In this document: piece after piece, positions 1-64,000 of the stretch
How the letters are laid out: every line of letters begins with the position of its first letter
Numbering within the stretch: the first letter of the stretch is position 1
Source of the DNA: Eledone cirrhosa
Taxonomy: Eukaryota
Direction: 5' to 3'
Length of the DNA: 64,000 nt
Assembly: GCA_964016885.1 (NCBI GenBank)
Contig: OZ024744.1
Span: 118,420,001 to 118,484,000, forward strand
Translations under genes and position numbers: made by a program
Notes under the pieces: model-generated
What the model was told of the DNA's origin: nothing
Databases searched by the model: none
Seen by the model: only the letters and a program-made list of their open reading frames with translations

Positions 1-435
1 GCCGTCACCTCCTTCCAGTTCTTTTCCACCTGGAGGTCCGGACCAAACCAGACCCCAAGCAGCTTTACCGGTCCTTCCGTCCAGCATGAGACCATGCCAT
101 CGGAAGGCATCGGTTTACCTCTCCACGCTCTGAGTTGCAAACCGACGGATTTGTCCCGGTTGAGCTTCGCTCCTGTGAACCTTTCCTATTCCTTCAGTAA
201 AGTGCCGACCTCCCCGATTTGCGAGGTGCTCGACACCATTACTGTCACGTCGTTGGCATAGGGCGACGCCACTTTTCGCAGTCCTGGTTCCAAAGGGATG
301 CTCTGAAATAGCTCCAAACTCCGCAGTAGTGGCTCGAGAGTCAGTACGTACAGAAGGGAGGAGAGAGGGCATCCCTGTTGGATGGATCGCGTGATATGGA
401 ACGGCTCCAAGAGATAGCCGTTCACCTTGACCCGA
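1..435 (-). mobile_element. L1/Tx1-clade LINE reverse transcriptase fragment (decayed)
   Basis: Minus-strand translation reads QGCPLSSLLYVLTLEPLL...SPYANDVTV...KLLGVWFGP, matching RT motifs and the copy at 42397-43281. Confidence 0.85.
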
Positions 436-456
436 TGTTGCTGCTGATCGATAGAT

Positions 457-1206
457 ATATTTCTATTTATTGCCACGAGGGCGCAAAAGAAGGGGGCAAA
501 TACAAGGGGAGGGGGGAGGGAGTTTACACAAAAAGGTGAGTAAAGAAAACAAATAAATATAAAACAAATAAATATAAAATTAACAATAGAGTCCTCAATA
601 GGGAGAAGGCGTTTTGGGGGGTCGCACACACACACCCGAAAAAAGGCTGATGTAGAGAGAAGGCCCATTCACACGGGCCATTCTCGCCACTTTCACCCAC
701 CTTTCATAAAAACGACTGATAGACAGATAGATAGATATGTTTCTTTATTAGTCACAGGGGCACAAAAGAAGGGGACAAATACAAAGGGGGAAGTTTACAT
801 ACAATAAAAATGTGTAAAATGCTATCCCAAATGTAATTTAAAAATTAATCGATTTTCCCCAATAGGGGGAGACATTTCATATGGATAACACATACCCCCG
901 AAAAAAATGTGCAACCCTCATCTCCAGGAGTACGAAGAGTTTGTACTCCTTTCCTCTCTTCCTCCTCAACCTACAGGCTGATATAGAGAGAAGGCCTATT
1001 CACTCGGGCCATTCTCGCCACATTCACCCACCTTTCATAAAACTTGCTGGGGTACACCTCTCTCTCCATCCTGATTCTTCTTCCAAAGTGGTATTTGAAA
1101 AAAAAGAATCAGTTGTTGGCCGGAGAGAAAGGTGTCTGACCTCAGCCCTTTCAACCTTGTCCACCATACAACCTCTTTCGTTCGCCATAGCTAGCTAAAT
1201 AGATAA

Positions 1207-1249
<43 letters not shown>

Positions 1250-2110
1250 TATTTCTTTATTGGCCACAAGGGCGCACAAGAAAAGGGGACAATACAAAGA
1301 CATGCCGGGGATTTTACATACAGTCGTGTAAAAAAATTATAAAACAAACAATTATAACAATCGAAATCCCCAATAGGGAGGAGACGCCACAAATGGGTTG
1401 TTTAATACCCCGTCGATAGAACAACCCTCAACTTCAGGAGCGTGTTGTGCAAGTGCTCCCTTCTTCCTTTTGCTCTCTTCTTTAACCTACAGGCTTATAA
1501 ACAGAGAAGGCCCAATCACTTGGGCCATTTTCGCTTCATTCACCCCACCTTTCAGTAAATTTACTGGGGGTGCAGTGCCTCTCTCGGATAGATAGATAGA
1601 TACACCGATACACAGACAGACAGATAGATAGATACACCAATACACAGACAGATAGATAGATACAATACACCAATAGATAGATAGATAGATACACCAATAC
1701 ACAGACAGATAGATAGATACAATACACCAATAGATAGATAGATAGATACAATACACCAATAGATAGATAGATAGATACAATACACCAATACACAGACAGA
1801 TAGATAGATACACCAATACACAGACAGATAGATAGATACAATACACCAATAGATAGATAGATACACCAATACACAGACAGATAGATAGATACAATACACC
1901 AATAGATAGATAGATACACCAATACACAGACAGATAGATAGGTAGATAGATACACCAATACACAGACAGATAGATAGATAGATACAATACACCAATACAC
2001 AGAGGCAGACAGATAGATAGATACAATACACCGATAGATAGATACACAGAGGCAGACAGATAGATTTCTTTATTTGCCACAAGGGCGCACAAGAAATGGG
2101 ACAAAGACAA
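457..2110 (-). mobile_element. Stack of four L1/Tx1 3'-end fragments (approx. 457-715, 738-1190, 1250-1565, 2062-2110)
   Basis: Three carry 'gaaaggtgggtgaa..gcgagaatggccc', homologous to 42060-42130 and 44150-44220. All end in 'gcgcccttgtggc(a)aataaagaaa'-like sequence followed by (TCTA)n on the minus strand. Confidence 0.75.
1587..2062. repeat. (TAGA)n / ATACACCAATACACAGACAG compound minisatellite
   Basis: Directly visible tandem units; these generate the spurious CIGVLYLSI ORFs. Confidence 0.9.
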
Positions 2111-2629
2111 GCTAGAGACAGACAGACAGATACAAAACACAGAGACAGTATTGTGGATGCTTAAAACTAGTATAAGTACACAAACTTTTCAACGGAGAAT
2201 TATAAACATTCTCTGGAAATATTGAAAATATCAAGTATAGTGGATGTTTATGTGAAACTAATTTACTAATAATAACTTAATGAATGCGCAACAAGATAGT
2301 TGCATCGATGATGATGATGATGATGGTGGTGATCGTGATGGTAGGGATTGTGGTGGTGGTGGTGGTCTAGTCATGTAACTTAGTTTCCGGCTTGTTGCTT
2401 ATTGAGATCGAAGGAAACGGTGCTAACATTTAAGGATTAGATTAAATAAATCACCTTATCCCATACTTTACTGATAAGACCACCCCCAACACGCTAAACA
2501 CACACACACACACACACATATATATAGAAGTGGTTACACAACAATTAGTTCACCTTAGCGGATCCTCAGCTCGTAGTGTACTCACTACCGATATAGAGTT
2601 TTAATATTCAGTTTATTTAAGTTTTTAAG

Positions 2630-2681
2630 TTCTTGTCTGATGACCCTGTGATAAACAAGCGAAACACTGGAGTAACAAGAA
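2630..2681 (+). ncRNA. Type I hammerhead ribozyme motif
   Basis: ttcttgt-CTGATGA-(weak stem II)-GAAAC-actgga-GTA-acaagaa; 7-bp stem I and canonical core with a GUA cleavage triplet. Confidence 0.7.
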
Positions 2682-3759
2682 AACTTTATATATATATATA
2701 TATATGTTATAGAATACTATTAGCTTCTCGCTAAAACAATTTCTATACCTTTCATTTATATATATATATATATATGATATACTTTATATTTTATATGGAA
2801 GTGAATAAATAATTTCGTGCGTGGGGTGAAGTGAAGGCAATAATAAATTTATTGTTAAACCCTACATTATTATTGATGTAGACTTATTTCTAAAAGGTGT
2901 TCCATCTGTGGCAATCCTTCCTTCTGTAATTGATTTTACTCTAGAGCTATTTAATTATTATCATTAAATGAATCCATTTAAAATGGTAAGGTGTAATTTC
3001 AGAAAGATTAAGCTGATATTTTTAACAAGTTTCTAGCTACCATCGTTTATTATATATATAGGTAGGTAAAAAAAAATATATATATATAGTAGGGTACGAA
3101 CTGGAGGTGATTCAGCTGCTCTTTCTAACAAGTCTAGCTACCATATAGAGGTCTTCGTTGGCACACACATACACACGCACACACATATAGATATATATAT
3201 ATAGATATATACACATACGCATATTCATACATACACACACATATACATACACATAGATACATATATACACATATACATAGATGACAGGTGAGATTTGGCT
3301 GCTATTTCTATAAAGAACGAGCTCCGACCATGCTGGTTGTGTTTGTAGGACATAGTTTTATGTGTAGTCGATTTGAAACGTCAGGTACATAATCGAATAT
3401 TAATAATATAAGACAGTTGATATTTCTTTAGTTGTGAGTCAAACAAATATTGTTCTATTTCAATAAACTTTATTATTTTATTATCATTTGCAAGTTTTTA
3501 GCTTCTGGCATGTTTAGTTGGTGTGACATTTCCACTATATATAACAAGCAACATTTAATGTGTTCTGGTTGTTAAATACATAGCTAAGTTCTTGTCACAA
3601 ACTTTATTATAGTAGAATATTAATATGTTCAGAATTACGATTATGATTATAATATAATATTAATAAGCATATCGTAAAGCAAAGAGAAGAGGAGGAACCA
3701 TATACGGTAAACTGTACAGAAACTATTAACGAAGAGTTTTCTTAGATCTTAAAACTGAA

Positions 3760-3767
3760 GTACACGT

Positions 3768-3804
<37 letters not shown>

Positions 3805-5523
3805 CACGTACACACATATATATATATATATACACATACACACATATATATATATATACACATACACACATATATATATATACACATACACACATATATA
3901 TATATATACACATACACACATATATATATATATACACATACACACATATATATATACACGTACACACATATATATATATATATACACGTACACACATATA
4001 TATATATATATACACGTACACACATATATATATATATATACACGTACACACATATATATATATATATACACGTACACACATATATATATATATATACACG
4101 TACACACATATATATATATATATACACGTACACACATATATATATATACACATACACACATATATATATATACACATACACACATATATATATATACACA
4201 TACACACATATATATATATACACATACACACATATATATATATACACACATACACACATATATATATATACACATACACACATATATATATATACACATA
4301 CACACATATATATATATATACACATACACACATATATATATATACACATACACACATATATATATATACACATACACACATATATATATATACACATACA
4401 CACATATATATATATACACATACACACATATATATATATACACATACACACATATATATATATACACATACACACATATATATATATACACATACACACA
4501 TATATATATATACACATACACACATATATATATATACACATACACACATATATATATATACACATACACACATATATATATATACACATACACACATATA
4601 TATATATACACATACACACATATATATATATACACATACACACATATATATATATACACATACACACATATATATATATACACATACACACATATATATA
4701 TATACACATACACACATATATATATATATATACACATACACACATATATATATATATACACATACACACATATATATATATATACATATACACACATATA
4801 TATATATATACACATACACACATATATATATATATACACATACACACATATATATATATATACACATACACACATATATATATATATACACATACACACA
4901 TATATATATATATACACATACACACATATATATATATATACACATACACACATATATATATATATACACACATATATATATATATACACATACACACATA
5001 TATATATATACACATACACACATATATATATATATATACACATACACACATATATATATATATACACATACACACATATATATATATATACACATACACA
5101 CATATATATATATATACACATACACACATATATATATATATACACATACACACATATATATATATATACACATACACACATATATATATATATACACATA
5201 CACACATATATATATATATACACATACACATATATACATATATACACATATATATATATATACACATACACATATATATATATATACACATACACATATA
5301 TATATATATACACATACATATATATATACACATACACACATATATATATATATATACACATACACACATATATATATATATACACGTACACATATATATA
5401 TATATATATACACGTACACACATATATATATATATATACACGTACACACATATATATATATATATACACGTACACACATATATATATATACACGTACACA
5501 CATATATATATATATATACACGT

Positions 5524-5562
<39 letters not shown>

Positions 5563-5854
5563 CACGTACACACACATATACACGTACACACATATATATA
5601 CACGTACACACATATATATATACACGTACACACATATATACACGTACACACACATATATACACGTACACACACATATATATAATATACATGTACACACAC
5701 ATATATATAATATACACGTACACACACATATATATAATATACACGTACACACACATATATATAATATACACGTACACACACATATATATAATATACACGT
5801 ACACACACATATATATAATATACACGTACACACACATATATATAATATACACGT

Positions 5855-5887
<33 letters not shown>

Positions 5888-5980
5888 ATATAGACGTACA
5901 TATATATATATAATCTACACGTACACACATATATATAATATACACGTACACACACAGATATATATATATAATACATACAT
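3760..5980. repeat. 2.2-kb compound (TA)n/CACATACA/CACGTACA microsatellite
   Basis: Direct inspection; the 700-aa Y/I/C/V ORFs are artefacts of this repeat. Confidence 0.95.
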
Positions 5981-6530
5981 ATACCTATATTATTACAGGT
6001 CGTACGAGATTTAGTGGCAGGTACTCTAGATAGAAATTACAGGTGGACAGTAATAAGCAAATATTTAAACAGAGAAGGAGAGAGCTGGGGTGAAGTATGA
6101 TATAGTATGTATTTCAAATTTGGCAGATAATTAATATTCTCTTTAAACCTATCATCACCCTTAATCGATAAGACAAGCAATAAACATTATATATTCAATA
6201 CAAAAGCTTCGTTTGCAATTCTTTCAGAATGAAAATATAAACAGAGCATAAAAAGCTGTTTGTTTTGTTTCATAGATTTTTGTACTTACATAAAAATACA
6301 TTTGCTAGTTAATATATTATTAAATTTATATAATTAAAACAAGCTGTGTTTAAGTTTAGGTGTGCATCTATATATATATAGTAATAATAATAAATGTGAA
6401 GACTAAAATCCAAAGAGGGCTCGATAAGGATAAATATATATATCAAATATATAAGAACCGTTAAGTGTGAAAGCAGCGATTCTTTGCTTAAACTTTAATC
6501 TGTTATTTTAATAAATATATATATCCACCA

Positions 6531-8308
6531 CCACCATCATCATCATCATCAGTTTAACGTCCATTTTCCACGCTAGCATGAGTTTGGACGGGAATTTTCC
6601 CACTTGAGGCAAGATTGGTTGTCTTGCTCAGGACTGTCTGGCGGGTTTACTACGGCTGGATGCCCTTCCTAACACCAACCACATTTACAGTGTGGACTGG
6701 GAGGTTTTTACCATGTTACCTACACGGCTACATTACAGCGTGGACTGTGTTTTTTTGTCGTGACACCTACACGACCTCATTTATTTAGGACTGGATGTTG
6801 TGGTACCAACATAACTTTACATCGAAAGGGGTGGTGTAGATGGCGGTGGGGTAGGGTTAGTGGGACGGGGGTGTATTTTGGTTAAGAGGTGCCTACTGAC
6901 TGTAGGTTTCGCTTTGTACTTAGGCAAGGCGGGTCTTCTGTATTACTGTGTAGCGCCAAAGATCTCGGTCCAGTGACATCGTCTTGGAGGTGTGTGTGAG
7001 GTCGGAATTTATCAAGTCGTCCCAGGTTTTTCTGGGTCTGCCTACTCCGTGGCTACCGTCTATCTTTATTGCCCTGCACTTTGTTATACAGCTGTCGTCT
7101 TTCATGCGCATCACGTGACCATACCAACGTAGCCTTCTCTCGAGTAAACAACATCTGATCCCTCTTATTCCTAATTTCTCCCTTAGTACGTTTATGCTTT
7201 GCCGTTCACATATATTACTATTACACATCCAACGGAGCATGCAAGCTTCGTTCCTCTCCACACAAGGCCCATGTATCACTGCCATGTAACATTGCTGTTC
7301 GTATGCAGGCATCATACAGCCTGCCTTTTATTTTTAGGGAGAACCCTTTAGCGGCCAATACTGGTATAAGCCCTCTGAACTTTTTCCATCCCGTTCTGAC
7401 TCTAACTACTGCACTTTCAGAGCACCCTCCGCCACTGCTGATTTTGTCACCCAGGTAACGGAAGCTGTCCACTATTTCTATAGAACCCTCTGCGCAATTG
7501 AAAGAGATAGTATTTTATGGGCACTTGCTGCTACTTATTGCACCAGAGCACCGGCCACATATAAAATCTATATTCTTAGTTAGCTTACCTGTGATCCCAC
7601 TACATCTTTTATGCACCCTTACTTTGCATTTGGGACATAAAATTGAGTTTCTGCCTACGCCTTTCCTACACTCTGAGCATGGCCATTTCCCAGATGGGAC
7701 CAGTGCCCTATTCTCCTTCCTACATATTAGGACTTTAGTCTTAGACAAGTTAACTTTAAGGCCTTTTGATTCTAGGCCATGCTTCCATGTTTGGAATTTC
7801 TTCTCTAGTTCAGCCATTGATTCGGCTATGAGCGTTAGATCATCTGCGTATAGAAGTTCCCATGGGCAGCCGGTATTGAACTCCTCCGTTATAGCTTGGA
7901 GGGCGATAATAAATAGGAGGGGGCTAAGGACGGGGCCCTGATGAACACCAACTTTTACGCTAAACTCTTCACTATATTCGTTGTTAATTCTAACCTTGCT
8001 GACTGTTTCTTTATACATGGCTTGTATAGCTCTCACAAGCCATTCATCTACACCTAGTTTTTAAGAGCCCGCCAGATAATGGAGCGGAGTACTCTGTCAA
8101 AGGCTTTCTCCAGGTCTACAAAAGCTAAGTAGAGGGGTTTACTTTTAGCTAGGTACTTCTGTAGTTGTCGTACAAAGAAAAGAGCGTTTGTGGTACTTTT
8201 ACCTGACACAAACCCGAACTGCATTTCATCTAGATCAATTCGCTCTCTGATTAGTTGCGCTATTACTTTTTCTGTGACCTTCATGACCTGGTCAATTAAT
8301 TTAATGCC
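6531..8308 (-). mobile_element. RTE-clade LINE, 5'-truncated, RT with PHD-like finger, 3' UTR and (GAT)n tail
   Basis: MQFGFVSGKSTT, FVDLEKAFDRV, GVHQG, LLYADDL, DSFRYLG, RRLRWYGHVMR and GRPRKTW motifs; (CAT)n at 6531-6551. Confidence 0.93.
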
Positions 8309-8318
8309 TCTCTCTCTC

Positions 8319-8383
<65 letters not shown>

Positions 8384-8536
8384 GAGAGAGAGAGATTAAA
8401 TATTTTATTAAAAGACATCAACACATGTAAAATATTTCTTTTATTGTTAAATATGTTTAATCCTATTAATATCTGCACAGACATGTAGCAGCAACAGAAA
8501 AAGAAATAGTCACACACTAGTTGACAATTAATCCAT

Positions 8537-8596
<60 letters not shown>

Positions 8597-8715
8597 CTCA
8601 CATATATATACATACACACATAGGTATATATACATATATAGAGATATATATATAGTCATATATATATATATTCAAAATATTAACAAATGAAAAGTATTCA
8701 CATAATCAGAGTATG

Positions 8716-8779
8716 TTTTATTATACATATTTCAAAGGTACTGTGTTGTTTTTTCAGTACGTCCTCATCAGACAAAATA
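8716..8779 (-). ncRNA. Minimal type I hammerhead ribozyme motif (Penelope pLTR-type)
   Basis: Reverse complement: tattttgt-CTGATGA-ggacgtactg..cagtaccttt-GAAA-tatgta-TA-ataaaa. Confidence 0.7.
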
Positions 8780-8896
8780 TATGATTTGATATATGACACA
8801 CCGCTACGGTCTTGATTATACAATTCCAGTATTGGTTATATATATATAGAGAGAGATAGATAGATAGATAGTTATATATACAGAGAGTTAGATAGT

Positions 8897-9049
<153 letters not shown>

Positions 9050-9343
9050 CGTTATATATACAGACACATCTAGAGATACATATACAGACGTATATATATA
9101 CATGTATGTACATATATATATATATGTATACATACATATACATACATTATATATATATACATCACACATATACATACATATATATATACATACATATATA
9201 TACATCACACACATATATACATACATATATACATACACATATATACATACATACACACATATAAATATGCATACACACATATGAAAGTTATATACCTACA
9301 TACAGATATATATACATACATGCATAGATACATATATATATAC

Positions 9344-9951
9344 ATGGTGGCTGCCAACTCGTTTTCGAGTACGGCCACTACTTTATATACATGTAGGAGA
9401 ACCCCTACTGATGCGCTGAACGAGTGTGACTTTTTAGTCCAGCCAGCGACTTGAAAACTCTGGTACAAACACTACACTTGTGACAATTATTGACACATAG
9501 TGCTGGGCCCATGGTACCCTGTGACGACAAGTGCAGAGATCTCCAGATATAAAGCAATGCCTGTGCCGTGAAGCTTTTATAGTGAGCAAAGGCACTGCAC
9601 AAAGCCAGTCCCACTCTCTTAACCAAGATGATATTTACCAAAAAGAAGAACAAGTCAACATCATTGGATACCATCAGGGTTGCAGGTGTTATATCAGAGT
9701 TTTCCTTCTCCTAGAATTCTGCCTTGACAAAGGCTAAGGGGTCATCTCTCCCGGTGATTTTGGATGGCCATTGACTCTTAAGAGCTCCTTTGCCCTTTGA
9801 CAGGTTTTGTTTTTAGTCCTGCAGGATGTCCAAAGTCACCCTCCTCACCAAGAAACCTTGGTGGGGTTGCCAGTTTAGTCGCCAACGACCCGACCATGAG
9901 ACAGGTTGTACTGGGATACATGTTACCAGTAGCACCAACTGGTGACCTGAC
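9344..9951 (-). mobile_element. RTE-derived bipartite non-autonomous retroposon, copy 1
   Basis: RTE 5'-UTR-type motif tctaggagaaggaaaactctga joined to a C2H2 finger ([22 protein letters not shown]) and a hairpin + (TATG)n tail; near-identical copy at 40024-40634. Confidence 0.75.
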
Positions 9952-10403
9952 ATATATACATAAATACATACATATATACATACATACATATAGACATAAA
10001 TACATACATACATATAGACACATACATACATATATAAACGTTGCCGATTAATGAAAGTAAATTGTTCTGCAAAGTTTGTTTCACCATAATAATTGTTGTT
10101 GCGCATTCTTGGCAACATGTGATTGTGATATTTCTTACACAATATACTTTATATATAAAGAAGAAAAAACTTTAAAAAGCGATCGTTGAAATACGAAACA
10201 GCTGTGTTGAACCTAATAAACCTTTATTTGTCTGCCTCTCTGTTTTGTTCCCGTATAAATTTGCACTATATATATATCAAAGGGTAGAACTGTATTAAAC
10301 ATTCTTAACGGAAAATCGAGAACACTCTTGTATATATATATATGTATGTAGACTTAGCACTTTCCTGTAAACAAGTGATATTATGCCTCATATCATGTTA
10401 CCT

Positions 10404-10472
10404 TATTTTATCTGATGAGAACACAATTTTTGTCCCAGGATGATTTTGTATTCGAAATGTGCATAATAAAAT
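10404..10472 (+). ncRNA. Minimal type I hammerhead ribozyme motif
   Basis: tattttat-CTGATGA-gaacacaa..ttgtattc-GAAA-tgtgca-TA-ataaaata; perfect 8-bp stem I. Confidence 0.75.
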
Positions 10473-10566
10473 ATATGGAACTCTTTTAACCATCTTTTAA
10501 TTTCTTCTTATATATATATATATAATGTGTATGTGTTTACATGTCTGTTTATACACAATGTGTGTG

Positions 10567-10620
<54 letters not shown>

Positions 10621-11051
10621 CATTCACGGAGTCTCAATCGGTCTTGTATATGTACAGATTACATATATATATATTTATATATATATAAATTAATATATAT
10701 ATATAAATGAATATATTTATATATATATATATATATGCCAAAGACGGAAAACTTGAGCCACAACAGAAAATATATTCAAATAAATAATATATACATATTA
10801 TACACAATAATATATATATACAAAAGTCAAAATAAAACAATAAAATTGAGAAGAACCGGAATAAAGTAGAGTAAAGTTTGTTTTCCTAAAATAGATAAAT
10901 AAATAAAGTTATTAAAGTACTCACAAGATTTGTTTTAAAGTTTTCAGTAGTAGTGAAGAAGAAAACAAAATGTTGGCAACTATGTTCCTGCTGGTTCCCT
11001 CCCACTCTCTTGATGACGTCACACTCTAGACATGTCTTTACCACCATTAAC

Positions 11052-11630
11052 ACCTCTCTATCACTCTCTTTATTATCTTATACCTCTCTATCACTCTCTT
11101 TATTATCTTATACCTCTCTATCACTCTCTTTATTATCTTATACCTCTCTATCACTCTCTTTATTATCTTATACCTCTCTATCACTACCTCTCTATCACTT
11201 ATACCTCTCTATCTCTATCTTTATTACCTTCTCTCTATCTATCTATCTATCACTACCTCTCTATTTCTCTCTTTATTACCTTCTCTCTATCTATCTATCA
11301 CTACCTCTCTATCTCTCTTTTTATTACCTTCTCTCTATCTATCTATCACTACCTCTCTATCTCTCTCTTTATTACCTTCTCTCTATCTATCTATCACTAC
11401 CTCTCTATCTATCTCTTTATTACCTTCTCTCTATCTATCTATCACTATCTCTCTATCTCTCTCTTTATTACCTTCTCTCTATCTATCTATCACTACCTCT
11501 CTATCTCTCTCTTTATTACCTTCTCTCTATCTATCTATCACTACCTCTCTATCACACTATCTCTCTCTTTATTACCTTCTCTCTATCTCTCTATCTCCCT
11601 CTTTATTTTCTATCTATCTATCTATCTATC
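11052..11630. repeat. CT-rich minisatellite (30-bp units grading into ~48-bp units)
   Basis: tacctctctatcactctctttattatctta repeats, then ctatcactacctctctatctctctctttattaccttctctctatctat repeats. Confidence 0.85.
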
Positions 11631-11759
11631 ACTAAATACCACTTCTACTTATATATATATATGTATATATATATGTAGGAGGTGAGTTTTATTGTAGTAC
11701 AATAAAGCAATGCAGATATCGGATAAGAAGCACTCTACTGTTTGTAGGACTGGAGTATA

Positions 11760-12078
11760 AATAATATATAAGATCAAAAGATGGTTAAAAGAGTTCCATG
11801 TATTTTATTATGCGCATTTCAAAAACAAATATCATCATGCAATAACATTTGTGATTTCGTCAGATAAACTAGGAAGACATGATATGAAGGTTAAAATACA
11901 CTTGTGAATAGTGCAGTTTTGTTGATTTAAAACTGCACTATTCACAAGTGTATTTTAACCTTTATATCATGTCTTCCTAGTTTATCTGACGAAAACACAA
12001 ATGTTATTGCATGATGATATTTGTTTTTGAAATGCGCATAATAAAATACATGGAACTCTTTTAACCATCTTTTGATCT

Positions 12079-12088
<10 letters not shown>
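11760..12088. mobile_element. ~330-bp palindrome with two back-to-back hammerheads (minus ~11805-11868; plus 11981-12045)
   Basis: Arms fold around gtgcagtttt-gttgattt-aaaactgcac. Each arm reads tttat-CTGACGA-stem II-GAAA-tgcgca-TA-ataaa. Confidence 0.8.
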
Positions 12089-12122
<34 letters not shown>

Positions 12123-12131
<9 letters not shown>

Positions 12132-12537
12132 TAAAGAAATAATGAACAAACAATTCCTTATATTAAACAAAAAAAGTTCACTATTTAACGATCGTTTCTA
12201 GGGTATATATGTGTTATAATTGGTATGCATATTTAACAGATCTATGTACAAAATTATACAAAATTATACAAATTATCAAGATTAAATATACATACCTAAC
12301 TCATATATACGCCGTCTTCAGAAATAATCTGATTATTTCTGAAGACGGCGTATATATGAGTTAGGTATGTATATTTAATCTTGATAATTTGTATAATTTT
12401 GTATAATTTTGTACATAGATCTGTTAAATATGCATACCAATTATAACACATATATACCCTAGAAACGATCGTTAAATAGTGAACTTTTTTTGTTTAATAT
12501 AAGGAATTGTTTGTTCATTATTTCTTTAATATTTTAT
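12123..12537. mobile_element. 415-bp palindrome (1-nt loop at 12330) with two hammerheads having a long stem II
   Basis: Centre cagaaataatc-t-gattatttctg; plus-strand motif tattt-CTGAAGA-(~115 nt)-GAAA-cgatcg-TT-aaata at 12334-12478. Confidence 0.75.
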
Positions 12538-12668
12538 CTTGACTCTGTATACCGTTCATCTTTCACCGAAAGTGGATTTTCATTACATCTCTTCTTTCCA
12601 TGATATCCGGAATACATTGAGTTCTTCATACGGATTGGACACTACCGTAAACTCTTGGTAGATTTATC

Positions 12669-12719
<51 letters not shown>

Positions 12720-12821
12720 TAAAATAACAGATTTGGATTTTAGTCTTCAAATTTATTATTATTACTATATATATATATATAGTAATAATAATAAATTTAC
12801 TATATATATATATATATAGTA

Positions 12822-12926
12822 ATCTCGCCGAGGTTGACTTTGCCTTTCATCCTTACGGGGTCGATAAAATAAAGTACCAGTAATACACTGGTTAATTGCT
12901 GGCCTTGTGCCTAAAGTAGAAACAAT

Positions 12927-12928
<2 letters not shown>
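12822..12928 (+). mobile_element. Truncated SINE (Nin-domain-like core)
   Basis: gttgactttgcctttcatccttacggggtcgataaaataaagtacc, shared with the other SINE copies in the window. Confidence 0.8.
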
Positions 12929-12988
<60 letters not shown>

Positions 12989-12991
<3 letters not shown>

Positions 12992-13678
12992 AAAGTTTTA
13001 TTTAAAATTGTTGGGTTACAACAAGTAAATATTTTATAACCGATATAAAGCACTCGACAAGTTTTTGGAGTAGATATACGATATTAAACAAATGGAAACT
13101 ATATTTATAAAACCATATTTATTTCATTATACATATTTCAGGGATACCATATTAAAAATATGGCATGCCTTCGTCAGATAAAATACAATACATAAACAGT
13201 TTTATAAATAATGTTGACGTACCATAAATATAAGCGGCCATTTTTTTCTTTCTTTCCGTCTCTTCTCTAACTGTGCTTAACACTATAACTAAATAATTAC
13301 TGTACTCCCTCTCTCTTAAATCTCTCTATTTGTATGGTGAATTATTATTATTCATCTGTTGCCTCTCTTTTTTCACCTCCTCCTTCTTTCTCTCTCCCCT
13401 ATTTCTCTCTATTTCTCTCTGTTTTTCTTTACATACATTTCTTCTTTCTCTCCGTCTTTCTTTCTAACTGTGCTTAACACTATAACTAAATAATTATAAA
13501 CACTTCACTACCAAGCCAGCTTCCTACCTTAATGGTCGCTTATATTTATGGTACGTCAAAATTATTTATATATTGTATTTTATCTGACGAAGGCATGCCA
13601 TATTTTTAATATGGTATCCCTGAAATATGTATAATGAAATAAATATGGTTTTATAAATATAGTTTCCATTTGTTTAAT

Positions 13679-13683
<5 letters not shown>
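12989..13683. mobile_element. Non-autonomous Penelope-type module: inverted hammerhead-bearing arms (13080-13242 / 13531-13681) around a CT-rich spacer
   Basis: Hammerheads at 13120-13185 (-) and 13576-13641 (+): tattttat-CTGACGA-aggcatgccatatt..aatatggtatccct-GAAA-tatgta-TA-atgaaata; flanked by (TA)n. Confidence 0.8.
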
Positions 13684-13775
<92 letters not shown>

Positions 13776-13818
13776 TGCCTATTTGATAAGTGGAGTGTTA
13801 CACACTCCCAATTCTCTC

Positions 13819-13901
<83 letters not shown>

Positions 13902-13979
13902 CTTGTTGTATCCCAACAATTTTAAATACAACTTTTGCATATATATATATATATATATACTATATATATATATATATTG

Positions 13980-14101
<122 letters not shown>

Positions 14102-14236
14102 AAAGTCTATTTAAAATTGTTGGGATACAACAAGTAAATATATATATATATATATATTGTATATACATATATATATACTGCCAATACTGGAATTGAACCA
14201 TCAAGACAGTTGAGGTATGTCATACATCAATTCATG

Positions 14237-14300
14237 TATTTTATCTGACGAGGACGTACTGAAAAAACAGCACAGTACCTTCGAAATATATATAAAATAA
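14237..14300 (+). ncRNA. Hammerhead motif, slightly degenerate (same subfamily as 8716 and 18838)
   Basis: tattttat-CTGACGA-ggacgtactg..cagtaccttc-GAAA-tatata-TA; stem I 3' strand imperfect. Confidence 0.55.
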
Positions 14301-14357
14301 CATATTTTGATTATGTGAATGTTTTCATTTATTAATATTCTGAATAATATATATATA

Positions 14358-14403
<46 letters not shown>

Positions 14404-14454
14404 CAAGAAAACGAAAAATCAGTGATGCATGTGGACTTAGTTTATATATATATA

Positions 14455-15549
14455 TCTACTATATATATATATCTACTATATAGATAGATATATCTACTAT
14501 ATAAATTGGAAGTGGTCGGACGTTGTATATTTAAGTAAGTAGGTGTAGTCGGATAAACGTCGAAATGGCTTGGTTTACACAGTTATTTACACAGTTATGC
14601 AGAATGATCCGAGGAGGCGTTGGGTCGACTTTTAGGGTTCAAGCTTCCATGGTTACGGATAAAATCGATGAAACAGGAATTTCTCATTCAAATTGAACTG
14701 AGAGTAATCTGTGAAAGCAGAAGTAAATATTTCGAGAAACGTTCCAACCGAACGAAAACAGGAAGACGATATTTTGGTTCGTGAAGACGTTCCATGGCAA
14801 TGAACGGGGCAAAAAGCGAGGATAATACGTCGTTATGTGGAACGTAAAGAACAATTTCATGCAAAGACAAGACCAAGTTTATGATATAAATGGAGTCGTT
14901 AGACTAATATTCTATTAAACATAACAGAATGATTTCCAGCCCCGGAGTTTAAGAATAATGTAAATAAAATTGAAAACGAAAATGACAGAGGTTATTAAAA
15001 TAGTAAAAGTAAATAGTGAAGATTTAGGCCAGTACATACGTATGCCCCGACGGACATACACATACATATACATACGCACACACAAATACATACACACACA
15101 CAAATAAATACACACACACGCGCGCGCATATGTATAAATCTTATGCATTTCTACAGTATTTTCACCAAACTTATGTACTCCGGATGGTCATGGACACTTT
15201 CATTTTTCCAGATATTGATTATATGGCCTCCCGGCAGATAACCCCTTTAATCACTTCCTTGGAGTCGACTGAAGCACTGCAGTGCAATGCAACAAAATGT
15301 CATAACTTCTGGAGTTCGCGACCGATTTTCACAAAACTTGACACATGGACTACGTTTGTCCTACAGATGAATGTGAACTCTCAGAATTGGCACATATTGA
15401 GTAGGGGACCCCTGGGGGCAGGAACCCCCTTTTAGAAAAAGCAGATGATTTTGTAAAAGTATAGTTTTCGAAACAGCACTGAAGTGTTGATATAAATGGT
15501 ATACACAACTACTATTTAATACCCGAGCAACGCCGGGTACCTCTGCTAG
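14455..15549 (+). mobile_element. Non-autonomous Helitron
   Basis: 5' TCTACTATATAAA (reiterated three times); 3' hairpin acccgagcaacgccgggt followed by CTAG|T. Confidence 0.65.
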
Positions 15550-15799
15550 TATATATATATATGTAGAAAAGAAGAAATTAAAAGATGGTTAAAAAATTTC
15601 CATATACTCCAGTTTTACTAATTGTTGAGTGCTACTTATCTGATATATGCATAGTTTTATTGTTCTACAATATTACTCACCTCCTACATCCCCTTGATCA
15701 TCTTGACCGACAGTCTGTCGGGCCACAGCACGTCGTGCTGTTTTAGCCATATGATAACGCCATCCCACTGGCTGGGCGTACAGGCCGGTACTCATTTCT

Positions 15800-18515
15800 A
15801 CCCTTAACGGGATCTTCTGAAACTAACAAAGTCAATCTGTAAACGCAGAACTGGATATTTAAAAAAACGTTGCAACCGGAGGAAGACAGGAAGACGATAC
15901 TTTGGTTCGTGGTAACGTTCGCTGGCAAAGAACGGGAAAAAAACGAATAATACGTCATTAATAGGAGCGGCGAAAAACAATTACACGCAAAGACAGAACC
16001 ACGTTTATGGTATAAAAGAGGTCGTAGACTAATGTTCTCTTAGGTGGTTCATAGAGACGTTCTCTGGCAAAGAACGAAAAAACGAAGATAATAAGTCATA
16101 TGTGGAGCGTGGAGAACAATAGCACGCAAAGACAAAACCACGTAAATGGTATAGCAGAAGTCGTAGACTAAAATTCTAACTAGGAGACCGAATGAATCTC
16201 CGCTACAGAGTTAAGAACAAAGTAAATAAATACAATACAGAAGTAATAGAAGTAAATAAATACATACACGCAAACAAGTACGTACATACACAAGCATACG
16301 CAAAACCTTACCATAGGTATATAAATATGTGTGTGTGTGTGTATGCTTGTGTACAAATAAATAAATAATTATATAAACGTATATAAGTAAATAAATACGT
16401 ATATAACAAGCGCACACACATACCTACATATAAATACACGAATGTTCGGAGACGTAAGTCAACTAAAACATGAAGTACACATATACACACACCCACCATA
16501 CGTACGAATCTACATACTCACGCAGACGCAAAACTCCCGTATACACATAGCCAAACCCTAAATATAAAAGTTATACGCCATAACAATCAAATATACGTAC
16601 GAGAAGGTATACATACCTTCACAAAACATACGGGTAATATATACTTACCTATGCAGATAAGTAAAGGAATAAACAAAACATATACTTAGCTCCCACATCA
16701 AGACGTAAAATATCCACGTATAGATCGTACTATCCGTTAGGGTATACCGTGGGGCTGTAATACAGGAAAGTTTTGTGCAATTTATGTTTACAAGCCGAAA
16801 TTGCCTCAGATTTTTTGTTTAAGATGTGGTCTGTGGCGTAGAGTATTTCCAGGGCCTCAGCGGCGCAGAGGTCACATGGTCTTTTATTTCCGTTATACGA
16901 TCTAGCCCTAGCTAGGATCTCCCAGTGTAACTTATATTGGGTGTGGTTGGCTTTTAGACTCCAGATATAAGCTGAAAGTGACGTCATATTCCTTCTTAGA
17001 GGGTAACGAAAAGAATGGGTATGCATGTAAAGACGCTGCTTGAAACTATTGGCGGCTAACCCTATGTAGGCCCTACGGGACGTGGGTGTTACAACCTTAC
17101 ATTTGTAGACAACGTTACTAGAGAGGCATTTCCCGGATAGGGGGCAATCAGCCCGATTCCTACAATTACATAGTATTTCTATTAAAAATTTTACTATATT
17201 TATGTGTAGGGGGAAAATGCTTCGTAATAAGGGAAAGAAAGATCTTAGCTAATGGTGTGGTCACCTCCACATTATATGGTGGGTTAAACCAACAAATGCG
17301 ACGGGATCTATTTCTTCTAGGTCTATTTTCGTACTCTGTATATGCTACCTTATCGACAAATTCACTTCGAGGAAGAGCTTCATTGTAATAAGTAGAATGG
17401 TCGTTGAAAATGCGCTCGTTGGTGGAAAGACGGGAAAGCCTCAACGAAACGTTTCTTACCAGGTTCTTGGTTATGCTGGCAGGATGGTTGGAATGCTTAC
17501 TTATGTAATTAAGCGTATCATTCGGATTTCTATACGGGTAATACAACCCATTCAATAAATTGAGGGTAACGTCGAGGTAATTAACGACCGAGAGATTGGC
17601 CTCAACCTGTATAGAGAGGTTGAAGCCTTTAAAGAAGGCTGTGAGTTCTTTTCTGAACCTGTCGCAAGCACGAGGTCCGCACTTAGTCATGGTCAAAAGA
17701 CCATCGTCACGGTACAAACCACCACCGCGTTGGGTAATTCGTCCTTGATAGAGAAAAGGAGGAAAAGGCCAATAAGATCAGTAACCTCCGCAGAGTCACT
17801 GGCGCCCATACTCACGTCGAATGGGGTACTATTGGATTTTTTAATCCAAACAGAGTCGTCGAAATTAATCACCGACTTTCGGGCATTAAGGATGACATCA
17901 ACTTCGAAATCCTTAACCACTGTGAGTGTTTGCGTGGTTTTGTATACCTATGGTAAGGTTTTGTGTATGCTTGTGTATGTACGTACTTGTTTGCGTGTAT
18001 GTATTTATTTACTTCTATTACTTCTGTATTGTATTTATTTACTTTGTTCTTAACTCTGTAGCGGAGATTCATTCGGTCTCCTAGTTAGAATTTTAGTCTA
18101 CGACTTCTGCTATACCATTTACGTGGTTTTGTCTTTGCGTGCTATTGTTCTCCACGCTCCACATACGACTTATTATCTTCGTTTTTTCGTTCTTTGCCAG
18201 AGAACGTCTCTATGAACCACCTAAGAGAACATTAGTCTACGACCTCTTTTATACCATAAACGTGGTTCTGTCTTTGCGCGTAATTGTTTTTCACCGCTCC
18301 TATTAATGACGTATTATTCGTTTTTTTCCCGTTCTTTGCCAGCGAACGTTACCACGAACCAAAGTATCGTCTTCCTGTCTTCCTCCGGTTGCAACGTTTT
18401 TTTAAATATCCAGTTCTGCGTTTACAGATTGACTTTGTTAGTTTCAGAAGATCCCGTTAAGGGTGAAAGCAGCGATTCTTTGCTTAAACTTTAGTCTGTT
18501 ATTTAATAAATAAAT
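15800..18515 (-). mobile_element. Penelope-like element (RT + GIY-YIG), 5'-truncated, with an inverted 522-bp terminal copy (15800-16321 / 17943-18464)
   Basis: MGASDSAEV and YRDDGL RT motifs, WFNPPY, CNCRNRADCPLSGKC linker and VVYKC..YIG..FKQR..H endonuclease; frameshifted and internally deleted. Confidence 0.92.
18440..18490 (+). ncRNA. Hammerhead motif at the Penelope terminus, with variant core CAGAAGA
   Basis: agttt-CAGAAGA-tccc gttaa gggt-GAAA-gca..tgc-TT-aaact; all three stems pair. Confidence 0.55.
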
Positions 18516-18516
18516 A

Positions 18517-18603
<87 letters not shown>

Positions 18604-18837
18604 TTGAAATAAAATGAAAACGAAATTTCATTTCTCACTCTTAGTACGGCACTTACTATATATATATATATATATACATATATATGCTTATATATTTAAA
18701 GGTTAAACAAGGTTCAATGAATAAATCAAAGAATTAGTTTTACAATAGATTGGAAGCACTCAACAAAAAATGATTTTCCGGGGTTATTAATATTAATTCA
18801 AAATATTAACAAAAATAGAACTTCTTGTGATCAAGTA

Positions 18838-18904
18838 TATTTTATTATACATATTTCAGAGGTACTGAGCTAACTTCAACAGTACGTCCTCATCAGATAA
18901 AATA
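18838..18904 (-). ncRNA. Minimal type I hammerhead ribozyme motif
   Basis: Reverse complement: tattttat-CTGATGA-ggacgtactg..cagtacctct-GAAA-tatgta-TA-ataaaata; 8-bp stem I. Confidence 0.75.
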
Positions 18905-19363
18905 AGATAATGCATGACATACCCTGACATAGTAGATGGTTAAGATTCAGTCATGGTAGTGAGTAAGATATGACAAAACTCAATATCTATATACCTTAAG
19001 ATTGATACATGAAAAAACTTACATATAATACAGAGGGTGCGTGTGAGAAAGCTTAAAAATACATAACAGCAATTTACATAACTGTTAGAGATTCAAATAA
19101 TTATTGAAGAAAGAAGAAAGAAAAAGGACAGAGAGAAAACATATGAGGGGAAAATATAGCTAGTAGAGGTATAGAGGGCAGAAGAGAATTGATCAAGGAA
19201 AGGGAGACAAAGAGGAATAATTATAATTATAGGGAGGGATGAATTATATATATCTATACATAACTATACATTTGGGCATAGCTATGCGATAGAGTAAACT
19301 CGAATCTTTGAATTATCTAGAAATATTCATCAATCTAAATCCTAAATACAACTGGGTGTAATT

Positions 19364-19552
19364 AATTGTTTCTACTTTAGGCACAAGGCCAGCAAATACC
19401 CAGTGCATTACTGGTACTTTATTTTATCGACCCCGTAAGGATGAAAGGCAAAGTCAACCTCGACGGGATTTGAACTCAGATCGTAAAGGGACGTAACTAT
19501 GCTGTAAAGTATGGGGTCCGACCCTCTACTGATACTGCCAATCTACCGCCCT
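19364..19552 (-). mobile_element. tRNA-type SINE with Nin-domain-like core
   Basis: Pol III B-box-like gagttcaaatcc followed by gactttgcctttcatccttacggggtcgataaa; multiple copies in the window. Confidence 0.85.
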
Positions 19553-19624
19553 TATAATTAAAACTGGGTGTAATTAATAAAGGTTAATTTCCTATATGTA
19601 TATATCTATATATCTATATATATA

Positions 19625-20075
19625 TATATACGATATTAATAAATGGAAACTATATTTATAAAACCATATTTATTTCATTATACATATTTCAGGGATACCA
19701 AATTAAATTATGGTATGCCTTCATCAGACAAAATACAATATATAACAGTTTTACAAATAAGCGTTGACGTACCCAATTAAAATACAACCATTGTTTTTGG
19801 AACTATCCGGATTACTTCCAAAAACAATGGTTGTATTTTAATAGGGTACATCAACGCTTATTTGTAAAACTGTTATATATTATATTTTGTCTGATGAAGG
19901 CATATCATAATTTAATTTGGTATCCCTGAAATATGTATAATGAAATAAATATGGTTTTATAAATATAGTTTCCATTTATTAATATCGTATATCTACTCCA
20001 AATACTTGTCGAGTGCTTTATATCAGTTAAAAAAATATTTACTTGTTGTATCCCAACAATTTTAAATAGAACTTT

Positions 20076-20080
<5 letters not shown>
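19625..20080. mobile_element. ~370-bp double-hammerhead palindrome plus ~90-bp terminal extension, copy 1
   Basis: Arms 19625-19802 / 19816-19993 around ctatccggattac; hammerheads at 19671-19735 (-) and 19883-19947 (+); flanked by (TA)n. Confidence 0.82.
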
Positions 20081-20128
<48 letters not shown>

Positions 20129-20279
20129 CGTTTCTGAATTTGTTTAGCAAGATTTTTTATCTGAAAACGTGTGTTGAAACCGATATTGTTATACTTTGGG
20201 AGTATATAAATATATATATATATATATATCATCATCATATATATATATGTATATATATATATATATGTATATTACTCGA

Positions 20280-20394
20280 TGGATATATGGATATTACTCG
20301 ATCTACCTCTTTTCTCCCACCACCTATATCTCTTTCTACCTCTCTTTATTTATTTTTATTTTTTTATTTCTCTCCGTATCCTTAACACTATAAC

Positions 20395-20427
<33 letters not shown>

Positions 20428-20918
20428 ACAGTACCCCCTTCCCTCCTAAATCTCTCATTTGTACGTTATTTTTCACCTCCTCAATATTTCTCTCTCCCAT
20501 ATCTCTCTCTCTCTATCTCGCTCTGTTGTTTTTTTCTTTACATACATTTCTTCATCTTCTTCACCTTCCTCTCTAACTGTCCTTAGCACTATACACTTTC
20601 TTTTTTCTCTCCGTCTTTCTTTCTAACTGTCCTTAACATTTTCACTACCATAACAACTTTTTAAATGGAAGTTGTAAAGTTTTAAGGTATGTCAAATTTA
20701 TTTATAAAACTGTCTATATATTGTATTTTGTCTGAAGAGGGCATACCATATTTTTAATATGATATCCCTGAAATATATATAATGAAATAAATATGGTTTT
20801 ATAAATGTAGTTTCCATTTGTTTAATATCGTAAAATACTCCAAATCTGTTGAGTGCTTTTATATCAGTTATAAAATATTTACTCGTTGTAACCCAACAAT
20901 TTTAAATAAAACTTTTGC
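20280..20918 (+). mobile_element. Single-arm version of the hammerhead module (CT-rich body + hammerhead 20724-20789 + terminus)
   Basis: tattttgt-CTGAAGA-gggcataccatatt..aatatgatatccct-GAAA-tatata-TA-atgaaata; body homologous to 13250-13530. Confidence 0.75.
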
Positions 20919-21000
20919 ATATATATATGTATATATATTTTTTTTCGTTCAATGGCCCTACTCGATAATGAGGGAGTCTGTCTGTCTGTATGTATGTATG

Positions 21001-21054
<54 letters not shown>

Positions 21055-21059
21055 CATAC

Positions 21060-23085
21060 ATACATAGACATACGTACATACACATACATTTATACATACA
21101 TACACATACATTCATACATACATGATGGCTGCGCCCTCGTTATCGAGTATGGCCATTGCACGATATACCATTATTAATAATTATCAATTAATTCTATCGT
21201 GCAATGCCTGTGCGGGAAGATATTTTTTAAAGAGAGGAAAGACTGTGCACTGAGCCAATCCCACTCCCTGAGTGACAGTAGCTATAACCCAAAAAGAAGA
21301 AAAGATCAACATCATCGGTTACTACTGAGCCACAAGTTTTATGTCAGAGTTATCCCAGTTTCCTGAGTTGCCTTCTCCTAGAACAATGCCCTGACAAAGG
21401 CTAGGGGTCCTTCACTCCCAGAGGTTTAACTTCGCGATCGGGTATCCAGCCCGATTATTTCTATGTCCCCCACACATATATACACATATGTATACACATA
21501 TGTATATGATGGCTGCAAACTCTGCTAAGAGTATTGCAATCACTTGTCAGATTATAGAGTTTGGTGCACTTTTAGGCTACGGCCAGCCACACAAACCTGT
21601 AACAGATCCTGAACAAGCAATGCCTGTGCTTTGAAGGTTTTTTAAGTGGGGACCAATCCCACTCTCTGAGCATCGAAAACACTTCCTGAAAAGGAGAACT
21701 GGTCAACATCATCAGATGTTTCTGAAGCTGTAGGTTTTTTTTCAGAGTTTCCTTCTCCTAAAAAGGTGTTGTGACAACAACTGGGTGCCGTTCACCTCCA
21801 GGTGAAAGTAAACAACAAAAAAAACTACTATTTGGATGGCCGTTGACTCTGCTGAGTTCCTCCGCCCTCTGTCGGGTCTTGTATTTCATCCGGCAGGGTG
21901 GCCAAATATCACCCTCCTCACCAAGTAAATATATAATGAGATATTTATTTAATAATGTCTCATATAAAATAATACAACCAATTATCCACGAAATACTGAT
22001 TAGTTAGCACCCCAAACACTAAATTGGGATAATACTTAAGTATATCCTAATGTTTGTTGAGTGAGATGGAGTTGGTCGGAGTATCACTTAAGGCTTTCTC
22101 TGTTTATGTATTGTATATGTTAGGTCACTCTCAAGTGCTACTGATAGCATGTAACCCAGTACAATCTGTCTCATGGTCAGGTTGTCGGTGACTAAACCGG
22201 CAACCCCACTAAGTTTACTTGGTGAGGAGGGTGATATTTGGCCACCCTGCCGGATGAAATACAAGACCCGGCAGAGGGCGGAGGAACTCAGTAGAGTCAA
22301 CGGCCATCCAAATAGTAGTTTTTTTTGTTGTTTACTTTCACCTGGAGGTGAACGGCACCCAGTTGTTGTCACAACACCTTTTTAGGAGAAGGAAACTCTG
22401 AAAAAAAACCTGCAGCTTCAGAAACATCTGATGATGTTGACCAGTTCTCCTTTTCAGGAAGTGTTTTCGATGCTCAGAGAGTGGGATTGGTCCCCACTTA
22501 AAAAACCTTCAAAGCACAGGCATTGCTTGTTCAGGATCTGTTACAGGTTTGTGTGGCTGGCCGTAGCCTAAAAGTGCACCAAACTCTATAATCTGACAAG
22601 TGATTGCAATACTCTTAGCAGAGTTTGCAGCCATCATATACATATGTGTATACATATGTGTATATATGTGTGGGGGACATAGAAATAATCGGGCTGGATA
22701 CCCGATCGCGAAGTTAAACCTCTGGGAGTGAAGGACCCCTAGCCTTTGTCAGGGCATTCTTCTAGGAGAAGGCAACTCAGGAAACTGGGATAACTCTGAC
22801 ATAAAACTTGTGGCTCAGTAGTAACCGATGATGTTGATCTTTTCTTCTTTTTGGGTTATAGCTACTGTCACTCAGGGAGTGGGATTGGCTCAGTGCACAG
22901 TCTTTCCTCTCTTTAAAAAATATCTTCCCGCACAGGCATTGCACGATAGAATTAATTGATAATTATTAATAATGGTATATCGTGCAATGGCCATACTCGA
23001 TAACGAGGGCGCAGCCATCATGTATGTATGTATGAATGTATGTGTATGTATGTATAAATGTATGTGTATGTACGTATGTGTATGT
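21060..23085. repeat. Large inverted duplication (arms ~21060-21929 / 22214-23085) of two RTE-derived non-autonomous elements
   Basis: Mirror ORFs at 21771(+) and 22372(-) share an identical N-terminal peptide; arms are near-identical by eye. Confidence 0.9.
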
Positions 23086-23746
23086 ATGTATGTATGTATG
23101 TATGTATGTATGTATGTATGTATGTATGTATGTATGTATGTATATATGTATGTATATATGTATGTACTTATGTGTATGTATATATATATAATATAATATA
23201 CAGTAAATATATAGGAATAAACACAGTAAATTGTGTGTCTAGAATTATATATATATGCATGTATATATGTATATATGTATATATGTATATATGTATGTAT
23301 GTATATATGTATATATGTATATATGTATATATATGTATGCATGTACGTGCGTATGTCTGTATGTATGTATGGGAAGTTGTTTGTTTATTGTATAATAGGT
23401 ACGTGCCTGTGTATAGATAGATAGTCAATGTCAGTTTAATATATTTGGACGAAATAGAATGACGGTGGTCGTTTAACGAACAAAGTAGAGATTATGTAAG
23501 GGAGGAAGGGAGGGATGGAGAGAGAGAGAGGGGGGGGGAGAAAGATAGAAAGTAAGAACAGGGAAAAGAGAGAGAGAAACATGACACCACGAGAGAAATA
23601 GATATATATATATAAAGGGTAAATAAAGGAAAAGATCGACATTGGTCATTCATTTCCGTCCTCAGGGGTAGTTTCTCAACTTTTATTTATAACGAGCGAC
23701 TATTGCTTATAGTCGTTTGTACTAGAGCAACAACATTTGACATTTC

Positions 23747-23800
<54 letters not shown>

Positions 23801-23939
23801 ATATATATATATATGTAGGAGGTGAGTTTTATTGTAGTACAATAAAGCAATGCAGATATCGGATAAGAAGCACTCTACAGTTTGTATAAAATACATGGAA
23901 CTCTTTTAACCATCTTTTGTTCTTATATATTATATATAT

Positions 23940-24390
23940 ATATACGATATTAATAAATGGAAACTATATTTATAAAACCATATTTATTTCATTATACATA
24001 TTTCAGGGATACCAAATTAAATTATGGTATGCCTTCATCAGACAAAATACAATATATAACAGTTTTACAAATAAGCTTTGACGTACCCTATTAAAATGCA
24101 ACCATTGTTTTTGGAAGTCATCCGGATTACTTCCAAAAACAATGGTTGCATTTTAATAGGGTACGTCAAAGCTTATTTGTAAAACTGTTATATATTGTAT
24201 TTTGTCTGATGAAGGCATACCATAATTTAATTTGGTATCCCTGAAATATGTATAATGAAATAAATATGGTTTTATAAATATAGTTTCCATTTATTAATAT
24301 CGTATATCTACTCCAAATACTTGTCGAGTGCTTTATATCAGTTATAAAAATATTTACTTGTTGTATCCCAACAATTTTAAATAGAACTTT

Positions 24391-24393
<3 letters not shown>
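23940..24393. mobile_element. Double-hammerhead palindrome plus terminal extension, copy 2
   Basis: Arms 23940-24123 / 24124-24307 centred on atcc|ggat; hammerheads at 23985-24049 (-) and 24198-24262 (+). Confidence 0.82.
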
Positions 24394-24428
<35 letters not shown>

Positions 24429-24837
24429 CGGAAAAAATGAAACGAAATTTCATTTCCCACTCTTAGTACGGCTGTTACTTAAATATAAGTATGTATACGT
24501 ACATACATATATGTATACAGACGTACAGTAGTATGTATATATATATACATACATGCACACATATATATATATATGTACGTATGGATTCACCGAACATTTA
24601 TTGTAATGCTTGGTGTGTTTGTAAACAAACATCCCGTATTAAGCCGTAGTGTCCAGCAACCATCGCTGTTCGTTGTTCAATACTGTCAAAGGAACGCTGT
24701 ACTAGTTTCAAGCTTATTAGCTATCGTCAGCAACGTATACCTTCCTGCCAGATTGTTGAACGTATATACTTACCTTATGCATATTAACGATAGCTGACGA
24801 TAGCTGACGATAGCTAATAAGCTTGAAACTAGTACAG

Positions 24838-27548
24838 CTTGCAAGGGTGGGACGGGTCTTATTCAGCAAAGCATCTCTCCACTCGTCACGGTCCTTCGTC
24901 ATCTCCACAGTGAGCTTCAATGATCTGATGTCTGTTCTCCCCACCTCCGCCCATGTTTTTCGTGGTCTACCTCTACCACGTCTTCCTTCAACTGGCATTT
25001 CCTGGCACTTCTTTACCCATCGGTCATCCTCCATGCGCATCACATGTCCATACCATCTCAGTCTCCTCTCCCGTACACTACATTCTATCCCTCTCAGACA
25101 CAGTTTCTCTCTCAACACATTTATGCGGGGTCGTTCACGCACATTTACACTGCACATCCAACGGAGCATGCCTCACTTCTCTCCAGCAGTCGCATATCCT
25201 CTGCAGTTGCTGCCCATGTCTCACTACCATGCAGCATCGTGTTCCTCACACAGGCATCATACAAGCGGCCTTTCGTACGCAGGGAGAAACCCTTCTTCGT
25301 CAACAGAGGAAGCAGCTCCCTAAACTTCTTCCAACCCGTCCTTATTCTAGATACTATGGCCTTGGAACACCGACCTCCCATGCTAATCTGAACTCCTAGG
25401 TACCGGAAGCTATCCACCACTTCTATAGCGCCCTCCTGCATTTGAAAAATGTGTCTATCAATGTGACTTCTACTGTCTAATTTCCCTGTACATCTACTGC
25501 ATACATATTTCTCCCTACCTGTTAGTTTGCCTGCTATCCCGCTACATCTCTTGTGTACCCAGGATCTGCATTGTGTGCATTTTATAGAATTTATGCCAGT
25601 TCCTTTTCTGCATATCGAACATGGCCATTTCCCTGACGGAATCAGAGTTTTGTCCTCTTTTCTACTCATCAACACTTTTGTCTTAGCTAGGTTCACTCTC
25701 AGTCCTCTTGATTTCAACTGCTGTTTCCAAAGCCAGAATTTATTCTCTAGCTCCTCTACTGATTCTGCTATAAGAACCAGATCGTCAGCATAGAGAAGTT
25801 CCCATGTACAGCCAGTCTTAAACTCCTCTGTTATGGCTTGGAGGACTATAATGAACAAGAGCGGGCTGAGGACTGAACCTTGATGTACTCCTACTTGTAT
25901 CTGGAATTCCTCACTAAACTCCAATCCTACCCTGACTTTACTGAGAGTACCTTTGTAAAAAGTTTGCACTGTCCTCACAAGCCATTCCTCAATACCTAGC
26001 TTCCTTAGGGACCACCAGATGACAGATCGGGGTACCCTATGAAAGGCCTTCTCTAGGTCAACAAAGGCTAAGTATAGTGGCTTATTTTTCTCTAAGAACC
26101 TCTCTTGCAATTGTCTCACCAAGAAGAGGGCATCTGTTGTACTCTTCCCAGGCACAAAACCAAACTGCATCTCATCTAGTTTGACCCTTTCTCAAATTAG
26201 TTGTGCTAATATCCTTTCTGCCACTTTCATAACCTGATCTATCAGTTTTATACCCCTATAATTGCTCCTCTCCAGAGCATCCCCTTTACCTTTGTAGCAA
26301 TTTATGAGAATACTGCTGCACCAGTCTTTGGGTATGACACCCATATATAGCCTGATTGATGATGCGTGCAACCAGTTTAGTGCCTACGTCCCCTGATGCC
26401 TTCAGCATCTCAGCAACTATTCCCGATGGTCCAGCAGCCTTACCATTTTTCATTTCCCTAATCGCCTCTTGGACCCTATATTCGTCAATCTCAATAGCTG
26501 GTCCCTCTGTCGGATCTACTAAGGGTAATTTCTCTCTCTTCCATTCGTTCTCCACATTCATCAGTCTCTCGTAATGACATTTCCAGGCCTCCTTTTTCTG
26601 ATCATTCGTGACACTAAGTACACCGGCATCATCCCGGACACATTTATCTCCAACAACATCCTGATTTGCATTGACACACTGCCTTGCAATGTGGAACACT
26701 GCACGCCTCTGATCTTCCCGTCGCAGAACATTGGCAAACCTCCTACTCTCCGCCTCCCTGCGTGTTAAGTACACCTGACGTCTAGCTTCTCTCTTAGTGG
26801 CTGTATATTGTTGCCTACTCCCACCCTTTTTCCAAGCCTTCCATGCTAGTCTTTTGTCTCTAATGGCCTTATCTACTGTGCTGTTCCACCACCAGGTCAC
26901 TCTCTGTCTGGTTGGAGCTCTGCTGCAGCCACATGATTCATCAGTAGCCTGCAGCAAGTTGTCACGTAAGAAATTCCAGTTATTATCTATGTCATACGTC
27001 TCTAAATCGACTTCTTTTTCGTCATATACATCTTGAAGGGCTTTCCTAAATTTGTATTTTAGTGAAAGGTCGTTTAGCTTCCAGATCTTTCTTCTCCACA
27101 CCTTCCTATATGTCTCATTCCATCTCTTGCTTACTGAGATATCACTAACGACTAACCTATGCTGTGGGGTACATTCTTCCCCAGGGCATGCCTTGGTATT
27201 AGACACTATCTGCCTGTCCCGCTGCCTAACTAGTAAGAAGTCAATCTGGCTTATGTGCTCACCAGATTTGTAGGTTATTAGGTGATTGGCAGGTTTCTGG
27301 AAGTTTGTGTTGCAAATAGTCAATGTACTTGCATCACAAAATTTAAGAAGTCTCACTCCTTCTTCCTTTCTTGAGCCGTAACCGTGCCCACCATGTACCC
27401 CAGTGTAACCATCCTGGAGCTGTCCAACATGACCATTGAAGTCTCCTGCTAGCATAACGATGTCTCCGTCCTCTGTCATTGCAGTTGTTTGTAAAAGTTG
27501 CTCGTAAAAGCCGTCTTTCTCATCTTTGCCTAGGCCTGCTTGGGGAAA
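24838..27548 (-). mobile_element. RTE-clade LINE: partial APE endonuclease + RT with PHD-like finger
   Basis: AGDFNGHVG, SQIDFLL, QHRLVV (APE); GKAAGPSG, VHQGSVLSPLLF, YADDL (RT); frameshifted. Confidence 0.95.
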
Positions 27549-27551
27549 AAC

Positions 27552-27600
<49 letters not shown>

Positions 27601-27780
27601 CAATGATATTAAATAAATGGAAACTATATTTATAAAACCATATTTATATTTATTTAAATATAGTTTCCATTTATTTAATATCATTGAATATTAAACTCCA
27701 GAAAACTTGTCGAGTGCTCTGAATCAGTTATAAACATTTATATTTGTTGAATTACTAACAAATTGAATATCCCTTTTGCT

Positions 27781-27824
<44 letters not shown>

Positions 27825-27827
<3 letters not shown>

Positions 27828-28320
27828 ATGCTTTGGGAGGGTCATGTTGCCAATAAGAAACACATGCACTAGTTGCTTTCACTCCAATTTATTATAAATT
27901 AAATTTATAAATTTAAGAATTTATAAATTTCTGGTTGGTTGGTTGGTTCCACAACTGGACGGTTGTTCATATATTGTCAAACTTCTTTTGTCACACATTC
28001 TGTGACCTCTTCAGTGACTGGGATTCTTTTCTTTGCTTTTGTGCTTCTTCTTTGTTCTGTCCTACGCCGTCTTGTTTTTGTGTGTGTTGTGTGCTTAGTT
28101 TGCGCATGTGTTACATCCGGGTGTCTGTGTGTGTTTATATTCGTTTATTTATTTGTTTATTTACATGCCACTGGTTAGTTGTTTGCTCTATGTGTGTGTA
28201 TGTTTTCATTTTGTCCCTAATTGTAAGTTGTGATGTTGCTAAAGCCAAGTACTCCACCCGTTTGCTGAAAATCATTCTAATTTTCAATTTCTGCTTGACC
28301 GGCAACCGCTCTGTATAATC
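27825..28320 (-). mobile_element. Penelope pLTR-like repeat with decayed hammerhead (27976-28018); related copy at ~50955-51150
   Basis: Reverse complement: gtca-CTGAAGA-ggtcaca..tgtgac-AAAA-gaag-TT-tgac (GAAA changed to AAAA); same motif at 51060-51100. Confidence 0.5.
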
Positions 28321-28597
28321 AGTTCCTGATTATTATTAGAATTCTATAAGAATCAAACATTCATGATTTTCAGCAAAGAGGTGGAGTACTTGGCTTTGAT
28401 AAGTAACAATCAGTACGAAAGAGAGCTCTGTCAGTTTTATCTCCCCTGTTTGCTGAACATTTAAAGTAAGTGAGACTGTCACTACTCTAAAACAATAGCG
28501 TAAGGTCTTCGAAATGATTTTAATTAAGCATACAGTGTATTGCAAAATACACTATATATACATTCATATATATATCGCTATTTCAGAGCACCAATTC

Positions 28598-29915
<1,318 letters not shown>

Positions 29916-30065
29916 ACTATGGCCTAAAACTCACCAACAGCCTAATAAGCCAACTACACCGTCACAGCTTACATACACCAACTACACCGTCACACCGTCA
30001 CAGGCAAAATATGTATATATATATATGTATATATGTATCTACATGTATACATATGTATATATATA

Positions 30066-30302
30066 TGTGTGGGGGACATAGAAATAATCGGGCTGGATGC
30101 CCGATCGCGCAGTTAAACCACTAGGAGTGAAGGACCCCTAGCCTTTGTCAGGGCATTCTTCTAGAAGGCAACTCAGGAAACTGGGATAACTCTGACATAA
30201 AACTTGTGGCTCAGTAGTAACTGATGATGTTGATCTTTTCTTCTTTTCGGGTTATAGCTACTGTCACTCAGAGAGTGGGATTGGCTCAGTGCACAGTCTT
30301 TC
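30066..30302 (+). mobile_element. Partial copy of the short RTE-derived element at 22670-23015
   Basis: Near-identical to 22670-22905. Confidence 0.8.
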
Positions 30303-30551
30303 CTCACCAACAGCCTAATAAGCCAACTACACCGGCACAACTTGTGGTAAAATATGTATTGTTCTATTTTTCACTTCCACGAAGTAAATCTTTATATAAA
30401 CACACAAAGCCATTCTTGTTATATCAACAACAACATTTATCTTATACAATACATTTCTCCTAAAGTGAATCAGCCTTTTATGTTACCCGAACCTAAACAT
30501 CGAGTGCTCACTCGGGTGAACCAACAGTAACTTCGCGTTACACTATATATA

Positions 30552-30585
<34 letters not shown>

Positions 30586-31174
30586 TATATATATATATAT
30601 ATATATATTGTTATACTTTGGGAGGGTCATGTTGCCAATAAGAAACACATGCACCAGTTGCTTTCACTTCAATTTATTGGCAACATGACCCTCCCAAAGT
30701 ATAACAATATCGGTTTCAACACACGATTTCAGATAAAGAATCTTGCTAAACAAATTCAGAAACGAAATATATATATATATATTATGTATATATATATATA
30801 TATACTATATATATATATATATTATGTATATATATATGTATATATATACTATATAAATGGCAATTTATGTCTGTCTGTGTGTAACCAGTTAGCACCTACA
30901 CCAATGATCTGATCCCGATAAACTTTACACACATGTTAAGCTAATATTCAGAAACAGGACTGGCTAATTGAATTTCAATAAAGGAGGAAATCTCAATAGA
31001 GGAGGAAAGAGAAGACATTTCAGTGAGAGAGGGGGAAGAGGGATACTCCTACTGTATATTAAACCCTCCCTCCCACAACTCAGTCTTCGAAAACGAGGCA
31101 ACAACTTATTAGAAATATATATAAAGAAATTTCAAACAAAGCAGACGACAATCTAATTTTGGTTAATGACTGAA

Positions 31175-31216
<42 letters not shown>

Positions 31217-32100
31217 CCTCTCTCTCACTCTCTCTCTCTTTCTCTCTCATATATATATATATCACATCCACAGATATGAAATCTGAACACGTGCACACGC
31301 TTAGGTCACATTAAGGTCAACTGCAGGAATTACTGATAAGTTACAACAAAGTGTTATGATCAATGACCTGGAAGTTGGCTTACCTGAGATTAGTCCGAAG
31401 AATAAACTCCAAATCGTATGTTGACGAATATTCGTACTCCCGACATGTTAATTGTAACATGCCGTCTTTGAGAGTAGAGTTTATTTAGTCGGTATTTCGA
31501 GGTGTCGGATCGTGGGAAGATTAACACGAATTAAGAAGATGTAACTTCTTCCCCCATTATTGACACTTTGCAACAGTGAATGTTACAAGGCCCTCTTTAG
31601 GGCCAACACCTCTGATTGTTTATCCGACTTATTATGGTGTGTTTTCTCGGGTTATGTCTACTATAGGGGGAAAACGGGATGGATTTATTGAATTGCTTCA
31701 GTCATTCAAAGGGCTTTACAAACGGTGATATACAGGGTGCTTGAACAGTACCTGAATATGTTCACTCAGTTATAATTTCTTCAATAATTGCGATGACTTC
31801 CTCAGTTGTTCTGAGTTTGTTCTTGAGCGCTAAGTTTGAGCGCTAAGTTTGCTATTCTTATACATAAGTTTGTTGAATAAGTTCGATACTCTTCGAGCTC
31901 AAACTTCCCCAGCTTATTCACTTTGAATGAAGAAAGCTGGATGGAAGAAGGACTTATGACTGAAACAGCTATTGATAGTTTCGCTAAAAAAAATTGATCT
32001 GGCATAAACACACCTAGCAAAGGTTGTTATTGAAAATCCAGTATGGCACCCAGGGTCGCTAGCATTTTCAGGCGCACTCTAGGAACTGCAAATATATATC

Positions 32101-33690
32101 TCTATATATATAAAATTAAGTATGTGTGTGTGTCTGTGTATTACCTATAGGGGCCTACATCTTACGACCGATTTTCATGAAACTTTACAGGTCCATAGAT
32201 TAGTCATCGGGGAGTGTTTTCTATATATCAGCGTATCGTTTTTTTTTTTATTCCGGGGTCATTAAATATTCAAAAGTAAATCAACCAAATACACAAAATC
32301 TTAGTTAAAACAAATTAAAGGGAAGTAAATCTTGATACCTAAGAAGCAGGACAGAAGGAATTATTTCCTGTTGATAGTTACTCTAATCGGTTAAAACAAT
32401 TTCCACACAATGACAAATGACTTTTTGGTCGCTCTACCAGCTAAAACTACATTGAACAAAATATTTAAGTAAAATCATCTTAAGAAACATCAACACCATT
32501 CTTTCATGAGACACTACTAATGAAAAAGAACGAATGTAGGAGAAATCGTCAATCCATATAAACTTTCACCGTTAACTCAGCAGACGACATCACTTAATAT
32601 CTACACTCCTACATCGATCTGTATGTTAATTCTCTCTCTCTCTCTCTATTTTATATATATAATCTTTCTCTCTATTTTATATGTGTATATATATAAAATT
32701 ATATACGATTTCACTCATTTCGCCATTTGCTACACCTTACGACCGATTTTCAAGAAACTCGCCAGCTCATGAATTTCCAACCAGGTTTTATTCCTACTTG
32801 GACTCCATTCATCTCAGTTCACACTATTGACTTCTACTAAACCGGGTGTCAACGATAATTCTTTAACTTTTTAAGCCTGCGATAAATGGTTACTTTGTAC
32901 AATCCGACTATACTGTTCTCTGCACTAATCTCTTTCATGGGTGCTATTCCAGATATGCTTAAACTATTCCGAAGAAAACGGCGCGAGGCAGAAGTATGAC
33001 AAATAGACGAGCAAGTGAGCCACTACAAAATGCTGAGATAAAACGAACTAGAAACGCAATGTCCACGACCGCTGCATGCACTGCTGAAAATGAGGGTCAG
33101 CACGTTCGCAGACAAAGAAGAAACGCAATGTCGACGGCCACTGCACGGACTACGGAGACATCATCCAAAAGGCGTGATCGGTTGCAGAGTAATCTTCAAA
33201 GAAACCTTTCCAGAAATGGTCTTTCAAGGCCTTCCAGTTCACGATGGCTACTTATGGCGTTTGAATATAGCCCTACCTTCAATAATGCCACCCATGCTAT
33301 GTGATCATTGGCGATATGTCCACCATTTGCACCTACTGCAATGCCATGAAGTGGCCAGGTGAACCATCTGGGATGTACTGCGCAAATGGAAAGATCAGCC
33401 TACCTTTCCTCCTTAATCCACCTGATCCATTGAAGACGTATCTGGCAGGTGAAACAGCGGAGTCTAAGCACTTCCTTGAAAATATCCGGAAATATAACTG
33501 TACCTTTCAGATGACATCGTTTGGAACAAACATTGTTAAGGAAGACGGTTTCATGCCTACATTTAAAGTTCAGGGGCAACTGTGTGTGGCCATAGATGAA
33601 TCATCGAGAAGCAGTTGCTAATATCAACACCTTTTCATCAAAACAGATATTATTTTACCTACCCAGGTAACGCTAGGTACTACTGATAGT
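32101..33690 (+). mobile_element. Internally deleted Helitron retaining the Rep N-terminal Cys-rich region
   Basis: 5' TCTATATATATAAAA; peptide IGDMSTICTYCNAMKWPGE..CANGK..FLENIRKYNCTFQMTSFG..FKVQGQ typical of Helitron RepHel; degenerate 3' hairpin acccaggtaacgctaggt..gatag|t. Confidence 0.85.
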
Positions 33691-33709
33691 ATATATATAT
33701 ATATATATA

Positions 33710-36570
33710 CTAGCTGCAGTACCAGTTATTCGCAGTTCTCATATATATTAATAATTAATGGTGCTGCGATCGAATGTGGCTTTTTAGCCCAACCAATGAT
33801 CTAAAATGTCTTGCACAGAGTTGGCAACCAAAACATTCACTGGCAATAACCGGCTGTGGTTGGAGTTCATGTACTTTTGCATGTCGTTTGAGCCCTCCTG
33901 CTGATTTACATTCTCTACCACATGCTTGGCAGGCATGATAAGTAGCATCTCCAACAGCAGCCTGGTAGTCAACCACTGGTCTCAGTTTATGACTGCGAAA
34001 ATGACTTTCGAGTCCAGCTTTGCTGAGGCAAAGTCTTGAACAGACGCTGCATGTCAGCGCCTTAGGAGGACCTTCGCTGTCTGGGAAATGTAACAGCAAT
34101 ACCTTTCCTGACATCCCTCTTTACTTTCTTGTATGCAATTCAAGATGCTTCAAAAGCAACTTTCCCCTCATATACAGTCTTTCTCCATTTATTACGATCA
34201 CCAGCAACATTTTCCCATGTATCAGCAGAGATGTTAGCGTCTTTCAGAGAGGCTTTCAAGGAATCCTTATACCTCTTTTTTGGCTTATGTGGCGGTCGTT
34301 TTCCTTTAACTAACTCTCCATAAAAGAGTTGTTTGGGTATTCTAGAATCCTTCATCCTGGCAAGGTGACTACTCCATCGGAGTCTTTGCTTAAGCACAAG
34401 AGCTTCTATGCTTTTACAAAGAGAGCTTTCCAAAAATTGGCATCACTGATGTGTTCCCTCCAGTGAATTCCATGGATCCGTCTGAGACGCATCTGAAATG
34501 CTACAATTGTTTAAGGTGGTGACCCAGGTCTCACAGGCATAAAGAAGAGAAGAGAGCACACATGCCTTGTACACCTTTACCTTTGTCTTCTTGCATATGT
34601 CTCGCCAACCCCAGAGGCACCTTTCTAGCTTTCCAAAAGCATCACTTGCTTTCCTAATCCTAAGTGGGATTTCACTATCAAGGTTGCTGTATTGATTGAC
34701 AGTGCTTCCCAGGTAGACAAACTGATCAACCACTCCAAGTCATTAACCATACACAGATATTTGGTTCATTGTACTGCTTACCAGGGGCAGGTTGGACATG
34801 ACGACAGTTTTCTTGAGACTGGCAATCAATCCTAGAGCAGTGCAAGCATCAGAAAATGCATTCAAAATGTGCTGCATATCAATCTCTGTGTGCACTACAA
34901 GATCGCAATCATCTGCATACAAGAGGTCTCTTATGATTGATGTAAATACTTTTGTTTATGCAGCAAAGCGCCTGATGTTAAATATGCTGCCAGAGGTTCG
35001 ATATCGGATGTAAACACCATGCTCGCAATTCCTGAATGTAATACAGAAAACCATTGCAAAGTATATGGCAAACAGGGTCGGTGCTGGAATATCCCCCTGT
35101 TTCACTCCATTTTTTACTGAGATAGGCTCCGACATTAACCCAAAGCTTCATGTCATCATGGAAAGACCTAACTAAAGCAAGGAACTTATCAGGGCAACCA
35201 AGTTTCTGGAGAACCTTCCATAATGCATCTCTGTTAACAGTATTGAAAGCTTTTGTCAGATGACAAAAACCTGATACAGATCCAAGCCTTGTTCAATGCA
35301 CTTCTTCTGGAGCTGTCTAGCTGAGAAGATCATATCAGTAGTGCCGCGTCCAGCACGAAAACCAGATTGACTTTCAGGAAGAACAGAATCTACAATGTGT
35401 GTCAGCAGATGGTCTAGAAGCACCCTACATAAAATTTTTCCTACGACAGAAAGCAATGATATACCTCTGTAGTTCCTACAATCATTCTTGTTACCCTTTC
35501 CTTTGTACAAGACCACCATTACTGCATCTCTCCAGGCCTCAGGTACGGATTCATTAGCCAATATCCTGCCAAACAAAGAGTGAAGATGTTGCAGGAGTCT
35601 CCTACCACCATATTGTAGGAGCTCAGCATGTATGCCATCCATACCTGGAGACCTTCCACTGTTCAGCTTCGAGATAGCTACTGCAACCTCCTCAAATGTC
35701 GGAGGTTCTTTCACAGGTTTTTCAGGAATGAGATTGAGGAAATCTTCATTGAAGACAGACGGCTGATTCAAAAGTTAATCAAAGTGCTCTCGCCACCTTC
35801 ACAGAATTCCCTGTGGGTCACGAAGAAGTTCCTTGCCATCCCTGGTGCAAAGCGGTTAAACCAGAGAAGAAGATGGTCCATAAACCTCACGCAAGAGACT
35901 GTACAACAGCTTTGTGTTATTGGAATCAGACGCAGTTTGTATCTCACCAACCTTCTCACTCCACCACTGATCCTTCATCTGAGAAAGACTCCGCCTAACA
36001 CGTGATTTTACATCCCTGAGTTCCTCATGCAAGGTATTCCTCTCCTGTGGTTTTGCCGTCAAGTAGCGTGACAGAGCACGCCTCTTATCAGCCAACAAGT
36101 CTTCTATATGTACATCATTCTCATTAAACCAGTCCTGATGTTTTCTCTGCACCAATCCTAGAACACGCCTGCCTACATCATAAACCGATTTTTTAAGGGT
36201 CAGCCAATCCTCACCAAGATCTGCAACATGCATATGTTCTCGCAATATCCTCTTCACACTATTATCTCTAAGACGAGCAGCATTCAATCTTCTGGGCAGG
36301 GTAACACCAGGAGCCTGGATTTTATGTTTTGTAATTAATTTCATTTTTGCATGAACCAGGCGGTGGTCTGTCCAACACTCAGCCCCATGAAGAACATGAA
36401 CACACTGGACACCCCACCTGTCACATACCCTGATAAGGACGGAGTGCAAAAAATGCCATTCCTTACATGCAGGGTGCATCCATGTGGTCTTAAATTTGTT
36501 CTTTTGTTGAAACACATTTCTCTGCTTCCCATCACCACAATTACGTCTACACTGTTCCCACCAACACATT
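33710..36570 (-). mobile_element. RTE/BovB-like LINE (partial APE, RT, three C-terminal C2H2 fingers), decayed
   Basis: ECWTDHRLV, NYRGISLLSVVGK, LPESQSGFRAGRGTTDM, FVYLGS, RIPKQLFYGEL; three Cx2C..H..H fingers at 33755-34060. Confidence 0.92.
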
Positions 36571-36668
36571 TACACTCACACAAGTCAATCCCCTATTTTT
36601 AGACTAAAATCACTGACCTGCTACCAAACTCCCTACTGTGTGTGGAATGTGTGTTGGTATATATTTAT

Positions 36669-38028
36669 AACAGATGCCCTCTTCTTGGTGAGACAAATGC
36701 AAGAGAGGTTCTTAGAGAAGAATAAGCCACTATACTTGGCCTTTGTTGACCTAGAGAAGGCCTTTGATAGGGTACCCCGATCTGTCATCTGGTGGTCCCT
36801 AAGGAAGCTGGGTGTTGAGGAATGGCTTGTAAGGACAGTGCAAACTTTGTACAGAGGTACTCTCAGTAAAGTCAGGGTAGGAATGGAGTTTAGTGAGGAA
36901 TTCCAGATACAAGTAGGAGTACATCAGGGTTCGGTCCTCAGCCCGCTCTTGTTCATTATAGTCCTCCAAGCCATAACAGAGGAGTTTAAGACTGGCTGTC
37001 CATGGGAACTTCTCTATGCTGACGATCTGGCTCTTATGGCAGAATCAGTAGAGGAGCTAGAGAATAAATTCCGGCTATGGAAACAGCAGTTGGAAGCAAG
37101 AGGACTGAGAGTAAATCTAGCTAAGACAAAAGTGTTGATGAGTAGAAAAGAGGACAAAACCCTGATTCCGTCAGGGAAATGGCCATGTTCGATATGCAGA
37201 AAAGGAACTGGCATAAATTCTATAAAATGCACACAATGTAGGTCCTGGGTACACAAGAGATGTAGCGGGATAGCAGGCAAACTAACAGGTAGGGAGAAAT
37301 ATGTATGCAGTAGATGTACAGGGAAATTAGACAGTAGAAGTCGCACTGATAGACACATTTTTCAAATGCGAGAGGGCGCTATAGAAGTGGTGGATAGCTT
37401 CCGGTACCTAGGAGATCAGATTAGCATGGGAGGAGGGTGTTCCGAGGCCATAGTATCTAGAATAAGGACGGGTTGGAAGAAGTTTAGGGAGCTGCTTCCT
37501 CTGTTGACGAAGAAGGGTTTCTCCCTGCGTACGAAAGGCCGGTTGTATGATGCCTGTGTGAGGAGCGCGATGCTGCATGGTAGTGAGACATGGGCAGCTA
37601 CCGCAGAAGATATGCGACGGCTGGAGAGAAATGAGGCAAGCATGCTCCGTTGGATGTGCAGTGTAAATGTGCGTGAACGACCCAGCATAAATGTGTTGAG
37701 AGAGAAACTGTCTGAGAGGGATAGAATGTAGTGTACGGGAGAGGAGACTGAGGTGGTATGGACATGTGATGCGCATGGAGGATGACCGATGGGTGAAGAA
37801 GTGCCAGGAAATGCCAGTTGAAGGAAGACGTAGTAGAGGTAGACCACGAAAAACATGGGCGGAGGTGGTGAGAACAGACCTCAGATCATTGAAGCTCACG
37901 GTGGAGATGACGAGGAACCGTGACGAGTGGAGAGATGCTGTGCTGAATAAGACCCGTCCCACCCTTGCAAGCAGGGAAAAGCGGACGTAAAATGATGATG
38001 ATGATGATGAATGATGATGATGATGATA
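36669..38028 (+). mobile_element. RTE-clade LINE, young 5'-truncated copy with PHD-like finger and (GAT)n tail
   Basis: ~350-aa open RT frame; highly similar to 24838-26140 in the opposite orientation; (ATG)n tail at 37992-38028. Confidence 0.95.
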
Positions 38029-38144
38029 TACATATCACTCAGTCAAAATGATCAACATACATACATAAATACATATATACATACAGACATACATACACAC
38101 ATTCATACATATAGGATATCTCTATGTAATACAGGAACAAGAAC

Positions 38145-38752
38145 TCCCTACCAAATATCTGCTACACAAAAGAGGAGGGCGATCAGTCGACAATAAATGT
38201 AGGCTGTGTAAAACAAGATTGAAGATGTTAGCCACATTGTTGCCATCTGTGAAAGAATGTTGTCTCGCTACTACCTCCCCATGAGACACAATGGGATAGC
38301 TAGAACCATCTGGAACACACCAAGGAAAACAAAATTAAAAACAAATAGGGTGGAATATGTTGAGATAGATGGCACTAAGGAATATTGGTGGGACCTGAAA
38401 ATAAAAACTGCCACCAAATTAAAACACAACCGGCCTAATATTGTTGTTTGGGGGCACACATTGAAAACATGCTCTGTTGTAGAGATCAGCTGCCCACATG
38501 ATGTCAATGTTGTATGAAAAATACAGGAGAATGTGGACATCTACAGACCATTGATGAGGAGTTTATAGATCCAGTATCCAATATACACCTTCAGCTTCAT
38601 ACTCATCATTATTGGAGCTAGAGGTTATATACCAACCCACTTGGACCAAAGTATAACTGAACTTGGATTTGTGGACAAAGACCACAGCTCACTAATTTCT
38701 AGACTACAAATGGCTGCAATAGCTGGCACCTTCAAAATTGGTAAAACATTCA
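38145..38752 (+). mobile_element. R4/Dong-like non-LTR element C-terminal fragment (CCHC knuckle + restriction-like endonuclease)
   Basis: QEQELPTKYL, CRLC..EDVSHIVAIC, RHN, HNRPNIVV..VVEISCP and IIIGARG motifs. Confidence 0.8.
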
Positions 38753-39957
38753 TTCTAACCTTGCTGACTGTTCCTCTATACATGGGTTGTATAGCTCTTA
38801 CAAGCCATTCATACTCCTAGTTTGCTAAGAATGTAGATTTTATATGTGGCCGGTGCTCTGGTGCAATAAGTAGCAGCAAGTGCCCACAGAATACTAGCTC
38901 ATTCCATTGCACAGATGGTTCTATAGAAATAGTGGACACCTTCCGTTACCTGGGTGACAAAATCAGCAGTGGGGGAGGGTGCTCTGAAAGTACAGTAGCC
39001 AGAGTCAGAACGGGATGGAAAAAGTTCAGAGAGCTTATACCAGTATTGGCCGCTAAAGGGTTCTCCCTAAAAATGAAAGGCAGATTGTATGATGCTTATA
39101 TACAAACAGCAATGCTACATGGCAGTGAGACATGGGCCTTGTGTGCAGAGGATCTACGCAGACTGGAGAGGAACGAAGCTTGCATGCTCCGTTGGATGTG
39201 TAACAGTAATATATGTGAACGGCAAAGCATAAATGAACTAAGTGAGAAATTAGGAATAAGAGGGATCAGATGCTGTTTACTTGAGAGAAGACTACGTTGG
39301 TATGGTCATGTGATGCGCATGAAAGATGACAGCTGTATAAAATATTGCAGGGTGATCAAATTTGATGGAAGTTACGGAGTAGGCAGACCCAGAAAAACCT
39401 GGGATGATCTGATAAATTCCGACCTTACACACTTGCACCTCTCTAAGACAATGACACGGGATTGAGACCTTTGGCACTCTGCAGTAATACGGAAGATCCA
39501 CCTCCCCTACGTACAAAGTTAAACCTAGTCAGTAGTCACCTCTTAACCAAATATACACTCCGACCCACTACCCCTACTCCCTCTTCCCACTCCGACCCAC
39601 ACCACCTTTTTTCTGTAAAGTTATGTTGGTACCACAACAGCCAGTCCAAACTAAAGTGGTAGTGTAGTTGACATGACAAAAAGTACCCAGTACACACTGT
39701 AAAGTGGTCATGTAGTTGACATGACAAAAAGTACCCAGTACACACTGTAAAGTGGTCATGTAGGTGTCATGACAAAAAGTACCCAGTGCACACTGTAAAT
39801 GTGGTTGGTGTTAGGAAGGGCCTCCAGCCATAGTAAACTTGCCAGATAGTCCTATATGACTGAGATACAGTCACCCGATCCATCTTGCCTCAAGTGGGAG
39901 TCTCACTCATGCTAGCGTAGAAGATGGATGTTAAACAATGATGATGATTATGATGAT
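38752..39957 (+). mobile_element. RTE-clade LINE (family of 6531-8308) with a short inverted 5' segment and 48-bp repeats in the 3' UTR
   Basis: DTFRYLGDKISSGGGCSES..GRPRKTW; 38752-38822 matches 7989-8058 in antisense; (GAT)n tail at ~39938-39957. Confidence 0.9.
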
Positions 39958-40023
39958 ACATACATACACATACATATATACATACATACATATATACATA
40001 TATACATATATATATATACATAT

Positions 40024-40634
40024 ATGGTGGCTGCCAACTCATTTTCGAGTACGGCCACTACTTTATATCCATGTAGGAGAACCCCTACCGATGCGCTGAA
40101 CGAGTGTGACTTTTTAGTCCAGCCAGCGACTTGAAAACTCTGGTACAAACACTACACTTGTGACAACTATTGACACATAGTGCTGGGCTCATGGTACCAT
40201 GTGATGACAAGTGCAGAGAGATCTCCAGATATAAAGCAATGCCTGTGCCGTGAAGCTTTTTATAGTGAGCAAAGGCACTGCACAAAGCCAGTCCCACTCT
40301 CTTAACCAAGATGATATTTACCAAAAAGAAGAACAAGTCAACATCATTGGATACCATCAGGGTTGCAGGTGTTATATCAGAGTTTTCCTTCTCCTAGAAT
40401 TCTGCCTTGACAAAGGCTAAGGGGTCATCTCTCCCGGTGATTTTGGATGGCCATTGACTCTTAAGAGCTCCTTTGCCCTTTGACAGGTTTTGTTTTTAGT
40501 CCTGCAGGATGTCCAAAGTCACCCTCCTCACCAAGAAACCTTGGTGGGGTTGCCAGTTTAGTCGCCAACGACCCGACCATGAGACAGGTTGTACTGGGAT
40601 ACATGTTACCAGTAGCACCAACTGGTGACCTGAC
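40024..40634 (-). mobile_element. RTE-derived bipartite non-autonomous retroposon, copy 2
   Basis: Colinear with 9344-9951 with the same two ends; embedded in (TA/TACA)n. Confidence 0.78.
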
Positions 40635-41184
40635 ATATATATACATATATAGATACATACATACATATATAGATACATACATACAGACAGACAGACATTT
40701 ATACATACATACATAATGACTTCCCCCATACATACACATATTCATACATATTATTTTGTGTCTGCAATAGTTCAAAGTATTTCAATGTTTATTGCTGTAT
40801 AAACTTTTGTAAAATAAAAAGAACTTTGATCCCAGTTCTACACAGAAAATAAACTAATCAATATTTGAGAATAAAACTCTTATTTTGAGAATAAAATGTT
40901 ATGAGGAAAATAAATATTACTTTCACTACACTGTCCTCAGTTGGTTTATATCCCGCAAGCAGAAATGATATTTATATGAGTTAAGATCTTGAGTTATGCT
41001 TTGAGGAAAGTAGGAAAACTAACTTATATTATATCATTACTGTAATACACTATTTTCGTTTTTTTAATTATTATTATTGCTACGTTACGGCCGTATACGT
41101 TCTGAGTTGCAATTCCACCGAGGTTAGGTTTCATCGAAACAATTATTATTCTTATTGCTGCCAATGTCAATGCCGGGACGGAGC

Positions 41185-41617
41185 TCCACCACCACTGACA
41201 CCACCACCACCACCACCACTGACACCACCACCACCACCACCACTGACACCACCATCACCACCTCTGCCACTGCCACCACTGACACCACCACCACCATCAA
41301 CACCACAACCACCATCACCACCTCTGTCACTGCCACCACTGACACCACCACCACCACCACCACCACCACTGACACCACCACCACCACCACCACCACCACC
41401 ACCACCACTGACACCACCACCACCACCTCTGTCACTGCCACCACTGACACCACCACCACCACCACCACTGACACCACCATCACCACCTCTGCCACTGCCA
41501 CCACTGACACCACCACCACCACCACTGACACCACCATCACCACCTCTGTCACTGCCACCACTGACACCACCACCACCATCAACACCACAACCACCACCAC
41601 AACCACTACCACCAACA
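41185..41617. repeat. (ACC)n-based minisatellite
   Basis: accaccactgacacc units; source of the poly-Thr and poly-Val ORFs. Confidence 0.9.
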
Positions 41618-42398
41618 TTAGGAGCGCTTGGAGACTGGAATGTGTTCAGGCGCTTACAGCCCTTGACCAGACGGGCAATGCAATCGGTGGAAACTCCACC
41701 TTGGCGTTCTATAGAGGGTTAGTGGAGGGAAAGAGCGACGACGTACTTGGGGAGACTCTGGGCGTCGACGAAAATCAACTAGCCAATCTCTTTGGGAGAA
41801 CTTTGGGGCCTTGGCCCATGGACGGATCCGGCTATCAGCTGAGTCCATCGTGAGGATTGCCCCGCCCTCTTCCTTTAGCCGAGAAGGGCAGGCAGTTTTT
41901 ATTGGTCTGGTGGCGATGGTAAAAGAGATTGCATGGTGGATGCATTTGAAAGGGTTGAAGACTGGTACTTTCCTCTTCAGTGATGCCCTCATTAACTTTT
42001 TCAGGTTTAACCTGAAAAAGGAAAATCAGGGTGGAGAGGGAAGTGCTGCCTTCCTGCCAGTTTGTTGAAAGGTGGGTGAGAGAGGCAAGAATGACCCATG
42101 TGAATGGGTCTACCCTGAACATGTGCCTGTAGCATCGTAGGAGGAAAACTAGGGCACTTGCCCTAGCGGTCAGGGTAACCGTGGCTTTTTTTAATGGGCT
42201 TTCTCCACGAATGTCCCTCGGAAGTCTCCCCCCTATTGAGGAATTTTTCATTGTTTCTTTTTTTGTTACATCCTCTGTTTTTGTTATTTTACACGCAGAA
42301 ATTCCCATTTGTACTGTCCTGTACTGTCCTGTACTGTCCTGTACTGTCCTGTACTGTCCTGTACTGTCCTTAATGTTTTACTTTGTGTAAACCCTTGT
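41618..42398 (+). mobile_element. L1/Tx1 LINE 3' fragment with an internal deletion and (GTACTGTCCT)6 in the 3' UTR
   Basis: Homologous to 43505-44445 but lacks ~43705-43908. Confidence 0.85.
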
Positions 42399-44462
42399 GT
42401 TATTCAGGCCCATAACTTTGCTAAACACAGAGTTCAAGATTTTGGCCAAGGTGCTAGCAAAGAAGTTGGCGCTTGTCGTTGGTGGTCTGGTGGGAGAGGT
42501 GCAAACATGCGCTATTCCAGACAGATCCATCCACAACAACCTCCACCTCATGCGATACATCGTGGAGAGGGTAGCTAGGGAACCTGGCATGGGTGGTTCC
42601 TTGGTCAATTTAGATCAGTCGAAAGCTTTCGATAGGGTCTATCATCATTATCTGGCAGCAGTCCTAAGAGCGGCTGGCTTTGGGCCCGTCTTCAGAGGCT
42701 GGATTGCTGCCATGCACAGTGACATCTACTCTGTGGTGAGAGTGAACGGTCACCTTTCAGAACCAAAATCATGCGCTCTGACCCTCTTGTATGTATTAAC
42801 TCTCGAGCCATTACTGCACAAACTGGAGACATTGAGAGGGGTCCCACTCGAACTAGGATGCGGAAGATCCGTGTCAGCATATGCAGACGATGTCACCGTA
42901 GTGGTGTCGAACGCCAAACACATCGAGGCGATCGGCACTACACTAAGAGAATACGAAGCGGTGACAGGAGCAATGATCAACCAGGAAAAGTCAGTGGGCC
43001 TGCAGCTCGGCACCTGGAGAGGCAGGTCCATGCCGTCCAACAGCGTCGTTGGGCGCTTGACGGACGGACTGGTTAAATTGCTAGGGGTCTGGTTCGGTCC
43101 GAAGCTCCAGGTGACGAGCAGGGTGGCTTCTCTCACCCAGAAATGGGCAGAGAGGAAGCTATCCCTGAAAGGTCGAGCGGAGGTGGCAAATGCGTACATC
43201 GCGTCCGTCATTTTCTACCGCCTGACCATCGTACCTTGTCCTAAGCCTCGCCTGACTGCGCTGCTCTTTCGCTTTTTGTGAAAGGGACGCGCTCTGATGG
43301 TCAGGTAGTCCATCTGCTGTCAACACCCACTACGTGGAGGGCTGGGCATGCCGTGGCTGATGATGCGCAGACACGTGCTCAGGCTACGACATCTCCACCT
43401 CTTCCTCGACGGTGATCAGGTGTGGTCGTCGTTTGCTAGACGCGTCTTTCCCTAGCTTGTCTCCTTGACGGAGCTGCAGTCCTGGGTCAAGCGAAGACCG
43501 AGAGGGAGCGCTTGGAGACTAGAATGTCTTCAGGCGCTCACAGCCCTCGACCAGTCGGGCAATGTGATCGGTGGAAACTCGACCTTGGCATTCTATAGAG
43601 GATTAGTGGAGGGGAAGAGTGACGACGTACTTGGGAAAACTCTAGGCGTCGACGAAAATCAACTCGCCAATCTCTTCGGAAGAACTTTCGGGCCGGGGCC
43701 TATGGACAACTTCCAGAAATTCCTGGCCTGGCAGTGCTACCGGGGAGCTTTGCCAGTTCAGGATAAACTCTACAGGCATGGAAGTGCTGTCAGCCGGGCA
43801 TGTCCGAGATGTGCGCGGAGGGCGACGAAACCATCCTGCACGCACTCGTCCAGTGTCCGAGCATTGCTGACTTGTGGATTTATGTCGAACACCTGCTGTC
43901 ACGTGTAGGACGGATCCAGCTATCAGCTGAGTCCACCGTGAGGATTGTCCCGCCCTCTTCCTTTAGCCGGGAAGGGCAGGCAGTTTTTATCTGTCTGGTG
44001 GCCATGGCGAAAGAGATAGTATGGTGGACACGTTTGAAAGGGCTGAAGACGAGCACTTACCTCTTCGGTGATGCCCTGATTAACTTTTTCAAATTACATT
44101 TGAAAAGGAAAATCAGGGTAGAGAGGGAAGTGCTCTCTTCTCAGCATTTTGTTCAAAGATGGGTGAGAGAGGAAAGAATGGCCCGAGTGAATGGGCCTAC
44201 TCTGAGTATGTGTCTGTAAATTGAAGGTGGAAAACTTGGAGAGGGGCACTTCCCCTAGTGGTTAGGGTCACCGTGGCTTTTTTTTAATGGGCTTTCTCCA
44301 CGATGGCCCTCGGAAGTCTCTCCCCTATTGGGGAATTTTTCATTGTTACATCCTCTGTTTTTTTTTTTTACACGCAGAAATGCCCATTTGTACCGTCCTG
44401 TTTTGTCCTGTACTGTCCTTAATGTCTTACTTTGTGTAAACCCTGTGGTTAATAAAGAAAGC
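42399..44462 (+). mobile_element. L1/Tx1-clade LINE, 5'-truncated (RT, Cys-rich C-terminus, 3' UTR)
   Basis: RPITLLNTEFKILAK, LDQSKAFDRV, SAYADDV, CPRC..ETILHALVQC; ends at aataaag. Confidence 0.92.
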
Positions 44463-45431
44463 ATTATTATGGTTATCTATATATTAATTTCAACAATGTC
44501 AGTATTCCGTGTCATAATTCTCGATTATCATTGGTTCATAGGTTTCAAACGACTCCGCCCAACGACGCCAAACTTGAATTAATATGCATAATGCCAATGA
44601 GGGAGTGAGAGGGGAGAGTAAGAAACAGAGAGGCAAAGTGTTGGATACACTATGTATATGTGTCAGTGTAGAGACATGTGTGTGTGTGATGTGTGTGGAA
44701 ATAAGAAGGGAAGGAAAGCAATAACTATTAACATGTGTGCGTGTGTATGTACGTGTGCGTATGTTTATGTGTGTGTGCGTGCGTGCAGCGTTCCACAGAA
44801 AGTAAAAACTATCAACATGTGTGAGTGTGTGCGTGTGTGTAAGTGCACGGTTGCGTGTGTAAGGTTGTGTGCGTGTGCGCGTTTCCATGCATATATGTAT
44901 GTGTATGTGCGGCGTTCCACAATTGCCACGCAGTTTATCTGTCTGTGTGCCTGTCTGTCAGTCTAACATACACAGAGTTGTGAAGGGAGTAAATTAGATA
45001 AGCATGTTATCCATATCCATATTAATTTGGCATTTGTATAAACCATTTCAAGTAAATAGGGACCTTTCTTTACATTGACGGACATCTTTTATAATAATTA
45101 TCTATATCTATAGCTACATATAATATAAAAGATTTGAACTTCCATCATCCTTTTAAGAAACATGGAACAACCACGTCTATGAAATGATACACGTTTTACA
45201 GTCAGGCAGAAGATGAACCATCTCCTAAAGGTCACTATTCTAGGTGGCAGCACCTAGAATTGTTCATATACTATGCACAAACGGTACAACGAAGAATCTG
45301 GTATATCTGTAAGATTTTTTTTACTGTTTTTTTTTGTATCACACAGACACCACGGGCTCGCCTCATACTGTAAGCAGACAAACATCCAATACAGTCATTT
45401 TCTCTTTTACCTGTCTTCTCTTATCATCTGT

Positions 45432-45462
45432 TTACCCGGGCGAAGCTGGGTACATCAGCTAG
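45432..45462 (+). mobile_element. Helitron 3' terminus
   Basis: acccgggcgaagctgggt hairpin followed by ..CTAG|T. Confidence 0.55.
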
Positions 45463-45482
45463 TTATTATTATTTCTATTTTT

Positions 45483-46482
45483 AGGGAGGTGGATTGGTAG
45501 TACCGGTAGAGGGTCGGACGCCATGCTTTGCAACATAGAGTTACGGCCCTTTACGTTCTGAATTCAAATCCCGCCGAGGTTAACTTTGCCTTTCATCCTT
45601 ACGGGCTCGATAAAATAAAGTACCAGTAATGCACTGGGGTTGATTTAATCGACTTTCCCCTCCCCCAAAATTGCTGGCCTTGTGCCTATATAAGAAATCA
45701 TTATTATTTCTATTTTTATTATTATTATTAATTAGCAGCAATCGGCAGAGCGTCGGAGACCAATCTTTGTGGCATAGAGTTACGGCTCTTTATGTTCTGA
45801 TTTAAAATCCTGTTGCGGTTAGCTTTGCCTTTCATCCTTAGAGGGTCAATATAATAAAGTACCAGTAATACACTGGGTAGATTTAATCGACTTTCCCTTC
45901 CTGCAAAATTGTTGGCTTGTGCCAAAAGTAGAAACAATTATTATTAGTGTTATTAAATTTACCCCAGTACATTACTGGTACTTTATTTTATCAACCCCTT
46001 AAGGATGAAAGGTAAAGCTAACTTCAGCAGGATTTGAACTCAGAAAGTTGTGACTATATACCGCAAAGCATTTTGTTCGATGTTCTACCAATTAATGCCA
46101 ATCCACCACCTGACTGTGAATAAAATAATTGTTTCTACTTTAGGCACAAGGCCAGCTATTACCCAGTGTATTACTGATACTTTATTTTATCGACCCCGTA
46201 AGGATGAAAGGCAAAGTCAACCTCGGCGGGATTTGAACTCAGACCGTAAAGGGACGTAACTATGCTAGAAAGCATGGCGTCCAACCCTCTACCGATACTG
46301 CCAATAATTGTTTCTACTTTAGGCACAAGGCCAGCAATTACTCAGTGCATTACTGGTACTTTATTTTATTGACCCCGTAAGGATGAAAGGCAAAGTTAAC
46401 CTCGGCGCGATTTGAACTCAGACCGCAAAGGGACGTAACTATGCTGGAAAGCATGGCGTCCGACCCTCTACCGATACTGCCA
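45483..46482. mobile_element. Cluster of five tRNA-type SINEs (+45483-45705, +45730-45945, -45957-46110, -46125-46303, -46304-46482)
   Basis: Each has the B-box-like region and the ctttgcctttcatcct core. Confidence 0.85.
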
Positions 46483-47410
46483 CAATAATGATGATATTTT
46501 TAATACAGTGTTTTCGATTGTAGTATCAATTTCAACTCCTTGAAAGTCGTATCTATGTAACTGACAACTATCAATTTAACCTGAAATATAGTAAAATATT
46601 CGACAATTGTGTGTTGACATCTCGTTTATTTTTCTATCAACTATAAATAAAGTACGTCTGTCTAATTGTATTTAAGTGTACTTATGGTTTCATAGACACC
46701 TCGGCCTTGGTTTTCAAGGTATTTCTCACAACTCCTGGCACTTAAATCTTTCAACACACTACAGCTGGTTCACACACAAACACACACACACGTGTGTTTG
46801 TGTGTGTATATGTATGTATATGCGCATATGTGTATATGTGCATATGTATATGTATGTATGAATGTGGATCATCATTTCTGTCAAATTTTCCATGTTTGCA
46901 TGGGTTAGACAGGTCATCCATACATAGAGGCAACTCTGGCCATGTGTCACACCTTGCTCTGGTGACGTCTGCAAATTTGGCTGAGTATTTTACAACTGGA
47001 TGCCCTTCCTAACACCAAGTACGTTTACAGTGTGGAACTGGACGGCTCCGTTCTGAGGAGGGACAGGCCAGTTGGCTGCGCCAAACCAATCACACAACAT
47101 TACCACAGTTTGGGCCTAGTACTGGTTGGCACTGCTATGAGGGGTGACAGGTGCAGAACCACAGTTTGGAAGCCTGGTCTTGGATGGTACCACTTTGCAA
47201 AAGGACCAGTGATATCACTATGAGGAGGGACAGGCCAATTGGCTGCACTGAACCCTTCTCACAGCGACACCCCAGTTTCAGAGCTGGGCACTCTCTATGC
47301 GACAGACAATTCTCAATGTGAAACCGAAGCCTGGGATTGGATGGCGCCACTATGAGGAGGGACGGGCCAGCCATGCCTAACCCATCTCACAGTGGAACAA
47401 TAGCCTAGAT

Positions 47411-47632
47411 CAGTGCTTCTCAAACTATCTGATGTGGCAGACCGGCATTTTTTTCCAATGTGCCACGTACCGCTAATATTTTGTAGTAATATTAATTTAT
47501 ACCAGAAACGATATATATAATGAATATAATAAAAGTTGATTCCTTAGCATGGCCTGGACACTGGCCGCGTACCGGTAGCTGATGGCTTGCATACCGGCAC
47601 CGGTCCGCGGACCACCACTTTGAGTAGCCCAA
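47411..47632. mobile_element. hAT-type MITE
   Basis: TIR cagtgcttctcaaa..tttgagtagcccaa (degenerate); 8-bp TSD-like gcctagat / tactagat. Confidence 0.65.
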
Positions 47633-48533
47633 TACTAGATGGTGCCACTCTGAGGAAAGATAGGTGCACAGTATAGGAGGCTGGACGACAGAAGGAACAC
47701 AGTTTGAGGGACCCGGCACTGGAGAAGGGACAGGCCGAACCTCTCCTACAGTGGTACACCAGTTTCAGAGCTGGGCCCTCTCCACACAACAAACCATTCT
47801 CAATATGAAACCACATTTTGTGAGCCTGGGACTGTGTGGCACACTTATGAAGAGGGACATGCCAGTAGGTCACGCTGAACCCTACAGCAGCACCCCAGTT
47901 TCGGAACAAGCCCTTCACAAGATCACATTTTACTTCTGGATCCCCACATTGGATGACCGTGATGAAACTCTCGTGGACCTGTCATCGACCTTTTTTGCAG
48001 TGTGATGCTGGGCAGTGCCATTTTGATCCAAGTCTAATATTGAGTTGTCAGAGCCGATCTTTTGTTGAACGTTGTAGTGCCAGAGGACTCAGTCCTGTGT
48101 CATCCCCATTGTTGAGTTCCGTCCTTATTATTTCCTCCCACGTCTTCCTGAATCTCCATCTCTTGGTGCCTCCTGCAACTTTTAAAGCCCTACAACTCTT
48201 TAAGCAGCTAACATTCTTCATGCGGCACATCACGTGACCATACCAGTGTCGTCTTCTCTGTCGCACACAGCATTTGATCCTTCTTATACCCAGTTTCACT
48301 CTTAACATTCTGTTGCTCACATACACATCCATCTCACCATATATACTTTGTTTCTTTTCAGCCTCCGTATGTCCTTGGCATGCAGAGCCCATCTTTCACT
48401 ACAAGGTAGCATTACTGAGTGCACACAGGATAAGTGAGGGACCATTTGTAGTTAACAGCAGCAGCTTCTTGAACTTTTTCCAACCTGTTCTTACTCTTGT
48501 GACTGTGCTGATTTGGTCCCACAAATAGCAGAA

Positions 48534-50727
48534 GCCATTTCCCTGGTATCAGAGCTCTGTGTCCTCTACTGAGTAGGGCCATTTCCCTGGTATCAGAGCT
48601 CTGTGTCCTCTACTGAGTAGGGCCATTTCCCTGGTATCAGAGCTCTGTGTCCTCTACTGAGTAGGGCCATTTCCCTGGTAGCAGAGCTCTGTGTCCTCTA
48701 CTGAGTAGGGCCATTTCCCTGGTATCAGAGCCCTGTGTCTTCTACTGAGTAGGGTCATTTCCCTGGTAGCAGAGCTCTGTGTCCTCTACTGAGTAGGGCC
48801 ATTTCCCTGGTATCAGAGCTCTGTGTCCTCTACTGAGTAGGGTCATTTCCCTGGTATCAGAGCTCTGTGTCTTCTACTGAGTAGGGTCATTTCCCTGGTA
48901 GCAGAGCTCTGTGTCCTCTACTGAGTAGGGTCATTTCCCTGGTATCAGAGCTCTGTGTCTTCTACTGAGTAGGGTCATTTCCCTGGTAGCAGAGCTCTGT
49001 GTCCTCTACTGAGTAGGGCCATTTCCCTGGTATCAGAGCTCTGTGTCCTCTACTGAGTAGGGTCATTTCCCTGGTATCAGAGCTCTGTGTCTTCTACTGA
49101 GTAGGGTCATTTCCCTGGTAGCAGAGCTCTGTGTCCTCTACTGAGTAGGGCCATTTCCCTGGTATCAGAGCTCTGTGTCCTCTACTGAGTAGGGTCATTT
49201 CCCTGGTATCAGAGCTCTGTGTCCTCTACTGAGTAGGGTCATTTCCCTGGTATCAGAGCTCTGTGTCTTCTACTGAGTAGGGTCATTTCCCTGGTAGCAG
49301 AGCTCTGTGTCCTCTACTGAGTAGGGCCATTTCCCTGGTATCAGAGCTCTGTGTCCTCTACTGAGTAGGGTCATTTCCCTGGTATCAGAGCTCTGTGTCT
49401 TCTACTGAGTAGGGTCATTTCCCTGGTAGCAGAGCTCTGTGTCCTCTACTGAGTAGGGTCATTTCCCTGGTATCAGAGCTCTGTGTCTTCTACTGAGTAG
49501 GGTCATTTCCCTGGTAGCAGAGCTCTGTGTCCTCTACTGAGTAGGGCCATTTCCCTGGTATCAGAGCTCTGTGTCCTCTACTGAGTAGGGTCATTTCCCT
49601 GGTATCAGAGCTCTGTGTCTTCTACTGAGTAGGGTCATTTCCCTGGTAGCAGAGCTCTGTGTCCTCTACTGAGTAGGGCCATTTCCCTGGTATCAGAGCT
49701 CTGTGTCCTCTACTGAGTAGGGTCATTTCCCTGGTATCAGAGCTCTGTGTCTTCTACTGAGTAGGGTCATTTCCCTGGTAGCAGAGCTCTGTGTCCTCTA
49801 CTGAGTAGGGCCATTTCCCTGGTAGCAGAGCTCTGTGCCCTCTACTGAGTAGGGCCATTTCCCTGGTAGCAGAGCTCTGTGTCCTCTACTGAGTAGGGCC
49901 ATTTCCCTGGTATCAGAGCTCTGTGTCCTCTACTGAGTAGGGTCATTTCCCTGGTATCAGAGCTCTGTGTCCTCTACTGAGTAGGGTCATTTCCCTGGTA
50001 GCAGAGCTCTGTGTCCTCTACTGAGTAGGGTCATTTCCCTGGTATCAGAGCTCTGTGTCTTCTACTGAGTAGGGTCATTTCCCTGGTATCAGAGCTCTGT
50101 GTCTTCTACTGAGTAGGGTCATTTCCCTGGTAGCAGAGCTCTGTGTCTTCTACTGAGTAGGGCCATTTCCCTGGTATCAGAGCTCTGTGTCCTCTACTGA
50201 GTAGGGCCATTTCCCTGGTAGCAGAGCTCTGTGTCTTCTACTGAGTAGGGTCATTTCCCTGGTATCAGAGCTTTGTGTCCTCTACTGAGTAGGGCCATTT
50301 CCCTGGTATCAGAGCTCTGTGTCTTCTACTGAGTAGGGTCATTTCCCTGGTAGCAGAGCTCTGTGTCTTCTACTGAGTAGGGTCATTTCCCTGGTATCAG
50401 AGCTCTGTGTCCTCTACTGAGTAGGGTCATTTCCCTGGTAGCAGAGCTCTGTGTCCTCTACTGAGTAGGGCCATTTCCCTGGTATCAGAGCTCTGTGCCC
50501 TCTACTGAGTAGGGCCATTTCCCTGGTATCAGAGCTCTGTGCCCTCTACTGAGTAGGGTCATTTCCCTGGTAGCAGAGCTCTGTGTCCTCTACTGAGTAG
50601 GGTCATTTCCCTGCTAGCAGAGCTCTGTGTCCTCTACTGAGTAGGGTCATTTCCCTGGTATCAGAGCTCTGTGCCCTCTACTGAGTAGGGTCATTTCCCT
50701 GGTAGCAGAGCTCTGTGCCCTCTACTG
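48534..50727. repeat. 44-bp satellite, ~50 copies
   Basis: Unit gccatttccctggtatcagagctctgtgtcctctactgagtagg; three main variable positions. Confidence 0.97.
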
Positions 50728-51194
50728 CTCACAAGGGTTTTGGTCTTGGACAGGATGACTTTTGACCTTTTGTTTCCAAGTTGTGCCTCCATCTCTGAAT
50801 TTGTTTCTCTAACTCTGCCATAGACTTGGCTATGAAGGTAAGGTCATCGGCGTATAGTAATTCCCATGGGTAACCTCTGCTGGCATCCGGCTGTAGAAAC
50901 TAAGCCCAAATCAGTTCTGTATGAGCAAGATATGGTCACCTGATCTATCTTGGGTGAGTGATGCTGCCAATAAAAACCCACACACCTGTTGGTTTTCACT
51001 TCAATTTATTATAAATTTCTGGTTGGTGAGTTCAATAACCGGATGGTTGTTTATATATTGTCAAAGTTCTTTTGTCACATTCTGTGACCTCCTCAGTGAC
51101 TGGTTTATTTTGTCTCTCCTTTGTTCTGTACTATACAATCTTGTTTTTTGTGTTGTATTATATATATATATATATAAAATATATATATATACAA

Positions 51195-51378
51195 ATAATT
51201 GTTTCTACTTTTGGCACAAGGCCAGCAATTATCCCAGTGTATTACTGGTACTTGACCCCGTAACGATGAAAGGTAAAGTTAACCTTGGCGGGATTTGAAC
51301 TCAGACCATAAAGGACCATAATTCTTTGCTGCAAAGCATGGTGTCAGACCCTCTACAGATACTGCCAATCCACTGCCC
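51195..51378 (-). mobile_element. tRNA-type SINE
   Basis: Homologous to 19364-19552. Confidence 0.8.
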
Positions 51379-52000
51379 TGGGAAGGGTGGTATATATACA
51401 AATAATGAATCAAAACATATCAAATATGTTAGATTATTATGTTTCTCAATAAGTAAACTCAATAGATTTTATCTAGATTTTATCTATATAGATATATATA
51501 TATATAGAGAGAAAGAGCCATATATTGTACAAGAAACACAGTATATTGTATATATACCAAATATATATTCTATAGAAGAATATGTACTCAGCTTAAATCA
51601 TGAGAGAAACTTTTATAGTGCTATTTCATACCTTGAGAGTGGAGCTAAAAATCAATCTATGTAATCAATCATCAAAAAATAAATCAATATAATTTATCAT
51701 CAAAACCAAACTATACATTATAATTAAACCACATGAGACTCGGGTACACTTTCTTTCTCTCAACATATATAAATATATATCTTTTACATTTGATATATTA
51801 CAGCTCTAGATAAAGTTTATTGAGCTTACTTATTGAGAAAGACATAATTCTAACATATTTGATCTGTTTTGATTTATCTTTTGTACTTAATGGCTCCAAC
51901 CCTCTTGACTCGTTGAGTTCGGTGACTATAATCCCAGCTCCTATTTCTAGCAGGGTTAACGTCCACCTTGTGGATATCTATTAGTTTAAGTTTAATGTGA

Positions 52001-55000
52001 TTACGACCACTTTACAGTGCGTACTGGGTACTTTTTGTTGTGACACCTACATGACCACTTTAAAATGTGTACTGGGTACTGTTTGTTGTGACACCTACAA
52101 GACCACTTTACAATGTGGACTGCGTAATTTTTATTGTGACACCTACATGACCACTCAACAGTATGTACTGGGTACTTTTTGTTGTGATACCTACATGACC
52201 ACTTTACAGTGTGTACTGGGTACTTTTTCTTGTGACAACAACATGAGCACTTTGCAGTGTGTAGTGGGTACTTTTTGCTGTGACACCAACATGACCACTC
52301 TACAGTGTGTACTGGGTAGTTTTGTGGTGATACCTACATGACCACTTTACAGTGTGTACTGGGTACTTTTTGCATGACACCTACAAGACCACTTTACAGT
52401 GTGTACTGGGTACTTATTGTTGTGACACCTACATGAATACTTTACAGTGTGTACTGGGTACTTGTTGTTGTGACACCTACATGACCACTCTACAGAGTGT
52501 ACTGGGTAGTTTTGTGATGATACCTACATGACCACTTTACAGTGTATACTGGGTACTTTTGGTTGTGACACCCACATGACCACTTTACAGTGTGTACTGG
52601 GTAGTTTTGTGGTGATACCTCCAGGACCACTTTACAGTGTGTACTGGGTACTTTTTGTTGTGACACCCACATGACCACTTTACAGTGTGTACTGGGTAGT
52701 TTTGTGGTGATACCTCCAGGACCACTTTACAGTGTGTACTGGGTACTTTTTGTTCTGTCAACTACATGACCACTTTACAGTGTGCACTGGGTAATTTTTG
52801 TTGTGAAACCTACATGACTACTTTACAGTGTATGCTGGGTACGTTTGTTGTGACACCTACATGACCACTTTACAGTGAGTACTGGGTACTTTTTGTTGTG
52901 ACACCTACATAATCACTTTACAGTGTGGACTGGGTACTTTTTGTTGTGACACCTACATGACCACTTTACAGTGTGTCTTCGGTACATTTTGTAGTGACAC
53001 AAACATGACCACTTTACAGTGTGTACTGGGTTCTTTTTGTTGTGAGACCTACATGAGCACTTTACAGTGTATGCTTGGGTATGTTTTGTTGTAAAACCTA
53101 CATGACCACTTTACAGTGTGTACTGGGTAATTTTTGTTCTGATACCTACATGACCACTTTACAGTGTGTACTGGGTACTTTTTGTTGTGACACCTACATG
53201 ACCACTTTACAGTGTGTACTGGGTACTTTTTGTTGTGAGACTTACATGACCACTTTACAGTGTGTACTGGGTACTTTTTGTTGTGAAACCTACATGACAA
53301 CCTTACAGTGTGTACTGGGTATGTTTTGTTGTGAAACCTACATGACCACTTTACAGTGTATGCTGGGCACGTTTGTTGTGACAGCTACATGACCACTTTG
53401 CATTCTGTAGTGGGTACTTTTTGTTGTGACACCTACATGACCACTTTACGGTGTGTACTGGGTAATTTTTTTCATGACACCTACATGACCACTTTACAGT
53501 GTGTACTGGGTACTTCTTGTTGTGATACCTACATGACCACTTTACAGTGTGGACTGGGTACTTTTTGTTGTGACACCTACATGACCACTTTACAGTGTGT
53601 ACTGGGTACTTTTTGTTCTGATACCTACGTGACCACTTTGCAGTGTGTACTGGGTACTTTTTGTTGTGGCACCTACATGACCACTCTACAGTGTGTACTG
53701 GGAGTTGTGTGGTGATACATAGATGACCACATTACAGTGTGTACTAGGTACTTTTTGTTGTGACACCTACAAGACCACTTTACAGTGTGTACTGGATACT
53801 TTTTGTGGTGACACCTATATGACCACTTTACAGTGCGTACTGGGTACATGTTGTTGTGTCACCTATATGACCACTTTACAGTGTGTACTGGGTACTTTTT
53901 GTTGTGAAACCTACATGACCACTTTACAGTGTGTACTGGGTACCTTTTATTGTGAGACCTACATCACCACTCTACTGTGTGTACTGGGTACTATTTGTTG
54001 TGAGATTTACATCACCACTTTACAGTGTGTACTGGGTACTTTTTGTCATGACACCTACATGACCACTTTACAGTGTGTACTGCGTACTATTTGTTGTGAC
54101 ACCTACATCACCACTTTACAGTGTGTACTGGGTACTTTTTGTTGTGTCACATATATGATCACTTTACAGTGTGTACTGGGTACTTTTTGTTGTAACACCT
54201 ACATGAGCACTTTACAGTGTGTACTGGGTACTATTTGTTGTGACACCTACATGACTACTTTACAGTGTATACTGGGTACTTTTTGTCATGACACCAACAT
54301 GACGAATTTACAGTGTATGCTGGGTACGTTTCTTGAGACACCTACATGACCACTTTACAGTATGAACTGGGTACCTTTTGTTGTGACACCTGTATGACCA
54401 CTTTACAGTGTGTATTGGGTATATTTTATCGTGACACCTACATGACCACTTTACAGTGTGGAATGTGTACTTTTTGTTGTGTCACCTACATGACCACTTT
54501 ACAGTGAATACTGGGTACTTGTTGTTGTGTCACCTATATGACTACTTTACAGTGTGTACTGGGTACTATTTGTTGTGACACCTACATAACTACTTTAGAG
54601 TGTGTACTCGGTATTTTTGTTGTGACACAAACATAACCACATTACAGTGTGTACTGGGTACGTTTTGTTGTGAGACCTACATGACCACATTACAGTGTGA
54701 ACTGGGTATGTTTTGTTGTGAAACCTACTTGACCACTTTTCAGTGTGTACTGGGTATGATTGTTGTGACACCTACATGACTACTTTAGAGTTTGTACTAG
54801 GTTGGTTTTGTCATGACACCTACATGACCACTTTACAGTGCGTACTGGGTACTTGTTGTTGTGTCACCTATGTGACCACTTTAGAGTGTGTACTGGGTAC
54901 TATTTGTTGTGACACCTACATGACTACTTTACATTTGTACTCGATACTTTTTGTTGTGAAACAAACATGACCACTTTAGAGTGTGCACTGGGTACTTTTT

Positions 55001-58000
55001 GTTATGAACCCTACATGACCACTTTACAGTGAGGACTGGGTGTTTTTTGTTGTAACACCTACATGACCTTCTTACAGTGTGTACTGTGTACTTTTTGTGA
55101 TGACACCTACGAGACAACTTTACAGTGTATGCTGGGTACGTTTGTTGTTACACGTACATGACCACTTTACAGTGTGTACTGGGTACTTTTGGTTGTGACA
55201 GCTACATGACCACTTTATAGTGTGTACTGGGTACCTTTTGTTGTGACCCCTACATGACCACTTTACAGTGTGGACAGGATACCCTTTGTTGTGGCACCTA
55301 CATGACCACTTTACAGTGTGTACTGGGTACTTTTTGTTGTGAGACTTACATGACCACTTTACAGTGTGTACTGGGTACTTTTTGTTGTGAAACCTACATG
55401 ACAACCTTACAGTGTGTACTGGGTATGTTTTGTTGTGAAACCTACATGACCACTTTACAGTGTATGCTGGGCACGTTTGTTGTGACAGCTACATGACCAC
55501 TTTGCAGTGTGTAGTGGGTACTTTTTGTTGTGACACCTACATGACCACTTTACGGTGTGTACTGGGTACTTTTTGTTGTGACACCTACATGACCACTTTA
55601 CAGTGTGTCTTCGGTACATTTTGTAGTGACACAAACATGACCACTTTACAGTGTGTACTGGGTTCTTTTTGTTGTGACACCTACATGACCACTCTACAGT
55701 GTGAACTGGGTACTTTTTTTGTGATACCTACATGACCTCTTTACAGTGTGTAATGGGTACATTTCATGACACCTACATGACCACTTTAGTCTATATTGGG
55801 TACTTTTTGTGGTAAAACCTACATGACTACTTTACTGGGTATGTTTTGTTGTGACACCTACATGACCACTTTTCAGTGTATGCTGGGTACTTTGTGTTGT
55901 GTCACCTACATGACCACTTTACAGTGTGTACTGGATACTTTTTGTTGTGACACCTACATGACCACTCTACAGTGTGTACTGGGTACTTTTTATTGTGACA
56001 CCTACATGACGAACTTTACAGTGTGTACTAGGTTCTTTTTGTCATGACACCTACATGACCAATTTACAGTGTGTACTCGGTAATTTTGTGGTGACACCTA
56101 CATGACCACTTTACATTTGTACTCGGTACTTTTTGTTGTGACACAAACATGACCACTTTACAGTGTGTACTCTGGTGCTTTTTGTTGTGACACCTACATG
56201 ACCACTTTACAGTGTGTACTAGGTACTTTTTGTTGTGAAACCTACCTGACCACTTTACAGTGTATTGGGTACTTTTTGTGATGACACCTACAAGGCAACT
56301 TTACAGTGTATGCTGGGTACATTTGTTGTGACACCTACATCACCACTTTACAGTGTGTACTGAGTACTTTTGGTTGTGACAGCTACATGACCACTTTACA
56401 GTGTGTACTGGGTACCTTTTGTTGTGATCCCTACATGACCACTTTACAGTGTGGACAGGGTACCCTTTGTTGTGAAACCTACGTGACCACTTTACAGTGT
56501 GTACTGTGTCCTTTTTGTTGTGACACCTACATGACCACTTTACAGTGTGTACTGGGTACATTTCGTCATGACACCTCCATGACCACTTTAGTCTATACTG
56601 GATACTTTTTGTTCTGTCACCTACATGACCACTTTAAAGTGTGTACTGGGTATCTTTTGCTGTGACACCTACATGACTTTCTTACATTGTGGACTGGGTA
56701 CTTTTTGTTCTGACACCTACATGACCACTTTACAGTGTGTACTGGGTACTTTTTGTTGTGACACCTATATGACCATTTTACAGTGTGTACTGGGTACTTT
56801 TTGCTGTGTCCCCTACATGACCACTTTGCAGTGTTTACAGGGTATGTTTTGTTGTGACACCTACATGACCACTTTACAGTGTGTACTGGGTACTTTTTGT
56901 TGTGACCCCTACATGACCACTTTGCAATGTTGACAGTGTTCTTTTTGTTGTGATACCTAGATGACCACTTTACAGTGTGTACTGTGTCCTTTTTGTTCTG
57001 ACATCTACATCTGGGTACTTTTTGTTGTGACACCTACATGACCACTTTACAGTGTGTACTGGGTACCTTTTGTTGTGATCCCTACATGACCACTTTACAG
57101 TGTGGACAGGGTACCCTTTGTTGTGAAACCTACGTGACCACTTTACAGTGTGTACTGTGTCCTTTTTGTTGTGACACCTACATGACCACTTTACAGTGTG
57201 TACTGGGTACATTTCGTCATGACACCTCCATGACCACTTTAGTCTATACTGGATACTTTTTGTTCTGTCACCTACATGACCACTTTAAAGTGTGTACTGG
57301 GTATCTTTTGCTGTGACACCTACATGACTTTCTTACATTGTGGACTGGGTACTTTTTCTTCTGACACCTACATGACCACTTTACAGTGTGTACTGGGTAC
57401 TTTTTGTTGTGACACCTATATGACCATTTTACAGTGTGTACTGGGTACTTTTTGCTGTGTCCCCTACATGACCACTTTGCAGTGTTTACAGGGTATGTTT
57501 TGTTGTGACACCTACATGACCACTTTACAGTGTGTACTGGGTACTTTTTGTTGTGACCCCTACATGACCACTTTGCAATGTTGACAGTGTTCTTTTTGTT
57601 GTGATACCTAGATGACCACTTTACAGTGTGTACTGTGTCCTTTTTGTTCTGACATCTACATCTGGGTACTTTTTGTTGTGACACCTACATGACCACTTTA
57701 CAGTGTGTACTGGGTACCTTTTGTTGTGATCCCTACATGACCACTTTACAGTGTGGACAGGGTACCCTTTGTTGTGAAACCTACGTGACCACTTTACAGT
57801 GTGTACTGTGTCCTTTTTGTTGTGACACCTACATGACCACTTTACAGTGTGTACTGGGTACATTTCGTCATGACACCTCCATGACCACTTTAGTCTATAC
57901 TGGATACTTTTTGTTCTGTCACCTACATGACCACTTTAAAGTGTGTACTGGGTATCTTTTGCTGTGACACCTACATGACTTTCTTACATTGTGGACTGGG

Positions 58001-61000
58001 TACTTTTTGTTCTGACACCTACATGACCACTTTACAGTGTGTACTGGGTACTTTTTGTTGTGACACCTATATGACCATTTTACAGTGTGTACTGGGTACT
58101 TTTTGCTGTGTCCCCTACATGACCACTTTGCAGTGTTTACAGGGTATGTTTTGTTGTGACACCTACATGACCACTTTACAGTGTGTACTGGGTACTTTTT
58201 GTTGTGACCCCTACATGACCACTTTGCAATGTTGACAGTGTTCTTTTTGTTGTGATACCTAGATGACCACTTTACAGTGTGTACTGTGTCCTTTTTGTTC
58301 TGACATCTACATCTGGGTACTTTTTGTTGTGACACCTACATGACCACTTTACAGTGTGTACTGGGTACCTTTTGTTGTGATCCCTACATGACCACTTTAC
58401 AGTGTGGACGGGGTACCCTTTGTTGTGAAACCTACGTGACCACTTTACAGTGTGTACTGTGTCCTTTTTGTTGTGACACCTACATGACCACTTTACAGTG
58501 TGTACTGGGTACATTTCGTCATGACACCTCCATGACCACTTTAGTCTATACTGGATACTTTTTGTTCTGTCACCTACATGACCACTTTAAAGTGTGTACT
58601 GGGTATCTTTTGCTGTGACACCTACATGACTTTCTTACATTGTGGACTGGGTACTTTTTGTTCTGACACCTACATGACCACTTTACAGTGTGTACTGGGT
58701 ACTTTTTGTTGTGACACCTATATGACCATTTTACAGTGTGTACTGGGTACTTTTTGCTGTGTCCCCTACATGACCACTTTGCAGTGTTTACAGGGTATGT
58801 TTTGTTGTGACACCTACATGACCACTTTACAGTGTGTACTGGGTACTTTTTGTTGTGACCCCTACATGACCACTTTGCAATGTTGACAGTGTTCTTTTTG
58901 TTGTGATACCTAGATGACCACTTTACAGTGTGTATTGTGTCCTTTTTGTTCTGACATCTACATCTGGGTACTTTTTGTTGTGACACCTACATGACCACTT
59001 TACAGTGTGTACTGTGTACCTTTTATTGTGACACCTACATGACCACTTCACATTGTGTAATGGGTACTTTTTATTGTGACACCTAAATGACCACTTTACA
59101 TTGTGTACTTGTGAAAGCTATATGACCACTTTACAGTGTATGCTAGGTACGTTTGTTGTGGCACCTACATGACCACTTTACAGTGTGAACTGTGTACATT
59201 TTGTTGTGAAACCTGCATGACCACTTTACAGTGTGTACTGTGTACATTTTGTCATGACACCTACATGATCACTTTAGTCTATTCTGGGTACTTTTTGTTG
59301 TGACGCCCAGATGACCACTTTACAGTGTGGGCTGAGTGTTTTTTGTTGTGACACCTATATGACCACTTTACAGTGTGTACTGGGTACTTTTTGCTGTGTC
59401 ACCTACATGACCACTTTGCAGTTTGTACTGGGTAGGTATGTTTTGTTGTGACACCTACATGACCACTTTACAGTGTGTACTGAGTGTGTTTTGTTGTGAC
59501 ACCTATATGATGACTTTACAGTGGATACTAAGTACTTTTTGTTGTGACACCTACATGATGACTTTACAGTGGATACTGGGTTCTTTTTGTCATGACACCT
59601 ACTTGACTACTTTACAGTGTGTACTGGGTACTTTTTGTTGTGACACCTACATGACCACTTTACAGTGTGTACTGGGTACTTTTTGTTGTGAGACTTACAT
59701 GACCACTTTACAGTGTGTACTGGGTACTTTTTGTTGTGAAACCTACATGACAACCTTACAGTGTGTACTGGGTATGTTTTGTTGTGAAACCTACATGACC
59801 ACTTTACAGTGTATGCTGGGCACGTTTGTTGTGACAGCTACATGACCACTTTGCAGTGTGTAGTGGGTACTTTTTGTTGTGACACCTACATGACCACTTT
59901 ACGGTGTGTACTGGGTAATTTTTTTCATGACACCTACATGACCACTTTACAGTGTGTACTGGGTACTTCTTGTTGTGATACCTACATGACCACTTTACAG
60001 TGTGGACTGGGTACTTTTTGTTGTGACACCTACATGACCACTTTACAGTGTGTACTGGGTACTTTTTGTTCTGATACCTACGTGACCACTTTGCAGTGTG
60101 TACTGGGTACTTTTTGTTGTGGCACCTACATGACCACTCTACAGTGTGTACTGGGAGTTTTGTGGTGATACATAGATGACCACATTACAGTGTGTACTAG
60201 GTACTTTTTGTTGTGACACCTACAAGACCACTTTACAGTGTGTACTGGATACTTTTTGTGGTGACACCTATATGACCACTTTACAGTGCGTACTGGGTAC
60301 ATGTTGTTGTGTCACCTATATGACCACTTTACAGTGTGTACTGGGTACCTTTTATTGTGAGACCTACATCACCACTCTACTGTGTGTACTGGGTACTATT
60401 TGTTGTGAGATTTACATCACCACTTTACAGTGTGTACTGGGTACTTTTTGTCATGACACCTACATGACCACTTTACAGTGTGTACTGCGTACTATTTGTT
60501 GTGACACCTACATCACCACTTTACAGTGTGTACTGGGTACTTTTTGTTGTGTCACATATATGATCACTTTACAGTGTGTACTGGGTACTTTTTGTTGTAA
60601 CACCTACATGAGCACTTTACAGTGTGTACTGGGTACTATTTGTTGTGACACCTACATGACTACTTTACAGTGTATACTGGGTACTTTTTGTCATGACACC
60701 AACATGACGAATTTACAGTGTATGCTGGGTACGTTTGTTGAGACACCTACATGACCACTTTACAGTATGAACTGGGTACCTTTTGTTGTGACACCTGTAT
60801 GACCACTTTACAGTGTGTATTGGGTATATTTTATCGTGACACCTACATGACCACTTTACAGTGTGGACTGTGTACTTTTTGTTGTGTCACCTACATGACC
60901 ACTTTACAGTGAATACTGGGTACTTGTTGTTGTGTCACCTATATGACTACTTTACAGTGTGTACTGGGTACTATTTGTTGTGACACCTACATAACTACTT

Positions 61001-64000
61001 TAGAGTGTGTACTCGGTATTTTTGTTGTGACACAAACATAACCACATTACAGTGTGTACTGGGTACGTTTTGTTGTGAGACCTACATGACCACATTACAG
61101 TGTGAACTGGGTATGTTTTGTTGTGAAACCTACTTGACCACTTTTCAGTGTGTACTGGGTATGATTGTTGTGACACCTACATGACTACTTTAGAGTTTGT
61201 ACTAGGTTGGTTTTGTCATGACACCTACATGACCACTTTACAGTGTGTACTGGGTACTTGTTGTTGTGACCCCTACCTGACCACTTTGCAATGTTGACAG
61301 TGTTCTTTTTGTTGTGATACCTAGATGACCACTTTACAGTGTGTACTGTGTCCTTTTTGTTCTGACATCTACATCTGGGTACTTTTTGTTGTGACACCTA
61401 CATGACCACTTTACAGTGTGTACTGGGTACCTTTTGTTGTGATCCCTACATGACCACTTTACAGTGTGGACAGGGTACCCTTTGTTGTGAAACCTATGTG
61501 ACCACTTTACAGTATGTACTGTGTCCTTTTTGTTGTGACACCTACATGACCACTTTACAGTGTGTACTGGGTACATTTCGTCATGACACCTCCATGACCA
61601 CTTTAGTCTATACTGGATACTTTTTGTTCTGTCACCTACATGACCACTTTAAAGTGTGTACTGGGTATCTTTTGCTGTGACACCTACATGACTTTCTTAC
61701 ATTGTGGACTGGGTACTTTTTGTTCTGACACCTACATGACCACTTTACAGTGTGTACTGGGTACTTTTTGTTGTGACACCTATATGACCATTTTACAGTG
61801 TGTACTGGGTACTTTTTGCTGTGTCCCCTACATGACCACTTTGCAGTGTTTACAGGGTATGTTTTGTTGTGACACCTACATGACCACTTTACAGTGTGTA
61901 CTGGGTACTTTTTGTTGTGACCCCTACATGACCACTTTGCAATGTTGACAGTGTTCTTTTTGTTGTGATACCTAGATGACCACTTTACAGTGTGTACTGT
62001 GTCCTTTTTGTTCTGACATCTACATCTGGGTACTTTTTGTTGTGACACCTACATGACCACTTTACAGTGTGTACTGTGTACCTTTTATTGTGACACCTAC
62101 ATGACCACTTCACATTGTGTAATGGGTACTTTTTATTGTGACACCTAAATGACCACTTTACATTGTGTACTTGTGAAAGCTATATGACCACTTTACAGTG
62201 TATGCTAGGTACGTTTGTTGTGGCACCTACATGACCACTTTACAGTGTGTACTGTGTACATTTTGTCATGACACCTACATGATCACTTTAGTCTATTCTG
62301 GGTACTTTTTGTTGTGACACCCAGATGACCACTTTACAGTGTGGGCTGAGTGTTTTTTGTTGTGACACCTATATGACCACTTTACAGTGTGTACTGGGTA
62401 CTTTTTGCTGTGTCACCTACATGACCACTTTGCAGTATGTACTGGGTAGGTATGTTTTGTTGTGACACCTACATGACCACTTTACAGTGTGTACTGAGTG
62501 TGTTTTGTTGTGACACCTATATGATGACTTTACAGTGGATACTAAGTACTTTTTGTTGTGACACCTACATGATGACTTTACAGTGGATACTGGGTTCTTT
62601 TTGTCATGACACCTACTTGACTACTTTACAGTGTGTACTGGGTACTTTTTGTGTGTCAACTGCATGACCATTTTACAGTGTGTACTATGTATTTTTTGTT
62701 GTGACACCTACATTACCACTTTACAGTGTGTACTGGGTATGTTTTTTTATGACACCTACATGACCACTTTATAGTGTGTACTGGGTACTTTTTGTTGTGA
62801 CACCTACACTACCACTTTACAGTGTGTACTGGGTATGTTTTTTTATGACACCTACATGACCACTTTACAGTGTGTACTGGGTAGTTTTTGTTGTGACACC
62901 AACATGACCACTTTACAGTGTGGACTGGGTATGTTTTGTTCTGACACTAATATGACCACTTTACAGCGTGGAATGAGTACACGTTGCTGTAACCCCTACA
63001 GTGACCACTTTACAGTGTGTACTGGGTACTTTTTGTCATGACACCTACATGACCACTTTACAGTGTGTACTGGGTACTATTTGTTGTGACACCTACATCA
63101 CCACTTTACAGTGTGTACTGGGTACTTTTTGTTGTGTCACATATATTATCACTTTACAGTGTGTACTGGGTACTTTTTGTTGTAACACCTACATGAGCAC
63201 TTTACAGTGTGTACTGGGTACTATTTGTTGTGACACCTACATGACTACTTTACAGTGTATACTGGGTACTTTTTGTCATGACACCAACATGACGAATTTA
63301 CAGTGTATGCTGGGTACGTTTGTTGAGACACCTACATGACCACTTTACAGTATGAACTGGGTACCTTTTGTTGTGACACCTGTATGACCACTTTACAGTG
63401 TGTATTGGGTATATTTTATCGTGACACCTACATGACCACTTTACAGTGTGGACTGTGTACTTTTTGTTGTGTCACCTACATGACCACTTTACAGTGAATA
63501 CTGGGTACTTGTTGTTGTGTCACCTATATGACTACTTTACAGTGTGTACTGGGTACTATTTGTTGTGACACCTACATAACTACTTTAGAGTGTGTACTCG
63601 GTATTTTTGTTGTGACACAAACATAACCACATTACAGTGTGTACTGGGTACGTTTTGTTGTGAGACCTACATGACCACATTACAGTGTGAACTGGGTATG
63701 TTTTGTTGTGAAACCTACTTGACCACTTTTCAGTGTGTACTGGGTATGATTGTTGTGACACCTACATGACTACTTTAGAGTTTGTACTAGGTTGGTTTTG
63801 TCATGACACCTACATGACCACTTTACAGTGCGTACTGGGTACTTGTTGTTGTGTCACCTATGTGACCACTTTAGAGTGTGTACTGGGTACTATTTGTTGT
63901 GACACCTACATGACTACTTTACATTTGTACTCGATACTTTTTGTTGTGAAACAAACATGACCACTTTAGAGTGTGCACTGGGTACTTTTTGTTATGAACC
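52001..64000. repeat. 48-bp satellite, >12 kb (runs off the window), with higher-order repeats
   Basis: Unit gtgacacctacatgaccactttacagtgtgtactgggtactttttgtt; 16-aa repeating ORFs; 651-bp periodicity at 56617/57268/57919/58570. Confidence 0.98.

What the first reader, a model, noticed from the sequence alone, without database searches (positions are those of the whole stretch)
48534..50727. 44-bp satellite born from RT coding sequence, replacing the PHD-like finger
Seen: the unit's reverse complement encodes SRGHRALIPGKWP, homologous to SRKEDKTLIPSGKWP (37141) and CRKENRALVPSGKWP (7681). The array is continuous with PWELLYADDL..KTKTLVS on one side and resumes near VRVRTGWKKF on the other, so the finger region is missing. 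Three variant units cycle as an incipient ABC trimer (132 bp) over ~48800-49800. This is a second, independent LINE-to-satellite event only 1.3 kb from the 48-bp array.
Basis: partly seen in the sequence, partly recalled or inferred. Interest (0 to 1): 0.72.

Follow-up and report, generated by a model that had tools for sequence, protein, structure and literature searches.

The report
Minisatellite grown inside a dead LINE
A 44-letter piece of the protein-coding region of a dead jumping gene is repeated 50 times at this one place, most likely after an ordinary local duplication between two short matching words; this is a clear but ordinary example of a known way tandem repeats are born.

Summary
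The array is real: 48536-50727, 49.8 copies of 44 bp, units about 96% alike. Both flanks and the unit align in order to the same LINE paralogs, so this is one insertion. The unit copies a 47-bp stretch between the RT and PHD domains, less 3 bp. It is out of frame, has stops, and is found at this locus only. In paralogs the template starts with CAGTA and is followed by C(A/G)GTA, which points to microhomology-mediated duplication and then expansion (inferred). The PHD finger was lost by a deletion of about 212 bp, one of at least seven deletions in this decayed copy. The unit keeps bases from inside the deleted stretch, so duplication came first or in the same event. The 'ABC trimer' is only partial; the strongest period is 12 units. 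The 48-bp neighbour is a genome-wide 3'UTR-related family. A 1-Mb sample gave a 34-kb array from the same kind of ORF, and this scan noted similar arrays on other DNA of this genome. Verdict: a new member of a known kind (TE-derived minisatellite), low interest.

The parts
48536..50727 (-). 44-bp tandem array, 49.8 copies; unit in LINE sense begins CAGTAG; not coding (44 is not a multiple of 3, and all three LINE-sense frames carry stops within three units)
50728..50876 (-). Upstream flank of the host LINE: end of the RT domain (PWELLYADDL ... KTKTLVS), with a small frameshift near 50765
48527..48543 (-). Deletion junction: the last partial unit (ending GAAATGG) is joined to the DSFCYL-equivalent; about 212 bp including the whole PHD finger are lost; imperfect homology ATGGC-CCTGCT / ATAGCTTCTGCT; junction occurs once in the genome
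47905..48535 (-). Downstream flank: C-terminal ORF remnant and start of the 3'UTR of the same LINE, with further deletions of about 24, 3, 23, 11, 8-10 and 14 bp; 8% from the paralog majority, mostly G>A and C>T
46866..47904 (-). Rest of the host 3'UTR, ending in a short ATG-repeat tail; limits approximate
   Evidence: sequence read directly; paralog matches reach about 47730
50877..51150 (.). Unrelated high-copy repeat that bounds the 5' end of the LINE remnant; no RT sequence continues beyond it up to 52010
52005..63997 (-). Neighbouring 48-bp array (about 15.4 kb in all, runs beyond the window); genome-wide family whose unit matches a short repeat in the 3'UTR of related LINE copies; separate origin

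Best explanation
The array is a single-locus, non-coding minisatellite made of a 44-bp piece of a dead LINE's coding region, likely born by a local tandem duplication between two short matching words and then likely expanded to 50 copies by slippage or unequal exchange. Shown: the template is the 47-bp RT-PHD linker. All units share changes that most paralogs lack (a 3-bp deletion, A>C, G>A), so the array grew from one already decayed unit or was fully homogenised afterwards. The unit's last 7 bases lie inside the deleted stretch, so duplication came before or together with the loss of the finger. Inferred: the duplication used CAGTA at the unit start and C(A/G)GTA 47 bases on; a separate deletion of about 212 bp at an imperfect homology then removed the finger, starting inside the last unit; nested block duplications made the variant mosaic. 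No function is expected.
For: Flanks are colinear in the same paralogs, for example L012, L013, L016, L019-L022, L024, L025, L029, L030. CAGTA starts the template in 14 of 19 paralogs. The word after the template is CAGTA in 4 of 19 and CGGTA, TGGTA or CGATA in most others, the pattern expected from CpG decay (the CpG reading is inference). The unit junction (34 exact hits) and the deletion junction (1 hit) occur only here; a DNA search found only this array and one single LINE copy. The host is 6-8% from the paralog majority with at least seven deletions, whereas the array has 3 singleton changes in about 2.2 kb, so the expansion is much younger than the insertion. The units that match the template at all four variable sites include the three next to the deletion junction. 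One paralog (L024) lost about 150 bp of the finger region without an array, and a 34-kb array of a 30-bp unit lies in a related ORF with no deletion beside it. Deletion and expansion therefore each occur alone in this family. The mechanism is in print: PMC13167724 (abstract, section 10) and PMC3389668 (passages).
Against: The precursor of this copy cannot be seen, so the 5-bp microhomology is inferred; most paralogs offer only 4 of 5 letters. The perfect match at the deletion junction is only 2 bp (GC), with about 9 of 12 imperfect. The deletion breakpoint falls inside the repeat unit, which a single coupled event would also explain. The 48-bp neighbour's host also has a large deletion starting just after RT. 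No second individual covered the locus, so length polymorphism is untested.
Confidence: 0.8

Rival explanations
1. One repair event made both changes. A break in the finger region was mended by end-joining with templated synthesis that slipped back at CAGTA, wrote the first tandem copies and joined to the distal end at ATGGC/ATAGC; later slippage lengthened the array. (Polymerase-theta-type repair is recalled, not taken from a call.)
For: The deletion starts inside the unit and the template-like units sit beside the junction. The copy has many small deletions. The 48-bp neighbour also abuts a large deletion.
Against: A deletion that starts inside an array is expected once the array is long. 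The 30-bp array on C4 has no deletion at either edge. Paralog L024 lost most of the finger region with no array.
Confidence: 0.13
2. The repeat was born elsewhere, or in an active LINE subfamily that carried it, and was brought here by retrotransposition or gene conversion.
For: The 48-bp family appears to have spread with LINE 3'UTRs.
Against: No other locus has the unit junction (covering the variant in 34 of the 49 junctions), the undeleted 47-bp junction (0 hits) or the deletion junction. A 44-bp insert would break the frame of an active element.
Confidence: 0.03
3. The array is an assembly artefact, or its length is wrongly assembled.
For: The only read-derived holders are probably the assembly's own sample, and no contig spans the array.
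Against: Units carry an ordered mosaic of variants. Read-derived contigs of the unit have a word depth of 89-105 against 7.8 for the unique flank in run X1, so the unit is multi-copy in the reads. The tool warns that such depths are not copy numbers.
Confidence: 0.02
4. The unit expanded because it folds into hairpins (palindromes CAGAGCTCTG and CTACTCAGTAG), or the array has a function as RNA or peptide.
For: There are two 5-bp-arm inverted repeats per unit, one of them made by the junction. The z-score is -2.3 against dinucleotide shuffles of a trimer.
Against: With fair controls the folding is unremarkable: 11% of 202 other 44-bp LINE windows repeated three times, 17% of 114 GC-matched ones and 10% of 200 shuffled-unit trimers fold as well. 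The 30-bp C4 unit folds worse than 86% of its controls. The LINE-sense frames have stops.
Confidence: 0.02

Closest known systems
TE-derived minisatellites of the human genome (Ahmed and Liang 2012, PMC3389668, passages; Alu minisatellites of Jurka and Gentles as cited there)
   Same: Single-locus tandem array with a 10-100 bp unit copied from part of a retrotransposon and expanded in place; short flanking direct repeats and a truncated last unit are the two initiation signs named there. The paper reports 7,276 such repeats, 23% of human mini/satellites.
   Different: Non-mammalian host, RTE-like LINE coding region, 50 copies where most human cases have two, and an adjoining deletion of about 212 bp.
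Microhomology-mediated tandem duplication (Wei et al. 2026, PMC13167724, abstract and section 10; Haber and Louis model as cited there)
   Same: A single-copy segment flanked by a short repeat duplicates and then expands.
   Different: Here the microhomology is inferred from paralogs, not from a one-copy allele, and the right arm has since been deleted.
SINE-derived satellites of squamates (Vassetzky et al. 2023, PMC10702118, abstract and Discussion)
   Same: Arrays still attached to the parent retroelement, loci of up to 1,000 units, alternating di- and trimeric patterns, most primary duplications staying single instances.
   Different: Parent is a LINE ORF rather than a SINE; this unit has not spread to other loci.
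Satellites related to LINE ORF2: chicken HinfI/CR1, hamster PROsat/L1, seal Pvc 20/L1 (as listed in Zattera and Bruschi 2022, PMC9659126, section 2.2 and table passage; original papers not read)
   Same: Tandem repeat with similarity to LINE ORF2.
   Different: In those cases, as summarised in the review, the LINE piece is part of or similar to a region of the repeat; here the whole unit is a short ORF piece with both parental flanks still in place.

Membership tests
TE-derived minisatellite | Head-to-tail array with a unit of 10-100 bp | tested here: met
   44 bp x 49.8
TE-derived minisatellite | Unit homologous to part of a transposable element and lying at that place in it | tested here: met
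   Unit and both flanks colinear with paralogs; shuffle control
TE-derived minisatellite | Copy-number variation among individuals (VNTR) | not testable with these tools
   Holders are one sample; the three RAD-seq runs laid had no depth on the array or its junctions
Microhomology-mediated tandem duplication | Microhomology arms flanking the single-copy segment | tested here: inconclusive
   CAGTA at the start in 14 of 19 paralogs and after the template in 4 of 19, with 4 of 5 letters in most others; the precursor allele is not available
Satellite DNA family (dispersed, high copy) | Many loci or very long arrays | tested here: not met
   One locus of 2.2 kb
Higher-order repeat array | A fixed multi-unit period repeated regularly along the array | tested here: not met
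   Whole-array lags 3, 5 and 8 each p 0.02-0.04, uncorrected, among 12 lags tested; one 10-unit block repeated at lag 12; no period in the right-hand 20 units
RTE-clade LINE (host element) | Single ORF with AP endonuclease and RT | tested here: met
   A relative of the window's 37-kb copy has one 1,024-aa frame with Exo_endo_phos, RVT_1 and PHD; the host itself belongs to a more distant subfamily
RTE-clade LINE (host element) | 3' end in short tandem repeats | tested here: met
   ATG repeats at the 3' ends; that this is typical of RTE is recalled
RTE-clade LINE (host element) | RT groups with named RTE elements in a tree | not tested
   No reference RTE sequences were fetched; the label rests on architecture and recalled C-terminal motifs. 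Octopus RTE-2_OV (PMC9115989, passages) has a C2H2 finger and 1,109 aa and was not compared.

The most novel reading that the evidence does not exclude
This genome turns LINE coding sequence into tandem arrays often enough to give a dated series, from a 2-copy duplication through this 50-copy array to a 34-kb array, each with its one-copy ancestor readable from paralogs. In this case the array and the loss of the PHD finger came from a single break-repair event that wrote the first repeats. The step from one copy to a satellite, normally invisible, could then be tested directly and genome-wide.
Probability: 0.15. Interest if true: 0.5.

Novelty: new member of a known kind. Interest (0 to 1): 0.22.

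Why it matters
On its own it matters little: it is a neutral-looking minisatellite in a dead retrotransposon, and TE-derived tandem repeats, including ORF2-related ones, are in print. Its value is as a clean worked example, because paralogs give the ancestral sequence and fix part of the order of events. With the 34-kb array found by sampling, it suggests that this genome suits a census of how often, where and at which microhomologies LINE sequence becomes tandem repeat.

Tried and rejected
Flanks from different insertions: rejected. Chance peptide likeness: rejected. Dispersed family, or an independent duplication at the same site: none found. Regular trimer higher-order repeat: not supported. 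Hairpin-driven expansion: not beyond controls. RNA-editing (A>G) marks in the host copy, a lead from earlier notes: not seen, 4 A>G among 56 differences. Continuation of RT upstream of 50876: no significant tblastn hit. LINE match for the 61-bp neighbour: none in my small library. Polymorphism: RAD-seq runs X4, X5 and X6 gave only paralog reads. The X1 and X2 contigs that cross the deletion junction with no difference reach only to 48563, under the tool's 31-letter standard for bridging. No RNA holder listed. ESM Atlas: unnamed RT-PHD clusters, no clade name. Paper searches listed no report of LINE-derived arrays in cephalopods and none of a PHD after RT in ORF2. I saw only the listings for the papers I did not open, the library lacks most subscription journals and Repbase, and no supplements were read, so this does not show absence from print.

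Full report
Observation. Tandem Repeats Finder reports an array at 48536-50727 with period 44, 49.8 copies and 95% matches. All 50 anchored units are 44 bp apart; four sites segregate and three changes are singletons, and the mean pairwise difference is 1.67 of 44. As DNA the unit scores 44-49 against each of three paralogs, with a maximum of 27 in 1,000 shuffles each. Because 44 is not a multiple of three, all three LINE-sense frames meet stops within three units, so the array does not code.

One insertion. A search of the genome with the upstream flank gave 87 matches, of which the 19 best outside the window were fetched. In 11 of these (L012, L013, L016, L019-L022, L024, L025, L029, L030) long stretches of both flanks match in order and orientation; most of the others match the downstream flank only in short pieces or are truncated or rearranged. 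The host is a 5'-truncated copy from about 50876 down to about 46866, bounded upstream by an unrelated high-copy repeat. It differs from the paralog majority at 11 of 172 and 45 of 563 positions, mostly G>A and C>T, and has at least seven deletions. It is an old, dead copy. A full-length relative has a single 1,024-aa frame with endonuclease, RVT_1 (541-743) and PHD (757-800); the in-window copy also has a PHD above the Pfam cut-off. The unit corresponds to about aa 742-757, the linker between RT and PHD. I call the family RTE-like from this architecture and from recalled motifs; no tree was built. That the host is an octopus-like animal is an inference from the repeat content and from earlier notes.

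Birth of the unit. In paralogs the template is 47 bp. It starts with CAGTA in 14 of 19 copies and is followed by CAGTA in 4 of 19 and by CGGTA, TGGTA or CGATA in most of the rest. This fits an ancestral CG decaying in different ways, one of which gives a perfect 5-bp direct repeat (inference). All units share a 3-bp deletion and two substitutions that most paralogs lack, so the array grew from one already mutated unit or was fully homogenised. With 3 singleton changes in 2.2 kb against 6-8% for the host, the expansion is far younger than the insertion.

Loss of the finger. The last partial unit ends GAAATGG and continues into the DSFCYL-equivalent. The missing stretch is 177-213 bp in 11 paralogs, 208-213 in 8 of them. 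The breakpoints share an imperfect homology with only 2 perfectly matching letters. The unit's last 7 bases lie inside the deleted stretch, so the duplication came before or with the deletion, never after. The junction occurs once in the genome. Two observations favour separate events: paralog L024 lost about 150 bp of this region without an array, and the C4 array described below has no deletion beside it. One observation cuts the other way: the host of the 48-bp neighbour also jumps from the end of RT straight into its repeats.

Single locus. A DNA search with three units found only this array and one single LINE copy (the tool calls such counts lower bounds). The exact junction pattern gave 34 hits, all here; it covers one of the two variants at that site. 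A degenerate pattern for a duplication of the undeleted 47-bp template gave none.

Internal order. Coded by the three commonest variable sites, the array reads bbefabcacabcabdcabcacabcabcaeebdaccgbhdfgdabbaada. Over the whole array lags 3, 5 and 8 are each mildly favoured (p 0.02-0.04, uncorrected, 12 lags tested), and the longest exact repeat is a block of 10 units at lag 12. In the central 25 units, chosen after looking, 10 of 22 pairs are identical at lag 3 and 10 of 13 at lag 12; in the right-hand 20 units, 2 of 17 and 0 of 8. This is a mosaic of nested block duplications with a local trimer, not a regular higher-order repeat.

Neighbour and base rate. The 48-bp unit matches a 3-copy repeat in the 3'UTR of the LINE copy at 39652-39805 and has 22,223 exact 30-mer matches across the genome. 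It is a dispersed family, likely grown from a repeat that the element already carried, a different route. Its array here is about 15.4 kb, and a 61-kb array of a 61-bp unit with no match in my LINE library follows about 8 kb later. I sampled 100 evenly spaced 10-kb stretches on 10 contigs. Thirty hold a complex array of 4 or more copies and 21 one of 10 or more, about 10.5% of the bases; one of the 21 looks like a zinc-finger gene array (recalled motif). Of 41 distinct arrays, 6 match my small LINE library: five of the 48-bp family and one from the ORF. That one is a 30-bp in-frame unit (IPLLSAKGFS) running about 34 kb on C4 with colinear LINE flanks on both sides; it is nearly single-locus too (789 forward hits, all those listed in this array, and 2 reverse). 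Long arrays are over-sampled by this design, so it gives no density, but it shows that ORF-derived arrays are not rare here. By my rough count (6 array edges per Mb), a 48-bp array within 1.3 kb of a given spot would arise about 1 time in 100 under even spacing, so the region is richer in arrays than average. Arrays cluster elsewhere too (five in stretch L160).

Reads. Three runs of one sample hold the stretch, probably the assembly's own; three RAD-seq runs of the same species label do not cover the array or its junctions. Unit contigs have a word depth of 89-105 against 7.8 for the flank in X1, so the unit is multi-copy in reads. Contigs cross the deletion junction without a difference but fall short of the tool's bridging standard. 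Polymorphism is untested.

Comparison with what is known. TE-derived minisatellites make up at least 23% of human mini/satellites, and flanking direct repeats and truncated last units are the recognised initiation signs (PMC3389668, passages). Microhomology-mediated duplication followed by expansion is documented across life (PMC13167724, abstract and section 10). Satellites related to LINE ORF2 are listed for chicken, hamster and seal, and the review concludes that any part of an element can serve (PMC9659126, passages and section 2.2). SINE-derived arrays of squamates show attachment to the parent, di- and trimer patterns and mostly single instances (PMC10702118, abstract and Discussion). 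Earlier notes of this scan describe LINE-born arrays on other DNA of this genome; these are unchecked AI notes and are not counted as support.

Verdict. The best explanation is ordinary local duplication and expansion in a dead LINE, with a separate deletion of the finger (0.8); a single coupled repair event is the main rival (0.13). It is a new member of a known kind, interest 0.22.

Noticed in passing
L105:7579 to L166:about 1760 (G000:C4:64,007,579 to about 64,041,760): An array of about 34 kb of a 30-bp in-frame unit (IPLLSAKGFS) from a related LINE ORF, with colinear flanks on both sides and no deletion; nearly single-locus. A far larger case of the same process.
   Followed up: partly
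L165 (G000:C1:364,300,369): A short LINE fragment among AT repeats with two copies of the same 30-bp unit and the same junction; either an independent two-copy duplication or a piece related to the C4 array.
   Followed up: partly
window 52005-63997 and L042:1-3530: The 48-bp array (about 15.4 kb) ends in a roughly 110-bp LINE piece from the PWELL region to NLAK, joined directly to the 3'UTR-type repeats: about 1 kb is missing, with a breakpoint within a few codons of the 44-bp unit's start. The array also shows a 651-bp higher period at 56840-59000.
   Followed up: partly
L043:1694 to L049:2504 (G000:C28:118,495,694-118,556,504): A 61-kb array of a 61-bp unit about 8 kb beyond the 48-bp array; no match in my LINE library; shorter arrays of the same unit in L059 and L160.
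   Followed up: partly
L178:1094-4168; window 36712-37728: This LINE family carries a Pfam PHD finger directly after RT in a single EN-RT ORF; many near-identical copies with 1,024-aa open frames suggest a young family. One paper search listed no description of this architecture.
   Followed up: partly
window 47411-47632: An insert of about 220 bp in the host's 3'UTR with decayed terminal inverted repeats and a 6-of-8 target duplication; looks like a hAT-type MITE (label recalled).
   Followed up: no
window 46124-46482: Two tandem copies of a 179-bp very high-copy repeat, the same family as at 51200-51370, probably a SINE.
   Followed up: no

What the first reader, a model, noticed from the sequence alone, without database searches (positions are those of the whole stretch)
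52001..64000. 12-kb 48-bp satellite derived from an RTE LINE 3' UTR, with early stages present in the same window
Seen: the 3' UTR of the RTE copy at 39650-39800 holds three nearly exact monomers in reverse complement (atgacaaaaagtacccagtacacactgtaaagtggtcatgtaggtgtc), running into tggttggtgttaggaagggc. The sister copy at 6675-6790 has 2-3 diverged monomers at the same position (tttacagtgtggactggg..gtgacacctacacgacc), and a third copy has one at ~47024. Inference: a series from 1 to 3 to ~250 copies, so the LINE seeds and disperses the satellite.
Basis: partly seen in the sequence, partly recalled or inferred. Interest (0 to 1): 0.8.

Follow-up and report, generated by a model that had tools for sequence, protein, structure and literature searches.

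The report
LINE-tail repeat grown into satellite arrays
This 15-kb satellite is built from a 48-base unit that normally sits one to a few times in the tail of a common jumping gene, and that unit likely grew in place into long arrays at many separate sites, a route already known from plant retrotransposons.

Summary
The array is real. It has about 250 units in the window and ends 3,419 bases beyond it, giving 15.4 kb and about 321 units. The 48-bp unit is a normal part of the 3' UTR of an endonuclease/reverse-transcriptase LINE group and of a SINE-like element: 34 of 36 tail cores in 400 kb sampled without regard to the repeat carry it. Of 44 array 3' ends inspected, 21 run in register into the LINE tail (antisense control 0 of 44). 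One array of about 139 kb starts directly at a LINE UTR. Array tails fall in at least four LINE lineages, and variant units are almost all locus-specific. So the LINE disperses a short seed that expands in place; I found no sign that long arrays retrotranspose. The genome makes many other satellites from interspersed repeats, including a 44-bp one from the LINE coding region in this window. This is a well-resolved new animal LINE example of a known route (Ogre 3' UTR satellites).

The parts
52005..64000 (-). 48-bp satellite array (LINE sense is the minus strand); continues 3,419 bases beyond the window, about 321 units in 15.4 kb; window 53152-53199 is an exact consensus unit
56383..58992 (-). 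651-bp higher-order repeat, four near-identical copies, recurring at about 61404-62054; further block duplications at offsets 3062, 6405 and 8990
38749..39955 (+). 5'-truncated LINE copy C: C-terminal coding part, 3' UTR and short ATG-repeat tail
39652..39805 (+). three satellite-type units in copy C's UTR, atypical for this subfamily; likely converted or recombinant
6535..8311 (-). 5'-truncated LINE copy A, same subfamily; reverse transcriptase (Pfam RVT_1, E 4.5e-15) with a PHD-like finger
6678..6790 (-). two diverged units (A and B), the normal state of this subfamily; predicted hairpins
46860..47041 (-). truncated LINE/SINE-type tail with only about 18 bases of a unit
48536..50727 (-). second satellite, 44 bp x 50, grown in place inside a LINE coding region (RT fragment 50732-50896, C-terminal fragments 48108-48509); found only at this locus

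Best explanation
The 48-bp satellite unit is a normal tandem unit of this LINE group's 3' UTR, and the long arrays likely arose by independent in-place expansion of that unit after insertion. Shown: normal copies carry one to a few units. Copies with 4, 5, 14, 21, 31 and 66 units keep LINE sequence on both sides. About half of array 3' ends run in register into the LINE tail, arrays occur in at least four LINE lineages, and the window's array has private variant units and higher-order repeats. Inferred: retrotransposition scatters thousands of short seeds. DNA-level slippage or unequal exchange then amplifies some of them, most often on small chromosomes and in distal regions, and block duplication later builds higher-order repeats. 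Deletion or rearrangement removes the LINE flanks from many arrays, including this one, which joins a reverse-transcriptase fragment about 950 bases upstream of the units in LINE coordinates. The unit is predicted to be an RNA double hairpin kept by the LINE and borrowed by a SINE-like element. Two of its CpG sites are fixed as CpA in the arrays, which points from LINE to satellite.
For: Units per copy: subfamily C, chosen by upstream UTR only: 22 of 29 have 2, 5 have 1, 1 has 4, 1 has 0. Position-sampled tails: 34 of 36 have a unit at 70% identity or more (null maximum 69%). Array 3' ends: 21 of 44 in register with a tail against 0 of 44 antisense, about 0.3 expected from tail density; 17 of 36 for arrays of 15 units or more. 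Array 5' ends: 12 of 47 have same-sense LINE sequence against 2 of 47 antisense. An array sampled from C28:12.671 to 12.810 Mb starts right after LINE ORF and UTR. Tail tree: the array label needs 11 changes, at least 4 forced by well-supported branches. Private variants: 69 distinct 48-bp units with 3 or more differences in the window's array, none found in the other 49 arrays, 42 recurring within it. A 17-unit copy's variant motif occurs at its own locus only (5 of 5 hits). Arrays with other consensus units exist (41 of 48, 38 of 48, and a position-sampled array at 42 of 48). At the two CpG sites the CpG state is the commonest in subfamily C unit A, while arrays carry CpA in about 74% of 3,347 units. 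Hairpins: 90.6% of cells paired against 24-44% in slid controls.
Against: 23 of 44 array 3' ends and 35 of 47 5' ends show no LINE flank, and the window's own array has no tail. Most sampled arrays share one consensus, but they were picked for similarity to this window's unit, so common origin and spread at DNA level are not excluded. One pair of arrays 11 Mb apart shares 25 variant dimers. The two double-sided hairpin changes follow family boundaries, so they are few events. The tail tree has 41 of 68 inner branches open, and only 16 array tails were long enough to enter it. Enrichment on small chromosomes rests on 0 of 9 expanded against 9 of 19 unexpanded copies on C1-C4, from a search biased to multi-unit copies (Fisher p 0.03, with one borderline copy counted as unexpanded).
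Confidence: 0.8

Rival explanations
1. The satellite arose once or a few times from the LINE unit. It then spread at DNA level (ectopic recombination, gene conversion, circles), using the homologous units in thousands of LINE tails as landing sites, so traffic also runs from satellite back into LINEs.
For: Many arrays share an identical consensus and cluster on C28:111-136 Mb. Over half of the ends lack LINE flanks. Copy C has satellite-type units in a subfamily where the other 57 copies examined have none, 12 kb from this array. One array pair shares variant runs.
Against: The shared consensus is partly a selection effect. It also differs by only 1 of 48 bases from the terminal unit of dispersed subfamily S, so copy C's donor may be a dispersed copy. 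Private variants dominate. Arrays with B-type and hybrid consensus exist.
Confidence: 0.13
2. Master LINE copies bearing long arrays are transcribed and retrotransposed, so the LINE disperses grown arrays.
For: Many tailed arrays lack a 5' LINE flank, as 5'-truncated insertions would. Subfamily S copies vary from 1 to 10 or more units.
Against: No target-site duplication longer than chance 5-7-mers in 15 tailed loci. Tails are polyphyletic. No shared variant runs among tailed arrays except single dimers. Exact 75-mer hits avoid C1-C19 in the 100 of 162 places listed, although LINE copies are spread over those chromosomes.
Confidence: 0.05
3. A pre-existing satellite was captured by a few LINE copies.
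For: Only copy C looks like uptake of satellite-type units.
Against: The unit is in nearly all tails of several families and a SINE-like element. It forms conserved predicted hairpins there. The CpG state lies in the LINE and the decayed state in the arrays.
Confidence: 0.02

Closest known systems
Satellites from tandem repeats in the 3' UTR of Ogre LTR-retrotransposons (Lathyrus sativus, PMC7004042; pea PisTR-A as cited in PMC9659126)
   Same: A short tandem array is a normal part of the element's 3' UTR, copies are dispersed, and occasional copies expand in length, preferentially in certain chromosome regions; intermediate stages are visible.
   Different: The host here is a non-LTR LINE in an animal. 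The unit is shared across several families and a SINE-like element rather than hypervariable, and is a predicted RNA hairpin. Large arrays seen lie distally and on small chromosomes; centromere positions are unknown.
SINE-derived satellites (sSat) of squamate reptiles (PMC10702118)
   Same: Arrays of a few to hundreds of units whose terminal unit continues into the parent element to its end; reported as subtelomeric; repeated independent origins.
   Different: The parent here is mainly the LINE, with ORF and UTR flanks at 12 of 47 5' ends. The tandem unit pre-exists in the element, whereas sSat units are new duplications of SINE portions of 70-290 nt.
LINE-derived satellites: common cetacean satellite (L1 3' end), chicken HinfI (CR1), Phodopus PROsat (L1 ORF2), Drosophila 18HT (HeT-A/TART), as listed in PMC9659126
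   Same: The satellite monomer derives from a non-LTR retrotransposon. The 44-bp array in this window parallels the ORF2-derived cases.
   Different: Those are described as single families with similarity to a LINE part. Here many separate loci show the continuum from 1 to about 2,900 units. RTE does not occur as a whole word in that review.

Membership tests
Retrotransposon 3' UTR-derived satellite (Ogre-type route) | Short tandem array is a normal part of the element's 3' UTR | tested here: met
   22 of 29 subfamily C copies have 2 units; 34 of 36 sampled tail cores carry a unit
Retrotransposon 3' UTR-derived satellite (Ogre-type route) | Expanded arrays retain element flanks, with intermediate stages | tested here: met
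   21 of 44 3' ends and 12 of 47 5' ends; copies with 4-66 units flanked on both sides. The window's own array keeps only an RT fragment.
Retrotransposon 3' UTR-derived satellite (Ogre-type route) | Elements dispersed, long arrays regionally concentrated | tested here: inconclusive
   Searches suggest small chromosomes and distal regions, but lists are truncated and biased to this variant; position sampling found 1 large array in 40 stretches
Ogre-derived satellites proper | Host is an LTR retrotransposon | tested here: not met
   Host has endonuclease plus reverse transcriptase and a short ATG-repeat tail; works like, is not a member
RTE-clade LINE | AP-endonuclease followed by reverse transcriptase in one sense | tested here: met
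   Subfamily C copy L260: endonuclease match 3495-4697 then RT 4854-5872, using window peptides with Pfam Exo_endo_phos_2 (E 6.7e-4, below the curated cut-off) and RVT_1
RTE-clade LINE | 3' end in short tandem repeats, no poly(A) | tested here: met
   ATG-type repeats end copies A and C; PMC3747384 passages give TTG/TTGATG repeats for plant RTEs
RTE-clade LINE | RT phylogeny places it in the RTE clade; ORF1 short or absent | not tested
No reference RTs on hand and no 5' end examined; the Atlas gave unnamed clusters only.
Centromeric satellite | Binds CENP-A | not testable with these tools
   No chromatin data
Centromeric satellite | One very large array per chromosome | tested here: not met
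   50 separate arrays sampled, 0.2 kb to about 139 kb, many on one contig; no exact 75-mer on C1-C19 among 100 of 162 places listed
SINE-derived satellite (sSat) | Parent element is a SINE | tested here: inconclusive
   LINE ORF or UTR lies upstream of 12 arrays, but a SINE-like element shares the unit and tail and its tails were not put in the tree

The most novel reading that the evidence does not exclude
The unit is the LINE's own cis-acting RNA hairpin, and LINE tails and arrays exchange it in both directions. Thousands of seeds grow into arrays where the chromosome domain allows, and arrays convert units back into LINE UTRs (copy C). That would make a LINE-satellite feedback loop and a built-in genome-wide assay of where satellites grow, in a genome where a quarter or more of sampled DNA is tandem arrays, many cut from interspersed repeats.
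Probability: 0.15. Interest if true: 0.6.

Novelty: new member of a known kind. Interest (0 to 1): 0.33.

Why it matters
Satellite birth from mobile elements is usually inferred from similarity alone. Here a long-contig assembly shows the whole range at many loci: 1-2 units, 4-31, 66 with both flanks, and up to about 2,900 starting at a LINE UTR. Seeds of similar age are scattered genome-wide, so one can ask which chromosome domains let a seed grow, the natural experiment proposed in the Discussion of PMC7004042. It also shows that repeat annotation of this genome must treat LINE tails and satellites together. No host function is indicated.

Tried and rejected
Target-site duplications around array plus tail: only 5-7-base chance matches in 15 loci, some of them short LINE or other copies. 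Whole-array copying: longest exact stretch between arrays was 261 bases over 703 pairs, and variant sharing is confined to one pair. LINE sequence at the window array's left junction: none, one weak 94-bp hit only. Folding of satellite or copy C segments: not beyond shuffles (z 0.37, 0.46, -0.09); copy A z -1.67. A first unit count at 62% identity overlapped the null and was redone at 70%; the stricter count shortens diverged arrays (L134 17 to 4). L182 and L190, first read as very long, hold 8 and 6 units. Protein Atlas gave no named family. Earlier scan findings: none. Literature searches found no description of this repeat in listings for: octopus + satellite DNA + RTE, satellite + LINE + untranslated region + RTE (20), LINE-derived (31), octopus + RTE + tandem repeat (32), octopus + minisatellite + assembly (60), cephalopod + satellite DNA (74). 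The library lacks most subscription journals, and Repbase/Dfam were not searchable, so the family may be named there. Assembly artefact was rejected: units are diverged, flanks are unique, and the repeat is seen at dozens of loci.
Full report
Observation. The window lies at G000:C28:118,420,001-118,484,000 of a 3.0-Gb genome. That it is octopus-like is my recall from repeat motifs and comes from no call. The array starts at 52005 with a 48-bp period. Its 179 exact-length units average 92% identity to consensus, and it ends 3,419 bases beyond the window, giving 15.4 kb and about 321 units. It holds a 651-bp higher-order repeat in four near-identical copies and larger block duplications at offsets 3062, 6405 and 8990. 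LINE copy C holds 3.2 units at 39652-39805, matching at 43, 44 and 40 of 48 against 25-28 in 20 shuffles. Copy A holds two diverged units. The copy at 47024 is a truncated tail with about 18 bases of a unit.

The unit belongs to the LINE. I sampled copies with queries that lack the unit. With upstream UTR (29 copies besides the window's), 22 have two units, 5 one, 1 four and 1 none at the 70% threshold (null maximum 69%). With a tail from a sister subfamily, S (29 copies), 4 had no tail core, 2 no unit, and 23 had 1 to 10 units at 70%. In 40 stretches of 10 kb taken at round-number positions, 34 of 36 tail cores have a unit directly upstream. These include a SINE-like element with one unit (the SINE label is from my reading of its head). 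One exact 25-mer of the LINE's terminal unit occurs 5,583 times. The terminal unit of subfamily S matches the satellite consensus at 47 of 48, and the two subfamily C units at 40 of 48. Copy L260 shows endonuclease then reverse transcriptase in one sense; the RTE clade itself was not tested.

Direction. At two CpG sites the CpG state is the commonest in subfamily C unit A, while about 74% of 3,347 array units carry CpA. Deamination makes LINE to satellite the likely direction (inference). In 35 sampled tails two hairpins are 90.6% paired against 24-44% for slid controls, with two double-sided changes that follow family boundaries. Passages of PMC3747384 state that 3' stem-loops are common in LINEs and SINEs that need a specific 3' end. 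A cis role for this unit is predicted, not shown.

Array ends. I took arrays found, plus any others in the same stretches: 60 pieces of 230 bases or more, 50 arrays after merging. All were chosen through similarity to this window's unit. Of 44 visible LINE-3' ends, 21 run in register into a tail (antisense control 0 of 44; background 0.10 tails per kb per strand). For arrays of 15 units or more the count is 17 of 36. Of 47 visible 5' ends, 12 have same-sense UTR or ORF (control 2 of 47). A 66-unit array keeps ORF and tail. Subfamily C copies with 4, 4, 5, 14, 21 and 31 units keep both sides. An array sampled in pieces from C28:12.671 to 12.810 Mb, about 2,900 units if continuous, starts right after LINE ORF and UTR. 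The window's array is among those without a tail. Its 5' end joins a 110-bp RT fragment about 950 bases upstream of the units in LINE coordinates; two other arrays show similar ORF junctions.

Growth in place, not transport. In a tree of 71 tails (16 from arrays, 27 dispersed S, 28 dispersed C; tails too short to trim were left out) the array label needs 11 changes, at least 4 forced by well-supported branches. The window's array has 69 distinct 48-bp units with three or more differences; none occurs in the other 49 arrays and 42 recur within it. Of 1,506 variant dimers 27 are shared, 25 of them by one pair 11 Mb apart. A 17-unit copy's variant is found only at its locus. Arrays with B-type or hybrid consensus exist, including one met by position sampling on C27. 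No target-site duplications were found. Against this reading, over half of the ends have no LINE flank and most sampled arrays share one consensus, so DNA-level spread is not excluded.

Copy C. It is the only one of 58 subfamily C copies with satellite-type units (1 of 30, 0 of 28; a few loci occur in both sets). It is likely a chimera whose units came from an array or a dispersed S copy, and not an ancestor of the array.

Context. In the 100 of 162 places listed, exact 75-mers lie on C20, C21, C26, C27 and C28 only. On C1 (443 Mb) the 25-mer gives 14 single hits and arrays at 421 and 433 Mb. Scaling 2,810 exact 25-mers by their rate in sampled arrays (766 in 4,713 units) gives roughly 17,000 units of this variant (rough). 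The genome is rich in satellites of many kinds: 24-45% of bases in the four 100-kb samples are complex tandem arrays. 9 of 16 such units tested match dispersed loci, two of them LINE coding sequence. The 44-bp array at 48536-50727 sits inside a LINE coding region and occurs only here. The 48-bp unit is thus one favoured seed in a generally satellite-prone genome.

Comparison. The route matches Ogre 3' UTR-derived satellites (PMC7004042: abstract, outline and Discussion read). It resembles squamate SINE-derived satellites (PMC10702118: first fifth and passages read). LINE-derived satellites are listed in PMC9659126 (passages and part of Table 1 read; the primary papers were not seen). The Octopus vulgaris repeat annotation has no word beginning 'satellite' in its main text (PMC13282606, passages); its supplements were not read and could name such repeats. 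Searches listed no description of this repeat.

Verdict. Real, LINE-derived and grown in place: a new member of a known kind, interest 0.33.

Noticed in passing
   Followed up: yes
L062:1694 to L066:10000 (just beyond the window): A 61-bp satellite of more than 48 kb begins about 8 kb after the 48-bp array; the same unit forms a 16-copy array on C25 (L242) and matches dispersed loci.
   Followed up: partly
L211-L250: 24-45% of bases in 400 kb sampled at round-number positions are complex tandem arrays, nearly each with a different unit (27-308 bp); two derive from LINE coding sequence (L228, L230).
   Followed up: partly
L166/L167 and L079/L080/L168 (C28:124.4 and 135.47 Mb): Two 48-bp arrays 11 Mb apart in opposite orientation share 25 variant dimers: segmental duplication, ectopic exchange or an assembly duplicate.
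   Followed up: no
L069-L070 (C28:136.2 Mb): A 125-unit array meets a 5-unit array of opposite orientation at an inversion junction, 0.3 Mb from the contig end.
   Followed up: no
window 7515-8060 and 25148-26191: A PHD-like finger lies within or right after the reverse-transcriptase match in both LINE families (Pfam PHD/PHD_2).
   Followed up: no
L061:4340-4640 and many loci: An abundant SINE-like element carries exactly one 48-bp unit plus the LINE tail, with changed but still pairing hairpin stems.
   Followed up: partly
L054: A subfamily C copy whose UTR holds three copies of a different, roughly 83-bp unit in place of the 48-bp units.
   Followed up: no
window 11756-12537, 13858-14177, 19623-19995, 23937-24310: Long near-perfect palindromes (94-99.8%) of a repeated element family.
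   Followed up: no
window 15795-18468: 531-bp inverted pair (98.9%) around broken reading frames that look Penelope-like (recalled motifs, not tested).
   Followed up: no
window 21002-23147: A 934-bp inverted duplication at 98% identity.
   Followed up: no
window 24700-27900, 28730-29920, 36510-37990: A second LINE family with endonuclease and RT (about 68% DNA identity to copy A) that gave no match to the 48-bp unit.
   Followed up: partly
L067:1-900: A 47-bp tandem repeat matching the LINE's C-terminal coding region, again next to a LINE remnant.
   Followed up: no
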